NCBI GenBank assembly: GCA_964390555.1
Contig: CAYMJU010000125.1
Span: 53,940 to 117,939, forward strand
Source of the DNA: an uncultured Acidimicrobiales bacterium
GTDB taxonomy: Bacteria; Actinomycetota; Acidimicrobiia; Acidimicrobiales; SHLQ01
Direction: 5' to 3'
Length of the DNA: 64,000 nt
This document shows, piece by piece, positions 1-64,000 of this stretch. Position 1 is the first letter of the stretch; every line of letters starts with the position of its first letter. Both the position numbers and the translations under genes were made by a program. The notes beneath the pieces are model-generated. The model worked only from the letters and a program-made list of their open reading frames with translations. It was not told where the DNA came from and did not search any database.

Positions 1-492
<492 letters not shown>

Positions 493-834
493 TCAGTAGT
501 TGAGCAACGTCTTGACGACGAGGGCCACTCGGCGGCCGTCTGCGGGACCGACGGCACCGATCCGATGCACCAGCCGTTTGCGGCTGATGGAGCGAAGCAG
601 CTCGCATTGTGCGTAGCTGATGTCCTCGAGCCCGTTGCTCGGCGTGGGATCGAGTTCGACGTGCAGTGACAGCCCGCGTCGAGTTGTCGTCAGCGGCGCC
701 ACGATCACGAACGGAAAGTCTGGTCCGAACGGATCGGACGGCCCGAGAACGAGCGCAGGGCGAAACGATGCCGGCTCGCCCGGGTACGGTGTGCCGAAAT
801 CGACGAGCCACAGCTCATCAACCGAGGCCATCAC
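493..834 (-). CDS. MazF/PemK-family type II toxin
   Basis: 113-aa ORF. ELWLVDFGTPYPGEPASFRPALVLGP and ISYAQCELLRSISRKRL fit the PemK/MazF pattern. It overlaps the upstream small ORF by 17 nt. Confidence 0.7.
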   Translation of the reverse strand: MMASVDELWLVDFGTPYPGEPASFRPALVLGPSDPFGPDFPFVIVAPLTTTRRGLSLHVELDPTPSNGLEDISYAQCELLRSISRKRLVHRIGAVGPADGRRVALVVKTLLNY

Positions 835-1051
835 CCACCGCGTCGTCGGCCTGGGTCGCGTAGCTCTCCCAGGAATCGGGGTCGTCGCGCAGGGTGGCGA
901 GCTCGAGAGCGACTCGATGGGCGAAGCGCTGACGGCGCAGCGCTTCCGCGGCCTCTCGAACCGTCTCGATCAGCGACGCACCCGCCGCCTTGCTCAGATC
1001 GCGCAGCTGGGCATGAGTCTCTTCATCGACACGGATCGTCGTGGTAGCCAC
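818..1051 (-). CDS. Type II antitoxin, ribbon-helix-helix-like partner of the MazF-type toxin
   Basis: 77-aa ORF directly upstream of and overlapping the toxin. MATTTIRVDEETHAQLRDLSKAAG resembles RHH/CopG N-termini, and the C-terminus is acidic. Confidence 0.6.
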   Translation of the reverse strand: MATTTIRVDEETHAQLRDLSKAAGASLIETVREAAEALRRQRFAHRVALELATLRDDPDSWESYATQADDAVGDGLG

Positions 1052-1094
1052 GCGTCGACTCTACATCGAGTAGATGAATCATCTACAACGACGT

Positions 1095-2126
1095 TCAGCC
1101 TTGGCCGCCCGATGCTGCGGTGACCGACTGCTTGCCGGCGGAGATCCACGGCATCATGGCCCGGAGCTTGCCGCCGACCTGCTCGATGCGATGGGTCTTG
1201 CCCTCGGCCTCGAGGCTGAGGAAGTTGGGCCGTCCGGCGCGGGCCTCGCCTACCCACTCCTCGGCGAACTTCCCGGTCTGGATCTCGGACAGGATCTGCT
1301 TCATCGTCGCCCGGACGTGGTCGTCGACCACCCGCGGTCCTCGCGTCAAGTCGCCGTACTCGGCGGTGTCCGACACCGAATAGCGCATCCCGGAGATGCC
1401 TTCCTCGTACATCAAGTCGACGATGAGCTTCAGTTCGTGGAGGCACTCGAAGTAGGCGATCTCGGGTTGGTAACCGGCGTCGACGAGGGTGTCGAAGGCG
1501 CTGCGGACCAGCTCGGTCAGACCGCCGCACAGCACGACCTGCTCGCCGAACAGGTCGGTCTCGCACTCCTCGGTGAAGGTGGTCTCGATGACGCCGGCCC
1601 GTGCGCCGCCGATGGCGTCGGCATAGGCCAATGCCAGCGCCTTGGCCGTTCCGGTGGCGTCGTTCTCGACGGCGATGAGGCACGGCACGCCGCCGCCCTC
1701 GGTGAACGTGCGGCGCACCAGGTGGCCGGGGCCCTTGGGCGCGACCATGGCCACGTCGACGCCCGCCGGCGGCTTGATCAGCCCGAAGCGGATGTTGAAC
1801 CCGTGGCTGAAGAACAGCGCCTTGCCGTCGGTGAGGTGCGGCTCGATCTCGGCCGCGTAGACCGCGGCCTGCTCGGTGTCGGGGAGCAGGATCATGATCA
1901 CGTCGGCCTCGGCACAGGCATCGGCGGTCGACAGCACCCGCAACCCGGCGGCCTCGGCTTTGGCCTTGGATCCCGACCCTTCTCGCAGACCGACCCGCAC
2001 GTCGATGCCGGAGTCCTTCATGTTGAGGGCGTGGGCGTGGCCCTGGGAGCCGTAGCCCAAGATCGCGACCTTGCGACCGGCGATGACCGATCGGTCGGCG
2101 TCGGCTTCGTAGTAGATGTTCGCCAC
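1095..2126 (-). CDS. ilvC: Ketol-acid reductoisomerase
   Basis: 343 aa. [35 protein letters not shown] matches the class I KARI Rossmann motif. GTG start at 2126 is preceded by AAGGAG. Confidence 0.95.
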
Positions 2127-2164
2127 AGCGGTTCTCCTTCTGCTCGTTCTCTGGGGACCTGGTC

Positions 2165-2671
2165 TCAGGCCGCCGGGGGCTCTTTGTCGAGGACGGAAAG
2201 GGCGATGCGGCCGGTGCGCTGCATCTCGACGATCCCATACGGTCGCAGCAGTCGCTCGAAGTCGTCCACCCGGGACGGCGATCCGGACAACGCCAGCATG
2301 ATCTTGTCGTGGCCGATGTTCAACGCCTTGGCCTCGAAGATCTGGACGATCTCGAGGATCTCGGACCGGACAGGCGGCACCGCTCGCACGGTGATGAGGA
2401 TGAGCTCGCGCTCGACCGAGTGGGCCGGGTCCAGCTCGCTGATCTCGACGACGTTGATCAGCTTGTCGAGCTGCTTTACCACCTGCTCGAGCGGCGCAGA
2501 TTCGACATCGACGGTGAACGTGATGCGGCTGAATCGCTCGTCGTCGGTGGGGGCCACCGCGAGCGACTCGATGTTGAACCCGCGACGGGCGAAGAGGTTG
2601 GCGACGCGGGCCAGCACACCGGGCTTGTTCTCGACCTTGGTGACGATGGTGTGGAACCGGGGAGCGGCCAT
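2165..2671 (-). CDS. ilvN: Acetolactate synthase small (regulatory, ACT-domain) subunit
   Basis: 168 aa with [33 protein letters not shown]. It lies between ilvB and ilvC. Confidence 0.93.
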
Positions 2672-2672
2672 G

Positions 2673-4418
2673 TCAGCCCTGCCCCCTCGGATCGGGCTGC
2701 GCCGGGTGCACCATCACGTCGCTGTTCGACGCACCCGCCGGGACCATCGGGAACACCTTCTCACCCGAGTCGACCCGGAACTCGAGCACGACCGGCCGGT
2801 CGTCGACCTCGTTGGCCTTGCGGATCGCCGGTTCGACCTCTTCGGGAGATTCGACGCGCAAGGCGAAGCACCCCATGGCCTCGGCCCACTTGACGTAATC
2901 GGGCAGGCTCGGCGACAGGTACACCTCGCTGTAGCGCTCCTCGTAGAACATCTCCTGCCACTGCCGGACCATGCCCAGGTAGCCGTTGTTCATCAGCGCC
3001 ACCTTCACCGGTATGCGCTCGGTCGACGCCGTCACCAGCTCCTGAGCGGTCATCTGGAAGCAGCCGTCGCCGTCGACGGCCCACACCATCTTGTCGGGTC
3101 GGCCGACCTTGGCGCCGATGGCCGCCGGGATCGAGAAGCCCATGGTCCCGAGACCGCCCGAGTTCACCCACGTGTAGGGGTGGCGGAACTTCCAGTACTG
3201 GCTGGTCCACATCTGGTGCTGGCCCACGCCCGAGCAGACGATTGTGTCCTCGGGGGTGTTGTCGCGGAGCTGCTCGATGACGAACTGCGGCTTGAGCGCC
3301 TCGCCCGGATCGGACGGCTCGTAGTGGAGTGGATAGGTCTCCTGCCACCCGCTTATGCGACTCTTCCACGCCGATCGGTCGGGCTGAGTCGACGGCCCGC
3401 CCATCTCGGCCAGGGCGGCGACCAGCCCCTCGATCGCGAGCCGGCAGTCGCCCTGGATTCCGACGTCGGGCCGGCGCACCTTGCCCAGCTCGGCGGGATC
3501 GATGTCGACGTGGATGATGCGGGCATCGGGGGCGAAACCACCCACCTTCCCGGTCACGCGGTCGTCGAAGCGGCTCCCCAATGCAATCAGCAGATCCGAC
3601 TCCTGCATCGCGGTGACGGCGGTGTAGTTGCCGTGCATGCCGGGCATGCCGAGACACAGCGGGTGGTCGTCGGGGAACGCCCCGCGTGCCATGAGCGTGG
3701 TGACCACGGGGATGCCGGTGAGCTCGGCCAGCTCCCGCAACGCCTCGGCGGCGCGGGCCTTGAGGATGCCGCCACCGGCGTAGAGCACCGGTCGGGTCGC
3801 CGAGCAGATCAGCTCGGCGGCGGCCCGGACCAGCTCCGGATCGGGCGTGTCGTTCGGGTGGTAGCCCGGCAGATCGACCGAGTCGGGCGTGTACCACTCC
3901 ATCGCCGACGCCGGGCTCCTCGGGTCGACGATGTCCTTAGGGATGTCGACGAGCACTGGGCCGGGACGACCGGTCGTGGCGATGTGGAACGCCTCGTGGA
4001 TCACCTGGGGGATGTCCTGGGCCGAGGTGACAAGGAAGTTGTGCTTGGTGACCGCCATGGTGATGCCGGTCGTATCGCACTCCTGGAACGCATCGGTGCC
4101 GATAGCCGCCAGCGGGACCTGGCCGGTGATGCAGACCATCGGCACCGAGTCCAGGTAGGCATCGCACAGTGGGGTGACGATGTTGGTCGCCGCGGGGCCC
4201 GACGTCACCATCGCGACACCAGGGCGGCCGGTGACGTGGGCGAACCCCTCGGCCATGTGTCCGGCACCCTGTTCGTGGCGCACGAGGATGTGGCGTATCG
4301 GCGAGTCGATGATCGGGTCGTACACCGGCAATATGGCGCCGCCGGGCAGGCCGAACATCACCTCGACGCCCTCGTGCTCGAGGGCCTTGACGAGTGCTTG
4401 TCCACCGTTCATCTTCAT
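2673..4418 (-). CDS. ilvB: Acetolactate synthase large subunit
   Basis: ORF 2673-4499 trimmed to ATG 4418 (MKMNGGQALVKALEHEGVEV). ThDP motif GLGTMGFSIPAAIGAK...DGDGCFQM is present. The stop abuts the ilvN start. Confidence 0.93.
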   Translation of the reverse strand: MKMNGGQALVKALEHEGVEVMFGLPGGAILPVYDPIIDSPIRHILVRHEQGAGHMAEGFAHVTGRPGVAMVTSGPAATNIVTPLCDAYLDSVPMVCITGQVPLAAIGTDAFQECDTTGITMAVTKHNFLVTSAQDIPQVIHEAFHIATTGRPGPVLVDIPKDIVDPRSPASAMEWYTPDSVDLPGYHPNDTPDPELVRAAAELICSATRPVLYAGGGILKARAAEALRELAELTGIPVVTTLMARGAFPDDHPLCLGMPGMHGNYTAVTAMQESDLLIALGSRFDDRVTGKVGGFAPDARIIHVDIDPAELGKVRRPDVGIQGDCRLAIEGLVAALAEMGGPSTQPDRSAWKSRISGWQETYPLHYEPSDPGEALKPQFVIEQLRDNTPEDTIVCSGVGQHQMWTSQYWKFRHPYTWVNSGGLGTMGFSIPAAIGAKVGRPDKMVWAVDGDGCFQMTAQELVTASTERIPVKVALMNNGYLGMVRQWQEMFYEERYSEVYLSPSLPDYVKWAEAMGCFALRVESPEEVEPAIRKANEVDDRPVVLEFRVDSGEKVFPMVPAGASNSDVMVHPAQPDPRGQG

Positions 4419-4457
4419 GTCAGAAAGGTCTTTCGCAGAGGGTGGTCGGCCCGGGGT

Positions 4458-4491
4458 GCAAAACGAGAACGACCTCCCGGTTTGGGAGGTC
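4458..4491 (-). terminator. Attenuator terminator of the ilvB leader
   Basis: On the minus strand the sequence is GACCUCCC-aaacc-GGGAGGUC (perfect 8-bp stem, 4471-4491) followed by GUUCUCGUUUUGC. It sits between the leader peptide stop and the ilvB ATG. Confidence 0.55.
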
Positions 4492-4523
4492 GGGAGCACG
4501 CGAACCGCCGGGCGGTCGGCGTG

Positions 4524-4565
4524 CTAACTGATTACTACGAGGAGGTCGGCTGGCGAATAGCGCAT
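4524..4565 (-). CDS. ilvB leader peptide MRYSPADLLVVIS
   Basis: 13-codon ORF (ATG 4565, TAG 4526-4524). It carries a run of five branched-chain codons (L-L-V-V-I) about 30 nt upstream of the terminator hairpin, the classic ilv attenuation layout. Confidence 0.55.
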   Translation of the reverse strand: MRYSPADLLVVIS

Positions 4566-4617
4566 AGCTGACCGCCAGTATGCCCGACACGACCCAAATA
4601 CGCCAACATGGGCGGCG

Positions 4618-5775
4618 ATGACTTCCGCGCCCGCGTCCGACCCAGTGCGGGCGGCGCTGCCGGCCATGATCCTCGGGCGGTTCGTCGGCAATGTGATGTT
4701 CCGGGCAGTGTTCCCGTACACGCGAACCATCGCCGACGAGCTCGGCACCTCGTTAAGCACGGTGGGTTGGTTGCTGAGCGCCCGCGAGCTCGCGGGCGTG
4801 TCGGCCTACCCGCTCGGACCGGTGATCGACGGTGGGCGCCATCGACGCTGGATGGTGCTGATGACCGGCCTGGGCGCGCTCTCGGGCCTGCTGCTCGCCT
4901 TCGGCACGTCAGTGTGGATCGTGGCCTCGGCCATGGTTCTGTTCGGCGTCGCCAAGCCCGTCTACGACACGGCGATGGGCGCCTGGATCGGCGAGAACGT
5001 CCCGTTCGCACGGCGGGGCCGAGTCGTCGGACTCACCGAGCTGTCCTGGGCGGGCGCGTTCCTCGTGGGTCTGCCTCTGCTCGCTCCTCTCGTCGAGCGG
5101 CACTCGTGGAGGGCGCCCTACGTGGTGCTCTTCGTAGCCCAAGCCGGAGCTGGGCTGTGGCTCTGGCGCCGGCTCGCTCCCGACCGACCGCGCGCCGCGC
5201 ATGCCTTCAGTTGGCGGTTCACGCTCACGCCCGGTGGCATCTGGCTGTTCCCGGCGGTCATGGCTCTGGTGGTCGGGCATCAGCTCACTGTGGTCACCTT
5301 CGGTGCCTGGCTCGACGATGAACACGGCCTCGACGCCGGGGGCCTCGGTCTGGTCGCGTTCGCCCTGGGGGTTGCCGAGCTCGTCGGCACGCTCGTCGTG
5401 GTCGCCGTCTCCGATCGGGTCGGCAAGCGTCCGACCATGATCGCCGGATGCCTGACGATGATCCCGGCCATGCTCCTGTTCGGCGCCGCGTCATCGACCA
5501 CAGCGAGCGTGGTCTTGGTGGCGATAGTGCTGGGCGGGTTCGAGGTCGCCTTCATCGCCTCGCTGCCGCTCACGACCGAGATCTCTCCCAACGCCCGAGC
5601 CGCCGTCCTCGGTGCCATGGCGACCGGGTGGACGCTCATGCGTGCGATCGGGTCGGTGGCCGGCACGGTGCTCTACGACAAGGCGGGCATCGGACCCGTC
5701 GGCGTCGTCGGGGCGGTCGCGGTCGGTATCTGCGTCGTCGTGATCGCCGTGATGTTCGAGGAGCCTGCCACGTGA
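4618..5775 (+). CDS. MFS-type transporter
   Basis: 385-aa multi-pass hydrophobic protein. The loop GENVPFARRGRVVGL resembles MFS motif A. Confidence 0.75.
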   Translation: MTSAPASDPVRAALPAMILGRFVGNVMFRAVFPYTRTIADELGTSLSTVGWLLSARELAGVSAYPLGPVIDGGRHRRWMVLMTGLGALSGLLLAFGTSVWIVASAMVLFGVAKPVYDTAMGAWIGENVPFARRGRVVGLTELSWAGAFLVGLPLLAPLVERHSWRAPYVVLFVAQAGAGLWLWRRLAPDRPRAAHAFSWRFTLTPGGIWLFPAVMALVVGHQLTVVTFGAWLDDEHGLDAGGLGLVAFALGVAELVGTLVVVAVSDRVGKRPTMIAGCLTMIPAMLLFGAASSTTASVVLVAIVLGGFEVAFIASLPLTTEISPNARAAVLGAMATGWTLMRAIGSVAGTVLYDKAGIGPVGVVGAVAVGICVVVIAVMFEEPAT

Positions 5776-6344
5776 GGCGCGGCGTGTACCCGGGATCGTT
5801 CAACCCGCCGACAGTCGGGCATCTCGCCATCGCCGACTCCGCCCGGAGCGAACGGCGGCTCGACCGGGTCGTGCTCTGCGTGTCGACGGTTCCCCTCGGC
5901 AAGGGTGTCGTCGACCGTCCCCGCTTCGACGACCGCATCGCCGTGCTGCGAGAGGAGGCGGCGGCCACCGATTGGCTCGACGTGCTGATCACCGACGCTC
6001 AGCTGCTCGTCGACATCGCGGCCGGCTTCGACGTGGTGATCATGGGGGCCGACAAATGGCACCAGATCCACGAGGTCGGTTTCTACGGCGGTTCGTCAGC
6101 CGAGCGCGACGCCGCTATCGCGGCTCTGCCCGAAGTCGCCGTCGCTCCTCGTACCGGCTACGAAGTGCCGCCGGTCCTTCTGCTGAGCACGCCCGAGTCG
6201 GCGTTGTCGATCTCGTCGACCGGTGCCCGCTCCGGCCGCATCGAGTGGATGACCCCGGCGGCCCGCCGCTTCGACCGACTCACCGGCGCCTGGTCCGATC
6301 CCGCCCGCTACGACCGCTTACCGCAGGGTAGACCGACCCTCTGA
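5772..6344 (+). CDS. Cytidylyltransferase-fold nucleotidyltransferase (CoaD/NadD-like)
   Basis: ORF 5448-6344 trimmed to GTG 5772 (GTGA overlap with the MFS stop). GVYPGSFNPPTVGHLAIA matches the (H/T)xGH motif, and SISSTGARS matches the ISSTxxR-like motif. Confidence 0.7.
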   Translation: MRRGVYPGSFNPPTVGHLAIADSARSERRLDRVVLCVSTVPLGKGVVDRPRFDDRIAVLREEAAATDWLDVLITDAQLLVDIAAGFDVVIMGADKWHQIHEVGFYGGSSAERDAAIAALPEVAVAPRTGYEVPPVLLLSTPESALSISSTGARSGRIEWMTPAARRFDRLTGAWSDPARYDRLPQGRPTL

Positions 6345-6349
6345 CCGCG

Positions 6350-6688
6350 TTGTGTGGGCGATTGGCGGATCTGGCCGGAATCGTTCAACCGCCGGCCTGG
6401 CCGACCGATCCGGTACCGGTGACCACCGACACTTCAACCGCCCTGGCCACCGACTTGACGACCAGCGTCGTCGACCTCCGCACTGCGGCGGCCGATCTCG
6501 TCATCTCCACCGACCGGGTCGTCGACGCCTTGCTCGACCTCCGCAACCTCGGTCGCGGGGTAGACCTCGGCCTCGAGTTCACGATCGACGAGCTGTTGGC
6601 CTGCGTGCCGGGGGCGCCGGTCGTCAGCACCGAGTGGTGGCGCTCGGCGCTCGCCGAGCTCGCCGACTACGCGAGCTACCTGTCGTGA
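6350..6688 (+). CDS. Hypothetical protein
   Basis: 112-aa ORF with a TTG start and plausible helical D/L/E-rich composition. Its stop overlaps (GTGA) the start of the downstream lipoprotein. The start is uncertain. Confidence 0.4.
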   Translation: MCGRLADLAGIVQPPAWPTDPVPVTTDTSTALATDLTTSVVDLRTAAADLVISTDRVVDALLDLRNLGRGVDLGLEFTIDELLACVPGAPVVSTEWWRSALAELADYASYLS

Positions 6689-7368
6689 GGCGTTCGTTCA
6701 TCGCGCTGTGCGTCCTCGCTGTCGCCCTCGCTGGCTGCGGCGGCGACGACGACACTTCGACCGAGACCGCCGAGTCCGATACTGGCGACAGCACGGCCTC
6801 CTCAGATTCCGACACGACCGAGTCAACCGTGCCCGACGGGTGCCCGGCCGAGCCGTTCACCGCGGAGATCCAGCTCGACAACGAGTTCGCGGGCGAGCCG
6901 TCGGTGCCGCTCACGACAATGGAGATCGTCGATACCTTCGCCATCCAGATCGACGAGGCCGGATCCGCCTTCACCATCTACTTGGCCGACTACGAGCTCG
7001 ATCGGGCCGCGTTCGACGACCCGTTCTACACACCGGAGCCGGGCGACGGTCAGACACTCGTGACCGTCTTCGTCACCGCGTTCAACGCCGAGGAGGCACT
7101 AGCGCCGCTCGCCGCCGGCGACGTCGTGACCGGGAGCAGCGAGTTCGACACCCGAGTCCTGAACGTGATCGCCCAGCAGGGTGCGGCCTTGTACAACTCG
7201 GGTAACCCCGACGGACAGATCGAGATACTCGCTGTCGACGACTCGTACCTGTGCGCCGCGATCGATTACTTCGACCTGGTCGACCCCAACGACCCGGCGT
7301 CAGCCCAACAGAAGATCGTCCGCGGCTCGTTCACCGCCGAGGTCACGCTCTGGCCCCTCGCCGACTGA
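6685..7368 (+). CDS. Secreted lipoprotein with acidic S/T/D linker
   Basis: In-frame GTG 6685 within ORF 6352-7368. The signal peptide plus lipobox is VRRSFIALCVLAVALAGC, followed by GGDDDTSTETAESD. Confidence 0.7.
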   Translation: MRRSFIALCVLAVALAGCGGDDDTSTETAESDTGDSTASSDSDTTESTVPDGCPAEPFTAEIQLDNEFAGEPSVPLTTMEIVDTFAIQIDEAGSAFTIYLADYELDRAAFDDPFYTPEPGDGQTLVTVFVTAFNAEEALAPLAAGDVVTGSSEFDTRVLNVIAQQGAALYNSGNPDGQIEILAVDDSYLCAAIDYFDLVDPNDPASAQQKIVRGSFTAEVTLWPLAD

Positions 7369-7408
7369 CCTCCTGTAGTTCCTCGGTGATCTAGAGGATC
7401 TGGGGTCC

Positions 7409-7487
7409 GTTCTGGCCGCGGAACTCGACCTTGGAGCGGCGATCTCGCGGCCAGAACGCGACCTCGCCTCCCGGGCGCACGCCCGGG
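7409..7487. terminator. Two hairpins between convergent genes (lipoprotein and ilvD)
   Basis: A perfect 12-bp inverted repeat GTTCTGGCCGCG (7409-7420) / CGCGGCCAGAAC (7446-7457) is followed by CCCGGGCG-ca-CGCCCGGG (7470-7487). No clear U-tract is present. Confidence 0.4.
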
Positions 7488-7542
7488 AAGGGCCGCCAAG
7501 TCGGCGCTACGATCAGCGGAACGGCGCACCGAGCCGCGGGGC

Positions 7543-9234
7543 TCAGGCCTGGGTGACGGCGCCTTTCTCGGCGCCTTGCGCGAGGCGGGCATACTTGGCC
7601 AGGAATCCTGACGTGTAGCGCGGCTCGGGCAGCTTCCAGTTGGCCCGACGTTCATCGAGCGTCGCGGCATCGACGAGCAGGTCGATGGTGTGGGCCAACA
7701 CGTCGATGCGGACGCGATCGCCCTCCTCGACGAACGCTATCGGCCCGCCGTCGACCGCTTCGGGCGCGACGTGGCCCACGCAGAACCCGTGGGTCCCGCC
7801 CGAGAACCGGCCGTCGGTGATCAGTGCGGCGTCGCCGCCGCGCCCGGCCCCCTTCATGGCGCCGGTGATGGCCAGCATCTCGCGCATGCCCGGGCCGCCC
7901 TTGGGGCCCTCGTAGCGGATGACCACGATGTCACCGGCCTCGATGCGGCCCCCGAGCACCGCCTCCATGGCCCCGTCCTCGCCGTCGAACACGCGGGCCC
8001 GGCCCTCGAAGAAATCGACGTCGAGGCCGGCCACCTTGACGACCGCGCCGTTCGGCGCCAACGAGCCTCGCAGCACCGCGATCCCGCCCAGCTGATGCAG
8101 CGGGTCGTCCCACCGGTGCACGACCTCGCCGTCGGGACCCGGCGGCTTGATCAGCTCGAGGTTCTCGCGCATCGTCCGGCCGGTCACCGTGATCTCGTCG
8201 CCATGGAGCACATGCTGGTCGAGCAACATCTGCATGACGACCGGAACGCCGCCGATGCGATCGAGGTCGACCATGTGGTATTTGCCGTGCGGTCTGGTGT
8301 CGGCCAGGTGCGGGACCTTGGCCGCGACCTTGTTGAAGTCGTCGAGCTCGAGCTCGACCCCGGCCTCCCAGGCAATCGCCAGGAGATGCAGCACGGCGTT
8401 GGTCGACCCGCCGAGGGCCATGGTGACGGCGATGGCGTTCTCGAACGCGGCCTTGGTGAGGATGTGGCGCGGCCGGATGTCGTGGCGAAGCAGGTTCATC
8501 ACCGCGGTGCCCGAGGCGTAGGCGTATTCGTCGCGCCGGCGATCGACGGCTGCGGCCGAGGCCGAGCCGGGCAGCGACATGCCCAGGGCCTCGCCGATCG
8601 ACGCCATGGTGTTGGCGGTGAACATGCCGGCGCACGAACCCTCGGTCGGGCAGGCGTTGCGCTCGATCGCTGCGAGCTCGGAATCGGGCAGGTTGCCGAC
8701 GGCGTGGGCACCCACCGCCTCGAACACCGACACGATGTCGAGCACCTGCCCGTTGTGGTTGCCGGGCAGGATCGATCCGCCGTACACGAACACCGACGGC
8801 AGGTTGATGCGCGCCGCCGCCATCAACATGCCGGGAAGTGACTTGTCGCAGCCGGCGAAGCTCACGAAAGCGTCGAGGCGCTCGGCGTGCATCATGCACT
8901 CAACCGAGTCGGCGATGATCTCGCGGCTCACCAACGAGGCGCGCATGCCCTCGTGGCCCATGGAGATGCCGTCGGACACCGCGATGGTCGTGAACTCGAG
9001 AGGGAATCCACCGGCGGCGCGCACGCCCAGTTTGGCTTGCTTGGCCAGCCGGTCGAGCGGCAGGTTGCACGGGGTGACCTCGTTCCACGACGACGCGACA
9101 CCGACCTGGGACTTGCCGAAGTCGTCGTCGGACATCCCAATGGCCCTCAGCATGGCTCGGGCCGGCGCCCGCTTGGGGCCCTCGGTGACCTCGTGGGAGC
9201 GCGGTTTCGGTGACGGTGCGGGCGAGTCGGCCAT
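7543..9234 (-). CDS. ilvD: Dihydroxy-acid dehydratase
   Basis: 563 aa. [32 protein letters not shown] and CDKSLPGM are IlvD/Edd family signatures. Confidence 0.95.
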
Positions 9235-9269
9235 GCCCCGACGATAATCGCCGGGTGCCGCCCTCCCGC

Positions 9270-10577
9270 ATGTTCAACACCACCGATCGGGAGATCTGGC
9301 GGCTGGCCCTGCCGGCGCTCGGCGCCCTCACCGCCGAGCCGCTGTACATCCTCGCCGACACCGCGGTCGTCGGGCACCTCGGCCGCGACCAGCTGGCGGG
9401 CCTGGCTCTCGCGGCCGCCGTGTTGTTGACGATCAACGCCGTTCTGACGTTCCTCGCCTACGGCACCACGTCGTCGGTAGCCCGCCTCATCGGGGCCGGC
9501 CGCGCCGAGGAGGCCACCTACCAGGCCGTACAGGCCATATGGATGGCTCTGGGCATCGGCCTCGCCATCACCGTGGTTGGTTGGCCGCTGACGCCCGTAC
9601 TCATCGGGCTGCTCGGCGGCGAAGGCAACGTGGCCGTGCAGGGCGAGATCTACCTACGGGTGAGCTTGCTCGGCGTGCCGGCGCTGTTGGTCATGTTGGC
9701 CGGCGTGGGCTTCCTCCGCGGCCGCCGGGACACCGCACGTCCCCTTCTCGTCGCCGTCGCCACCGCCGCGCTGAACCTGGTGCTCGAGCTGGTGCTGATC
9801 TACCGGTTCGACCAGGGCATCGGCGCGTCGGCTCTGGGCACCGTGATCGCCCAATGGACCGGAGCGGTCGCCTACCTGTTCTGGATCGTCCGGGCGGCCC
9901 GAGCGATCGGCGTTTCCCTGCGTCCGAGCCGAAGCCGCATCCGCCGGCTGCTTCAGGTGGCCTCTCACCTCATCGTCCGCACCACGGCGCTGCGGGCATC
10001 CCTCGTCGTCGCTACCGCTATCGCCGCCGGCATCGGCACCGACGACCTGGCCGCCCATCAGATCGGCTACGAGGTGTGGAGCTTCCTCGCCTTCGTCCAC
10101 GACGCCGTCGCCATCGCCGCCCAGTCCCTCGTCGGGCACGCCCTCGGCGCGGGCGACGTCGCCGGTGCCCGCCGGATCGGCGCTCGCACGTTGCGGTGGG
10201 GGGTACTGAGCGGCACGGCGCTGGCGCTGCCGCTCCTCCTCGCCGGCGAACCGCTCGCCCGGCTGTTCACCGACGACACGGCCGTAGCCGAGCTGGCCGG
10301 GTTCGTGTTGGTGTGGGTCGCCATCGTGCAGCCGGTCGGCGCGGTCGTGTTCGCCCTCGACGGTGTACTGATCGGCGCGGGTGATCTGCGCTACCTCGCC
10401 TACGCGATGGTGGCGGCGGCCCTGAGTTTCGGGCTCGCCGCCACCATCGTGGTCATCCTCGGGTTGGGCATCGGCTGGCTGTGGGCCGCCGTGGCCGTGT
10501 TCCTGGGCGTTCGCCTGGTCGGCCTGTCGTTGCGCTACCGCAGCGACGCGTGGCTGATCACCGGCGCCCGTGATTGA
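9270..10577 (+). CDS. MATE-family efflux transporter (DinF-like)
   Basis: ORF 9210-10577 trimmed to ATG 9270 ([38 protein letters not shown]). The protein has about 12 hydrophobic segments. Confidence 0.85.
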
Positions 10578-10580
10578 CGT

Positions 10581-11102
10581 TCAGCCGCAGTTCTCGCCGA
10601 CCCAGGTCTCGATGGCGACCTGGGACTGAATGAACGAGTTGACGTCGATCTCGGCGAGCTCCTGGGCTGCTTCGGGGTTGGCGGCGAATCCACCGAAGTC
10701 GTAGCCGATCGAATCGAACAAGTCGGCGTAGATCCCGAAGAAGTCGGCGGTCGTCTGCACATCGTCGGCGATGTCGTCGGGCGCGGCCGACACGGCGTCG
10801 TCGAAGAACTCCTCCGCCGTCGCGAATGCGTCACGCAGGGCATCGGGATCGGTCGTGGGATCGATTTCGCCGAGCGTGTCGAACGCTTCGTCACGCCCGT
10901 CGGCAACCTCGCAGAAGTCGCCACCGCCACCGCCGCCGTCGTCGCCGGACTCGGACTCCTCTTCGTCGGACTCGGTCTCGTCGGACTCGCTCGCCTCCGA
11001 GTCGTCGTCATCGGCCGTGGCCTCGTCATCATCGTCGCCGCCACAGGCGGCGCCGAACAAGGCGATCACCGCGAGTAGGGCGAGTAGGGCTCGATTGCGC
11101 AT
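10581..11102 (-). CDS. Lipoprotein with extremely acidic D/E/S linker
   Basis: ATG 11102 preceded by GGGAGGA. MRNRALLALLAVIALFGAAC (lipobox) is followed by GGDDDDEATADDDDSEASESDETESDEEESESGDDGGGGGGD. Confidence 0.65.
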   Translation of the reverse strand: MRNRALLALLAVIALFGAACGGDDDDEATADDDDSEASESDETESDEEESESGDDGGGGGGDFCEVADGRDEAFDTLGEIDPTTDPDALRDAFATAEEFFDDAVSAAPDDIADDVQTTADFFGIYADLFDSIGYDFGGFAANPEAAQELAEIDVNSFIQSQVAIETWVGENCG

Positions 11103-11168
11103 GGTCAGATCCTCCCGGACGCGACCGGTCCACCTGGACCGGTCGCACATCTATCGGCAGCCGATGAC

Positions 11169-12608
11169 CTAACCGTTAGCTCGCCGGTGCAGGATCTCGT
11201 TCACCGCGCGCCCATCGGCTTGACCTCTCGATGCCTTCATGATCAGCCCGGTGAAGAAGCCGGTGAGCTTCTTGCGAGCCCTGTCATCGCCGGCCACGAA
11301 ACGGCCCCACTCGTCGGGGTGATCGACCAGGATCGCGTCGACCAGCGACTCGAGCTCGTTCGTGTCGAGGGCCTGGATCCCGAGCTGGTCGGCCACCGCC
11401 GCCGGGTCCCCGCCCGACTCGACCAGCTCGGCCAGAACGGTCTTGGCCTGGGTCGCGGTCAGGCGACCCGACGCCTCGAGCCCGATTAGGGCGACGAACG
11501 CTTCGCTCGTCAACGCGCCACTACCGTCGGCCAGGTTGTTCTCGAGGTGGACCATAACCCGCCGGGCATCGGCGCCCGCGGCGATCGTGTCGAGCGCCAG
11601 GTCGTGCTGGCCGCGGGCGACGACCAGCGCGGCATCGGCTGGCTCGATCCCGGCCGCCGCGCCGATCGCGACCCTCAGGTCGGCCGGCAGCCTCGGCAAC
11701 GAGGCGTCGATGCGCTCTAGATCGGCAGCCGACGGAGCCAGCGGCACCAGGTCGGGCTCGGGGAAGTAGCGGTAGTCCTCGGCCTGTTCTTTGGATCGGC
11801 CGGCTCGGGTTCGATCCCCGGCCTCGTCCCAGTGCCGGGTCTCCTGGATCGGCGCCTGCCCGCTCTCGTAGAGGTCGACGTGACGGCGAGCCTCGTGCTC
11901 GATCGCCCGGCCGACGGAACGGACGCTGTTGATGTTCTTGATCTCGCAACGGGTCCGCAACTCGTCGCTCCCCACCGGGCGAACCGACACGTTGGCGTCG
12001 ACCCGCATCGAACCCTCCTCCATCTTGGCATCGGACACACCGAGGGCGACGACGATCGCCCGCAGCTCCTCGACATAGGCCTTGGCCTGATCAGCCGTGC
12101 GGATGTCGGGCCCCGACACGATCTCGACGAGCGGCACGCCGGACCGGTTGTAATCCACCAGCGAGTGGGCGGCGTCGTGGATGCGGCCACCGCCGCCGAC
12201 GTGGGTGGTCTTGCCGGTGTCCTCCTCGATGTGAGCGCGGACGATGGTGACCCGCATCCCGTCGGGCAGGTCGAGGTGTCCATCGGTGTTGGTCGGCAGG
12301 TCGTATTGCGAGACTTGGTAGTCCTTCGGCATGTCGGGGTAGAAGTAGTTCTTCCGCGAGAACACCGCCCGGTTCACGGTGCACCCCAGGGCCCGGCCCA
12401 GGCGCATGGCCGACTCGACCGCGGCACCGTTCACCACCGGCAGAGAACCGGGGAGGCCGAGGCATACCGGACACACGTTGGTGTTGGGCTCGTCGCCGAA
12501 CCGGTTGCGACACGAGCAGAACAGCTTGGTGTCGGTCGACAGCTCGCAGTGGACCTCGAGCCCGACGACCAGCTCCCACCCCGCAGGCAGACTCATCGCT
12601 TCGCTCAT
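11169..12608 (-). CDS. gatB: Asp/Glu-tRNA amidotransferase subunit B
   Basis: WELVVGLEVHCELSTDTKLFCSC... is GatB-specific. I prefer ATG 12608, but the ORF track allows 12650. A GC hairpin at 12617-12637 lies between the two candidate starts. Confidence 0.92.
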   Translation of the reverse strand: MSEAMSLPAGWELVVGLEVHCELSTDTKLFCSCRNRFGDEPNTNVCPVCLGLPGSLPVVNGAAVESAMRLGRALGCTVNRAVFSRKNYFYPDMPKDYQVSQYDLPTNTDGHLDLPDGMRVTIVRAHIEEDTGKTTHVGGGGRIHDAAHSLVDYNRSGVPLVEIVSGPDIRTADQAKAYVEELRAIVVALGVSDAKMEEGSMRVDANVSVRPVGSDELRTRCEIKNINSVRSVGRAIEHEARRHVDLYESGQAPIQETRHWDEAGDRTRAGRSKEQAEDYRYFPEPDLVPLAPSAADLERIDASLPRLPADLRVAIGAAAGIEPADAALVVARGQHDLALDTIAAGADARRVMVHLENNLADGSGALTSEAFVALIGLEASGRLTATQAKTVLAELVESGGDPAAVADQLGIQALDTNELESLVDAILVDHPDEWGRFVAGDDRARKKLTGFFTGLIMKASRGQADGRAVNEILHRRANG

Positions 12609-12696
12609 GGTTGTCGCTGGGGGCTGCGCGCCCCCAGACCCCATCGGCATCCGGGGAGCTGCGCTCCCTCGGCTGCACTCGCTCGCTCCGCTTCGC

Positions 12697-14115
12697 TCAT
12701 CGCTGGCTCGCTTCGAGGGCCGCGGCGACCCGGAACATCACGACCTCGCCCAGCGCAGGGGCGAGGACTTGCACGCCGACCGGCATGCCGTCGGCGCCGA
12801 CGCCGTAAGGCACCGAGATCGCCGGCTGGCCCGACAGGTTCGACGGGATCGTGCACACGTCGTTCAGGTACATGGTCATTGGGTCGTCGACCTTGGCACC
12901 GAGATCGAATGCCGTGGTCGGCGATGTCGGCGAGAACAAGACGTCGAAGCGTTCGTAGGCCGCCGCGAAGTCCCGGATGATCAGCGTGCGAACCTTCTGG
13001 GCCTTGCCGTAGTACGCATCGTAGTAGCCGGCTGACAGGGCGTAGGTCCCGAGCATGATGCGCCGCTTCACCTCGTCGCCGAACCCGGCGGTGCGGGTGG
13101 CTTCCATCATCTCGGCCGTGCTCGAGCCGTCGACTCGCAAGCCGTAACGCACGCCGTCGTAGCGGGCCAGATTGCTCGACGCCTCGGCCGGGGCGATCAG
13201 GTAGTATGCCGACAAGCCGTAGAGCGTCGACGGCACCGAGACTTCGCCGACCTGTGCGCCGGCGGCGGCGAGCGCCTCGGCCGCGGCCCGGACCCGCGCC
13301 GCGACGTCGGGCGCGATGCCGTCGCCCATCATCTCGGTGATGATCCCGACCCGCAGGCCCTTCACCCCATCACCCAGGGGTGGGCTCACCGCCTCGACAC
13401 CCGAGGCGATCGACGTGGAATCGGCCGGATCGTGGCCGGCGATGACGTCGTAGACCAGCGCCGCGTCGGCCACCGTGGCGGCGAACGGGCCGATCTGGTC
13501 GAGCGACGACGCGAACGCCACCAGCCCGTACCGGCTCACGGCACCGTAGGTCGGCTTCATCCCGACCACACCACACAACGCCGCGGGTTGGCGGATCGAT
13601 CCGCCGGTGTCGCTGCCGAGCGCGATCGGCGCAAAACCCGCGGCAACCGCGGCCGCCGACCCGCCGCTCGACCCGCCGGGGACCTTGGTGATGTCGAGCG
13701 GATTGCGCGTTGGTCCGAACGCCGAGTTCTCCGTCGAGCTGCCCATGGCGAACTCGTCGAGATTGGTCTTGCCGACCAGCACGGCGCCGGCGGCGGCCAG
13801 GCGCGTGACCACCGTCGCGTCATACGGTGGCCTCCACCCGTCGAGGATGCGAGAGCTGCACGTCGTGGGCACACCTCTCGTACACATGTTGTCCTTGAGC
13901 GCGACCGGCACCCCGGCCAGCGGGCCAGGGTCGTCGCCCGCGGCGACCCGCCGGTCGACCTCGGCCGCCTGAGCCCGCGCCTCCCGCGCCGTCACCAGGT
14001 TGAAGGCGTGGATCTCACCCTCGCGACCGGCGATCCGGTCCAGATGCTCCTCGAGAACGTCAGATGCCGTGCGCCGCCCGGCCCGAACCTCCCCCGCTAT
14101 GTCCAAGGCGCTCAT
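12697..14115 (-). CDS. gatA: Asp/Glu-tRNA amidotransferase subunit A (amidase signature)
   Basis: ORF 12697-14301 trimmed to ATG 14115 ([20 protein letters not shown]). The amidase signature [14 protein letters not shown] is present, and GGAGGGG lies upstream. Confidence 0.93.
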
Positions 14116-14137
14116 CGCGCCACCCCTCCGAGGGTGG

Positions 14138-14437
14138 TCATGGCTGCTCGCCGAGGATCTGCGGGACCTTGAACTGGGCGTCCTCGACGGCTGGGGCGGC
14201 GGCGAGCACCTCGTCGCGGTCGATCGAGCGGCCCACCACATCGGGCCGGAACACGTTGACCAGCGGCAGCGGATGCGCGGTCGGCAACACCCCTTCGACA
14301 TCGAGGGCCTCGACGTCTTCAGCGTGCTCGAGCACCGCCGCGAGCTGCCCGGTGAACCGGTCGAGCTCGGCGTCGGTCAGCCGTAACCGGGCCAGGGTGG
14401 CGACGTGCGCGACGTCGTCTCGTGAGATTCGCGACAT
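14138..14437 (-). CDS. gatC: Asp/Glu-tRNA amidotransferase subunit C
   Basis: [32 protein letters not shown] is typical GatC. An alternative ATG lies at 14446. Confidence 0.88.
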
Positions 14438-14494
14438 GGCCAGCATCGTAGAGCCGCGCCCAGCCCACCCCGCCGATCGTGGCGTCCGCGAGGG

Positions 14495-16009
14495 TCAGGG
14501 AGCCGGGTCGGTTGGTGGGGCGGGCGGGGCGGGGGGCGCGCTGGTCGGGGAGGCGAGGCGTTTGAACATGTCGGCGAGGTCGATGCCGAGGAGGTCCGAT
14601 GCCAGCTGCATGCCCTGGGTGACGTTGCCGGCCACGCTTCGGGTCAGTGCCGACGCGCCGTCGGTCGAGATCACGGTGACCTTGTCGATGGCGGCCATCG
14701 GGGCCGCGGCCTCCCTCACGAGCTTGGGCAACATGTCGGCCAACAGATCGAGGATGGCGGCCTGGCCATATTGCTCGTAGGCGTCGGCTCGGCGTTGCAT
14801 GGCGGTGGCCTCGGCCTCGCCCCGGGCGAGGATCGCGGCCGCCTCGGCCTCGCCCTCGGTCCGCAACGCGGCCGCGAGCGATTCGCGCCGGGCCTTCTCG
14901 GCGTTGCCGTGGGCGATACCTTCGAGCTCGACGGCCTTGGCCAGCTCCTCGCGGCGCTGCCGCTCGCCGGTACCCGTGAGGCGGTTCTCCTCCGCCGTGG
15001 CCTGCGCCGCCTCGATGGCCGCGATTCGCCTGGCCTCGGCCTCGCGGATGGCCCGCGACTTCTGCGCTTCGGCCTCCTGCTCGACGGCGTAGCGGGCGGC
15101 GTCGGCGGGCTTGCGAACCTCGGTGTCGAGCTGGCGCTCCTTGAGCGCAGCTTGGCGCTCGGCCACCTTCTCCTGGGCGGCGAACACCTCCTGGTCCTTG
15201 GCGGCCTTCGACAACGGCCCGGCGGCCTCGGCGGCTGCCGCCGCGGCGTCGGTCTCGGCGCGGATCTCGGCCTGACGCAGCTGGAGCGCGCGCTGGGCGA
15301 CGGCGATCTCCTCCTCGGCCTTGAGCCGGGCCTGCTCGGCTTCGCGACGGGCGATGGCCTCGGCGATGGCGGCCTCCTTCTCGGCTCGGGCGGCCTCGGG
15401 TCGGCCGAGGTCGTGCAGGTAGTTGCCCTCGGTCTGGATGTCCTGGAGCTGGAAGGTGTCGAGCACCAGCCCCTGGTTCGTGAGCGACGCCTCGGCCTCC
15501 TCGGCTACCTCGCGGGCGAACGCCGCCCGATCCTTGACGATCTCCTCGACCGAGAGCCGCCCGACGATGGCCCGCAGCGACCCGGCCAGCACCTCCTGGG
15601 TGAACGTCTCGATCTCGACCTGCTGGCCGAGGAACCGCTGCGCCGCAGCCCTCACGGCGTACTCGGTACCGCCGACCTTGACGATGGCCACGCCTTCGAG
15701 CGAGCACTTGATGCCCTGCGCCGACACCGCCGAACCGACCGAGATGCTGATCTGGCGCGACGACAGATCGAGCACCGCCAACTTCTGGATGACCGGGAGG
15801 ACGAACACGCTCGCCCCCATCACGACTTTTTGGCCCGACAGGTCGGTCGAGATCTGGCCCGTTTCGGGGTTGGTGACCGGCTTGCCTTTTCGGCCGGTGA
15901 TTATGAACGCCTCATTCGGGCCGGCGACCTTGAAGCGCGACAGCATCACCAACACGACGAGCACGACGATCCCGAGCAGCACCGCAATTCCGATACCGAC
16001 TGCACCCAT
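14495..16009 (-). CDS. Flotillin-like SPFH/band-7 protein
   Basis: ORF 14495-16207 trimmed to ATG 16009 (GAGGAG RBS). The protein has an N-terminal TM segment, an SPFH core, a long A/E/R-rich coiled coil (EAAIAEAIARREAEQARLKAEEE) and a PAPP tail. Confidence 0.85.
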   Translation of the reverse strand: MGAVGIGIAVLLGIVVLVVLVMLSRFKVAGPNEAFIITGRKGKPVTNPETGQISTDLSGQKVVMGASVFVLPVIQKLAVLDLSSRQISISVGSAVSAQGIKCSLEGVAIVKVGGTEYAVRAAAQRFLGQQVEIETFTQEVLAGSLRAIVGRLSVEEIVKDRAAFAREVAEEAEASLTNQGLVLDTFQLQDIQTEGNYLHDLGRPEAARAEKEAAIAEAIARREAEQARLKAEEEIAVAQRALQLRQAEIRAETDAAAAAAEAAGPLSKAAKDQEVFAAQEKVAERQAALKERQLDTEVRKPADAARYAVEQEAEAQKSRAIREAEARRIAAIEAAQATAEENRLTGTGERQRREELAKAVELEGIAHGNAEKARRESLAAALRTEGEAEAAAILARGEAEATAMQRRADAYEQYGQAAILDLLADMLPKLVREAAAPMAAIDKVTVISTDGASALTRSVAGNVTQGMQLASDLLGIDLADMFKRLASPTSAPPAPPAPPTDPAP

Positions 16010-16037
16010 GACTACTCCTCTCCGGCGGCGAGCCGGG

Positions 16038-16544
16038 TCAACTCCAGAACTTCTCGGACGATTCGACGACGACCTTCGTGGACGATTCCACCGCCACGAC
16101 CACGACCTGGTCGCCGACCGCGTGATCCGACGCCGACGTGGCCGTGAGCTTGGTGGGCTGTCCGGCGAGCAGGACCATGACCTCGCCCAGCCCTCCCGCT
16201 TGCACACCCGTCACCACACGAGCCTCGGCACCGACCAGCGTGTCGGTCTGGGGTGTCGGGTCGGTCGGGCTGTTCGCCAGGGCCCGGCCGAGCCTGACCG
16301 TGGCGAACCCCAGGACGACACCCGCCCCGGCCCCGGCCGCGGCCGCGACCCCGATCGGCGCGTCGCTCGCCTGGTCGACCATCCACCCCACGACGCCGAG
16401 CGCAGCAAGAAATGCGCCGATCGCGGGAGCCGAGATCCAGTCGCTCTCGGGCATGACCATGTCGAGCACGTCGTCGAACACTAGGGACACGACGAGCAGC
16501 ACGACACCGACCACCGCCAGCCCGATGAACATCGGCGACATCAT
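16038..16544 (-). CDS. NfeD-like membrane protein (flotillin partner)
   Basis: 168 aa with hydrophobic N-terminal segments and a C-terminal beta-domain (GEVMVLLAGQPTKLTATS). It lies directly upstream of the flotillin gene on the same strand. Confidence 0.7.
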   Translation of the reverse strand: MMSPMFIGLAVVGVVLLVVSLVFDDVLDMVMPESDWISAPAIGAFLAALGVVGWMVDQASDAPIGVAAAAGAGAGVVLGFATVRLGRALANSPTDPTPQTDTLVGAEARVVTGVQAGGLGEVMVLLAGQPTKLTATSASDHAVGDQVVVVAVESSTKVVVESSEKFWS

Positions 16545-16597
16545 GTCATTTCCGAACGGCGGGCGCTCCCGGGATTCGCCCGGTAGGTTGCGGCGCC

Positions 16598-17020
16598 ATG
16601 GCCCGCCACGTCTTCTTGAGCCCGGAGTGGGTCGAAGCCGCCCGAGCTCTCCGCGCCGAGCTCGAACCGGAGGCCGATACCCCGGCGCTCGCGGTGTCGA
16701 TTCGGTTGAACGTCGTCGTCACCGACGTGCCGTTCGCCGACGAACCCGCGCACGGCCACGTCGACACGCGGGGCGGCCTACTCACGATCGACCACGGGCA
16801 CCTCGACGACGAGGACGTGACCATCACCCTCGATCACGAGCTGGCTCGGTCGCTCTTCGTGGACCGCGACCTCCAGGCGATCATTCAAGCCTTGCTCAAA
16901 GGCCGGATCAGCGCCGTCGGTGACGTCATGAAGCTTCTGGCCCTCCAGCCACCGCCGGGCGCCCAGCATGACCCCCGCCTCGTGGAGACCTACCGCCGCC
17001 TCCGCGATCTCACCGAGTAG
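16598..17020 (+). CDS. SCP2 sterol-binding-domain protein
   Basis: 140 aa. FLSPEWVEAARAL...ITLDHELARSLFVDRDLQAIIQALLKGRISAVGDVMKL matches the actinobacterial SCP2-domain pattern. Confidence 0.7.
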   Translation: MARHVFLSPEWVEAARALRAELEPEADTPALAVSIRLNVVVTDVPFADEPAHGHVDTRGGLLTIDHGHLDDEDVTITLDHELARSLFVDRDLQAIIQALLKGRISAVGDVMKLLALQPPPGAQHDPRLVETYRRLRDLTE

Positions 17021-17036
17021 CACCAGGCCCGCGCCG

Positions 17037-17555
17037 GTGACCGAACCAGACGACGGTGACCCGACAGACTGGGACGACCTCGACGAAGACCTCGACGGGG
17101 ACGACGACCCACCGCCGCGGGAACGGTGGAAGACCTGGGCGCTGATCGCCGCCGCGGCTTCCGGGCTGGTCGCCATCCCGATCTCGTGCGCCGCGGTGCT
17201 CGGCGCGATCGCCGCGGACAACATCGAGCCCAGAGCGACCGTCGAGGACGCCGTGTCGCTCACGGCCTGCCGAGTCGGTGTCGACACCGTCGATGTCGAG
17301 TTGGCGCTCGACAACCCGTGGACCCGATCGATCGACGTTGCGATCGAGATCGTCGTAGAAGCCGACGGCGAATTGCTCGCTCGGGTGGTGAGTGACCCCA
17401 TGCTCGTGCCGTCGGGCGCCGCCCGTTCGGTAACGGTGACGGCGACCGCCGATCGTGTTGTCCCTCCGCAGGCCGCGTGCCGGATCCTCGACGTTCGCGA
17501 GCTGTGCGACGTCTCCTGCGAAGCGCTCACCGAGGCCGACGACGCCACTCCGTAG
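17037..17555 (+). CDS. Hypothetical single-pass membrane protein with acidic N-terminus
   Basis: GTG 17037 in ORF 16968-17555. The order is an acidic tail DWDDLDEDLDGDDD, a TM segment WALIAAAASGLVAIPISCAAVLGAIA, then an extracytoplasmic domain. Confidence 0.45.
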   Translation: MTEPDDGDPTDWDDLDEDLDGDDDPPPRERWKTWALIAAAASGLVAIPISCAAVLGAIAADNIEPRATVEDAVSLTACRVGVDTVDVELALDNPWTRSIDVAIEIVVEADGELLARVVSDPMLVPSGAARSVTVTATADRVVPPQAACRILDVRELCDVSCEALTEADDATP

Positions 17556-17601
17556 GCCGACCATGGTGCCCTCTCTGACATAAATGGGGCCCGGCCCACC
17601 A

Positions 17602-19455
17602 TCAGTCGAGGGCGATGGTGACCTCGCTACCGGGGGCCAGCAACGTGCCGGCGTCGGGGGTCTGACCAAACACCGCACCGCCGGGATCCCCGTTCACCTC
17701 GACCACGAACCCCGCACCCTCGAGCACCGCCTGGGCATCGGAGAGCGACAGGCCGTCGACGTCGGGCACCGGGATCGGACACAGACCATTGGACACGACC
17801 ACGGTCACCGGGCTGTCGGCGGGCAACTCGGTGCCGGCCGCCGGTTCGGTGCGCAGGACCAGGCCCGCGGCCACGGTGTCGTTGCACTCATCGAATCGGG
17901 TCGGTACGAGCCGCAATGCGATGAGCTGGGCGGTCGCCGTGTCGAAGTCGATGCCGACGACCTCGGCGGGCACCGCGCGGGGCTCGGGGCCCGACGAGAC
18001 GATCAAGCCGACGGTCGAATTGCGCGGAAGGTCGACGGTTCCCGCCGGGACATCGAAGCCGACCACGTTGCCGATCGGGACCGTCTCGTCGGCCACAGGA
18101 ACCGACCCGCCCGCGATCAGCCCCGCGTCGATCAACCGCTGGGCGGCCTCGTCGGGCGTGCTGCCGAGCACATCGGGCAACGGGACCAGGGTCAGCCCTA
18201 TCGACACGACGACGGTGATCGGCTGGCCCTCCTCGAGGTCGGTACCGGCGGCCGGATCGGTGCTGATCACCTGACCCTCAGCCACCACGTCGTCGCGACC
18301 GTCGACGGTCGTCACCACGAACCCGAGATCCTCGAGCGTGGTCACCGCCGCGGCCGCCGACTGCCCACCGAGGTCGGGCACCACGTGGGTCTCGGTTTGG
18401 TCGAGCGACGACCACATCGCCACGCCACCGACCGCGAGGGCGGCCAACAGGGCGAGCGCCAGCAGCACCTTGGGCCAGCGTCGCCGTCGGCGCGACTTCG
18501 AGTCGGCGCCAGCGAGGGAGGCGCCTTCGGCGGCGGACGGCGCCAGCACGGTGCGATCCCGATCGGCGCGCTCGGGTCGATCGTCTCCGGGCCGGATCGC
18601 CCCGGCCAGTGGCAGGGCTTTGGGTCGCGGCAGCCCCTCCCCCACCGCCATCAGCGCGGTGGCGAACTCGTTGGCGTCGGGGCGCAGCTCGGGATCGGGA
18701 TTCCCGGCGCGGGCGACGGCCGGGCCGACCAGCCCGAGCTCGGCCGGCGGTACGAGCGGCGTGTCGACCCGACCCATGAGGGTGCCGATGGCGGTGTCCG
18801 CAGCGAACGGGACCTCGCCCGATACCGCCTCGCACAGCACCAGGGCCAGCGCGTACACGTCGGAGCGAGCATCGACGGGCCGACCGAGCGCCTGCTCGGG
18901 CGACGTGTACCGGTAGGTGCCGATCACGGCGCCGGTCGGTTCGGTGGTCGACGCCTCGGCGATGGCTCGGGCGAGCCCGAAGTCGGCGATCCGGAGTCGG
19001 CCGTCGTCACCGAACAGCAGGTTGGCGGGCTTGATGTCTCGATGCACGAACCCGCGCTCGTGGGCGTGGTCGAGACCCCGAGCCGCAGCCAGCCCGACCA
19101 GCAGCGCCTGCGATGGCGACAACCGGTGACCGGCGTCGAGCAGGGCCCGCAGGCTGCCACCGCCCAAGTACTCCGACACGAGATACGGCCCACCGTCGTT
19201 GCCCCAGTCGTGAACGGCGAGGATGTGCGGGTGGTTGAGGGCCGCCGCGGCTTGAGCCTCGGCACGAAAGCGGCGCAGGAACGTGTCGTCTTCGGCGAGC
19301 GCCCGGTGCAGGATCTTGACCGCCACCCGGCGTCGCAGGGTGGTGTCGTCGGCCAGGTACACCTGAGCCGACGCGCCGGCACCGATGCGGGTGATCAGCC
19401 GGTACCGCCCGCCGAGCACGCGGCCGGCCTGGTCATCCGGTCCCGAGGCGGTCAT
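17602..19455 (-). CDS. pknB: Ser/Thr protein kinase with C-terminal PASTA repeats
   Basis: 617 aa. Kinase motifs VAVKIL, HRDIKPANLL and DFGLA are followed by a TM segment (WPKVLLALALLAALAVGGVAMW) and four PASTA-like repeats (VPDL/VPLPDV/VPAEV/VPDVDG). Confidence 0.9.
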   Translation of the reverse strand: MTASGPDDQAGRVLGGRYRLITRIGAGASAQVYLADDTTLRRRVAVKILHRALAEDDTFLRRFRAEAQAAAALNHPHILAVHDWGNDGGPYLVSEYLGGGSLRALLDAGHRLSPSQALLVGLAAARGLDHAHERGFVHRDIKPANLLFGDDGRLRIADFGLARAIAEASTTEPTGAVIGTYRYTSPEQALGRPVDARSDVYALALVLCEAVSGEVPFAADTAIGTLMGRVDTPLVPPAELGLVGPAVARAGNPDPELRPDANEFATALMAVGEGLPRPKALPLAGAIRPGDDRPERADRDRTVLAPSAAEGASLAGADSKSRRRRRWPKVLLALALLAALAVGGVAMWSSLDQTETHVVPDLGGQSAAAAVTTLEDLGFVVTTVDGRDDVVAEGQVISTDPAAGTDLEEGQPITVVVSIGLTLVPLPDVLGSTPDEAAQRLIDAGLIAGGSVPVADETVPIGNVVGFDVPAGTVDLPRNSTVGLIVSSGPEPRAVPAEVVGIDFDTATAQLIALRLVPTRFDECNDTVAAGLVLRTEPAAGTELPADSPVTVVVSNGLCPIPVPDVDGLSLSDAQAVLEGAGFVVEVNGDPGGAVFGQTPDAGTLLAPGSEVTIALD

Positions 19456-19499
19456 CGACGAAGAAGGCTAGGCGCTGGTGGGTGCGGTCGGGGTGAGGC

Positions 19500-19901
19500 T
19501 CAGGCCGCCTCGAAGCACCATTGCCGGGCTTGGGACTGGCCCGGCCCGTCCTGGATTCGCCAGAACAGGGCCAGCACACAGTTCCGGCCACCTCGCCAGG
19601 CCTCGATGATCAGCCCGTCCCCGGGTTGGTACTCGACGAGGTTGAGCGCCGGCGCCTTGATCAGCTCGTCGTCGGGGATCGGAACACCGTTCACTGCCAG
19701 CGTGGCGTCGTACCCGGGCGCCAGATCGATCCCCACCCGGGCCTGGGCGAGGATCTCGGTCCCCTCGGCGGGGATCAGCGTCTCGATTGCCGGGCCCAGC
19801 GTCTCGTCGCTGTCGGTGTCGGCCAGCGCATACGCCAGCACGAGGAATCCGAAAGCGACCGTGACCATCGTGATAACGATCAATCGCTGGTTGCCGGTCA
19901 C
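19500..19901 (-). CDS. Hypothetical membrane-anchored protein
   Basis: 133-aa ORF with an N-terminal TM segment LIVITMVTVAFGFLVLAYAL. It sits upstream of the kinase on the same strand, and I recognise no family. Confidence 0.5.
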   Translation of the reverse strand: MTGNQRLIVITMVTVAFGFLVLAYALADTDSDETLGPAIETLIPAEGTEILAQARVGIDLAPGYDATLAVNGVPIPDDELIKAPALNLVEYQPGDGLIIEAWRGGRNCVLALFWRIQDGPGQSQARQWCFEAA

Positions 19902-19934
19902 GCGGTCAACCTACCAGCGCCCCTCGGCCGCCGG

Positions 19935-20566
19935 TCAGCCGACGAGGGACTCGAGCTCGGCCATGGCGATGTCTATGTCGTCGCCCGCTATCACCCCGTG
20001 CATGCCCAGCTCGACGGCGGCGGCCACGTTGCTCGCCATGTCGTCGACGAACGCTGCTCGGCCCGGGTCGGCGACGCCGAGTCGCTCCATCGCTAGGAGA
20101 TAGATCGCCGCGTCGGGCTTGCGCAATCCGACGGCGCTTGAATCGACGATCGTCTCGAAAAGCCCCACGTCGATCAGCGTGGTCCACCGATCGGCGAACT
20201 CCTTGATGTTGTTGGTGATCATCCCGTGGCGGATGCCGCGCTCGGTCAGAACGTTGAGCGTGCGAAGCGAGCGTTCCCGCCGCCGTTCCCCGTCGGCGGC
20301 CGAGCCCATCGCGGCGAAGATCGACGCGGTATCGAGATCGAGGCCTCGGCCCGCGGCGTTGGCCGTGATCGCCGCCATGGTGTCGGCCAGAGTGGCTTCG
20401 CCGCGTTCCAGCCGATGCCACGGGTGATCGTTGTTGTGGTGGTACGCCCCGAACACCACGTCCCACAACTCGGGGGTCTCGATGCCGATCGTCTCAGCGA
20501 ACTGGGCCATGCCGCTGACCGGCGACGCGGTGAACACCCCGCCGAGATCCCAGAACACCACGTCGA

Positions 20567-20570
<4 letters not shown>
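19935..20570 (-). CDS. HAD-superfamily hydrolase (subfamily IA-like)
   Basis: 211 aa with motif I VVFWDLGGVF, MITNN, and FVDD near the C-terminus. Confidence 0.8.
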
Positions 20571-23928
<3,358 letters not shown>

Positions 23929-24017
23929 TCACCCGCGGGACTGCGGCGTCGGCTAGCTCGAGCGGAGGCGGCGCCGCGAGTGGTCAGCGCGGGCGGCGCC
24001 GCGCGAACGTGCGCGCC

Positions 24018-24932
24018 ATGGCGACAGAGCGACCCGGACCCAGCGTAGGGAGCACCGCCGGGCGTCGGGCCGAGCGGGTTTCGCTCTGGCTCCTTCGTGC
24101 CGGCTGGCTCGGCGCTCCGTTCACGGTCGGCGCCGCCCTGGCCGACGCCTTCCACGACCTCGACGAACCGATCCGTTCGACCGCCTCGTGGATCGCCTGG
24201 CTGGCGTGGGCCGCAGGCCTCGCCGCGCTCGCCGTGCCCCGGGCACCCTCGCTCACGGTCGTCCGGATCGTCGTGCCGGGCGCACTCGCGGCCGCCGGGT
24301 GGGCAAACATCGATGCTGATGTAGGCGCTCTCACGGTGGCATCGGTCGCGCTCGCGGCAGCGGCGACCGCGCTGGCGCTGAGCCCGCCGGTCACCGACGC
24401 GTTCGTCGACGGATCCTCGTACGGCCCCGAGCGTCGCGTCGGCTTGAAGGTACCGCCGATGCTCCTGCTCGGCCCGATTCCACTCACGTGGTCGGCGGCG
24501 ACCGCGGGGGTGGTAACCGGCCCCCTCCTACTGGCCGCCCGCCAATGGGTGCTCGGCGCGCTCGCGGTAGCTGCCGGTGGGGCCGTCGTGGTTGTCGCGT
24601 GGCGGGCGTTGAACCAGCTGTCTCGGCGGTGGCTCGTCTACGTCCCGGCCGGGGTCGTGGTCCACGATCCCCTCGCGCTACGAGAGCCGGTCTTGTTCCA
24701 ACGCCACACCATCGCCGGCTTCGGTCCCGCGCCGGTCGACGCGGCGACCGCGACCTTGGACCTCACCAAGGGTGCCGCCGGCCTGGTGCTCCATCTCGAC
24801 GTGCGGTCACCCGTCGACCTGCCCCTCGCCCGCAGCGACCGCACCGAACCGGCGGCGTCGCTCCTGCTCGCGCCCGGTCGGCCGGGGGTGGCGGTCGCCG
24901 AAGCCGCCGCCCGCCGCATCACCATCGCCTGA
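24018..24932 (+). CDS. Hypothetical multi-pass membrane protein
   Basis: ORF 23826-24932 trimmed to ATG 24018. It has several hydrophobic segments (WLLRAGWLGAPFTVGAALA, WIAWLAWAAGLAALAV), and I recognise no family. Confidence 0.5.
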   Translation: MATERPGPSVGSTAGRRAERVSLWLLRAGWLGAPFTVGAALADAFHDLDEPIRSTASWIAWLAWAAGLAALAVPRAPSLTVVRIVVPGALAAAGWANIDADVGALTVASVALAAAATALALSPPVTDAFVDGSSYGPERRVGLKVPPMLLLGPIPLTWSAATAGVVTGPLLLAARQWVLGALAVAAGGAVVVVAWRALNQLSRRWLVYVPAGVVVHDPLALREPVLFQRHTIAGFGPAPVDAATATLDLTKGAAGLVLHLDVRSPVDLPLARSDRTEPAASLLLAPGRPGVAVAEAAARRITIA

Positions 24933-24953
24933 GCCGCTCGCCAGCGTCGTCGG

Positions 24954-25991
24954 TCAACTGACGGCGATACCGCCGCCGAGGACCTGGTCGCCGTCGTAGA
25001 GCACGACGCTTTGACCCGGAGCGATGCGGCGCTGGGGCGTGGAGAACGAGATGGTGGAGCCCACGACGACCCCGGCGAGGGGCCGGCCGTGGGCGCTCGC
25101 CTGCACGATCACCGGACCGGTGACGGGCGTGGCCGCCCACACGAAATCGGTCAACTCGACGCGATCGGTCAGCAGTTCGGCACGCCGGCCGAGCCGAACG
25201 GTGGCGGTCGTCACATCCACCGCTACGGCGTAGCGACGCTCGCCGCTCGCCACCCCCAGCGCCTTGCGCTGGCCGATCGTGACCAGCTCGACGGCGGGCA
25301 CCGATCCGACGACGGAACCCGACTCGTCGACCACCCGTCCCGGCGTCAGAGGGATGCGCGACCCGAGAAACGACTCGCGGCCGCCGGTTGCCGTGATGAA
25401 GCAGACGTCTTGGCTATCGGGCTTGGCGGCGGTGCGGAGGCCGAGCACCCGGGCCCGGGTTCGGACCTGGTCCTTGGTGAGATGGCCGATCGGCAACCGC
25501 AGCCGCCCGAGCTGGCCCTGACCGAGCATGTAGAGCACGTAGGACTGGTCCTTGGCACGGTCGGCGCCGCGGGCGACGCGCCGCGTCCCGTCGGCGCGCT
25601 CGACGACCCGGGCGTGGTGGCCGGTCGCCACGGTGGCGAACCCGAGCGCGTGGGCTCGGTCGAATAGCACCGAAAACTTGAGGTGCCGGTTGCACTCGAT
25701 GCATGGGTTCGGGGTGAGCCCCGCCGCATGGGCGGCCACGTAGGGCTCGACCACGTGGCGCTCGAAGGCGTCGCCGAAGTTGAACACGTGGTGCTCGATG
25801 CCGAGGTGGTCAGCGACGCGGCGGGCGTCATCGACGTCGGACACGCTGCAGCAGCCCGAGTCGCTGTCGCCGCCCCACAGCTTCATGGTCACCGCGGTCA
25901 CCCGGTAGCCGGCCTCGAGCAACTCAGCCGCCGCGACCGACGAGTCGACGCCGCCCGACAAGGCGACCAGAACCTCGGGCGGGCCGGTCAT
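24954..25991 (-). CDS. mnmA: tRNA 2-thiouridine(34) synthase
   Basis: ORF trimmed to ATG 25991 (ATGA overlap with the upstream desulfurase stop). The PP-loop VLVALSGGVDSSVAA is present. Confidence 0.92.
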   Translation of the reverse strand: MTGPPEVLVALSGGVDSSVAAAELLEAGYRVTAVTMKLWGGDSDSGCCSVSDVDDARRVADHLGIEHHVFNFGDAFERHVVEPYVAAHAAGLTPNPCIECNRHLKFSVLFDRAHALGFATVATGHHARVVERADGTRRVARGADRAKDQSYVLYMLGQGQLGRLRLPIGHLTKDQVRTRARVLGLRTAAKPDSQDVCFITATGGRESFLGSRIPLTPGRVVDESGSVVGSVPAVELVTIGQRKALGVASGERRYAVAVDVTTATVRLGRRAELLTDRVELTDFVWAATPVTGPVIVQASAHGRPLAGVVVGSTISFSTPQRRIAPGQSVVLYDGDQVLGGGIAVS

Positions 25992-27121
25992 GCGGCCCGA
26001 TCGCGGAGTTGGTGGACCGACGCGACGAAGGCGTGGACGGCATCGTCGACATCGGCGGAGGTGCTGGAGTGACCGAGGGTGAGCCGCACCGACCCGGAGA
26101 TCTCGGCCAGCGGGACCCCCATCGCCGCCAGCACGTGGGATGGCTCGTTGGCCCCGCTCACGCACGAGGCCGCGGCCGATGCGTCGACACCGTGGCGTTC
26201 GAGCAGGAACAGCAGGGCCTCGCCCTCGACGTCGGCCAGGCGCACATGGGCGTGGCCGGGGAGCCGATTTGCTCGGGAGGCGCGGCCCCCGGTCTCTACC
26301 AGGCCCGGCACCTCGGCCAGCAACCGATCGGCGAGGCCGTCGCGTAGGGCGGACACGCGAGCCGTGGTCGCGACCCGCTGTTCGACCAGCTCGCCGATCG
26401 CCGCGGCCAACGCGACCACGCCGGGCACGTTGTGGGTACCGGCGCGGCGGCCCCGCTCCTGGCCACCACCGTAGGTGCGGCTGGCGATCACGACATCGGG
26501 GCCGACGGCCAGGGCGCCCACCCCCTGGGGGGCGCCGAGCTTGTGACCGCTGATCGACACCAGGTCGACGATCTCGCCGAGGTGGGCGAGGTCGAGCCAG
26601 GGCATGGCCTGGACGGCGTCGACGTGGATCAGCGCGTTCGGCGCCGCGCGGCGAACGATCGCCGACACGTCGGCCAGCGGCTGCACGATCCCCGTCTCGT
26701 TGTTGGCCGCCATGACCGACACGAGCGATACACCATCGTCGAGGTTCGCCTCCAGCGCCTGGAGGTCGACGGTGCCGTCCGAGATGACCGGAACGAGCTC
26801 TCCTCCGAGGGCGACGACCGCGTTGAGCACCGCGTGATGTTCGATGGCCGAGCAGAGAACCCGCCCGCCGCGACGGGCGTGCACGCCGAGGACCGCGAGG
26901 TTGTCGGCCTCGGTCCCACCCGACGTGAAGATCACCCCGCCCGGGTCGAACCCGAGTGCGGCGCCCACGACGTCGCGGGCATCGTCGAGTGCTCGCCGGG
27001 CCTGGCGAGCCACCCGGTGTGAGCCTGACGGGTTACCGGCCCGATCACTCATCCAGGGCAGCATCGCGGCGATGGCCGCCGCGCGCACCGGAGTCGTCGC
27101 GGCGTGGTCGAGGTACGCCAT
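25988..27121 (-). CDS. iscS: Cysteine desulfurase (NifS/IscS class)
   Basis: The track starts at TTG 27127, but ATG 27121 (MAYLDHAATTPV) is more likely. The PLP-lysine motif ISGHKLGAPQGVGAL is present, and the gene is coupled to mnmA. Confidence 0.9.
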   Translation of the reverse strand: MAYLDHAATTPVRAAAIAAMLPWMSDRAGNPSGSHRVARQARRALDDARDVVGAALGFDPGGVIFTSGGTEADNLAVLGVHARRGGRVLCSAIEHHAVLNAVVALGGELVPVISDGTVDLQALEANLDDGVSLVSVMAANNETGIVQPLADVSAIVRRAAPNALIHVDAVQAMPWLDLAHLGEIVDLVSISGHKLGAPQGVGALAVGPDVVIASRTYGGGQERGRRAGTHNVPGVVALAAAIGELVEQRVATTARVSALRDGLADRLLAEVPGLVETGGRASRANRLPGHAHVRLADVEGEALLFLLERHGVDASAAASCVSGANEPSHVLAAMGVPLAEISGSVRLTLGHSSTSADVDDAVHAFVASVHQLRDRAA

Positions 27122-27146
27122 ACCCAAAGCCTAGAACCCGCGCCAA

Positions 27147-27245
27147 TAGGTGAGTGCTCGAGGTCCGATCGGTCTCGCTCGCCTGCTGGCGCAGGCGACA
27201 AGTACCACTGTCACATTGGATGGCTCGCCTATCGGCTCGCCCTCT
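27147..27245 (+). repeat. Unclassified ~100-nt interspersed element, copy E1
   Basis: 27164-27245 matches the reverse complement of 39851-39932 at 76/82 positions with no gaps (hand alignment). The terminal TAGGTGA is shared. E1 contains the hairpin TCGCCTGC-tggc-GCAGGCGA (27179-27198) and the palindrome CCGATCGG. Confidence 0.85.
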
Positions 27246-27264
27246 TACGACCGCGCGGCGGCCT

Positions 27265-27278
27265 GTGACCTTGGCCCC
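27265..27278. promoter_or_regulatory. Candidate DevR/DosR-like operator
   Basis: GTGACC-TT-GGCCCC lies 63 nt upstream of the CBS-nirK operon ATG. It matches GGGACC-WW-GGTCCC at 10/12 half-site positions. Confidence 0.35.
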
Positions 27279-27340
27279 TACTCCCCCCATCGCCCCGCGG
27301 GTCCACTGGAGACACCACCGTTCACGAGGAGGAATCGCCG

Positions 27341-27976
27341 ATGAAGACGGTTCGAGATCTGATGACCGTCGATGTGTCGACCGTCGACCGCTCGGAGGTC
27401 GTCGGAACAGTCCGCGATCGACTGCTCGACCGTCGTATCCACGCCGTGCCGGTCGTCGATGCGGGCGGCCGGGTGGTCGGCATCGTGTCGTCGCTCGACC
27501 TGGTCGAGGAGTGGGCGCCGGAGCAGGGCATCACGACTGTGATGTCTACCGATGTCCGTTTTGTGGACTCCGGCGCCACAGTGGCCCAGGTCGCCAGCGC
27601 CATGCTCGACGAGCGGATCCACCACCTGGTGGTGGTCGATGGAACCGAGTTGGTGGGCATCGTGTCGTCACTCGATCTGCTGAGGGAACTCGCCCACCGG
27701 ATCCCCGAACAGTTGCGGCCCGCACCGGAGCGGAGCGACGAACGCGCCGAGCGCGGTGATCTGGTCGTCGTGCACGGCAAGGCGATCGGCACGAAGGAGC
27801 GCCGGGGCGTGATCACCCGCACCGGACCGGACGGCGAGGCGCCGTACTTCGTCACCTGGCTCGAGGACGATCACGACCCACCCCACGAGGTCATGTTCTT
27901 CCCCGGCTCCGACACCCACATCGAACACCCGGTGCGAAACGCGGCCGGAACCGGCGCGACCCAGGAGGCATCATGA
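27341..27976 (+). CDS. CBS-pair protein with C-terminal DUF1918-like domain
   Basis: 211 aa with a strong GAGGAGG RBS. Two CBS repeats (VRDLMTVDV...VGIVSSLDLV and VMSTDV...VGIVSSLDLL) are followed by GDLVVVHGKAIGTKERRGVITR...YFVTWLEDDHDPPHEVMFFPGSD. Confidence 0.8.
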   Translation: MKTVRDLMTVDVSTVDRSEVVGTVRDRLLDRRIHAVPVVDAGGRVVGIVSSLDLVEEWAPEQGITTVMSTDVRFVDSGATVAQVASAMLDERIHHLVVVDGTELVGIVSSLDLLRELAHRIPEQLRPAPERSDERAERGDLVVVHGKAIGTKERRGVITRTGPDGEAPYFVTWLEDDHDPPHEVMFFPGSDTHIEHPVRNAAGTGATQEAS

Positions 27977-29382
27977 CCACGACGCTGATCCCGCCCACGC
28001 CTCGAATCGATGAGGCGCCGAACCCCGGGGATGACCGGCAGGTGCGCCTTGAGGGGTGGCTGATCCTCGTCTCGTTGCTCGCGGCGGTGAGCATGATCGG
28101 AGCTATCGTCGCCGCCGGCATCGCCATCGTGCGAACCGACGACGAGCAGCCGGCAGCCGTCGGCACGCCGATGACCGTCGAGGTCACACTCGGCGAGTTC
28201 TTCGTGGAGCCGGCAACGCTCGAGGTCCCAGCCGGGACCGACCTGACCCTCGTGGTCACCAACGATGGGGCGATGCCCCACGACCTGAAGCTCGACGGCG
28301 AGCGCGGTACGGACATGCTCGACCCGGGCCAGACCCAGGAAGTGTCCCTCGGCGTGATCGAGGAGCCCGGCGAGGCCTGGTGCACCGTCCCGGGTCACCG
28401 AGAGGCGGGCATGTCGATGCAGATCACCGTCTCGGGTGATGCGCCCGGTAACGGGCCCCCAGCGCCTGGCTCCGGTGCGGCGTCGATCGATGCCGCCCTC
28501 GAACCCGGGCCGGAGTGGGTTCCGTTCGACCCCGCGCTCGAACCGGCACCCGGCGCCACTGAGCACGAGATCGAGCTGCACGCCTCCGAGGTGGAAGTCG
28601 AGGTGGCTCCCGGCGTGACCCAGCTCATGTGGACGTTCGGGGAACAGGTGCCAGGGCCGGTGCTGCGCGGTCGAGTCGGCGACCTGTTCACCGTCACTCT
28701 CGTCAACGACGGCGAGCTCGGCCACTCGATCGACTTCCACGCGTCGCGGGTCGCGTGGAACGACGAGATGCGCACGATCGAGCCCGGCGAGTCTCTCGTC
28801 TACCAGTTCCGGGCCGAGTACGCGGGCGCGTACATGTACCACTGCGGCACGCCGCCGGCGCTGCACCACATCGGCAACGGGATGTACGGCGCGATCATCA
28901 TCGATCCGCCGAACCTGGCGCCGGTCGACCACGAGTTCGTCGTCGTCCAGAGCGAGCTGTACCTCGGACCCGACGGCGAACCCGGTGACCTCACGAAGAT
29001 GGTCGGCGAGGACTGGGACGCCGTCGTGTTCAACGGTTACTACAACCAGTACCGCTACGCGCCGATCCGGGTGGAGACAGACGAGCGCGTCCGGGTCTGG
29101 GTCGTCGACGCCGGGCCGTCGGAGAACTCGGCGTTCCACATCGTCGGCACCGTGTTCGACACCGTGTACAAGGAAGGCGACTACCTTTTGCGACCCGGCG
29201 AGGGCCAAGGCGGTTCGCAGGTCCTCGACCTCCAGCCCGCGCAGGGCGGATTCGTCGAGTTCAGTTTCGCCGAGGGCGGTCTGTACCCGATGGTCACCCA
29301 CAAGTTCGCCAATGTGGGCAAGGGTGCCCTCGGCCTGTTCCAGGCCGGCGAGGTCCAGTCCGACTCCGGCGCCGAGCACTGA
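27973..29382 (+). CDS. nirK: Copper-containing nitrite reductase (NirK-type two-domain MCO) with N-terminal TM anchor and extra cupredoxin domain
   Basis: 469 aa with an ATGA overlap with the CBS gene. The N-terminal cupredoxin carries H..C..H..M (MPHDLKL...CTVPGHREAGM). The core has HSIDFH (T1/T2 His plus catalytic Asp), YHCGTPPALHHIGNGMYG (His-Cys...His...Met), AFHIVG and THKF. Confidence 0.8.
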   Translation: MTTTLIPPTPRIDEAPNPGDDRQVRLEGWLILVSLLAAVSMIGAIVAAGIAIVRTDDEQPAAVGTPMTVEVTLGEFFVEPATLEVPAGTDLTLVVTNDGAMPHDLKLDGERGTDMLDPGQTQEVSLGVIEEPGEAWCTVPGHREAGMSMQITVSGDAPGNGPPAPGSGAASIDAALEPGPEWVPFDPALEPAPGATEHEIELHASEVEVEVAPGVTQLMWTFGEQVPGPVLRGRVGDLFTVTLVNDGELGHSIDFHASRVAWNDEMRTIEPGESLVYQFRAEYAGAYMYHCGTPPALHHIGNGMYGAIIIDPPNLAPVDHEFVVVQSELYLGPDGEPGDLTKMVGEDWDAVVFNGYYNQYRYAPIRVETDERVRVWVVDAGPSENSAFHIVGTVFDTVYKEGDYLLRPGEGQGGSQVLDLQPAQGGFVEFSFAEGGLYPMVTHKFANVGKGALGLFQAGEVQSDSGAEH

Positions 29383-29414
29383 GCTGACAGTCTTCGCTCG
29401 ACTCGATCGTGCGA

Positions 29415-30206
29415 TCAGATGCCGGCTCGGGCGTCGGAGCGCTGCTGGTAGGCGGCGGCGACGCAGGCGAGGTACACGTCGGGCGGCAGCTCGCGCGGGA
29501 GCGATTGTCCGGTCCGTTCAGCGACACGCGTCGCCAGCTGGACAGCCAGGCTGCCTCGGGCGGCCGGCGTGAGCGATGCGCTGCGCAGCAGCAGCGAGCG
29601 CACCAGCGCATAGTCCGCCGGACGAAGCCGGGCCAGGTCGAGTCGCGCCATGAACGACTCGTAGCCGTAGGGCACCGAGAACCGCACCGGGGCCAGGGTG
29701 CCGGCCCCGAGCCGCTCACGAATGACCAGGGTGCCCGCCGCCATGTCACCGAGACGTTGCCCTCGCGACGACACGATCATCGAGGCCAAACCGATACCTC
29801 CGAAGCTGACGAACACGTCGATCAGGTCGAGCATGGCGCGGGTCGACGCCGCCCGGAATCCGACCGGCCCGCCCGCGGTGGTAACCACGCGAAGCCCGAG
29901 GGCGAGCTTGCCGATACTGCGACCCCGGCACCACAGCTCGAAGACGACGGGATAGGCGAACAAGGCCAGGAAGACTGCGACGACGAGCACGATCACGACG
30001 GTGGACTCGGCTTCGGTTCCGGCGAGCAGCGCGAGGCCGAGGGCGAAGAACATCGCGTAGAGCGCCGCCGCGATGACCATCAGGTCGATCAGGCGGGCGA
30101 GAATGCGCGACCCGACGCCGGCCAGCGAGAATTCGAGCAGCACCGCCTCGGGCGTGACAAGCCCATTCGGTCGGCCAGGCATGGCTCTACTGTGCACAGA
30201 GCCCAC
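29415..30206 (-). CDS. RDD-family membrane protein
   Basis: 263 aa. SRILARLIDLMVI, RGRSIGKLALGLRVV and RLGDMAAGTLVIRE are typical of the RDD domain. Confidence 0.75.
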   Translation of the reverse strand: MGSVHSRAMPGRPNGLVTPEAVLLEFSLAGVGSRILARLIDLMVIAAALYAMFFALGLALLAGTEAESTVVIVLVVAVFLALFAYPVVFELWCRGRSIGKLALGLRVVTTAGGPVGFRAASTRAMLDLIDVFVSFGGIGLASMIVSSRGQRLGDMAAGTLVIRERLGAGTLAPVRFSVPYGYESFMARLDLARLRPADYALVRSLLLRSASLTPAARGSLAVQLATRVAERTGQSLPRELPPDVYLACVAAAYQQRSDARAGI

Positions 30207-30223
30207 GGTAGTGTTCTCGCTGC

Positions 30224-31234
30224 TTGGACATCGACCGTTACATCGTCGAGAACAGCGCCTTCTGGAGCGAGCTCGAGGCCGCGACTGCGGCCACGCGGCG
30301 GCGGCGAAACCTGCATGGAGCGTCGATCGACCGGCTCATGACCCTCTACCAGCGCGCGTCGAGCCAGCTGTCCTATGTACGCGTCACCTTCGACGACCCG
30401 GCGCTAACCAGCCGACTCACCACCCTGGTCGCCAACGCGAGAGCGACGATCTACGGGACCCGACCGCGGTCGTGGCGTAGCGCGATCGATGGCGTCACCT
30501 ACGCGTTTCCGGTCGCGCTGTGGCGGATCCGCTGGTTCGTCGCCGCGTCGGCCGCGCTCTTCTTCGTCCCGGCCGTGATCTTCGGCGTGTGGTTGGCCAA
30601 CAGCGACGTGGCGCTCGATGCCGAGCTACCGGCGGAGTATCGCGAGGCGTTCGTCGAGGAGGAGTTCGAGGATTACTACTCATCGGCTCCGGCGGCCCAG
30701 TTCTCGACGCAGGTGCTGATCAACAACATCCAGGTCTCGTTCCTCGCCTTCGCATCGGGCATCGTCGTGTGCGTCGGCACAGCGTGGGTGCTCATCACGA
30801 ACGGTCGCCTCATCGGCGCGACCGCCGGCGTCTTTCACAACGTCGACCAGCCGGGCCATTTCTGGGGGCTGGTGCTCCCGCACGGTCTGCTCGAGATCAC
30901 CGCGGTGGTGATCGCCGGTGCGGCCGGCCTCCGCATCGGGTGGGCGATCGTCGACCCGGGGGATCGATCCCGAGCCGTCGCCCTGGCCGAGGAGGCCCAC
31001 AGCGCGGTGACGGTCATCATCGGCCTCGTCGCGGCGTTCGTGGTCGCCGGGATCATCGAGGGCTTCGTGACGCCGAGCGATCTGCCGACGGCGATGAGAG
31101 TCGGCGTCGGGGCGCTGGTCGAGTTGGCGTTTCTCACCTACGTCGTCGCGTTCCATCGGGGGCCACCGAGCCCGAACCCCGTCCGCGCACGACGGCAGGG
31201 TCAGAGGCGTCCCGTCGCCTTGGTCTTGATGTAG
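30224..31234 (+). CDS. SpoIIM-like (DUF95) integral membrane protein
   Basis: 336 aa. An N-terminal soluble helix region is followed by multi-pass segments with HGLLEITAVVIAGAAGLRIGWA, typical of stage II sporulation protein M-like proteins. The gene is divergent from the RDD gene. Confidence 0.7.
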   Translation: MDIDRYIVENSAFWSELEAATAATRRRRNLHGASIDRLMTLYQRASSQLSYVRVTFDDPALTSRLTTLVANARATIYGTRPRSWRSAIDGVTYAFPVALWRIRWFVAASAALFFVPAVIFGVWLANSDVALDAELPAEYREAFVEEEFEDYYSSAPAAQFSTQVLINNIQVSFLAFASGIVVCVGTAWVLITNGRLIGATAGVFHNVDQPGHFWGLVLPHGLLEITAVVIAGAAGLRIGWAIVDPGDRSRAVALAEEAHSAVTVIIGLVAAFVVAGIIEGFVTPSDLPTAMRVGVGALVELAFLTYVVAFHRGPPSPNPVRARRQGQRRPVALVLM

Positions 31235-32511
31235 GCGTCGGCCAGCCGGGCCGCCAGGAGGTGGGGCGGCTCTTCGATCACGGTGGCGCCGACGCGGCGG
31301 AGCCTCGCCGCCACCCGCTCACGCTCGACCAGCGCGGATCGCGCCGCTACGCTTCGATACGCCGCCGCTCCATCGACGGGGGGCTCGGCGGCCCACGCCT
31401 CGACCGCGGGGTCTCGCACGGCGGCAACGACGACCAGATGTGATCGCGTGACCAACGGCAGAGCGGGGATCAGGTGGAGCTCAATCGCCTGCTCGACCAG
31501 GTCGGTGAACACCACGAGCATCGTGCGTCGCCGGAACCGAGTGAGCGAGTGAACGAACGCCTGCCGGTAGTCGCTTTCCACCAGCCGCGCCTCGAGATCG
31601 AAACACGACTCCAGGATGCGCCCGAACTGGGCCCGTCCGGCGTGCGCTGACACGACCGACCGGACCTGGTGATCGAACGCGACCATGCCGAACCGGTCGC
31701 CGAGTCGGGTGGCGACGGTCGTCAACGCGAACACCGCGTCGAGGGCGTGGTCGAGTCGAGGCACCGCGTCGACGCGGCCCGCCATGAGCCGTCCGGTGTC
31801 GAGCAACGCCAAGACGGTCTGGTTGCGCTCGGCCCGGTAGGTGCGCACGATCGGGCGCCCGGTGCGGGCGGTCGCGGCCCAGTCGATCCGCCGGGTCTCG
31901 TCGTCGTCGGTCCATTCGCGGAGCTGATCGAAGTCGGTTCCGCCCCCACGGCCGCGGGCGGACCGCAACCCGACATCGAGCAACCGGGCCTGACGGATGC
32001 GCAACTCGGCTTCGTCTCGTGAACGAAAAACGGGGTGCACACGAATCGTGCCGGGCAGCGAGCGGGTGCGCTGGCGAGACGCCAGGCGTCCCGGGCCGTC
32101 GACCCGGACGACCACCGCGGTCGGCTCGAAGCGACCCCGGCGCGTCGGGCACAGTCGGGTGGCCGCGGTCGCCGACGACCCCGGTGGCAGGACCAAGCGG
32201 AACCGGCGGGTCGCGGCCAGGAGCGACGGGGCGAGCTCGTCGGCTACGGCCACGTGAACCACACGTCCGGTCGGGTTCACGACCGTCCATCGAAGCGACG
32301 CGGGCTGGTCGAGCACCGCGACCGACGGCGCCATTCGGGAAACCTCGATGCGACCAGGATCGACCGCAAGGGCGGCGTCGATCGCGCCGACGCACAGCAC
32401 GACCCCCGCAACGACGAACATCGTCGCCGGCTGATCCCACGGCGCCAGCGCGGTGGCGACCGACGTGACGGCCACCAACACCGCCAGGCGCCACGTGGGG
32501 ATCGGGAGCAC
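31201..32511 (-). CDS. DUF58 (vWA-like) protein
   Basis: 436 aa with two N-terminal TM segments and the motif GTDFDQLREWTDDDETRRIDWAATARTGRPIVRTY. It lies downstream of MoxR. Confidence 0.8.
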   Translation of the reverse strand: MLPIPTWRLAVLVAVTSVATALAPWDQPATMFVVAGVVLCVGAIDAALAVDPGRIEVSRMAPSVAVLDQPASLRWTVVNPTGRVVHVAVADELAPSLLAATRRFRLVLPPGSSATAATRLCPTRRGRFEPTAVVVRVDGPGRLASRQRTRSLPGTIRVHPVFRSRDEAELRIRQARLLDVGLRSARGRGGGTDFDQLREWTDDDETRRIDWAATARTGRPIVRTYRAERNQTVLALLDTGRLMAGRVDAVPRLDHALDAVFALTTVATRLGDRFGMVAFDHQVRSVVSAHAGRAQFGRILESCFDLEARLVESDYRQAFVHSLTRFRRRTMLVVFTDLVEQAIELHLIPALPLVTRSHLVVVAAVRDPAVEAWAAEPPVDGAAAYRSVAARSALVERERVAARLRRVGATVIEEPPHLLAARLADAYIKTKATGRL

Positions 32512-32515
32512 GGTT

Positions 32516-33469
32516 CTATCTCGGCGCCGGGACGGTGAGCAGCAGGCCGTCGAGCACGCCGTCGGCGGTCACGCCATCGAGCTCGGCCTCGGGGGTGAGC
32601 GAGATTCGGTGGCGCAGTGCCGGTTTGGCGACCGCCTTCACCTCGTCGGGACCGACATAGGACCGGCCGGCGAGCCAGGCCCACGCCTTGGCGGCGCGGA
32701 GCAGCGCGGCCGTTCCACGAGGCGAGACTCCGAGAAACACCGACGGCTGGGTTCGGGTCGCCCGGCACAGCTCGACGATGTACGCCACAACGGCGTCATC
32801 GACGGTGACGGCTTGGACGGCTTGACGGGCCCGGATCACGTCAGCCGCCGATGCCACCGGCCGCACGCCGGCACCCACCACGTCGTGGGGGTCGAGTCCC
32901 TGATCGTGGCGCCGCGCCACCATCCGCTCCTCGTCGGCCGAGGGGTAACCCACGACGATCTTGAACAGGAAGCGGTCGATCTGGGCCTCGGGCAGCGGGT
33001 AGGTCCCCTCGTACTCGATCGGGTTCTGCGTGGCGATCACGAAGTACGGCTCGGCCAGCGAGCGGGTCTCGCCCCCGACCGACACCTGTCGCTCCTCCAT
33101 GGCCTCGAGAAGCGCGGCCTGGGTCTTGGGTGGGGTGCGGTTGATCTCGTCGGCCAGCAGCACGCTCGTGAACACCGGACCAGGACGGAAGCGGAATTGG
33201 CCCGTGGCCTGCTCGAAGATCATCTGGCCCACGACGTCCGATGGCATCAGGTCGGGCGTGAACTGGACCCGAGCGAACGGTAGGTCGAGAGCGACGGCGA
33301 GGGTCTTGGCGAGCAGCGTCTTGGCCACCCCCGGCACGCCTTCGAGGAGAACGTGCCCGCGGGCGAGCAGGGCCGCGACCAACGCCGAGATCGCACCGTC
33401 CTGGCCGACCACCACCTTGGCGATCTCACCGCGGATGGCGAGGACTGGTGCTCGGCTGTCGTCGTTCAT
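32516..33469 (-). CDS. MoxR-family AAA+ ATPase
   Basis: 317 aa with Walker A LLEGVPGVAKT and Walker B VLLADEINR, plus IATQNPIEYEGTYPLPEAQIDRF. Confidence 0.92.
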   Translation of the reverse strand: MNDDSRAPVLAIRGEIAKVVVGQDGAISALVAALLARGHVLLEGVPGVAKTLLAKTLAVALDLPFARVQFTPDLMPSDVVGQMIFEQATGQFRFRPGPVFTSVLLADEINRTPPKTQAALLEAMEERQVSVGGETRSLAEPYFVIATQNPIEYEGTYPLPEAQIDRFLFKIVVGYPSADEERMVARRHDQGLDPHDVVGAGVRPVASAADVIRARQAVQAVTVDDAVVAYIVELCRATRTQPSVFLGVSPRGTAALLRAAKAWAWLAGRSYVGPDEVKAVAKPALRHRISLTPEAELDGVTADGVLDGLLLTVPAPR

Positions 33470-34623
33470 GGTGGACTCCTGTGGGTGCGGACGGTCTCGC
33501 GGTCGGTTCTGTGGGTGCCTCGACGGCCGAGCGCGCGGCGGACGTCGGCGACCGCGCGCCCATAGGTGACGAGGTCGCGTTCGGTTCGCACGACGCTCGG
33601 ATCGAGCGCGGCGATGACCACGGCCGGATCGAGAGCGGCCCGCGCCGCTACGGCGCCTGCGTCAGCGGCGCCGGCCCCCAGCCCCAGTGGCCCGAGAGTC
33701 GCCACGGCGAGGTCGGCATGGAGGCGCTGAGCGGCCTCGGTAGCGCGCCGGCTGCGCTGCCACAACGCCCCGGTTGCGACGATCAAGTCGGAGCCCTCCA
33801 GCAACACCGGTTGCGGTTCGGGCACCGGCCGGCCGAGGCGACGGCTCCGCCACCACATCGCGACTGCGACCGCGACCACGAGTTGCACGACCGCCCACTT
33901 CAAGCCGTCGTCGACGAGCGAGCCGAGGGTCCGGTCGCCGCCAACCAGGGCGGCTCGGCTCGCGAAGCCGACGCGGGTTCGGTCGGTCGGAGCAAACAGC
34001 GCGGCCGCCAGCTCCGAGTTGTCACCCTGGTCGAGGTGCTGGTTCACCAAGACGTAGGGCGACACGCCGACGATCGCTCCGTCGAGGCGCCCGTCGACCA
34101 CCACGGCCGGCCCGATGTCGGCCACGCCCTCATACGTGTCGAAACACCCCACGAACCCGTTCCCGGGATCATCGACGTCGAAGGAAACGAACGAATCCGC
34201 GACCAGCTCGTCGATGCCCGACAAGGCATCGATGGGGCAGAGCTCGTCGGTCGCGCTGATGCCCGACCGATCGATCGAACCGGTGACGACAGGGAGCAAG
34301 GCCGATGCGGGGTCGAGCACGACGACCACTCCCCCGTCGTTCACCCACGACCGCAGCCGCGTGTCGATCGACAAGTCGTCGGGGCCGTCCGCGACGACCA
34401 GCACGTCGACGGCGCCTCCGAGGCTGTCGTCGAGCGGAACCGACTCGTCGACATCGGAACCGAGCCCCTCGGCGAGCCGCACCAGTCCCTGGTATCCGAG
34501 CGGCCCGACGCTGCCGGGATCGAAAGCGGCCCGGTTCGTGCCGCCGCGCCCGATACCGACGATCACGGCGACCACGATCGCGATCAGCACCGTCGCCGCC
34601 AGCGCGCCACGACCACGGCTCAC
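33466..34623 (-). CDS. Membrane-anchored protein of the MoxR/DUF58 neighbourhood (DUF4350-like by position)
   Basis: 385 aa with a GTGA overlap upstream and an ATGA overlap downstream. It has an N-terminal TM segment (AATVLIAIVVAVIVGI) and a late TM segment. The family call is from context only. Confidence 0.5.
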   Translation of the reverse strand: MSRGRGALAATVLIAIVVAVIVGIGRGGTNRAAFDPGSVGPLGYQGLVRLAEGLGSDVDESVPLDDSLGGAVDVLVVADGPDDLSIDTRLRSWVNDGGVVVVLDPASALLPVVTGSIDRSGISATDELCPIDALSGIDELVADSFVSFDVDDPGNGFVGCFDTYEGVADIGPAVVVDGRLDGAIVGVSPYVLVNQHLDQGDNSELAAALFAPTDRTRVGFASRAALVGGDRTLGSLVDDGLKWAVVQLVVAVAVAMWWRSRRLGRPVPEPQPVLLEGSDLIVATGALWQRSRRATEAAQRLHADLAVATLGPLGLGAGAADAGAVAARAALDPAVVIAALDPSVVRTERDLVTYGRAVADVRRALGRRGTHRTDRETVRTHRSPP

Positions 34624-35351
34624 GTTGCCACCCCCTCACGCTCTCGCACCCGCGCCGCGGCGGCGCGCACCGCGGCAGCGTCGTCGGCAGTCGCCGGCCG
34701 CCCCGCGTACCAGACCTCCTCGAGAACCCGGCCAGCACCGTCGACGCAGTCGACCAAGCCAACACCGTCGACGCAGTCGACCAAGCCAACACCGTCATTG
34801 GTGGGTGCTTCGGTGCGCGCCGCGACGGCGGCGGTCACCTCGCGCGGCGTCCAGCCCGGCACGTCGTCGATGACTGCGCCGGCCAACAGTTCCGCGACGA
34901 GCACGCGGTACCACGCCCGAACCGCCGCCCGCCACCGCCCTTCGCTCTCGAAGAGCTCGGCGCGGCGCCGGAGAGCATCGACGTCGGCGGGACGGTCGAC
35001 CGAGATGTCGAGATCGCGGTCGCGGCGACGCCCCCTCGGCGCCCAGTTCTCGATCGCCCGCACGACCAGCCATACCACCACCACGGCGATCCCCGACAGG
35101 ATCAGCCAACCGAGGATCGACGAGCCACCGCTTCCACCACCGCCGCCGCCCACATCGATGTCCGGGAACAGGCCGCCGATCCAGTCGAAGATCCGTTCGA
35201 GCAGCGACGGCGACGGCTCGTCGAAGTCCGAGTCGGCGAGCACCCGACCGGCCAGCTCCTTGATGGATTCCGGATCGCGAGGCGGCTCGGGCGCGGGCAG
35301 ATCGGCCGCGGCTCCACGAGGTGCCGATGTCGTCGATCCCACCGATGTCAT
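34620..35351 (-). CDS. Membrane protein, DUF4129-like C-terminus
   Basis: ORF 34620-35801 trimmed to ATG 35351 (ATGA overlap with the upstream gene). It has a Gly-rich segment, the TM segment ILGWLILSGIAVVVVWLVV, and a C-terminal region RAWYRVLVAELL...PGWTPREV. It contains a 27-bp tandem repeat. Confidence 0.55.
   Translation of the reverse strand: MTSVGSTTSAPRGAAADLPAPEPPRDPESIKELAGRVLADSDFDEPSPSLLERIFDWIGGLFPDIDVGGGGGGSGGSSILGWLILSGIAVVVVWLVVRAIENWAPRGRRRDRDLDISVDRPADVDALRRRAELFESEGRWRAAVRAWYRVLVAELLAGAVIDDVPGWTPREVTAAVAARTEAPTNDGVGLVDCVDGVGLVDCVDGAGRVLEEVWYAGRPATADDAAAVRAAAARVREREGVAT
34736..34796. repeat. 27-bp tandem repeat, 2.3 copies, in frame in the DUF4129-like gene
   Basis: CACCGTCGACGCAGTCGACCAAGCCAA occurs at 34736-34762 and 34763-34789, followed by a 7-nt partial copy. 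It encodes GVGLVDCVD twice. Confidence 0.85.
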
Positions 35352-36208
35352 CGGGGTGCCGGGCCCATCTGCTCTATGACTCGAAGCTCGATGTCGAGAC
35401 CCTCGTGACGGCACCGGAGGTCGAGGTATTGCACGACCGCGCAGCTGGCGACGACAGCCGTCGTCAGAACGCTTACCGCCACCGACACCACCGCGGTCGT
35501 GACCCAACCGGGATCGACACCGGTCGCCACCCCGAACGCCTCGGGCAAGACGGTGAGGCTTCCCTCGATCACGATCGTCACGAGACCGACGAGGATGCAC
35601 GCCCAGAACACTTCGGCACTTCGGCCGCGCACGAGCCTCCACGAGCGCTTCATTGCCGCGATCGGCCCGATCCGCTCGATCGCCAGGGCCGGCGCGGTCA
35701 CCGAGTACCGGGTCATGGCGTACAGCGAGCCGATTCCGCACGTCACCAAGCCCGCGGCTTCGACGAGGTGGACGAGGAGCCAGGCCAGCGCCACCGCCCA
35801 CGAGAGACGGCCAAGCTCGACCATCGTCGCGCCGAACCGCGGTCGACGGTCCTCGTGCCAGCCCACGACCAGACGACCGAGGGCGGCGGCGGTCAGCGGC
35901 AGGACGAGGCTGCCGGCGGTGAGCGACCAGACCACCGAGGCCGTGGTGCGCTGGTCACCACCACCGGCTCCCGATGCACCCCAGATCGACTCGATCACCC
36001 CGTCGAAGCCTGCGGCGAGCAGATCACGGTTGAGCCAGGCCGCCACCAGCTCGACGGGCACGACGATCGCCGCGGTGACCGCGAGCACGATCGGGTCGGA
36101 CTTCACCAGATCGAACCCCGCGTCGATCACCTCGACCGGGCTGCGAGGTCGCACCGTCACCCTCGGCCGACGTGGGGAGCTGCTCGCCGCCATCATGCTG
36201 GCGCCCAT
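35348..36208 (-). CDS. Hypothetical multi-pass membrane protein (first gene of the MoxR operon)
   Basis: 286-aa ORF with about 6 hydrophobic segments. It is translationally coupled to the next gene. Confidence 0.55.
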   Translation of the reverse strand: MGASMMAASSSPRRPRVTVRPRSPVEVIDAGFDLVKSDPIVLAVTAAIVVPVELVAAWLNRDLLAAGFDGVIESIWGASGAGGGDQRTTASVVWSLTAGSLVLPLTAAALGRLVVGWHEDRRPRFGATMVELGRLSWAVALAWLLVHLVEAAGLVTCGIGSLYAMTRYSVTAPALAIERIGPIAAMKRSWRLVRGRSAEVFWACILVGLVTIVIEGSLTVLPEAFGVATGVDPGWVTTAVVSVAVSVLTTAVVASCAVVQYLDLRCRHEGLDIELRVIEQMGPAPR

Positions 36209-36281
36209 TCTGGATCATCAGCGACCGCCGGTTGTGATCACGGGGCCCGCGCGACCCGGAATCGCTCGGTGCCGGCGGCGT

Positions 36282-37262
36282 TCATGTGCGCGTCTCCAAG
36301 CACGGGTGGGCGGTCAGATGGTCGAGTAGCTCGCTCAGGCTGGCCTCCGCGACGCACACGACCGAGTCCGCGGCGCCGTAGTACATGCGCAAGGTGTCTC
36401 CGTCGTCGTCGACCACCCAGCCGCACGGAAACACCACGTCGGGGACGTCGCCGGACCGCTCATAGGTGGCGTGGGGCCCGAACACCCATTCGTTGCCCCG
36501 AGCCAGGACGGTCGTCGGGTGATCCCGGTCCAGGAGCGCCAGGCCGACCCGGTAGAGGGACCCCGAAGCAGTGGTGCGCACGCCGTGATACGCGATGAGC
36601 CACCCTCGATCGGTCGGCAATGGAGGCGGCCCCAGGCCGACCTTGTTGGCGTCCCACCAGCCCCCGCGACGGGCGGCGAGGAGGACCTGACTGTCGCCCC
36701 AATGACGCAGGTCGGGGCTGAACGAGATCCACATGTGCGCGCCGAGGCCCACCATCGCCGGCGCGGGCCGGTGGATGAGCGCGTAGCGACCGTCGAAGGT
36801 GACCGGGAACAGCGCGGCATCCTTGTCCTCGGGAGGCTGGAGAACACCATGCCGCTCGAAGGTGACGAAGTCACGCGTGGTCGCGCGGCAGACGAGAGGC
36901 CCGCCCTGCGAGAACCCGGTGTACACGACGTGGTAGAGCTCGCCGATCCGGGTGATGCGAGGATCCTCGATTCCCCAGTGTTCCTCGTATCGATCGAGAT
37001 CGGGGATAAGCCCGGCGTCGAGATCGATCTTCCAGCCGGTCAACCCGTCGGGGCTCGTTGCGACGGCAAACCGGGACAGGCCTGTGCGGTCCTCGATGCG
37101 GACCAGCAGCAACGTCGTGTCGCCGATCTGCACCGCTCCCGGATTGAACACCGCGTTGGTCATGATCGGGATGTCGTGCGCCGTGAGGATCGGGTTCCCG
37201 CTGTAGCGGCGGAACATCTCGCGCGGGTCACATCGAAGCATCGAATCCTCCGACTCGAGCAT
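36282..37262 (-). CDS. GH130-family glycoside phosphorylase/hydrolase-like protein
   Basis: 326 aa. NPILT...FNPGAV, WGIEDPRITRIG, YHGV and LRMYYGAAD match the GH130 beta-propeller pattern. Confidence 0.8.
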   Translation of the reverse strand: MLESEDSMLRCDPREMFRRYSGNPILTAHDIPIMTNAVFNPGAVQIGDTTLLLVRIEDRTGLSRFAVATSPDGLTGWKIDLDAGLIPDLDRYEEHWGIEDPRITRIGELYHVVYTGFSQGGPLVCRATTRDFVTFERHGVLQPPEDKDAALFPVTFDGRYALIHRPAPAMVGLGAHMWISFSPDLRHWGDSQVLLAARRGGWWDANKVGLGPPPLPTDRGWLIAYHGVRTTASGSLYRVGLALLDRDHPTTVLARGNEWVFGPHATYERSGDVPDVVFPCGWVVDDDGDTLRMYYGAADSVVCVAEASLSELLDHLTAHPCLETRT

Positions 37263-37268
37263 CGACGC

Positions 37269-38426
37269 TCATGAGGCCAACCGGTCCACGCCCACTGGCC
37301 GACGGTCGGCCGCCCGCTCGAGAAGACCCGAGTAGCGGTGGCCGACGTTCGACCAGTCGAGTTCGCCGGCCTGTCGACGGGCCGCCCGCTGCATGGCGAC
37401 CGATGCCGCCGGATCGGTGAGCACCCGTCCGAGGGCGAGGGCCATGGCCTCGGGATCGCGATGGTCCACGACGAGACCGCTTCCTGCTGAGAGCATCTCG
37501 ATGGCGTGAGGGAACGCGGTGGCGACGACCGGCTTGCCACTGGCGAGCGCTTCCACGAGGACACCGGACGTCACCTGATCGACAGACTCGTACGGCAGGA
37601 GTACCACATCGACAGATCGGACCAAAGCGCGAAGCGATTCCCAGTCGCGGTACGAGTCGTCGAGCGTGAGAGCATCGGCGACACCGTGCGATCGTGCGAG
37701 GTCGGACAGGCTGCTCCGATACTGCTCTCCATGAGCGGCGCGAACCCGGGGGTGCGTCTGCCCCGCAACGATGTAACGAGCATCGACGCCAAACCGCCGG
37801 AGCGACGCGAGGGCGCCGATCGCCGTCTCGATTCCCTTCCCAGGGCCGATCAACCCCCACGTCAGAATCGTCGGCCGAACGCCCGCAGGCGAGATGTCGG
37901 CGCCGACGTTGAGCGTCGCGCCGTGTGGCACCAACTCGACCTTCCCCGGATCAACGGCATGGGAGCGAAGCAGTCGCGACCGCGCGGTGCCACTCTGCGT
38001 CACGACGACCGCCGAGCGGTCGCAGAGGGTCTCGACGATCGTCTGCTGCCGCGCCGATGGCGACCGGAGGACAGTGTGTAGAACGGTGATCAGCGGAACG
38101 GTCGACCGCTCAGCGAGCTCGACGACATCGATCCCATCGGGCCCACCGAAGATGCCGAACTCGTGCTGCACGATGGCCACGTCGAATCGGTCCAGTCGGC
38201 GGGCGACACGATCGCCCGCATGCCGGTCGTCGATTGCCCAGACCATGTCGATCTCGGCTCGGTCCGAGATCGACGGATCGTCAGGGGCGACGATCCGAAC
38301 GACGCTGTGCCGCCAGCCGGGCCGATCGCCCATGAGCGCCGTACGAAGGTTCTCGCTGAACGTCGCCAATCCACACCGAGTCGGCGGATACGTACCGACC
38401 ATGACCGTCGAGAGGGTCATCGACAT
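37269..38426 (-). CDS. GT4-family (GT-B) glycosyltransferase
   Basis: ORF trimmed to ATG 38426 (AGGAG 6 nt upstream). MSMTLSTVMVGTYPPTRCGLATF is a typical GT4 N-terminus, and the C-terminal E-x7-E region is VLLPYESVDQVTSGVLVEALASGKPVV. Confidence 0.8.
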   Translation of the reverse strand: MSMTLSTVMVGTYPPTRCGLATFSENLRTALMGDRPGWRHSVVRIVAPDDPSISDRAEIDMVWAIDDRHAGDRVARRLDRFDVAIVQHEFGIFGGPDGIDVVELAERSTVPLITVLHTVLRSPSARQQTIVETLCDRSAVVVTQSGTARSRLLRSHAVDPGKVELVPHGATLNVGADISPAGVRPTILTWGLIGPGKGIETAIGALASLRRFGVDARYIVAGQTHPRVRAAHGEQYRSSLSDLARSHGVADALTLDDSYRDWESLRALVRSVDVVLLPYESVDQVTSGVLVEALASGKPVVATAFPHAIEMLSAGSGLVVDHRDPEAMALALGRVLTDPAASVAMQRAARRQAGELDWSNVGHRYSGLLERAADRRPVGVDRLAS

Positions 38427-38505
38427 AACTGCTCCTGTGTTGTCCGGACCGCGGTTCGCCCGCATCGCCCACCCCGAGCCTCACGTGACGCCCATCCGGC
38501 CACCA

Positions 38506-38519
38506 GGGACCTTCGGCCT
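38506..38519. promoter_or_regulatory. Candidate DevR/DosR-like operator
   Basis: GGGACC-TT-CGGCCT lies 80-93 nt upstream of the GT4 ATG. The 15-mer CAGGGACCTTCGGCC (38503-38517) is identical to 51577-51591. Confidence 0.4.
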
Positions 38520-38553
38520 CTTGACCGTTGCGACACCGCGCCGCTTCACCGGT

Positions 38554-38964
38554 TCACGAAGCAGGGGAGTGAGCCGTTCTGATCGCGTGGAGCAGCGGGG
38601 CCAGGCGTACCTGTTTGGGCAGGCAGGCGAACGCCCCGGCAGCCAGGCATCGCTCGGCGACCGCGTCATCGAGCAAGCCCGAGTGCACGATGTACGCCGT
38701 CAGTGGCAGTTCGGCTCGAAGCGCGTGGATCAGGTCCGCTCCCGTTCCGTCGGGCAGCCGGTAGTCGATGAGCATCACCGCTGGTGACAATGGGGGCGCC
38801 GCGATCTGGGCTGCGGCGATCGAGCCGGCCCAGCCGACGACATCGACATCGAGCTCGGCGCTCAGAACATCGACGAGCCCCTCGCGGGCCCGCAAGTCGT
38901 CCTCGACGATGAACAGCGAACGTACCGGTCGCGGTTCGAGGTCCGGCCGACCCGCAGCGTCCAT
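38554..38964 (-). CDS. Stand-alone response-regulator receiver (REC) domain protein
   Basis: 136 aa with the acidic pocket FIVEDD, the phospho-acceptor context VMLIDYRLPDGTG, and a conserved K in ACLPK. No output domain is present. The gene begins 5 nt after the devR-like stop. Confidence 0.75.
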   Translation of the reverse strand: MDAAGRPDLEPRPVRSLFIVEDDLRAREGLVDVLSAELDVDVVGWAGSIAAAQIAAPPLSPAVMLIDYRLPDGTGADLIHALRAELPLTAYIVHSGLLDDAVAERCLAAGAFACLPKQVRLAPLLHAIRTAHSPAS

Positions 38965-38969
38965 GGCCT

Positions 38970-39680
38970 TCAGAGTGCTCGGCGGCGACGCTCGGCCATC
39001 CGCGCCGCCGCCGCGGCGACCTCGGTCCGGCGGTCCATGCTCAGCTTGTCGAGCATGTTCGACACGTAGTTCTTGATCGTCTTCTCGGCTAGGTACATGG
39101 TCTCCGCGATCTGGCGATTCGACCGACCTTCTCCGATCAACTCGAAGATCCGCCGTTCCTGATCGGTCAGTCGAGCCAGCAACTGATCGTCCTCGTCGCC
39201 ACGGCTGGCGCGGGCTCGCGCTTGTTTGACCGTCGCGGCGTCGAGCGTCGGCCGGCCGGCCGCTATCGAGCGGAGCGACGACACGATCTCGTTGCTGCGC
39301 AACTCCTTCAACGCGTAGCCCTGGGCACCGGCTTCGGCCGCCGCGACCACCGCCTCGTCGTCGGCGAACGACGTGAGGATCAACACGGCGAGGTCGGGAT
39401 GACGCTCTCGCAACCGGCGGCAGGCATCGACACCGTTACCGTCGGGCAGTCGAACGTCGAGCACGGCGATGTCGACCTGACCGGGCCCGATCCGGGCCAG
39501 GGTCTGTTCAACCGTGCCCGCCTCGCCGACCACCCGGAACTCGCCAGTCGACTCGAGGAGCTCGCGCAGACCCTGGCGCACGATCTCGTGGTCGTCGAGC
39601 AGGAACACGCGCACCGGGTCTCGATCCTCGGCGTCGCCGGTGTCCTCCATTGCGGCCATTTCAGCGCTCGTCATGCCCAT
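38970..39680 (-). CDS. devR: NarL/LuxR-family response regulator, DevR/DosR orthologue
   Basis: ORF 38970-39731 trimmed to ATG 39680. VRVFLLDDHEIVRQGL, DIAVLDVRLPDGNG and LTDQERRIFELIGEGRSNRQIAETMYLAEKTIKNYVSNMLDKLSMDRRTE closely track M. tuberculosis DevR as I recall it. Confidence 0.85.
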   Translation of the reverse strand: MGMTSAEMAAMEDTGDAEDRDPVRVFLLDDHEIVRQGLRELLESTGEFRVVGEAGTVEQTLARIGPGQVDIAVLDVRLPDGNGVDACRRLRERHPDLAVLILTSFADDEAVVAAAEAGAQGYALKELRSNEIVSSLRSIAAGRPTLDAATVKQARARASRGDEDDQLLARLTDQERRIFELIGEGRSNRQIAETMYLAEKTIKNYVSNMLDKLSMDRRTEVAAAAARMAERRRRAL

Positions 39681-39715
39681 GGCGCAACTGTCGAGCACCA
39701 CATGTCGCTCACGTA

Positions 39716-39729
39716 GGGCCCAAAGTCCC
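39716..39729. promoter_or_regulatory. Candidate DevR/DosR-like operator in the devR / ATPase divergent region
   Basis: GGGCCC-AA-AGTCCC lies about 43 nt upstream of the devR-like ATG (39680) and about 110 nt upstream of the ATPase ATG (39833). Confidence 0.45.
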
Positions 39730-39832
39730 ACGGATCATCCCGGAGTTTGTTGCCCGGGTGACCATCGGCCCTGGCCCGGACTGGTCGCCCGACCCACGAT
39801 GAGCACCACCACGATGCAGAGGGGATGCGCGG

Positions 39833-42406
39833 ATGAACGATCCGGGGCTCAGAGGGCGAGCCGATAGGCGAGCCCTCCAATGTGACAGTGGCATTTCTCG
39901 ACTGCGCCAGCAGGCGAGCGAAACCGATCGGAAGCTGAAACAGTCACCTAGCGATCCGGGGCTCAGCGCACTGGAGGCCGCGAGGCGACTGGCCGACGAC
40001 GGACCGAACGCTGTCCCGCTGCCCTCGCCACCGCGGCTCCCGTTACAGATCCTCCACGCCGTCCGCCAGCCATTGTCCCTCGTGCTTGTCGCCGCGGGCC
40101 TGGCCACGGCACTCGTCCTCGACGAGCTCGTCGAGGGCCTGGCCATCGGTGGCGTGGTGGTACTGAACGTCGCCGTTGAGGTGGTGCTCCAGCGGCGAGC
40201 AACATCGGCCCTGGCTGCGCTCGCCGAGCTCACCAGCCCGAAGGCGACCGTCCGGCGCGCCGGTGTGGCGCGGGTCATCGACGCCGCCGATCTCGTCCGA
40301 GGCGATGTCGTCGAGCTGGCCGCGGGCGATCGGGCACCCGCCGACATCGAGCTCACAGAAGGCTCGCCCCTCGTCGTCGACGAGTCGATCCTGTCGGGCG
40401 AGTCGGCGCCGGTGACACGTCATGCCGATGGCGATTCTGAAGAAGCGCTCGTCCGGGGCGGAACGATGGTGCACCAGGGATCCGCCTCGGGTGTCGTGGT
40501 CGCCACCGGAGCCGCGACCGCGATCGGCAGCATCGCCCGATCCATCCAGACCGAAACCACACCGCCGCTCGTCGACGAGCTCCGCTCGATCGCGGTGGCC
40601 CTCAGCGTGGGAGCCATCGCGTTGGGAACGGTGCTCGGTCTACTCGTCGCCCGACGGGGAGACGCCGACGCGGGCGACGCTCTGCTGGCCGTCGTCGCCC
40701 TGTCGGTCGCCGCCATACCCGAGGGCCTCCCAACCACGGTGATCGCTGCCCTGGCCCTCGGCGCACGAGCGATGGCTCGACGCGGCGCCATCGTGCAGAA
40801 CCTGGCCGCGATCGACGCTCTCGGCGCCACTTCCGTGCTGTGCACCGACAAGACGGGGACGATCACGACGGGGCGACTCCGACTCGATGGAGTCCATCCG
40901 CTCGATGGTCGAGGTGACGACCTCTGGACGGCCATTGCCCACTGCCATGACGCCCACGACGGGCTCGGCGATCCGATAGACGTGCTGGTCGCGGCCGCGG
41001 CGGCCGATCGAGGGGTACCGGCAGGCGTCCGGCTGAACAGCCGCCCCTTCGACGGGTTGGCGCGGTCGATGGCCGTCGTGACGCTCGACTCGGACGCGAC
41101 GCCGGTCCTCATCGTCAAGGGCGCGCCCGAAGGAGTGTTGACGCGCTGTGACCCCGGACCGGACGCGGTGCGCCTCGCCGAAATGGCCGAGGGATTGGCC
41201 GCGGCCGGTCAACGAGTGATCGCCTACGCCAGCCGAGCCAGCGACGACCTCGACGCGGCGGGCCTGCGGCCGCTGGGCGTCGTCTCGTTCAGCGAGGAGA
41301 ACAGGCCCACGGCGGCGCGCACAGTGCAAGGGTTTCACGACGCGGGCATCCGCGTCGTCATGGCGACCGGTGACAGCCCGATCACCGCCACGGCGGTCTG
41401 CCGCCGTGTGGGACTTCCGGTGAGAACTGTCTATTCGGGCCTCGACGACCACCATCACGGCGCCGATCTGCGAGACGCCGATCTGGTCGCGAGGGTCGAT
41501 CCCCTCACCAAGTTGGCCCTGATCGACGCCCACCGCTCCGCGGGTCACGTCGTCGCCATGATCGGCGACGGGGTCAACGACGCTCCGGCCCTCAAGCGCG
41601 CTGACGTGGGTGTGGCGGTGAGCGGTTCGGGGACCGACGTGGCGCGGGCCGCGGCCGACGTCGTCTTGACCGATGGCGATCTCGAGACGCTGCTCGTCGG
41701 CATCCGAGAAGGACGGCGCATCTACCGGAACCTCAAGGTGGCGACGGGCTACCTGTTGTCGGGCAACGTCAGCGAGGTGCTGGTGTTCGTAGGGGCACTG
41801 ATCGTGTTCCCCGACGTCGCGGTGCCGCTCCTGCCGCTTCAGATCCTGTGGCTGAACCTGATCACCGACGGCCTGCCGGCGATCGTGCTCGGGATCGACG
41901 ACCCGCCGCACGAGCCTCTGCACTCGCGCCCGCGCGGGCCAGGTGATGAGATCCTGGCTCGACCGGCGCAGCTCCGGATCGCGGGACGAGCGACCGTCAT
42001 CACCGCGATCGTGCTGGCCTCGACGTGGCTCGTGACCGACGGTTCGGCTGAAGGATCGATCAGGACCCAGCTGCTGTTGTCGCTCGGCTCGGCCCATATG
42101 TTGCTCGCGCTGATCGCCCGATCCGAGCGCTGGACGTTCGAACGCGGCTGGGCGCGTTACAAGCCCGTGTTGCTCGCCATCTCCGGTTCGGCCGTCGTGC
42201 ACGCGCTCGCGTTCGTCACGCCCCCCGTGCGCTCGTTGCTGGACCTCGAACCCGTGCCCGCCGATGGGTGGTTGGCCGCCGTCGGTGGCCTCGTCGTCTT
42301 GCTGGTCGCGGTCGATGGCGCCCGCGCCCTCGACCGTCTTCGATCGAACCGCGGCGCTCGGTCAGGGCCAGACCTGGGTGCCGGCCAGACCGCGGCAGGC
42401 CGCTAA
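39833..42406 (+). CDS. P-type cation-transporting ATPase (P2, CtpF-like), N-terminus interrupted in frame by repeat element E2
   Basis: 857 aa with CTDKTGTITTG, MATGDSP and GDGVNDAPALKRADVG. Codons 7-44 are the inserted element plus the duplicated DPGL codons. Confidence 0.9.
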   Translation: MNDPGLRGRADRRALQCDSGISRLRQQASETDRKLKQSPSDPGLSALEAARRLADDGPNAVPLPSPPRLPLQILHAVRQPLSLVLVAAGLATALVLDELVEGLAIGGVVVLNVAVEVVLQRRATSALAALAELTSPKATVRRAGVARVIDAADLVRGDVVELAAGDRAPADIELTEGSPLVVDESILSGESAPVTRHADGDSEEALVRGGTMVHQGSASGVVVATGAATAIGSIARSIQTETTPPLVDELRSIAVALSVGAIALGTVLGLLVARRGDADAGDALLAVVALSVAAIPEGLPTTVIAALALGARAMARRGAIVQNLAAIDALGATSVLCTDKTGTITTGRLRLDGVHPLDGRGDDLWTAIAHCHDAHDGLGDPIDVLVAAAAADRGVPAGVRLNSRPFDGLARSMAVVTLDSDATPVLIVKGAPEGVLTRCDPGPDAVRLAEMAEGLAAAGQRVIAYASRASDDLDAAGLRPLGVVSFSEENRPTAARTVQGFHDAGIRVVMATGDSPITATAVCRRVGLPVRTVYSGLDDHHHGADLRDADLVARVDPLTKLALIDAHRSAGHVVAMIGDGVNDAPALKRADVGVAVSGSGTDVARAAADVVLTDGDLETLLVGIREGRRIYRNLKVATGYLLSGNVSEVLVFVGALIVFPDVAVPLLPLQILWLNLITDGLPAIVLGIDDPPHEPLHSRPRGPGDEILARPAQLRIAGRATVITAIVLASTWLVTDGSAEGSIRTQLLLSLGSAHMLLALIARSERWTFERGWARYKPVLLAISGSAVVHALAFVTPPVRSLLDLEPVPADGWLAAVGGLVVLLVAVDGARALDRLRSNRGARSGPDLGAGQTAAGR
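39838..39966 (-). mobile_element. Element copy E2 (39851-39950, inverted relative to E1) with flanking perfect 15-bp direct repeats
   Basis: CGATCCGGGGCTCAG occurs at 39838-39852 and 39952-39966, 114 nt apart. The interior is homologous to E1. No transposase lies nearby and I found no terminal inverted repeats. Confidence 0.6.
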
Positions 42407-43264
42407 CGCCTGGTCCAGCGCGCCGACGGCCGCCGATCTCCCGGTGTCGGTGACGAAACGGCATGCCGCTTCGACCTTTGGACCCATCGAACCCGGCGCG
42501 AACGATCGGGATCGCAACTCCTCGACGGTGGCGTCGGACAGCGGCGTCGCCCACTGGTCGTAGACGGCATCGACATCGGTGAGGAGCAGGAGCTTCGACG
42601 CGCCGAGCGCACTGGCAAGCAGCGCCGCGGTGAGATCATTGTCGATCACCGCCTCGACCCCGGACCGAAGGCCACATTCCGACCTGGTGACGGGCACGCC
42701 GCCCCCGCCCCCGCACACCACGACCACGCCGCGATCGAGGAGCAGCCGGATCACCTCGAGCTCCACCACCGACACCGGATCGGGCGATGCGACGACGCGG
42801 CGCCAGCCGTCTCCGTCATGGCCGATCGACCAGCCTCGCTCCCGGGCCAGGCGCTCCGCCTGGTCCTTGTCGAGCATCGCTCCGATCGGCTTCGTCGGGA
42901 TCGCGAATGCGGGGTCGTGAGGTTCGACCTCGACCTGGGTGAGCAGTGTCGCGACGTGACGACCGGAGAGCTGGTTGGAGAGTTCGATCGAGAGCAGGTA
43001 CCCGATCTGACCCTGGGTCTCGGCGTCCAGAACGTCGAGGGGCATCGGCGCGGGGCCGAGCTCGGATTCCTGCGCCAGCAGACCGACCTGGGGGCCGTTC
43101 CCGTGGACGATGGCGAGGTCAGAATGGCGGGCCAGCTCGCTCAGTGCCCGACCGGCCACCCGCACGTTCGCGACCTGGGTTCGGTGGTCGAGTGGCTGAC
43201 CGCGCCGGAGCAGCGCGTTGCCCCCGATGGCGGCGACGACCAGCGGCCGGTTCAGATGGTCCAC
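42362..43264 (-). CDS. arcC: Carbamate kinase
   Basis: 300 aa. VVAAIGGNALLRRGQ, AIVHGNGPQVG and VVVCGGGGGVPV are typical carbamate kinase motifs. Confidence 0.88.
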   Translation of the reverse strand: MDHLNRPLVVAAIGGNALLRRGQPLDHRTQVANVRVAGRALSELARHSDLAIVHGNGPQVGLLAQESELGPAPMPLDVLDAETQGQIGYLLSIELSNQLSGRHVATLLTQVEVEPHDPAFAIPTKPIGAMLDKDQAERLARERGWSIGHDGDGWRRVVASPDPVSVVELEVIRLLLDRGVVVVCGGGGGVPVTRSECGLRSGVEAVIDNDLTAALLASALGASKLLLLTDVDAVYDQWATPLSDATVEELRSRSFAPGSMGPKVEAACRFVTDTGRSAAVGALDQALAACRGLAGTQVWP

Positions 43265-44574
43265 TGCGCGATCAGCGGGCGAAGGACCGAGGACAAGCTC
43301 GGCTCGCCGACCTCGCGAAAGCTGTAGCTCGCGTGGCGGACGGGGGACGAGATGTCGATCAGTCGGCTGAGATCCATCGGCGTGCCGGTGACCACCACGT
43401 CGCAGTCGGTCGCGGCGATCGTCTTGGCCAGATCCTCGAGTTGCTGATCGTCATACCCCATCGCCGGAAGGACCGACTCGATGTGTCGGTACCGCTCGAA
43501 GGTCGCGGCGATCGAGCCGACGGCGTGAGGCCGGGCATCGACGAGAGCGGTCGCGCCCGCTTGCCGGGCGGCGACGGTGCCGGCCCCGAAGCGCATCCCG
43601 CCGTGGGTGATCGTGGGACCGTCCTCGACGACCAGGACCCGCCGCCCGACGAGCGAGGGGCCCGGGCCGAGCGTCACCGGCGACGCGGCCTTCACGATGA
43701 CGGCGTCGGGATTGACCGCCTCGGTGTTGGCGACGACGGTCGCGACCGACTCGAGCGATGCGGTGTCGACCTTGTTGACCACCACGACGTCGGCCATGCG
43801 GACGTTGACCTCGCCCGGGTGATAGGAGACCTCGTCACCCGGACGCAACGGGTCGGCAATCGTGATCATCAGATCGGGCCGGTAGAAGGGGAAGTCGTTG
43901 TTGCCACCGTCCCAGATGATGACGTCGGCCTCGGTCTCGGCGCGGCGCAGGATCGCCTCGTAGTCGACGCCGGCGTACATGATCATCCCGACCCTGACCG
44001 GCTCCTCGTACTCCTCGCGCTCTTCGATCGTCGGGTGCGATGCGTCGATGTCCTCGATCGTGGCGAATCGCTGAACGCGCATGGCCTCGAGGTCGCCGTA
44101 GGGCATCGGATGGCGAACCAACGCCACCCGTAGCCCGGCTTCGATCAGATGCCGGCCGACCCAACGGCTGGTCGGAGACTTGCCACAACCCGTCCTCGTC
44201 GCGCACACGGCGATCACCGGCTTGCTGCTCGGCACCATCGTCGATGCCGGCCCGAGCAGGCGGAAGTCGGCCCCCGCGGCCATGGCGACCGAGGCCTTGT
44301 GCATGACCTCGACGTGGGACAGATCGCTGTACGCGAGCACGACCTCGTCGATCTGTTCCCGGCGGACGAGCGTGGCCAACGTCGCCTCGGGGACGATCGG
44401 GATTCCATCTGGATAGCGCGTTCCGGCCAGAGACGCCGGGTAGCGCCGATCGTCGATACCCGGGATCTGGGCGGCAGTGAAGGCGACGACCCTTGCGTGC
44501 GCGTCGTCACGGTAGACCGTGTTGAAGTCGTGGAAATCGCGCCCTCCGGCACCCATGATCACGATGCGTCGCAT
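43252..44574 (-). CDS. P-loop protein of the family often auto-annotated as cyclic 2,3-diphosphoglycerate synthetase / GTPase
   Basis: 440 aa. MRRIVIMGAGGRDFHDFNTVYRDD is followed by the Walker A-like CATRTGCGKSPTS and by VVVVNKVD. Its 3' end overlaps the arcC start by 13 nt. The family assignment is from memory of annotation patterns. Confidence 0.55.
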   Translation of the reverse strand: MRRIVIMGAGGRDFHDFNTVYRDDAHARVVAFTAAQIPGIDDRRYPASLAGTRYPDGIPIVPEATLATLVRREQIDEVVLAYSDLSHVEVMHKASVAMAAGADFRLLGPASTMVPSSKPVIAVCATRTGCGKSPTSRWVGRHLIEAGLRVALVRHPMPYGDLEAMRVQRFATIEDIDASHPTIEEREEYEEPVRVGMIMYAGVDYEAILRRAETEADVIIWDGGNNDFPFYRPDLMITIADPLRPGDEVSYHPGEVNVRMADVVVVNKVDTASLESVATVVANTEAVNPDAVIVKAASPVTLGPGPSLVGRRVLVVEDGPTITHGGMRFGAGTVAARQAGATALVDARPHAVGSIAATFERYRHIESVLPAMGYDDQQLEDLAKTIAATDCDVVVTGTPMDLSRLIDISSPVRHASYSFREVGEPSLSSVLRPLIAQWTI

Positions 44575-44625
44575 GTCGGCTCCTGAATCTCAGATGAGCG
44601 TCCCGCTCGCGAGGTCGGCGCGACA

Positions 44626-44639
44626 GGGCCGAAGGTCAT
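44626..44639. promoter_or_regulatory. Candidate DevR/DosR-like operator
   Basis: GGGCCG-AA-GGTCAT (reverse complement ATGACC-TT-CGGCCC) shares 13 nt, GACCTTCGGCCCT, with the box at 51580. It lies 52 nt upstream of ATG 44574. Confidence 0.35.
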
Positions 44640-44768
44640 TCGACGAGTCGCAACGTCGATGGAAGGTCCATGCGGACCAGCCGGCGCACCATCAGCAGAG
44701 GCGCCAGCCCGACGGCGGCGGGACTTTGGACCATGTGACCCGGGCTACGGTGGCGATCGAATTGACCC

Positions 44769-45878
44769 ATGTTTGCGTTGCCGATCATCGTGGTCGTCGC
44801 AGTCGTCGTGGCCTACGAGGCCTGGCGACGCCGGCGTGGCGTTCTCGGTCTCTCGCCCAGCTCCGGTGGCGGCGGTCGATCCGCGATCGCGCCGAACCTG
44901 CAAGTCAAGCTCGGCGAGTGGGTCGATGCGGGGGTGATCGATGCCCAGCAGGCCACCGCGATCGAGACCCACGAAACGGCGCTAGCGAAGCCGGATCCCA
45001 CGCGTATCCCGCTCGCGTCCGAAGCCATCGGGTACCTAGGTGGGGCGCTGGTCCTCGCCGCGGTGATGGTGCAGTCGGGGCAGCGCTGGCACGAGCTCGG
45101 CTCGTCTGCCCGACTCCTGGTCATCGGGATTCCCACCGTGTTCGTCGGTGCCCTCGGTTGGCCGATTGGCCGGCGACCCGACGAGGCGTTCCAACGGCTG
45201 GGAAGCGTGCTGTGGCTGCTCGCCGGCGCCGGTGTCGCCGGCTTGGCCGCCGAGGTGTTCGTGGATGTGATCCATGACGGCGACCCGCCCGACCACGGCG
45301 GCGCTCTGTTCGTCGGGGGTATCACCACTGTGCCGGCGCTGGCGGCGTGGTGGTTGCGGCGTGAGCCGCTGCAGCAGTTGGGCCTGTACGCGACGGTGGT
45401 CGCAACCGTCGTCGGGGCGATCGATGCCTTCGGAGAGTTCGACAGCGACGGCTGGACGGTGGCCTCTGGCCTGGCTCTGTTCGCGCTCGGCACAGCGTGG
45501 CTCGCTCTCGGGGCCGTCGAGCGGATGACACCTGCGATCGTGGCGATGGTCATCGGAGGGCTGACGATCCTGTTCAGCCCCCAGATCGTGCTGGCAGGAA
45601 ACGAACACGCCGGCCTTTGGTTGGGGCTCGCCAGCACCGCGGCGCTGGTGGCTTACGGTGCCGCCCGGTCGCGGGTCGAGGTGCTGCTGGTCGGCACGGC
45701 TGGGCTGTTCCAGTGGGTGCCCCAGGTCGCGCTTCGGTACCTGGGCGACCGGCTCGGCACGACGGCAACGCTCCTCGTGATCGGCGTGTTGTTGCTGGCG
45801 TTGGCTGGTTCACTCAACCGGCTCGTCCCGAGGTTGTCCCGGCGTCATCGTCTCGGCCAGGTGATTCCCAGTTCCTGA
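44769..45878 (+). CDS. Multi-pass membrane protein (DUF2157-like)
   Basis: 369 aa. After an N-terminal TM segment comes a soluble helix GEWVDAGVIDAQQATAIE, then about 9 hydrophobic segments. Confidence 0.55.
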   Translation: MFALPIIVVVAVVVAYEAWRRRRGVLGLSPSSGGGGRSAIAPNLQVKLGEWVDAGVIDAQQATAIETHETALAKPDPTRIPLASEAIGYLGGALVLAAVMVQSGQRWHELGSSARLLVIGIPTVFVGALGWPIGRRPDEAFQRLGSVLWLLAGAGVAGLAAEVFVDVIHDGDPPDHGGALFVGGITTVPALAAWWLRREPLQQLGLYATVVATVVGAIDAFGEFDSDGWTVASGLALFALGTAWLALGAVERMTPAIVAMVIGGLTILFSPQIVLAGNEHAGLWLGLASTAALVAYGAARSRVEVLLVGTAGLFQWVPQVALRYLGDRLGTTATLLVIGVLLLALAGSLNRLVPRLSRRHRLGQVIPSS

Positions 45879-45915
45879 CGCCCGACGGGCCGCCATCGAA
45901 TCCCGAAGAGAATCA

Positions 45916-46713
45916 GTGACAACCAACCGATCAACCCGACCCCACCGTCGCGGACCACTCGTGGCCGTCGCGATTGTCGTTCTCGTGGCCAGTGCGTGTG
46001 GCACTGACGACGACTCCGCATCGACGACGTCGAGTGCCCCGGTCAATCCCGCGGATACTTCCACCACGCTCGAGTCGACCACCACGCTCGAGTCGACCAC
46101 GACAGCCGAGTCCACGACGACGGCTGAGTCGACCACGACCGTGACGCCGGGCCCGGTGCAACCCGCAGTGTGGCCCGCGGCGGGCGTGGTCTTCGATTCT
46201 CCCGAGTCGGCGGCCGAAGACTTCGTCGCCCAGGTTCTCGGTGTGCCACCAGTCCTCGGCGAGTTCGTACTGGGCGACTCGCGAAGTGGCGAGATCGAGG
46301 TCATCTTCCCCGGGGAGGGCGAAGGGGCCACGCGCATCGTGCGAGCCACGCTCTTCCTTCGCCAGCTCGGTCCCGACGACGGGTGGTTCGTACTCGGCGC
46401 GGCGAGCGACGGAGCGTCGATCGACTCGCCCCAGGCTGGGACCACCGTCGGTGCGGGAGCCTTGACCGTATCCGGACTAGCACGCGGGTTCGAGGCACTT
46501 GTCGTCGTCGAAGCCTTTGTCGCCGGCGACGCTGTCCGTCTTCTCCAAAAGATCGCGAGTGGCGGGTCGTTCGAAACCCCCGAACCATTCTCGGCCGAGG
46601 TCGATCTGTCGGGCGTCGCTCCTGGTGAGACGGTCCTGCTGCTCGTGCGCGGCGGAGTGGGACTCGAGACCGACCCCGGCGACTTCACCGCCATCCCGGT
46701 CGTGATCGGGTGA
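45916..46713 (+). CDS. Secreted lipoprotein with S/T-rich repeat linker and Ig-like C-terminal domain
   Basis: GTG start. The signal peptide plus lipobox is LVAVAIVVLVASAC, followed by GTDDD, an STTT(L/A)E repeat region and a beta-rich domain (Gmad2-like by impression). Confidence 0.6.
   Translation: MTTNRSTRPHRRGPLVAVAIVVLVASACGTDDDSASTTSSAPVNPADTSTTLESTTTLESTTTAESTTTAESTTTVTPGPVQPAVWPAAGVVFDSPESAAEDFVAQVLGVPPVLGEFVLGDSRSGEIEVIFPGEGEGATRIVRATLFLRQLGPDDGWFVLGAASDGASIDSPQAGTTVGAGALTVSGLARGFEALVVVEAFVAGDAVRLLQKIASGGSFETPEPFSAEVDLSGVAPGETVLLLVRGGVGLETDPGDFTAIPVVIG
46060..46140. repeat. 18-bp imperfect tandem repeat, about 4.5 copies, in frame in the lipoprotein linker
   Basis: The units are TCCACCACGCTCGAGTCG, ACCACCACGCTCGAGTCG, ACCACGACAGCCGAGTCC and ACGACGACGGCTGAGTCG, then ACCACGACC. 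They encode (S/T)TT(L/A)ES repeats. Confidence 0.8.
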
Positions 46714-46893
46714 GGCCTGACGCCATCCGGCGATCACCTCATCGGCGAGGTTCCAGGCTTGTGGCCGTCGATCGTGCTGGCGACTCCGGCCGCGCGGCTG
46801 GCTCAACGGCGCCGTCAACGGATTCCCCCCCCGGACCAGACCCGAACGCACGGATGTTGCTAGAAGATCTCGGAATCGGACAGATACCCGGCG

Positions 46894-48348
46894 TCAGAAT
46901 CCGCCGAGGGCCATCAGTTGCTCCGACACCAGCGCGGCGAGATCGCCGGGCGCCAGCGCAGTGTCGAGGACCCGAGCTTGCGGCCATGGGTCGCGTCCGG
47001 CGGCCAGGTGATCGACCAGATCGGGCGTGGCGTCAGACGGATTCCAGGGACTCGCGAGCCGGCGAGCGATGCGTTCGCGGGCCACGGTCGCATCGAGCCG
47101 ACACTCGATCTCGTGAAGCCAACCGCCGTGGCGCCAGGCCAGGGCCCGCGCCCGCTCGCGTTGTGACTCGCAACTCCACGTCGCGTCCAGAATCACACTC
47201 TCGCCCCGATCGAGCAGCACCTCGGCCTGGCGGATCATCTCGTCGTAAACTGCAGCGGTCATCTCGGTGGTGTAGATCCCCTCTCCCGGGGCGGCGAAGG
47301 CGTGGGTGTCGTGACCGAGACCGGCCAGGTCCTTTCGCACCTCATCGGACCGCACGGCCGACCAGCCGAGCCGCTCGCCGAGATCCAGCGCAAGGGTCGA
47401 CTTGCCGACACCGGCGCCTCCGCCCACGAGAACCAGGTGCACCTGACCCCGGGCCAGGTGATGGGCGCACAACTCGTGGTAGCGCTGGGCCAGCGACGCG
47501 GACTCCGCATCGCCCTGCTCGTAGCGAAGGCACGCGACCTTGGCCCGGACGTGAGCCCGATAGGCGACGTAGTGGTGGGCGAGCGAGCTCGGATGGTGCT
47601 CATAGGAGTGCTGCTGGTACGCGGCCATGAGTACCCGCGCCGAAGCCGGGCCGGACAGCCGATGCAGGTCCATGGCCAAGAAGGCCACGTCGCACAGCAC
47701 GTCGGCGATCCGCAAGTCGTCCCGAAAGGCCAGGCAGTCGAGGATCCGGGGGCCGTCATCGAGGCAGAAGATGTCATCGGCCAGCAAGTCACCGTGACCG
47801 TCGCGGACGAATCCCTCGGCAATGCGGTGGTCGAACAGTGCTTCGCGTCCGGCGAGGAACGCCCGGGCGAGCGCCGCTACCTGATCGATCGCAGCCCCAG
47901 CGATCACCCGGTCGCGGAACCGCTCGAGCGTGCGCAGGTTGTCCTCCCAATTTGCCGCCACCGCGTCGCGGGTCGCCGACGACGGATCGCTCGCCGGAGG
48001 TTGACCGGCGTGGAACGCGGCCACTCGCCGGCCGACCGCACGGACGGCGTCGGCGAACTCCGGCTTGTCGACCAGCGCGCTCAAACGGCGGTCGGCGGGA
48101 AGCCGCTTCATGACGATGAGCTGGTCGACCAACTCGCCGTTCTCGAAGACGTCGCCCAGACCCAGGTACACATCGGGCGCCATTCGCCGGTTGAGTTCGA
48201 GCTCGCGCTTCGCCGCGTGCAGGCGGACGTCACGATCGCGGTGGTCGAGGAACCCCATGTCGACGGGCTTGAGCAGCTTGTACGCCCGATCGGGCGTGAA
48301 GAAGACCCGAGAGATGTGGGTCTCGACGGCGTCGACCGAACTGGTCAT
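46894..48348 (-). CDS. Bifunctional aminoglycoside-phosphotransferase-like kinase / P-loop ATPase (Rv2004c-like)
   Basis: 484 aa. The N-terminal APH-like fold has [20 protein letters not shown] and [11 protein letters not shown]. The C-terminal P-loop is [14 protein letters not shown]. The start overlaps the ppsA stop. Confidence 0.75.
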
Positions 48349-50648
48349 CGCCGGGCGGCCTCCACCAACACCCGCTGCTCGGCCGCCGCTATCACCCGGC
48401 GAGTGGCCAGCGCGGCATCAGGGTCGACCGACACCGACCCGATGCCGAAACGCACCAGGTGCTCGGCGAACTCGGGGCGGTTCGACGGCGCCTGACCGCA
48501 CAGCGACGAGCTGAGCCCGTGGTCGCGGCACTGAGCGATGATCTGACCGATCGCCCACAACACTGCGGCGTCGGCTTCGTCGAACAACTCCGCGCAGATC
48601 TCAGAATCGCGGTCGACGCCAAGCATCAGTTGGGTGAGATCGTTCGATCCGATCGACACCCCGTCGATGCCTAGCGCGGCATAGTCGCCGATGCGATGGA
48701 CCACCGACGGCACCTCGGCCATGACCCAACGGTGCATTCCCCGATGGTTCCCGAGCGGGCTCTCATCCACCGCATCGAGGCACGCCTCGAGCTCCCAGGC
48801 CGTGCGCACGAACGGGATCATGAGGTGCAAGTTCGGGTGCTCGTCTCGCGCTCGGGCAAGGGCGCGCAGCTCCATGGCGAACGTCTCGGGCTCGCGGATG
48901 TAGCGGTAGCAGCCCCGGTACCCGATCATCGGGTTGGCCTCGATCGGCTCGAACGCGTCGCCGCCGGCGAGCTCGCGGAACTCGTTGCTGCGGAAGTCGC
49001 TTGTGCGGTACACGACCGGGCGCGGGGCGAATGCGGCGCAGATCGTCTTGAGGTCCCCGACCATGCTCGCCACGAACTCGTCAGACCGACCGTCAGCGAG
49101 AAGCGCCTTCGGGTGGCGGCCACCGAGCGCCGATGTCAACATCAGTTCCCCCCGCAGCAGGCCCACACCATCGACGGGGAGAGCCGCGGCGGCGACGGCA
49201 CCATCGGCCAGGGCGAGGTTGACGTAGAGGCGTGTCGCCAGCGGGGTGTACTCCGAAGCCGACGCCGAGACCGACTGCGTCGTCGTTGTGACAACGCTCG
49301 GCGTCGCGGCAACCGGAGCGCCCACTCGTCCCCGGTACACCACGCCCGCGGCGGCGTCGACCGTCACGAGGTCGCCGTCGCGCAGCACCTGGGTCGCCCG
49401 GCGGGTGCCGACGAGTCCCGCGATTCCCAGCTCGCGGCTCACGATCGCCGCGTGGCACGTCGATCCGCCCGCGTCGGTGATCAGGCCACCGACGCGTCGC
49501 AACACCGGCATCCAGTCTGGCGACGTCTTCTCGGCGACCAGGATCTCGCCATCGTTGAGACGCGCCCCGTCCTTGGGCGATCTGAGGATCCGTACCACCC
49601 CCGACCGTGAGGCCCGGCCGATCCCAAGTCCGTGCAGCACCGCCTCTGGGGCGCCGGTCGCCGGCTCGGCGAGCGTCGTGATCGGCCTCGACTGGAGGAC
49701 GAACAACTCGCTCCGCGCGTAGGCCCATTCGATATCTTGCGGGGAGCCGTAGTGATCCTCGATCCGGCGACCGACCCGAGCGACAGTGCCGATCTCGTCG
49801 TCGGACAGCACCCGCCGATCGGCATCAGCTGGGTCGAGCTCGACCCGCTCGTCACCACCTTCGACGCCTCGGCGCAGGAGGAACGCCTGATGCCCGACGC
49901 GAAGCTCGCGCATCGCCATCGTGGAACGCTCGACCCGGTAGGTGTCGGGTTCGACGGCGCCGGACACGACGACCTCACCGAGTCCGAAGGCGGCTTCGAT
50001 AACCAGGTGAGCGCGAGCGGGGTCACCGGGCTCGACGGTGAACATCACACCCGAGCGATCCGAGTCGACCATCTGCTGGACCACTACCGCGATCGCCGGC
50101 TCCGCGGCCAACGCCCGTTCGGCGCGGTATGCGACCGAGCGGTCGCCCCAGAGCGAAACCCAGCATCGGCGAACCCGGTCGAGCAACGCATCGGTACCCG
50201 TCACGTTGGTGAACGTCTCGTTCATTCCGGCAAACGAGGTCTCGGCGGTGTCTTCGGCGGTCGCCGAGGAGCGGACAGCGACCGACAGCCGGTCGCCGAT
50301 CTCGCGGTAGTGCCCTTCGATCGCCTGGGCTGCTGGCCCGGGGATGGTCACCGCACCGACGATCTCTCGGGCGCGGGCCGCCAGGCGAGCCAACGCGTCG
50401 GGGTCAGCGTGGATCGCGTCCTGGGTGATCTGTTGAAGTTCGGCCCGCGCGCCCGCGGCGACGATCGCGTCGATGTACGCGGCGGCGGTCACGACGAACC
50501 CGGGTGGCACGGGGAAACCGGCCGAGACGAGCTCGCCGAGGTTCGCACCCTTGCCTCCTGCCGATGCCACGTCGGCGAGCGTGATGCGGTCGAGTCCGAC
50601 CACGGCCTCGATCCGGAGCTCGGGGTCGGCGGTGCTTGCAACGCTCAT
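48345..50648 (-). CDS. ppsA: Phosphoenolpyruvate synthase (pyruvate, water dikinase)
   Basis: ORF trimmed to ATG 50648. The N-domain has [10 protein letters not shown], the swivel phospho-His motif is [18 protein letters not shown], and the C-terminal PEP-utilizing TIM domain has [10 protein letters not shown]. Confidence 0.88.
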
Positions 50649-50658
50649 GTCGTGATCG

Positions 50659-51552
50659 TCACGTATCCACTCCGGACTCCCCAGGGACCAAAGGCCCCCC
50701 ACGGCGCAGGTACGCCAGCCAGTACACGATCCCGACCAGCCCGGCGCCGCCTATCACGTTGCCGATCGTGACCGGCACGAGGTTGTCGACCACGAAGCCC
50801 GTCCAGCTCAGATCGGCGGTCCGGCCGGCATCGGCTCCCACCGACGCCAGGTACCCGTCGGGCGACCAGGAGCGCACGAACAACGCGGTCGGGACGAAGT
50901 ACATGTTCGCGACGCTGTGCTCGAAGCCCAGGGCGACGAACGCCGCGACGGGCGGAATGACGGCGACGACCTTGTCGGTCAGCGTTCGGGCGGCCAGGCT
51001 CAGCCACACGGCCAGGCACACGAGTGCGTTGGCGAGGACGCCGAGCAGGATCGCGGGCACGAAGTCGAGGTCGAGCTTGGCTCCCGCTATGTCGATCACG
51101 CGACGGGCGACGGCTCCGTCGCCTTGGCGGTACTGCTCCGCCCCGACCACGAGAGCGGCCGTAGCGACCGCGCCGGCAAGGTTGCCGGCGTACACGATCA
51201 CCCAGCTCCGGAGGAGCGTGCGGATGCGCACGCGTCGGCTCGCGACCGCCATGACGACCAGGGTGTTGCCGGTGAACAACTCGGCCCCGGCGGCGACCAC
51301 GAGGGCGAGGCCGAGCGCGAACGTCACGCCCCCGAGCAGCCGGGACACCCCGAACGCCGTGTCGCCGCCGGCCGTCACCACGGTCGAGAACGCCGCACCC
51401 AGGGAGATGAACGCGCCGCCGAGCACCGCGAGCACGACCATCCGATCGATGGGCATGGATGCCTTGGCGACGCCCACGGCCTCGGCGCGCCGAGCCATCT
51501 CGGGGGGTAACGGCGCGTCGCCGCCGGGTTCGGGCTCGTCCACCACCGACAC
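50659..51552 (-). CDS. Formate/nitrite transporter (FNT) family channel
   Basis: The ORF runs to 51612, but I prefer GTG 51552. [38 protein letters not shown] aligns with FocA/NirC N-termini, and there are six or more TM segments. The substrate (formate or nitrite) cannot be resolved. Confidence 0.85.
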
Positions 51553-51579
51553 GCTGCGCGCGGAGCCACGGGCGCGGCA

Positions 51580-51626
51580 GGGACCTTCGGCCCTTTTCGA
51601 ACCCGGCACCACGGGACCATCGTCCG
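51580..51626. promoter_or_regulatory. Two candidate DevR/DosR-like operators in the FNT / acsA divergent region
   Basis: GGGACC-TT-CGGCCC lies at 51580-51593 and GGGACC-AT-CGTCCG at 51613-51626. The intergenic region is only about 78 nt long. Confidence 0.4.
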
Positions 51627-51629
51627 GTC

Positions 51630-53369
51630 ATGGCGCGTGTGACACCGAACCTCGAGGACTACGACCGCGCCCGGCGAACCTTCTCCTGGGACCAGGCGCG
51701 AGCTGAGCTCCACGGGTCACGGTCGGGCGTGAACATCGCTGATCTGGCGGTCGTGCGCCACGCCGAAGGTCGGCGTCGAGACACCACGGCGCTGCGATGG
51801 CTCGGGCGATCCGGCGACCGCCATGACATCACCTACGGCGATCTCGAGCAGCGCACCGCCCGCTTCGCCAACGTGCTCGGGGCGCTCGGCCACGGTCCCG
51901 GCGTCCGCGTGGCAACGCTGGCAGGGCGGATCCCCGAACTGTACGTCAGCGTCCTCGGCGCGCTCCGGGCCGGCGGCGTGGTGTGCCCGCTCTTTCCAGC
52001 GTTCGGACCGGACCCCATCCGGCAACGGCTGAGCCTGGGTTCGATCGACGTGGTGGCCACCACACCGAGCCAGTACGAACGCAAGATCGCCCCGATGCGC
52101 TCGGCACTCCCAGCCCTCCGGACCGTGCTCCTGTGCGGCGGACCCGGGTCGGGACCGGGCGTCCAAGACCTCGACGAGTTGATGGCCGCGACATCGGACC
52201 GCTTCGACACAGTGGCGACCGGCGCCGACGATCCCGCCCTGATCCACTTCACGAGCGGGACGACCGGCACGCCAAAGGGAGCGCTCCACGTTCACGGAGC
52301 GGTCGTCGCCCACCACATCAGCGGGCAGATGGCACTCGATCTGCGCGGCGGCGACGTGTTCTGGTGTACCGCGGACCCGGGGTGGGTGACGGGGATGTCC
52401 TACGGCATCGTGTCGCCGCTCACCAACGGCGTCACCAGCGTCGTCGACGAGGGCGACTTCGACGCCGACCGGTGGTACCGCACGATCCAGGACGAGCGGG
52501 TCGACGTCTGGTACACGGCACCGACGGCGCTGCGGATGTTGATGCGGATCGGCGCCGATGCTGCCCGGGAGTACGACCTCGGCAGCCTCCGGCTGGTCGC
52601 GAGCGTCGGCGAACCCCTGAACCCTGAGGTCGTGCGGTGGGCCCAGGGCACCTACGGCGTGCCGATCCTGGACAACTGGTGGCAGAGCGAGACCGGCGGG
52701 ATCATGATCGCCAACTACCGGTCGATGCCCGTCAAGCCCGGGTCGATGGGAAAGCCTCTTCCCGGTGTGGACGCGACGATCCTCGAACGCGACGACGAAG
52801 GCGAGCTCACCACCGACGATGAGGGTCACCCGGCCGAGGTCCCGAACGATCAGGTGGGCGAGCTCGCCCTCCGGCGCGGTTGGCCGTCGATGTTCCGCAA
52901 CTACCTCGGAGCCGAGGACCGTTACGCCGGTTCCTTCGCCGGCGACTGGTACCGCACCGGCGACCTGGCCCGGCGCGACGCCGATGGCTACTACTGGTTC
53001 GTCGGGCGAGGCGACGACGTCATCAAGTCGGCCGGACACCTGATCGGTCCTTTCGAAGTTGAGTCGGTGCTGATCGAACACCCGGCCGTCTCCGAAGCAG
53101 CGATCATCGGCAAACCCGACCCGACCGCCGGCCAGGTGATCAAGGCGTTCGTACGATTGGCTCCGGGCATCGAACCAGGCCCAGAGGTGATCGCTGACAT
53201 CATCGCGTTCAGCCGGCGTCACCTGGGCACCGTCGCGGCGCCCCGCGAGGTAGAGCTCGTCGATCAGCTGCCCCGGACGCGCAGCGGCAAGATCATGCGC
53301 CGGCTGCTCAAGGCCCGCGAGCTCGGCCTACCCGAAGGTGACCTCTCAACGTTGGAGTCCGGCGCATGA
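51630..53369 (+). CDS. acsA: Acetyl-CoA synthetase (short AcsA type, AMP-forming)
   Basis: ORF 51459-53369 trimmed to ATG 51630. It is collinear with Bacillus AcsA as I recall it: [61 protein letters not shown] and [15 protein letters not shown]. Confidence 0.88.
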
Positions 53370-54349
53370 CCGCCCTGACGCTTTCGGCCGAGGACGCCAG
53401 ACATCTTCTCGGCGACATGATCCGGATCCGTGCCATGGAGGAACGGTGCGCCGAGCTGTACGGGGAGCAGAAGATCCGGGGCTTCCTGCACCTCTACATC
53501 GGCGAGGAGGCGGTGGCGACCGGCGTGATCTCGCAGCTCCGGTCCGACGACGCCGTCGTCGCCACCTATCGCGAGCACGGGCACGCCCTCCTCAAGGGCA
53601 TCCCGGTCGAGCGGATCATGGCCGAGATGTTCGGCAAAGTCACCGGCTGCAGCGGGGGCAGGGGCGGATCGATGCACCTGTTCGACGCTGAGCGGCGGTT
53701 CTACGGCGGCAACGCCATCGTCGGCGGCCATCTTCCGCTCGCCGCCGGGCTGGCCCTGGCCGACTCCATGCAGGCGCACGACCGCGTGACGGCCTGCTTC
53801 TTCGGCGAAGGCGCCGTCGCCGAGGGCGAGTTCCACGAGGCGATGAACCTCGCCGCGCTCTGGACGTTGCCGGTGCTGCTTTGCTGCGAGAACAACCTCT
53901 ATGCCATGGGCACCTCGCTGACATCGAGCGAGTCCGAGACGAACCTCACCGCCAAGGCCATGTCGTACGGGGTTCCGGCCTGGACCGTCGATGGCATGGA
54001 CGTGCTGGCCGTTCGCACGGCGACTGCGCGAGCGCTCGACGTCGTCCGCAATGGCGGCGGGCCGGTCTTCCTCGAGCTGCGTACCTATCGGTTCCGGGCC
54101 CATTCGATGTTCGACCCCGATCTCTACCGGGACAAGGACGAGATCGAACGGTGGCAGACACGCGACCCGATCGAGCTGTTCGGCGCCCGCTTACGAGACG
54201 ACGGGGTGCTGAGCGACGAAGACGTCGAGGAGCTGTGGGCTCTGGCCCGTGACGAGGTCGAGCGCGCCGTCGAGTTCGCGGAGGCTTCTGAGCTCGAACC
54301 GGTCAGCACCCTGACGTCGTTCGTATATCGACGCGAGGGTCGGTCGTGA
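53366..54349 (+). CDS. pdhA: 2-oxoacid (pyruvate/acetoin) dehydrogenase E1 alpha subunit
   Basis: 327 aa with an ATGA overlap with acsA. The ThDP motif is [31 protein letters not shown]. Confidence 0.9.
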
Positions 54350-55329
54350 CGGGGGCCGAGCTGACCTACCGCGACGCGATTCGCGACGCCCTTCGGGAGG
54401 TGTTGACCGCCGACGACCGGGTATTCGTCATGGGCGAGGACGTCGCCGACTACGGCGGGGCCTACGCCGTCACCCGCGACCTGCACCAGGAGTTCGGCCG
54501 CGACCGGATACGCAACACGCCGCTGTCGGAGTCGGGATTCGTCGGCGCGGGGATCGGCGCTGCCATAGGCGGCATGCGTCCGATCGTCGAGATCATGACC
54601 GTGAACTTCAGCTTGCTCGCGCTCGATCAGATCGTGAACACCGCCGCCACCCTGCTCCACATGTCGGGCGGCCAGGTGAACGTGCCGATCGTGATCCGGA
54701 TGGCGACCGGGGCGGGGCGACAGCTGGCGGCACAGCACTCCCACAGCTTCGAGGGATGGTACGCCCACGTCCCAGGGCTGCGGGTCGTGGCACCAGCGAC
54801 CGTCACCGACGCTCGCTGGATGCTTGCGACCGCGGTGGCCGACCCCGATCCCGTGATCGTCTTCGAGCACGCGTCGCTCTACAGCACGCGGGGAAGCCTC
54901 GACGGCGGCGATCCGGTCGACATCGACCGCGCTGCCGTGCGGCGCTCGGGAACCGATGTCACGATCGTGACCTATGGCGGCAGCCTGCCGAAATGTCTCG
55001 ACGCCGCTGGCTCCCTGGTCGCCGAGGGGATCAGCGCCGAGGTGATAGACCTCCGGTCGCTCCGACCGCTCGATCTCGAGACCGTCGTCTCGTCGGTGAC
55101 CCGCACCACGAGAGCGGTCGTCGTCGATGAGGCATGGCGCACCGGGGGCCTGTCAGCGGAGATCACGGCGTCGATCTCGGAGCACTGCTTCTGGTCGCTC
55201 GACGCCCCGGTTGCGCGGGTGTGCACCGCTGAGGTGCCGATCCCCTACGCCCGACATCTCGAGGAAGCGGCGCTGCCCCAGGCCGGCACCATTGCGGCCG
55301 CGGCTCGCGAGGTCGTCCGTGGCCGCTGA
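54346..55329 (+). CDS. pdhB: 2-oxoacid dehydrogenase E1 beta subunit
   Basis: 327 aa with a GTGA overlap. [15 protein letters not shown]...VFVMGEDV and [12 protein letters not shown] are typical E1-beta (transketolase-like) motifs. Confidence 0.9.
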
Positions 55330-56617
55330 CACCGAATCGAACCAGGACTTCCGGCTGCCGTCGCTCGGCGCGGACATGGAGGAAGCGACGATCCTCGAAT
55401 GGCGCGTGAAGCCTGGTGATCGCGTCGCGCGCGGCGACATCGTGGCCCTGATCGACACAGAGAAGTCCGAGATCGACCTCGAGATCTGGCACGGTGGAGT
55501 AGTCGAGGAGCTCGTGGTCGGCGTCGGCGAGGTGATCCCCGTCGGGACTGTCCTCGCCCGGCTCCGCAACGACGAGCAGTCGGTGACGGCGAGCCCGAAA
55601 ACCGGTTCGGCGCCGACTGTGCACCACGACAGCCCCCGCGTGCTCTCGCCACTCGTACGCCACCTGGCCGAGCAACGCCATGTCGACCTCTCCCGCGTCG
55701 CTGGGACGGGCCCCGGCGGTCGGATCCAGCGGAGCGACGTGAACCAAGCGACTGCGGTGACCGCGGCACCGGCAGCGACCGCGGTTCGTGCCTCGCCGCG
55801 GGCTCGGGCGCTGGCGCGCCGCATCGGCGTCGATCTGGCGTTGGTGACCGGCACGGGTCCCGCCGGCGCGATCGTCGCCGCCGACGTCGAGCTCGCCCAC
55901 TCCACCGCGAGCATTGCTCCAGCGGCATCGACCCCTCAGCCCGATCGGGAGCGTGCCACCTCGCCCCGGCGGGCGATCGCCGAGCTGATGTCGAGGTCGA
56001 ACCGCGAGATCCCGCACTACTACGTGGCGACCGAGATCGATTGCACCCGGGTGATGGCTGACCTGACCAGGGCCAACGAGGAGCGGCCGGTCACCGCTCG
56101 CGTACTCGGTGTCGTTCCCCTCCTGATCGCCGCGGCCCGAGCAACACGCGAACATCTCGAATTGAACGGGTTCTGGCGTGAAGGCGAATTCCAACCCGGA
56201 GACGGCGTCCACCTGGGAGTCGCTGTCGCCAAGCGCGGCGGCGGGTTGGTCGCCCCCGCGATCCGCGACGCTGACATGCTCGGACCCGACGAGATGATGC
56301 GAGCGCTGACCGAACTGGTCGGTCGGGCGCGCGCCGGTCGGCTGCGCAGCTCGGAGATGGAGTCACCGACGATCACCGTCACGAGCCTCGGCGACCGCGG
56401 GCCCACGCTCGTGCTCCCCATCATCTATCCACCGCAGGTCGCAATGGTCGGCTTCGGCCGGGTCGTCGAGCGACCATGGGTCGTCGATGGCGAGCTCGCA
56501 GTCCGCACGGTCGTCACCGCCAGCCTCGCCGGCGATCACCGTGCGACCGACGGCGATCGCGGGGCACGCTTTCTCACCACGCTCGCAACTGTCCTGACCG
56601 AGTTGGAGATCCCATGA
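55319..56617 (+). CDS. pdhC: Dihydrolipoamide acyltransferase (E2)
   Basis: GTG 55319 lies in frame in ORF 55127-56617. The protein has a lipoyl domain ([18 protein letters not shown]...[11 protein letters not shown]), two subunit-binding domains (SPLVRHLAE...GTGPGGRI and SPRARALAR...GTGPAGAI), and the catalytic DHRATDG. Confidence 0.85.
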
Positions 56618-56859
56618 ACCCCACCGATGCCCGAGCGATCGTCGTCGAGGCCGTCCGGTCGATCGCGCCTGGTGCCGCGATCGACGAGCTCGGCCCGGCC
56701 GACGACCTGATCGACGCGCTCGAGCTCGACTCGATGGATCTGTTGAACATCGCCGTTGCCGTCGCCGAGCGGACCGGCATCGAGATCCCCGAACGTGACT
56801 ACCCGAAGCTGACCAGCATCGAGGTGTTCGCCGCCTACCTGGTCGCCGCGGCCGGCTGA
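56614..56859 (+). CDS. Acyl carrier protein-like (phosphopantetheine-binding) protein
   Basis: 81 aa from ATG 56614 (ATGA overlap with the E2 stop). LIDALELDSMDLLNIAVAVAERTGIEIP contains the D-S-x attachment motif on a four-helix-bundle-like pattern. Confidence 0.75.
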   Translation: MNPTDARAIVVEAVRSIAPGAAIDELGPADDLIDALELDSMDLLNIAVAVAERTGIEIPERDYPKLTSIEVFAAYLVAAAG

Positions 56860-59501
56860 TCGTGGTGAGGCCGGGGCGGCCGTCGTCCCCGGTGCCACTT
56901 GTCGAAGCGGTCCGCCAGCAGCACCATCGGCGCCGAAGCGAGGGCGACCACCCAACCGGCCAGAGGGGGGTTGGCCTGCTCGAGCTCGTCGGCCACCGGT
57001 CCCGCGAACAACATCACCGCTGAGAGTCCGAGGCTGAACAGCACGGCCGGCGGCAGCAGTCGATTCGAGCGCCAACCCAACGACCCGATGCGACGCGTCG
57101 AGCTCCGGCACGCGAACGCGTTCGCAGCCTGCCCAATGACCACTGCCATGAAGGCCGCCCCCGACGCCGACTCGAGCGTCGCTCCCTCGGGGAACCCGTC
57201 TCCGGGCCGCCAGCCCGCGGCGGCGAACGAGACGAGGAACGCCATCATGCTCATCGCGGCCTCGGTCGGGCCGAGCACGCCGAAGGCTCGCCTGGCGACC
57301 GTCGCGTTGAGCAAGCGGCCGCTGACCGGTGGACCCTCGAGCAACGTCGGCGACGACGGCTCCGCACCCAAGGCAACGGCCGAGAGCGTGTCGGTCCCGA
57401 TGTCGAGGGCAAGGATCTGCATGACGCCGAGGGCCAGGGGGAACCGCCCGCCCGACAGCGCCCATACGACGAACGGGGTGAGCTCGGCCACGTTGTCGGT
57501 CAGGTGATAGGTGAGGAACCGCCGGAGGTTCACATAGCTGGCCCGGCCCTGCTCGACGGCACCCACGATCGAGGCGAAATGGTCGTCGAGCAGCACGAGA
57601 TCGGCGGCCTCGCGGGCGACGTCGGTGCCCGATCGTCCCATCGCCACCCCGATGTCAGCCTCGTGCAGCGCGGGGCCGTCGTTGACACCGTCGCCCGTCA
57701 TGGCGACGATGTGACCGCGGCGACGGAGAGCCTGGGCGATGCGCAATTTGTCCTCGGGCGACACGCGGGCCACCACCACCCCATCGTGATCGACCATCGT
57801 GGCAATCGCCCCCAGGTCGTCGGGCAGGTCGGCGCCGACGAGCACGGGATCGCCCCGACGTCGGAGTCCGACCTGGTCCGCGATCGCCGACGCCGTAACC
57901 GGGTGATCGCCGGTGATCATGGCAACCTTGATGTGTGCCCGCCGGCAGGCGTCGATGGCGTCGCGCACATCGTCGCGCGGCGGGTCTTCGAGTCCCACGA
58001 GACCGAGCAGATCGAGGTCGCGTTCGACTTGGTCGGGGTCGTCGCCATCACGCCATCGCCGACCGTCGCCGCGCGCGATGGCCAGCGCCCGCAGTCCCCG
58101 GTCGGTCATCGAACTGAGCGCGTCGCCGGCCTCTTCGACGCTTCGGCATCGGGGCAAGACGGCATCGGGCGCGCCCTTGACGAGGAGGGCGCCGTCGACC
58201 ACGACCGACATGCGGCGCCGCCGGGGATCGAACGGGAACCGGCGCGACGGCGGGTTCGCCAACCGGTCGGCGCCGGTATCGATCTCACAGCGCCGGGCGA
58301 GGACGTCAAGGGCCACCTCCATGGGATCACCGATCGGCACCCACTCGCCGTCGGTCAGCGCCGTCCGACCGTTCGAGCAGCGCGCCGCCGCCCGCGCCAG
58401 CTCGACCACCGCGGCTCGCGCGGCCGCAATCTCACCAGCGGCCGGCGCGGCCGCAACACACTCGACATGACCGGCGGGGTCGTAGCCGACGCCGTGAACG
58501 GTCGCCGAACCCGACGGCGTCCAGACCTCGATGACGGTCATCTGGTTCCTCGTCAGCGTGCCCGTCTTGTCGGTACATATGAACGTGGTCGATCCGAGGG
58601 TTTCCACGGCATCGAGGTGCCGCACGAGCACCTGGCGGCGAGCCATCTGCTCGGCGCCCCACGACAGCGACAGCGTGACGGTGGGCAACAGGCCTTCGGG
58701 CACGAGAGCGACGGTCACGCCGATCGCGAACACGAACCCCTCCGATGGCGCGGTGCCGAGCAGCCAGGCGAGTCCGAAGAAGCTCACGCCGACCCCAACC
58801 GCGATCACCGCGATCGTGCGCACGACGCGAGCGAGCTCGACCGTCAGGGGGCTCGTCGGATCCGGCGTGACGGTGGTGAGTCGGGCGATCTCGGCCAGAC
58901 GAGTACGGGTTCCGGTGGCGGTCACGACGACCGTCGCCTCGCCCTCCACGACGAACGTGCCGCCGAACGCCCGATCACCCTCGACCAGCGCCGTCGGCAC
59001 GCTCTCGCCGGTTAGCAAGGATGTGTCGACAAGCAACTGGTGGGACTCGGCGACCGTCACGTCGGCCGGGACACGATCGCCGGGTCCCAGCTCGAGGACG
59101 TCGTCAACGACGACCGAGTCGGCGTCGACCTCGACGAGCTGGCCGTCGCGGCGAGCGATCACGCGCCGCGGCAGCAGCGAACGAAGGCGGTCGGCCGCCG
59201 CGGTCGCGCGTCCCTCCTGCGCGAAGGCGAACGCCGCGTTGAAGACGATGACGACGATGATCGCGATGCCGAGCTCGGGAAGTTGAGCCACGAAGGCCAG
59301 CCCGCTCGCCACCCACAACATCAGAGCGAAGAAGTGGAAGAGCTGACCCGCGAACCGCCGCGACGCGCTCGGCCGGCGAGGTGACGGCAGACGGTTGGGG
59401 CCGTCCGTCGCGAGGCGGGTCGCTACGTCGGTCGCGCTCAGGCCCTGGTGACCCCGACTCGGGGTGCCGACCATCGATCGACCCGGGGGATCGGCGTCCA
59501 C
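56835..59501 (-). CDS. P-type cation-transporting ATPase (P2, CtpF-like), second paralogue
   Basis: 888 aa with the N-terminus QGLSATDVATRLATDGPN, plus CTDKTGTLTRNQM, MITGDHP and GDGVNDGPALHEADIGVAMG. Confidence 0.9.
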   Translation of the reverse strand: MDADPPGRSMVGTPSRGHQGLSATDVATRLATDGPNRLPSPRRPSASRRFAGQLFHFFALMLWVASGLAFVAQLPELGIAIIVVIVFNAAFAFAQEGRATAAADRLRSLLPRRVIARRDGQLVEVDADSVVVDDVLELGPGDRVPADVTVAESHQLLVDTSLLTGESVPTALVEGDRAFGGTFVVEGEATVVVTATGTRTRLAEIARLTTVTPDPTSPLTVELARVVRTIAVIAVGVGVSFFGLAWLLGTAPSEGFVFAIGVTVALVPEGLLPTVTLSLSWGAEQMARRQVLVRHLDAVETLGSTTFICTDKTGTLTRNQMTVIEVWTPSGSATVHGVGYDPAGHVECVAAAPAAGEIAAARAAVVELARAAARCSNGRTALTDGEWVPIGDPMEVALDVLARRCEIDTGADRLANPPSRRFPFDPRRRRMSVVVDGALLVKGAPDAVLPRCRSVEEAGDALSSMTDRGLRALAIARGDGRRWRDGDDPDQVERDLDLLGLVGLEDPPRDDVRDAIDACRRAHIKVAMITGDHPVTASAIADQVGLRRRGDPVLVGADLPDDLGAIATMVDHDGVVVARVSPEDKLRIAQALRRRGHIVAMTGDGVNDGPALHEADIGVAMGRSGTDVAREAADLVLLDDHFASIVGAVEQGRASYVNLRRFLTYHLTDNVAELTPFVVWALSGGRFPLALGVMQILALDIGTDTLSAVALGAEPSSPTLLEGPPVSGRLLNATVARRAFGVLGPTEAAMSMMAFLVSFAAAGWRPGDGFPEGATLESASGAAFMAVVIGQAANAFACRSSTRRIGSLGWRSNRLLPPAVLFSLGLSAVMLFAGPVADELEQANPPLAGWVVALASAPMVLLADRFDKWHRGRRPPRPHHDQPAAATR

Positions 59502-59585
59502 GGCAGCTACCGTCGCCGCGCCGGCCGAACGGCTCCAGAGCCTTTGGTCCCCCGCTCGCGATCGACGACATCCGCCGAGCGAACG

Positions 59586-60611
59586 TCACGAGGGCAGCGG
59601 TACCGACCAGTCGACGACGGTGCCCGTCGGTTGGTGGTGGCCGATGATCAGCCGACCGCCGTGGCGGGCCGCTCGCTCCCCCATGTTCCGCAATCCGTTC
59701 CCACCCGTGCGCTGGCGAACGAGGCCGACCCCGTCGTCGGTCACCACGATCCGTAGCTCACCGTCGCGAACGGACACGCTCACGTCGAGAGTCGATGCCT
59801 CCGCATGGCGAACGACGTTGGAGATCGCTTCCCGGAACGTGTTGAGCAGATCAACCCGTAGCTCGCCGTCGATGAAATCATCGACGGGACCGGAAAGTTG
59901 GAACCGTGGCTCGACGCCCATGAGAACGGCGGCATCTTCGACCACGCTCCGTAGCTCGGCCGAGATCGGTGACGACACGACGCGCGACTTGAGTCGAAAG
60001 ATCGACAGCCGCAGCTCACGAATTGCGTCGTCGAGCTGATCGACGGCGGCGAGCAGCCGGGCCGATGCAGCTTCGGGGACGGTGGCCGCAACCGCCTGGA
60101 GCCCGAGCCCGATCGAGAACAGATGCTGTATCACGGTGTCGTGAAGCTCACCGGCCATGCGCTCGCGCTCGGCGAGCAGGGTCGCAGCCGCGCGGGCTTC
60201 GGCCCGCGCTGTCTCACGTTGAGATTCGAGGGCTTCTCGCTCGGTCACATCTCGGACCGAGGCGACCACGACGACGGTCCCATCGAGATCGCCGGGACTG
60301 AGCGAGATCTCGGCCGGAAAGATAGAGCCGTCAGCCCGGCGGGCGAGCAACCGAATGCCTTGACCCATGGTCCGGACCGCGGGCTCCCGGGCGTACCGCC
60401 GACGGTGGCTCCGGTGTACGCGTCGATCCCGCTCGGGAATCAACTCCTCGACCGGTCGACCGAGCAGGTTCGAACGGTCGTAGCCGAACATCGCCTCGGC
60501 CTGCCGGTTCACGAACACCAGGCGACCCTCGCCGTCACAGACCACGACGGCGTCAGGCGCCGACTCGAGGACCTGCCACCTGTCGTCCCCACCCAGGCTC
60601 TCGACTCGCAC
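59586..60611 (-). CDS. PAS-domain sensor histidine kinase (HisKA_3/NarX-DevS output class), no adjacent regulator
   Basis: 341 aa with a GTG start and no TM segment. It has a PAS core (VVVCDGEGRLVFVNRQAEAMFGY...RRADGSIFPAEISLSP), the H-box ELHDTVIQHLFSIGL, and an ATPase domain with DDGVGL and GNGLRNMGERA. Confidence 0.85.
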   Translation of the reverse strand: MRVESLGGDDRWQVLESAPDAVVVCDGEGRLVFVNRQAEAMFGYDRSNLLGRPVEELIPERDRRVHRSHRRRYAREPAVRTMGQGIRLLARRADGSIFPAEISLSPGDLDGTVVVVASVRDVTEREALESQRETARAEARAAATLLAERERMAGELHDTVIQHLFSIGLGLQAVAATVPEAASARLLAAVDQLDDAIRELRLSIFRLKSRVVSSPISAELRSVVEDAAVLMGVEPRFQLSGPVDDFIDGELRVDLLNTFREAISNVVRHAEASTLDVSVSVRDGELRIVVTDDGVGLVRQRTGGNGLRNMGERAARHGGRLIIGHHQPTGTVVDWSVPLPS

Positions 60612-60678
60612 CCGGCAAGCTTGTCACCGCAGGTGGAACAGCACGAACTTTGCTACTCGACGGCCACCGATTCCGGTT

Positions 60679-60736
60679 TCCGATCGGCCTCTGCCTGCTG
60701 GCTCACGGTGCTCGCTCCGGTTCGTCACGATTGGAT
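60679..60736 (+). repeat. Degenerate third copy (E3) of the interspersed element
   Basis: Three collinear anchors are shared with E1: TCCGATCGG (60679), GCCTGCTGGC (60693) and TCACgATTGGAT (60725). The spacings are 14 and 32 nt, versus 17 and 30 nt in E1. The rest has diverged. Confidence 0.35.
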
Positions 60737-60767
60737 CCAGCGCGGGCGCGGTGACTCGCCACCGCCA

Positions 60768-60781
60768 GGGGCCAAGGTCCG
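60768..60781. promoter_or_regulatory. Candidate DevR/DosR-like operator
   Basis: GGGGCC-AA-GGTCCG. It matches the reverse complement of the 27265 box at 12/14 positions. Confidence 0.4.
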
Positions 60782-60814
60782 ATCCGGCCGGCGTCGGCCG
60801 CCGCGGCCAGCGAC

Positions 60815-60828
60815 AGGACCTAGGTCCC
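60815..60828. promoter_or_regulatory. Candidate DevR/DosR-like operator (best palindrome)
   Basis: AGGACC-TA-GGTCCC. The core GGACCTAGGTCC is a perfect 12-bp palindrome with symmetric flanks cgacag/ctgtcg. It lies about 87 nt upstream of the M50 protease ATG. Confidence 0.5.
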
Positions 60829-60913
60829 TGTCGTCGCGATGTCGCTGACGATCAGATGATCGAGTGACAAAGATGTGCCGGGTCGATCCGACGAACGAGA
60901 GAGGCGGCTCCCG

Positions 60914-62056
60914 ATGAACGGTCTCCTCCTCGGTCGAATCCACGGCATCGCGGTTCGCCTCCATTGGAGCGTGCTGCTCGTCGCCTGGCTGATCGCGTGG
61001 TCGTTGTCGACCGAGGTCCTCCCGGATTCCGCTCCGGGCCGCGCCGACGCCGTGTACTGGTTCACCGGCGCGACCGTCGCCGCAGCGTTCTTCGCCAGCC
61101 TCATCCTTCACGAGCTCGGCCATTCCGTGGTCGCGCAGCGCCGCGGGGTCGAGGTCGAGTCCATCACGTTGTGGTTGCTCGGCGGCCTGGCGTCGCTGGG
61201 ACGGCGCCCGGCACGGGCCGACGACGCGTTGGCGATCGCGGCGGCCGGGCCGCTTGTTAGCGTCGGACTGTCCCTCGGCTTCGCCGTTCTCGCCGGATCG
61301 CTGTCGTCTCTCGGCGGCGCCGACGTCGCGGTGGCCGGCTTGGCATGGCTGGCGGCGATGAACGTCATGCTCGCCCTGTTCAACCTGCTCCCGGCCTACC
61401 CACTCGACGGCGGACGCATCTACCAGGCGTGGACCTGGCGACGAACCGGGGATGACGATGTCGCGACCGACAAAGCGGCCCGGCTCGGGCGGGTAGTCGG
61501 CAGCGGACTCGTCGCGCTCGGCCTGCTCGAGGCAGCGATGATCTCATTCGTCGGCGGGCTGTGGCTCGTGATGATCGGCTTCTTCCTCCGCGAGGCCGGC
61601 CGAGTCGAAGCCGACGCGGCACGGATCGACGATGCGCTCGACACGTACCGGGTTCGCGACGTGATGTCGAGCGCTCCGCTGACGGTGAACATCGAGGGCA
61701 CCCTTGCCGAGGTCGTGCACGGACTGATCCTCGGCGGCCGGCACGCCGCGTACCCGGTACTCGAGCGGAGCGGCGCGCTCGCTGGGCTCCTCACCGTGAA
61801 CCAAGTCCGCCAGGTGGATCCGTCGCGGTGGCCCACCACGCGGATCGGCGAGGTCGCGACGAACATGTCGCACACGCCGGTCGTGTCGTCGACCGACCCG
61901 ATCCGGAACCTGGCCCACGCGCTCTCTCGCTCCCATGAGACGCGATCGCTGGTCGTCGATGACGGGCAGCTGGTCGGCATCGTGTCGCCCTCGGACCTCG
62001 CCCGCCTGCTCACCGCCGTGGACCTCGCGAGCGCAGCGACCGCAATCGGTAATTGA
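60914..62056 (+). CDS. Site-2 (M50) metalloprotease with C-terminal CBS pair (Rv2625c-like)
   Basis: The ORF starts at GTG 60875, but ATG 60914 is preferred (GAGAGAGG RBS). The motifs HELGH and NLLPAYPLDGGR are present, followed by two CBS repeats (VRDVMSS... and LVGIVSPSDLARLL). Confidence 0.85.
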   Translation: MNGLLLGRIHGIAVRLHWSVLLVAWLIAWSLSTEVLPDSAPGRADAVYWFTGATVAAAFFASLILHELGHSVVAQRRGVEVESITLWLLGGLASLGRRPARADDALAIAAAGPLVSVGLSLGFAVLAGSLSSLGGADVAVAGLAWLAAMNVMLALFNLLPAYPLDGGRIYQAWTWRRTGDDDVATDKAARLGRVVGSGLVALGLLEAAMISFVGGLWLVMIGFFLREAGRVEADAARIDDALDTYRVRDVMSSAPLTVNIEGTLAEVVHGLILGGRHAAYPVLERSGALAGLLTVNQVRQVDPSRWPTTRIGEVATNMSHTPVVSSTDPIRNLAHALSRSHETRSLVVDDGQLVGIVSPSDLARLLTAVDLASAATAIGN

Positions 62057-62084
62057 GTTCACCCGAGACTCTGGAGGTCCCGCC

Positions 62085-62516
62085 ATGTCAATCGAAGCCA
62101 CCGCCCCGCTCGACCGCAACGGCATGGCCGTTATCGGGTACGCCGAGTGCTGGAACCTCCTGGGCCAGGTCCCGATCGGCCGGCTGGCGTTCATCGACGC
62201 TGGCGAGATCGTGGTGCTCCCGGTCAACTTCGGACTCGACGGCCATACCGTCGTGTTCCGCACCGCGGGAGGCGCCAAGCTCGACGCCGCAGTACGCGAG
62301 CGAACCGCCACATTTCAGGCCGATCAGTGGGATCCGGTCAACCGTTCAGGTTGGAGCGTTCTGCTGCGCGGGTGGATCGAGGAGGAGATCGACCCCGTCG
62401 TCCTGCGGTGGCTCGAAAACCTCGACATCGAACCATGGGCCGATGCCATCGAACGACCGCGGTGGGTCCGGGTGCGCCCCGCCGAGGTGTCAGGCCGCTT
62501 CATCCCCCGTCACTGA
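62085..62516 (+). CDS. Pyridoxamine 5'-phosphate oxidase-fold (split-barrel flavin/F420-binding) protein
   Basis: 143 aa from ATG 62085 (GGAGG RBS). LLGQVPIGRLAFIDAGEIVVLPVNFGLDGHTVVFRTAGGAKL matches the PPOX-like pattern. Confidence 0.7.
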   Translation: MSIEATAPLDRNGMAVIGYAECWNLLGQVPIGRLAFIDAGEIVVLPVNFGLDGHTVVFRTAGGAKLDAAVRERTATFQADQWDPVNRSGWSVLLRGWIEEEIDPVVLRWLENLDIEPWADAIERPRWVRVRPAEVSGRFIPRH

Positions 62517-63284
62517 TGGTGGGGCGCCGGAGAGGTCGCCCACAGCACGGCCGGCGAGATAGTCGAGCACGGCGACGAAGGCGTCGGTGAGCCGGACTCG
62601 GGCCATGTTCATGTTGGCGACGAATTGCTCGGCCGTGGCGGTGTGGTGGTCGACGAGATCGGTGATCACCTTGAGCCCGAGCACCGGCACGCCGTGAAGC
62701 CCGGCCGCCCACGCCACCGCCGCCGCCTCCATCTCCTTGACCCGACCGTCGACCCGCTCGATCATGACCCGGTCGGCGTCGGACTCGTCGAGCGAGTTGC
62801 CGGTCGTGATCACGCCGACCTGCAGGCCGAGGGCGGCGGCCATGGCCCGCGCGTCGACACCCGGGTAGGAACCGATGCCGTACTCGTCGAAGGCGGGCAT
62901 GGCAATGCGACGGTCGTGATACACGAAGCGGTCGCCGTTCACGAACACGTCGCCGACCTGGGTGCCGTGGCCCTGCCAACCGCCGGCGGTTCCGGCGGTG
63001 ATCACCAGGTCGGGGGCCAGTTCGGTGATTGCCACGTGGGTGTTGAGCACCGCTGGTTGCGAGGCGATGAAATCGACGCCGTGGGTCGGGTCGACGCCGT
63101 TGAGGCTCACGGTGACGTCGATCCCACCGCGCCGGGCGCGGTGCCACCGGAACGGCATCGCCGCGACGTGGGCCGGTAGGTCGATCGGACGGGCATCGAG
63201 GGCGGCGAGGATCGGTTCCGCCTCGATCCGCATGGCCATGATCACGGCGACGCGCTCGATGGGTCGCCGCCCGGTATCACTCAT
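62490..63284 (-). CDS. MTA/SAH nucleosidase-family (PNP_UDP_1) protein
   Basis: ORF 62490-63647 trimmed to ATG 63284. VAVIMAMRIEAEPI, VITAGTAGG and VKEMEAAAVAWAA are nucleosidase motifs. Confidence 0.72.
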   Translation of the reverse strand: MSDTGRRPIERVAVIMAMRIEAEPILAALDARPIDLPAHVAAMPFRWHRARRGGIDVTVSLNGVDPTHGVDFIASQPAVLNTHVAITELAPDLVITAGTAGGWQGHGTQVGDVFVNGDRFVYHDRRIAMPAFDEYGIGSYPGVDARAMAAALGLQVGVITTGNSLDESDADRVMIERVDGRVKEMEAAAVAWAAGLHGVPVLGLKVITDLVDHHTATAEQFVANMNMARVRLTDAFVAVLDYLAGRAVGDLSGAPPSVTGDEAA

Positions 63285-63383
63285 CGGTCGCTCCCCTTCC
63301 CATGGCTTGCAGCATGGTTCAAAGTCGAACCGCCGGGCCAGGCGACTAGAACAGGTCGCCGACCTCGGCCGTAGGCTGAGCCC

Positions 63384-63839
63384 ATGGCGACGATCCGCGT
63401 TTCGACCGTCCTCCCGGCGCCACCAGAACGGGTCTGGGCCGACATCGAGGACATCGCGTCGCACGTCGAGTGGATGGCCGACGCGGTCACGATCGAATTC
63501 TTCACCGACCAGACCCGAGGCGTGGGCACCAGGTTCGACTGCGCGACCCGGATCGGCCCGTTCCGGAGCACCGACACCATGGTGATCACGGAGTGGGAGC
63601 CGGGCCGATCGATCGGCGTCGCCCACACCGGCGCTGTTTCCGGTCAAGGTCGGTTCACATTCGATCCTCTGGGCGCCGACGAGACCGAGTTCACCTGGCA
63701 GGAGTCGCTTCGGTTCCCGTGGTGGATGGGCGGTCGGGCCGGCGCAATCGCCGCGGCGCCAGTCTTCCGTTGGATCTGGCGCCGCAACCTCTCCCGGCTG
63801 CGGGCCCGGTTCGAGGACCGCGGGAGATCAGTTGAGTAG
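63384..63839 (+). CDS. SRPBCC (START/polyketide-cyclase-like) domain protein
   Basis: 151 aa. IRVSTVLPAPPERVWADIEDIASHVEWM is a typical SRPBCC N-terminus. Confidence 0.72.
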   Translation: MATIRVSTVLPAPPERVWADIEDIASHVEWMADAVTIEFFTDQTRGVGTRFDCATRIGPFRSTDTMVITEWEPGRSIGVAHTGAVSGQGRFTFDPLGADETEFTWQESLRFPWWMGGRAGAIAAAPVFRWIWRRNLSRLRARFEDRGRSVE

Positions 63840-64000
63840 CCCGAAGCCGTCGCCGACGAGGGGGTTGGTCCACGTTCCGGCCGCGACCACCGCGGCTGCC
63901 CCGAGGGCGACCGCCAGCACGGCGACGGCAACGGTCGGCGCGTGGCGACCCTTCAGCTGCGCACCACCCTCGTAGTAGATCCACCCGCACGCGAACCCGG
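63828..64000 (-). CDS. C-terminal fragment of a hydrophobic protein (5' part outside window)
   Basis: My translation of the minus strand ending at TGA (complement of 63828-63830) gives ...FACGWIYYEGGAQLKGRHAPTVAVAVLAVALGAAAVVAAGTWTNPLVGDGFGLLN. The frame choice is unverified. Confidence 0.3.
   Translation of the reverse strand, partial: GFACGWIYYEGGAQLKGRHAPTVAVAVLAVALGAAAVVAAGTWTNPLVGDGFGLLN

Follow-up and report, generated by a model that had tools for sequence, protein, structure and literature searches.

The window, which is the whole 64 kb stretch of DNA analysed here, carries a self-contained cassette of five genes that brings together acetate activation (AcsA), a pyruvate dehydrogenase (PDH)-type E1/E2 pair and a small acyl carrier protein (ACP) of its own. 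What could such an assembly be for? We tentatively propose, with rather less than even confidence, that this mobile cassette is turned on at low oxygen and serves as a private acetyl-thioester node, with the ACP as acetyl carrier between E2 and AcsA.

Architecture of the Cassette

The sequence-only reading of this DNA had described acsA, E1 alpha, E1 beta, E2 and the ACP gene as a chain of overlapping plus-strand open reading frames. Each frame and each junction was re-read, the coordinates stand, and every product passes its HMM:

51630..53369, plus strand: AcsA, B. subtilis-type AMP-forming acetate-activating enzyme, 579 aa (Pfam/NCBIfam, residue comparison)
53366..54349, plus strand: E1 alpha, ThDP-binding subunit, PDH y-type of the mitochondrial/alphaproteobacterial lineage (Pfam/NCBIfam, comparison with human PDH)
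54346..55329, plus strand: E1 beta subunit (Pfam/NCBIfam, comparison with human PDH)
55319..56617, plus strand: E2 with a lipoyl domain, two peripheral-subunit-binding domains and an acyltransferase core (Pfam/NCBIfam, motifs)
56614..56859, plus strand: dedicated ACP, 81 aa (PF00550, AlphaFold2 model)

Read off the sequence, the acsA/E1 alpha (53366-53369) and E2/ACP (56614-56617) junctions are both ATGA, and that between E1 alpha and E1 beta is GTGA (54346-54349). E2 starts with a GTG at 55319 and the E1 beta stop codon lies at 55327-55329, giving an overlap of 11 nt. Shine-Dalgarno-like GGAG/GAGG motifs stand before every gene of the chain except acsA.

Distribution Across Genomes and Plasmids

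Thought at first to be a rarity, the arrangement is in fact widespread and mobile. In the sample, made up of the best 80 loci retrieved with the ACP as query, the same five genes stand in the same order (Acs-E1a-E1b-E2-ACP) in 51 of the 80 and come from several phyla, while a further 17 show E2 followed by the ACP, with a contig end cutting off the rest. The taxa concerned are Actinomycetota, Alpha-, Beta- and Gammaproteobacteria, Chloroflexota, Acidobacteriota and Myxococcota. At least 30 plasmids carry the cassette, one of them from the anaerobe Desulfotalea. In a reciprocal search with AcsA, the plasmid matches with at least 53% identity took in all ACP-positive records (27/27), and three other plasmid records inspected at that threshold each have the ACP right behind E2 (3/3). 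Clustering of the flanks showed that they vary from locus to locus, with no sixth gene common to more than 11 loci; on the conjugative plasmid of Desulfotalea, a lipoate-protein ligase is the sole companion adjoining the cassette. Literature searches found no description of the cassette, and it is not known to belong to the described M. tuberculosis DosR regulon.

Promoters and Surroundings

The following features of the window accompany the cassette:

38970..39731, minus strand: NarL/DosR-family response regulator (Response_reg + GerE), with palindrome GGGCCCAAAGTCCC at 39716
48345..50702, minus strand: phosphoenolpyruvate synthase (PpsA), start probably internal to the frame
50659..~51552, minus strand: FocA-like formate/nitrite-family (FNT) channel, start codon uncertain (51498-51612)
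51580..51593, no strand: palindrome GGGACCTTCGGCCC of the DosR/DevR type, in the promoter region from which FNT and acsA diverge (motif match)
56835..59501, minus strand: P-type cation ATPase, convergent with the ACP gene and a recurrent neighbour of the cassette
59586..60611, minus strand: PAS + HisKA_3 sensor kinase, candidate partner of the NarL/DosR-family regulator (ORF scan)

The palindrome GGGACCTTCGGCCC begins 50 nt before acsA, its centre lying 43.5 nt ahead of the ATG. Perfect 8/8 matches to the DosR half-site occur in the window only at 39716, 50684 and 51580, and all three palindromes are intergenic by gene coordinates and within the island; the second, GGGACCAAAGGCCC (50684-50697), precedes ppsA. 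The link to hypoxia, first drawn from these DevR-like boxes, is strengthened by what is seen elsewhere: the identical 14-mer GGGACCTTCGGCCC lies 132 nt upstream of acsA in another locus (L015) and recurs within an island of Streptomyces fungicidicus. DosR-type palindromes are the actinobacterial promoter type (window, L015, S. fungicidicus), and near-perfect FNR boxes that of the Proteobacteria. In 10 of 58 loci (about 0.9 expected), FNR boxes matching at least 9/10 positions lie no more than 310 nt ahead of acsA, and S. fredii has two further FNR boxes.

The surroundings of the cassette are low-oxygen stress islands. Its neighbours include USP, Hsp20 and CBS proteins, PpsA, PfkB, an Rv2004c-like AAA ATPase, nitroreductase, a GAF kinase and P-type/V-type ATPases. 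In the window the FNT channel gene separates ppsA from acsA, diverging from the latter, and the 3′ ends of the P-type ATPase and ACP genes overlap by 25 nt. A Pps gene adjoins the cassette in L014, L015, L016 and L034, lies within the flanks of L054 and L077, and is also present in the Leisingera and Rhodococcus DK17 cassette records.

This company bears on one alternative, that the ACP receives a C2 (glycolyl) unit for a natural product such as a non-ribosomal peptide. In QncN/QncL/QncM (quinocarcin) and SclQ1-4 (scleric acid), the lipoyl arm passes its acyl group to an ACP rather than to CoA, and the part list of E1-like, E2-like and discrete ACP is the same (PMC6335953). We nevertheless consider such a supply extremely unlikely, given the stress and energy genes nearby, the oxygen-responsive promoters, the PDH-like E1, and a conserved AcsA that is absent from Qnc and Scl. 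The statement that no NRPS or PKS lies nearby holds for the window and for the flanks of the loci examined, where condensation enzymes and PPTase are missing too.

The Enzymes

AcsA consists of AMP-binding and AMP-binding_C domains (Pfam), scores 830 bits against the acetate-CoA ligase model PRK04319 (NCBIfam; cut-off 729) and 529 bits against the B. subtilis-type AcsA of PDB 9g79. Residue comparison shows that the WW acetate pocket and the catalytic Lys are retained. At the A8-loop position of S. enterica Acs Arg526, 49 of 49 cassette copies carry Leu instead of the conserved Arg; this Arg stabilises the thioester-forming state of Acs (PMC10455477). In Syntrophus aciditrophicus, the ATP-forming Acs1 (SaAcs1) shows that small loop changes can tilt such enzymes to ATP synthesis (PMC13404658). 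AcsA also conserves the counterpart of S. enterica R584, the Arg that contacts the CoA 3′-phosphate, and has kept a basic RK pair around the CoA loop; both suggest that CoA is still bound, and this counts against the acetyl node proposed here.

The E1 alpha subunit (E1_dh) passes TIGR03182 (PDH E1 alpha, y-type) with 443 bits against a cut-off of 394, and scores 244 bits with human PDH E1 alpha vs. 134 with BCKDH. E1 beta (Transket_pyr + Transketolase_C) reaches 396 bits with PRK09212 (cut-off 321) and 285 with human PDH E1 beta. By sequence comparison, the nearest kin of the cassette E1 is mitochondrial-type PDH. This kinship weighs on a reading in which the cassette cleaves acetoin or another 2-oxo/2-hydroxy-keto compound, with AcsA recovering the aldehyde-derived acetate. 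The E1ab/E2 layout does resemble AcoABC, B. subtilis acsA adjoins the acu acetoin-utilisation genes, and in S. fungicidicus the gene after the ACP encodes an alcohol dehydrogenase. The PDH-specific trusted cut-off passed by E1 alpha speaks against it, however, as do flanks in which acoL, acoR, acoX and aldehyde dehydrogenase are not conserved, and we regard it as improbable.

E2 is complete, as first described: Pfam and motif reading find one lipoyl domain (T-x-K), two E3_binding stretches, and a 2-oxoacid_dh core with the catalytic motif DHRATDG (DHRxxDG). It scores below all the E2 equivalog cut-offs in NCBIfam. Identity among cassette copies is 40-50% for E2 and 60-75% for E1. E2 also retains a basic R.R.G.LR segment, which we take to be the counterpart of the CoA-binding segment in ordinary E2s; its retention is a point against the ACP replacing CoA as acceptor.

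The missing E3 had been presented as an anomaly. As such it is weak: E2 keeps two E3/E1-binding domains, which fit an Lpd being recruited from a gene located elsewhere. A scan of the larger frames across the window turned up no lpd and no PPTase, PKS or NRPS gene. The Lpd disulfide motif is missing both in the window and in loci L001-L086, and flank clustering revealed no lpd, PKS, NRPS or other conserved sixth gene beside the cassette; no relative has lpd downstream.

The Acyl Carrier Protein

The ACP scores 33.5 bits against PF00550 (cut-off 20.8), with its Ser in a DSMD motif. Its AlphaFold2 model (pLDDT 91.4) superposes on solved ACPs with a TM-score of 0.85, and it is similar to mitochondrial and FAS-type ACPs. 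The family signature is LELDSMDLLN...GIEIPERDYPKL, in which the Ser is invariant and GIEIPERDYPKL forms a conserved surface. Passing the PP-binding HMM and conserved across hundreds of genomes, it is a true member of the operon, and its translation is coupled to that of E2 in most loci. With E1 controlled for, ACP distances co-vary with those of AcsA (partial r 0.45) and of the E2 catalytic domain (0.37), and more weakly with the lipoyl domain (0.16), in partial Mantel statistics, which shared phylogeny is known to inflate. Two of the 80 loci (L014, L034) have AcsA followed directly by the ACP, without E1 or E2.

Could the enzymes be conventional, a low-oxygen PDH isoform and an AcsA both making ordinary acetyl-CoA, and the ACP a mere accessory? 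It might then be structural or regulatory, or feed housekeeping lipid synthesis with acetyl or longer acyl groups (e.g., storage lipid as an electron sink). Equivalog-level calls by PGAP and NCBIfam are acsA and pdhA; AcsA conserves its CoA-binding Arg and E2 its basic segment; E2 also carries two E3/E1-binding domains; ACPs are structural partners elsewhere (e.g., MmpL5, EmbB, complex I); and a WS_DGAT (wax-ester/diacylglycerol acyltransferase) gene lies near one locus. Yet this reading gives no reason why almost all copies, in different phyla and on small plasmids alike, keep a translationally coupled, dedicated ACP, it leaves the invariant Arg-to-Leu change of AcsA unexplained, and no ketosynthase or acyltransferase is conserved at the flanks. 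We judge it somewhat unlikely.

The ACP might instead donate octanoyl or lipoyl groups for lipoylating the cassette's own E2, since octanoyl-ACP is the normal donor of LipB and the protein resembles mitochondrial and FAS-type ACPs. This seems very improbable: the Trp-Trp pocket of AcsA shuts out long acyl chains, lipB, lipM and lipA were not found in the flanks, and the sole lipoylation gene by a cassette is the Desulfotalea lipoate-protein ligase, a salvage enzyme independent of ACP.

A Possible Acetyl Node at Low Oxygen

In the private acetyl node that we favour, DosR-type regulators would control the cassette in actinobacteria and FNR/FixK/Anr-type regulators in Proteobacteria. Going by homology, E1 alpha/beta would decarboxylate pyruvate and acetylate the lipoyl arm of E2. 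The E2 core would then hand the acetyl group on to the co-translated ACP, at its phosphopantetheine thiol, in the manner of QncL and QncM, a transfer that we infer from gene coupling, conservation, co-variation and the Qnc/SclQ precedent. AcsA would interconvert acetyl-S-ACP (possibly acetyl-CoA) and free acetate, with ATP or AMP + PPi, and a housekeeping Lpd, recruited by the two E2 binding domains, would re-oxidise the reduced lipoyl arm. The favoured flux would be the ATP-yielding one, from pyruvate via acetyl-ACP to acetate and ATP, and an AMP-forming Acs biased to ATP synthesis is a precedent for a reversed AcsA (PMC13404658). Against this direction, the source of PPi is not evident, and the loci with only Acs and ACP suit forward loading of ACP or CoA at least as well; NADH made by PDH, unwelcome without oxygen, counts against the acetyl node itself. 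If the proposal is true, the irreversible E1 step could keep the private carrier almost fully acetylated while leaving the CoA pool of the cell undisturbed.

Comparison with Known Systems

The cassette AcsA is like the B. subtilis-type enzyme (9g79) in its WW pocket, catalytic Lys and 3′-phosphate Arg; it differs from ordinary AMP-forming Acs, which has the A8 Arg (S. enterica R526), by its Leu and by an operon shared with E1, E2 and ACP. With the heterotetrameric-E1 PDH complex of mitochondria and Alphaproteobacteria, the match of E1 alpha/beta is at equivalog or subfamily level, and E2 shares the lipoyl domain, the binding domains and a core with every catalytic motif. The cassette departs from that complex in its divergent E2, in the lack of an E3 in or near the operon at any locus, and in its built-in ACP and AcsA.

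A possible functional analogue is the Anr-dependent pyruvate fermentation of Pseudomonas aeruginosa. Under this FNR-type control, the aerobe survives anoxia by converting pyruvate to acetate and ATP through PDH and then Pta-AckA. Unlike the cassette, this route uses CoA, acetyl phosphate and acetate kinase, without ACP or AcsA.

Compared by description, Qnc/SclQ and the cassette both co-encode a ThDP-dependent E1-like enzyme, a lipoyl E2-like acyltransferase and a discrete ACP. The former lie inside NRPS clusters, turn a ketose phosphate into a glycolyl unit and have no AcsA, whereas the cassette has a PDH-type E1, a fixed AcsA, no assembly line and a low-oxygen stress context.

That context is the one of the dormancy and low-oxygen regulons, namely mycobacterial DosR/DevR, Streptomyces OsdR and, in Burkholderia cenocepacia, the lxa locus (PMC3721108), whose description makes no mention of the cassette in its main text. 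They share with it the same cast of neighbours (USP, Hsp20, CBS, nitroreductase, PncB, PfkB, cation ATPase and Rv2004c-like AAA ATPase), and have DosR-type or FNR-type boxes, as the cassette does.

Organization of the five-gene cassette

The window has a G+C content of about 69%, and its first 24 kb carry housekeeping genes (ilvB, ilvD, gatB/gatA, a PASTA kinase gene and ligA) in an order typical of actinomycetes. Further downstream lies the cassette, whose ORF calls and junctions, read from the sequence, agree exactly with the five overlapping plus-strand genes that the sequence-only reading had placed at 51630-56859:

51630-53369, plus strand, acsA
53366-54349, plus strand, E1 alpha
54346-55329, plus strand, E1 beta
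55319-56617, plus strand, E2
56614-56859, plus strand, acyl carrier protein (ACP)

The genes are joined by ATGA at 53366, GTGA at 54346, a GTG start at 55319 that makes E2 overlap E1 beta by 11 nt, and ATGA at 56614. A Shine-Dalgarno-like GGAG/GAGG motif stands ahead of each of the four downstream genes, whereas acsA has none. At the other end, the ACP gene and a convergent P-type ATPase gene share 25 nt at their 3′ ends (56835-56859).

In profile searches, AcsA is an AMP-binding enzyme that matches the acetate-CoA ligase model PRK04319 with 830 bits (cut-off 729). E1 alpha matches E1_dh (PF00676, 284 bits) and the PDH-specific model TIGR03182 (443 bits against a cut-off of 394), and E1 beta is above the PRK09212 threshold. 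E2 has the Pfam domains of a lipoyl carrier, two E3_binding domains and a 2-oxoacid_dh acyltransferase core, and scores under every E2 equivalog cut-off. The 81-aa product of the last gene, proposed to be a carrier protein on the strength of its motif, does pass the PP-binding HMM (PF00550, 33.5 bits against 20.8) and is conserved in relatives, and no curated family covering it was found in the profile search. Its predicted structure (pLDDT 91.4) is a four-helix fold with a TM score of 0.85 to solved ACPs including AcpM, and the serine at the start of helix II is the predicted phosphopantetheine site.

Catalytic subunits

Both E1 subunits are closest to human mitochondrial PDH: E1 alpha scores 244 bits against PDH E1a and 134 against BCKDH, and E1 beta scores 285 and 194 bits, respectively. 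Pyruvate is thus most likely the substrate, as judged from sequence similarity, and an acetoin system is unlikely. An acetoin dehydrogenase (AcoABCL) fits poorly, since E1 alpha falls within the PDH-specific model and neither an E3 (acoL) nor aco accessory genes (acoR/acoX) were found nearby in the loci examined. In all 44 aligned cassette copies, E2 retains the lysine of the T-x-K lipoyl motif, the catalytic DHRxxDG and the basic segment R.R.G.LR.

The structure nearest to AcsA is 9g79 (529 bits), a 572-aa acetyl-CoA synthetase that we take to be B. subtilis AcsA. The cassette enzyme keeps the Trp-Trp acetate pocket and the A10 catalytic lysine, and SGKIMRR and a 10-residue segment are conserved across cassette copies. 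In the Salmonella enterica enzyme, R584 contacts the 3′-phosphate of CoA; the arginine aligned with it is kept in the window AcsA and in the cassette variants listed. The A8 loop is different. At the position of S. enterica R526, all 49 cassette AcsA proteins have leucine (window 53100-53160, AcsA residues ~491-510), against arginine in the five closest solved Acs structures. This arginine is described as highly conserved and as stabilizing the thioester-forming conformation (PMC10455477). By alignment, the Arg-to-Leu replacement is a family-specific change predicted to bear on the half-reaction that involves the thiol substrate.

Distribution and mobility

The same five-gene arrangement was looked for in other genomes, and it is widespread. 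At least 581 relatives of the ACP were found in a scan of one genome per species, and an exhaustive HMM search (E ≤1e-10) returned 1048 clusters at 50% identity, nearly all of them stand-alone proteins of 80-110 aa. In the set of ACP relatives collected at the outset, the DSMD serine is invariant and a GIEIPERDYPKL segment is shared. Counted over the 80 best genome loci, the order Acs-E1a-E1b-E2-ACP is kept in 51, and a further 17 show E2 followed by the ACP and run into a contig end. AcsA is directly followed by the ACP in two loci, one cassette is decayed, and the ACP stands in another context in nine. The hosts belong to Acidimicrobiia, Solirubrobacterales and other Actinomycetota, to Alpha-, Beta- and Gammaproteobacteria, and to Chloroflexota, Acidobacteriota and Myxococcota. 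Identity to the window proteins is 55-66% for AcsA and 56-75% for E1, but just 40-50% for E2 and 37-57% for the ACP. Three metagenomic loci retrieved by identical-protein look-up have the same module with unrelated flanks.

A reciprocal plasmid search with AcsA yielded 33 records at ≥53% identity, which cover all 27 ACP-positive plasmids, and an annotated ACP comes right after E2 in each of the three further plasmid records that were opened. These three are pDK1 of Rhodococcus sp. DK17, pSF45436d of Sinorhizobium fredii and a record of Burkholderia savannae. The linkage is thus close to obligate in the records examined. The cassette is a conserved unit rather than a local accident, and it is mobile, being found on conjugative plasmids. 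Its annotation names are generic (acsA, pdhA, "dihydrolipoamide acetyltransferase family protein", "acyl carrier protein"), and full-text literature searches found no published account of it; one paper on the lxa locus and another on Bradyrhizobium PhaR deal with other genes.

Variants, remnants and related carriers

Several loci depart from the standard form. In two Acidimicrobiales loci (L014, 6253-10581; L034, 177-4442) it is reduced to AcsA-ACP with PpsA adjoining and without E1/E2, and in L076 the order is E2-ACP-Acs. On a Leisingera methylohalidivorans plasmid (L088, 6845-8842), one 665-aa protein combines E1 alpha with E1 beta, a fusion that can be likened to the QncL-like fusions of E1 parts. 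The strict anaerobe Desulfotalea psychrophila LSv54 has the cassette on its large plasmid, which is conjugative (L090, 5017-11346); there the sole metabolic neighbour is a gene for a lipoate-protein ligase directly after the ACP, and the relaxase genes traI/traJ come next.

Decayed or frameshifted cassettes occur in L030 (7048-8228), L091 and L093. With the C-terminal 90 aa of E2 as the query, many fragments of 86-157 aa were hit; of the three matches looked up, two were the frameshifted or decayed cassettes L091 and L093, and the third was a truncated E2-plus-ACP remnant in a Streptomyces sp. (L092, 3049-3650). There, only a 106-aa C-terminal fragment of E2 and the ACP are left, beside CBS/BON and universal stress protein (USP) genes. 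This fragment may be comparable with M. tuberculosis Rv1734c, an 80-aa C-terminal E2 fragment belonging to the DosR regulon.

Members of the ACP family also occur outside the cassette: seven Bdellovibrionota/Opitutales loci (L063, 6733-13121; L060, L069, L071, L072, L079 and L086) have an ACP 37-43% identical in a different conserved cluster. This encodes a ketosynthase, the ACP, a flavin amine oxidase, a FabH-like protein, an alpha/beta hydrolase and an AMP-ligase, and looks like a different, apparently unrelated lipid or polyketide system.

Neighbours and genes not found nearby

Which other genes accompany the cassette? Clustering of all the flanking ORFs of 86 loci revealed no conserved sixth gene (lpd, PPTase, ketosynthase or aldehyde dehydrogenase), with no flanking gene present in more than 11 of the 86. 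Among the ORFs scanned in the 64-kb window, there was no lpd, PPTase, PKS or NRPS, and the Lpd redox-disulfide motif occurs in no ORF of the window or of loci L001-L086. An unlinked lpd elsewhere in the genome may supply the E3 partner. Had relatives carried lpd directly after the cassette, this would have spoken against the proposed operon; none of the loci scanned does. The earlier remark that no NRPS or PKS lies nearby extends from the window to the surroundings of the cassette in the loci examined. The recurrent neighbours are as follows.

Genes found repeatedly near the cassette
P-type cation ATPases: about eleven loci (10 plus the window)
PpsA: 6 loci besides the window in the flank clustering, about eight in all
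AhpD-like CMD protein: 7 loci
V/A-type ATPase operons: 6 loci
NfeD + SPFH: 6 loci
PRPP-synthetase-like gene: 6 loci
Rv2004c-like AAA_33 ATPase: 5 loci

The V/A-type ATPase operons lie just 3′ of the cassette in L009 (8848-15700), L011, L015, L030, L040 and L041, six genomes of Acidimicrobiaceae/Solirubrobacterales. The AhpD-like proteins, of the carboxymuconolactone decarboxylase family, are encoded in L008 (1890-3080), L009, L014, L016, L034, L050 and L052; in L008 the gene is immediately 5′ of acsA. M. tuberculosis AhpD takes electrons from dihydrolipoyl-E2, and by analogy the AhpD-like protein might give the reduced lipoyl arm another route for its electrons.

A probable low-oxygen setting

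In the window, the cassette belongs to an island that also encodes a NarL/DosR-family regulator, a PAS kinase, two P-type ATPases, an AAA_33 ATPase, PpsA, a FocA-like channel, an M50-CBS protease and a pyridoxamine-oxidase-like protein:

38970-39731, NarL/DosR-family regulator
39833-42406, second P-type cation ATPase, divergent from the regulator
50659-51552, minus strand, FocA-like channel of the formate/nitrite family, between ppsA and acsA and divergent from acsA
59586-60611, PAS kinase

The channel, found beside the cassette only in the window among the loci examined, could move formate or acetate, since it scores 261 bits with TIGR04060 (FocA) and 80 with NirC. Elsewhere the neighbours are five USPs, Hsp20, a nitroreductase, PncB, an AAA ATPase and a cation ATPase in Streptomyces fungicidicus; ppsA, PfkB, an AAA ATPase, a USP and a GAF sensor kinase in Rhodococcus DK17; ppsA, PfkB, a USP, Hsp20, a CBS protein and a Crp/Fnr regulator in Leisingera; and a USP, a BON protein and PncB in S. 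fredii.

The cassette had been said to sit behind DevR-like boxes. A DosR-like palindrome, GGGACCTTCGGCCC, is present at 51580, 50 nt ahead of the acsA ATG, and recurs identically upstream of acsA in another genome (L015) and within the S. fungicidicus island. Related perfect half-site matches stand ahead of ppsA (50684) and of the regulator (39716), where the palindrome GGGCCCAAAGTCCC lies at the 5′ end of the called regulator ORF and upstream of the second ATPase. General enrichment across the window was rejected: a loose DosR-like motif has 32 matches against 41 expected, and a narrower pattern has three against 0.8, a weak excess. What counts as evidence is confined to the exact palindromes and to the fact that they recur in relatives. 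Because the loose pattern is not enriched, DosR-type control is rated plausible, short of proven.

DosR-type promoters follow a rule of palindrome-to-start spacing. Here the centre of the palindrome is 43.5 nt before the acsA ATG (51580-51630), and this spacing, together with the missing Shine-Dalgarno motif, would suit a leaderless acsA transcript whose first codon is the ATG.

Proteobacteria have TTGAT-N4-ATCAA boxes with a match at ≥9 of 10 positions. Such a box stands no more than 310 nt ahead of acsA in 10 of 58 loci, and three of the boxes are perfect, against a background of 0.016 per 310 nt, or ~0.9 expected in 58 loci. S. fredii has two boxes of this type, and B. savannae a TTGAC-N4-GTCAA box. 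This cross-phylum convergence on oxygen-responsive control is a stronger argument than the plausible DosR claim.

Partners of the carrier and a working model

With which enzyme, then, does the ACP work? Gene order ties it to E2, with which it is translationally coupled in most loci, as well as to AcsA, through L014 and L034, which have no E1/E2, and through the E2-ACP-Acs order of L076. No fusion of the ACP to E2 or AcsA that might serve as a Rosetta stone was seen among the best 150 of the 1048 clusters. A mirror-tree test covered the 36 loci that have the full set of five proteins; the strongest correlations of the ACP distances are those with AcsA (r 0.67) and the catalytic domain of E2 (0.59). 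Once E1 distances are regressed out, partial r is 0.45 for ACP-AcsA and 0.37 for ACP-E2 catalytic domain (permutation p ≤0.0005), 0.16 for lipoyl domain-ACP, and 0.58 for AcsA-E2 core. Since shared ancestry inflates such statistics, this co-variation hints only faintly at a triad of ACP, E2 core and AcsA.

The cassette is self-contained and travels alone, so the most economical model has the carrier both charged and discharged by the cassette's own enzymes. E1/E2 would charge it with acetyl from pyruvate, and AcsA would interconvert acetyl-ACP and acetate. Such a low-oxygen acetyl node is our tentative choice, held at somewhat less than even confidence; should the ACP indeed replace CoA, it would be a new channelling of central C2 metabolism. 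The main rival, which we consider rather unlikely, is that AcsA and the PDH make ordinary acetyl-CoA, the ACP being an accessory protein or a structural component; even so, an ACP in a PDH operon would still call for explanation.

A more specific version of the acetyl-ACP model is improbable as it stands: a substrate-level phosphorylation module for anoxic survival. E1/E2 would put acetyl from pyruvate on a private ACP rather than on CoA, and the specialized AcsA, with its A8 Arg-to-Leu change, would run backwards, converting acetyl-S-ACP, AMP and PPi into acetate and ATP and regenerating the carrier. A private carrier would let the acetyl-thioester pool leave equilibrium far without disturbing the CoA pool; in the loci where they are neighbours, PpsA would feed the module, the FocA-like channel would export its product, and the ion-pumping ATPases would spend the ATP. 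The ATP-yielding direction is favoured by the low-oxygen control, by neighbours such as PpsA, an acid channel and ion pumps that consume ATP, by the thermodynamic advantage of a private carrier, and by precedent, as an Acs biased towards ATP synthesis has been described (PMC13404658). Against it count the retained CoA-contact arginine, the need for a source of PPi and the NADH problem, and the loci with Acs and ACP only (L014, L034) fit forward loading equally well.

Significance and comparison with known systems

The cassette bears on how strict aerobes (actinobacteria, rhizobia, roseobacters, Burkholderiales) stay energized and viable when oxygen fails, a capacity that underlies dormancy, persistence and survival in soil or sea. 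It is a compact and mobile five-gene unit, present in many phyla and apparently wired to two classic families of oxygen-sensing regulators. Because it is small and carried by cultured, tractable strains (Rhodococcus DK17, L. methylohalidivorans, S. fredii, Cupriavidus and S. fungicidicus), its function is directly testable.

To our knowledge, QncN/L/M of quinocarcin and SclQ1-4 of scleric acid biosynthesis are the only documented E1/E2 pairs giving an acyl group to an ACP. Compared by part list, they share with the cassette an E1-like protein, a lipoyl-E2-like protein and a discrete ACP encoded together, and by this analogy the cassette may work like Qnc at the E2-to-ACP step. What QncN/L/M and SclQ1-4 make is a glycolyl unit that goes into a peptide natural product (PMC6335953). 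The E1 of such systems draws the C2 unit from a ketose phosphate. The cassette, in contrast, has no NRPS/PKS assembly line in the window or beside it in the loci examined, adds AcsA and has a PDH-type E1, and for these reasons it is not filed as Qnc-type. It is best described as a 2-oxoacid dehydrogenase coupled to an ACP, with a new fixed partner in AcsA, a new and probably oxygen-limited setting and a very wide distribution.
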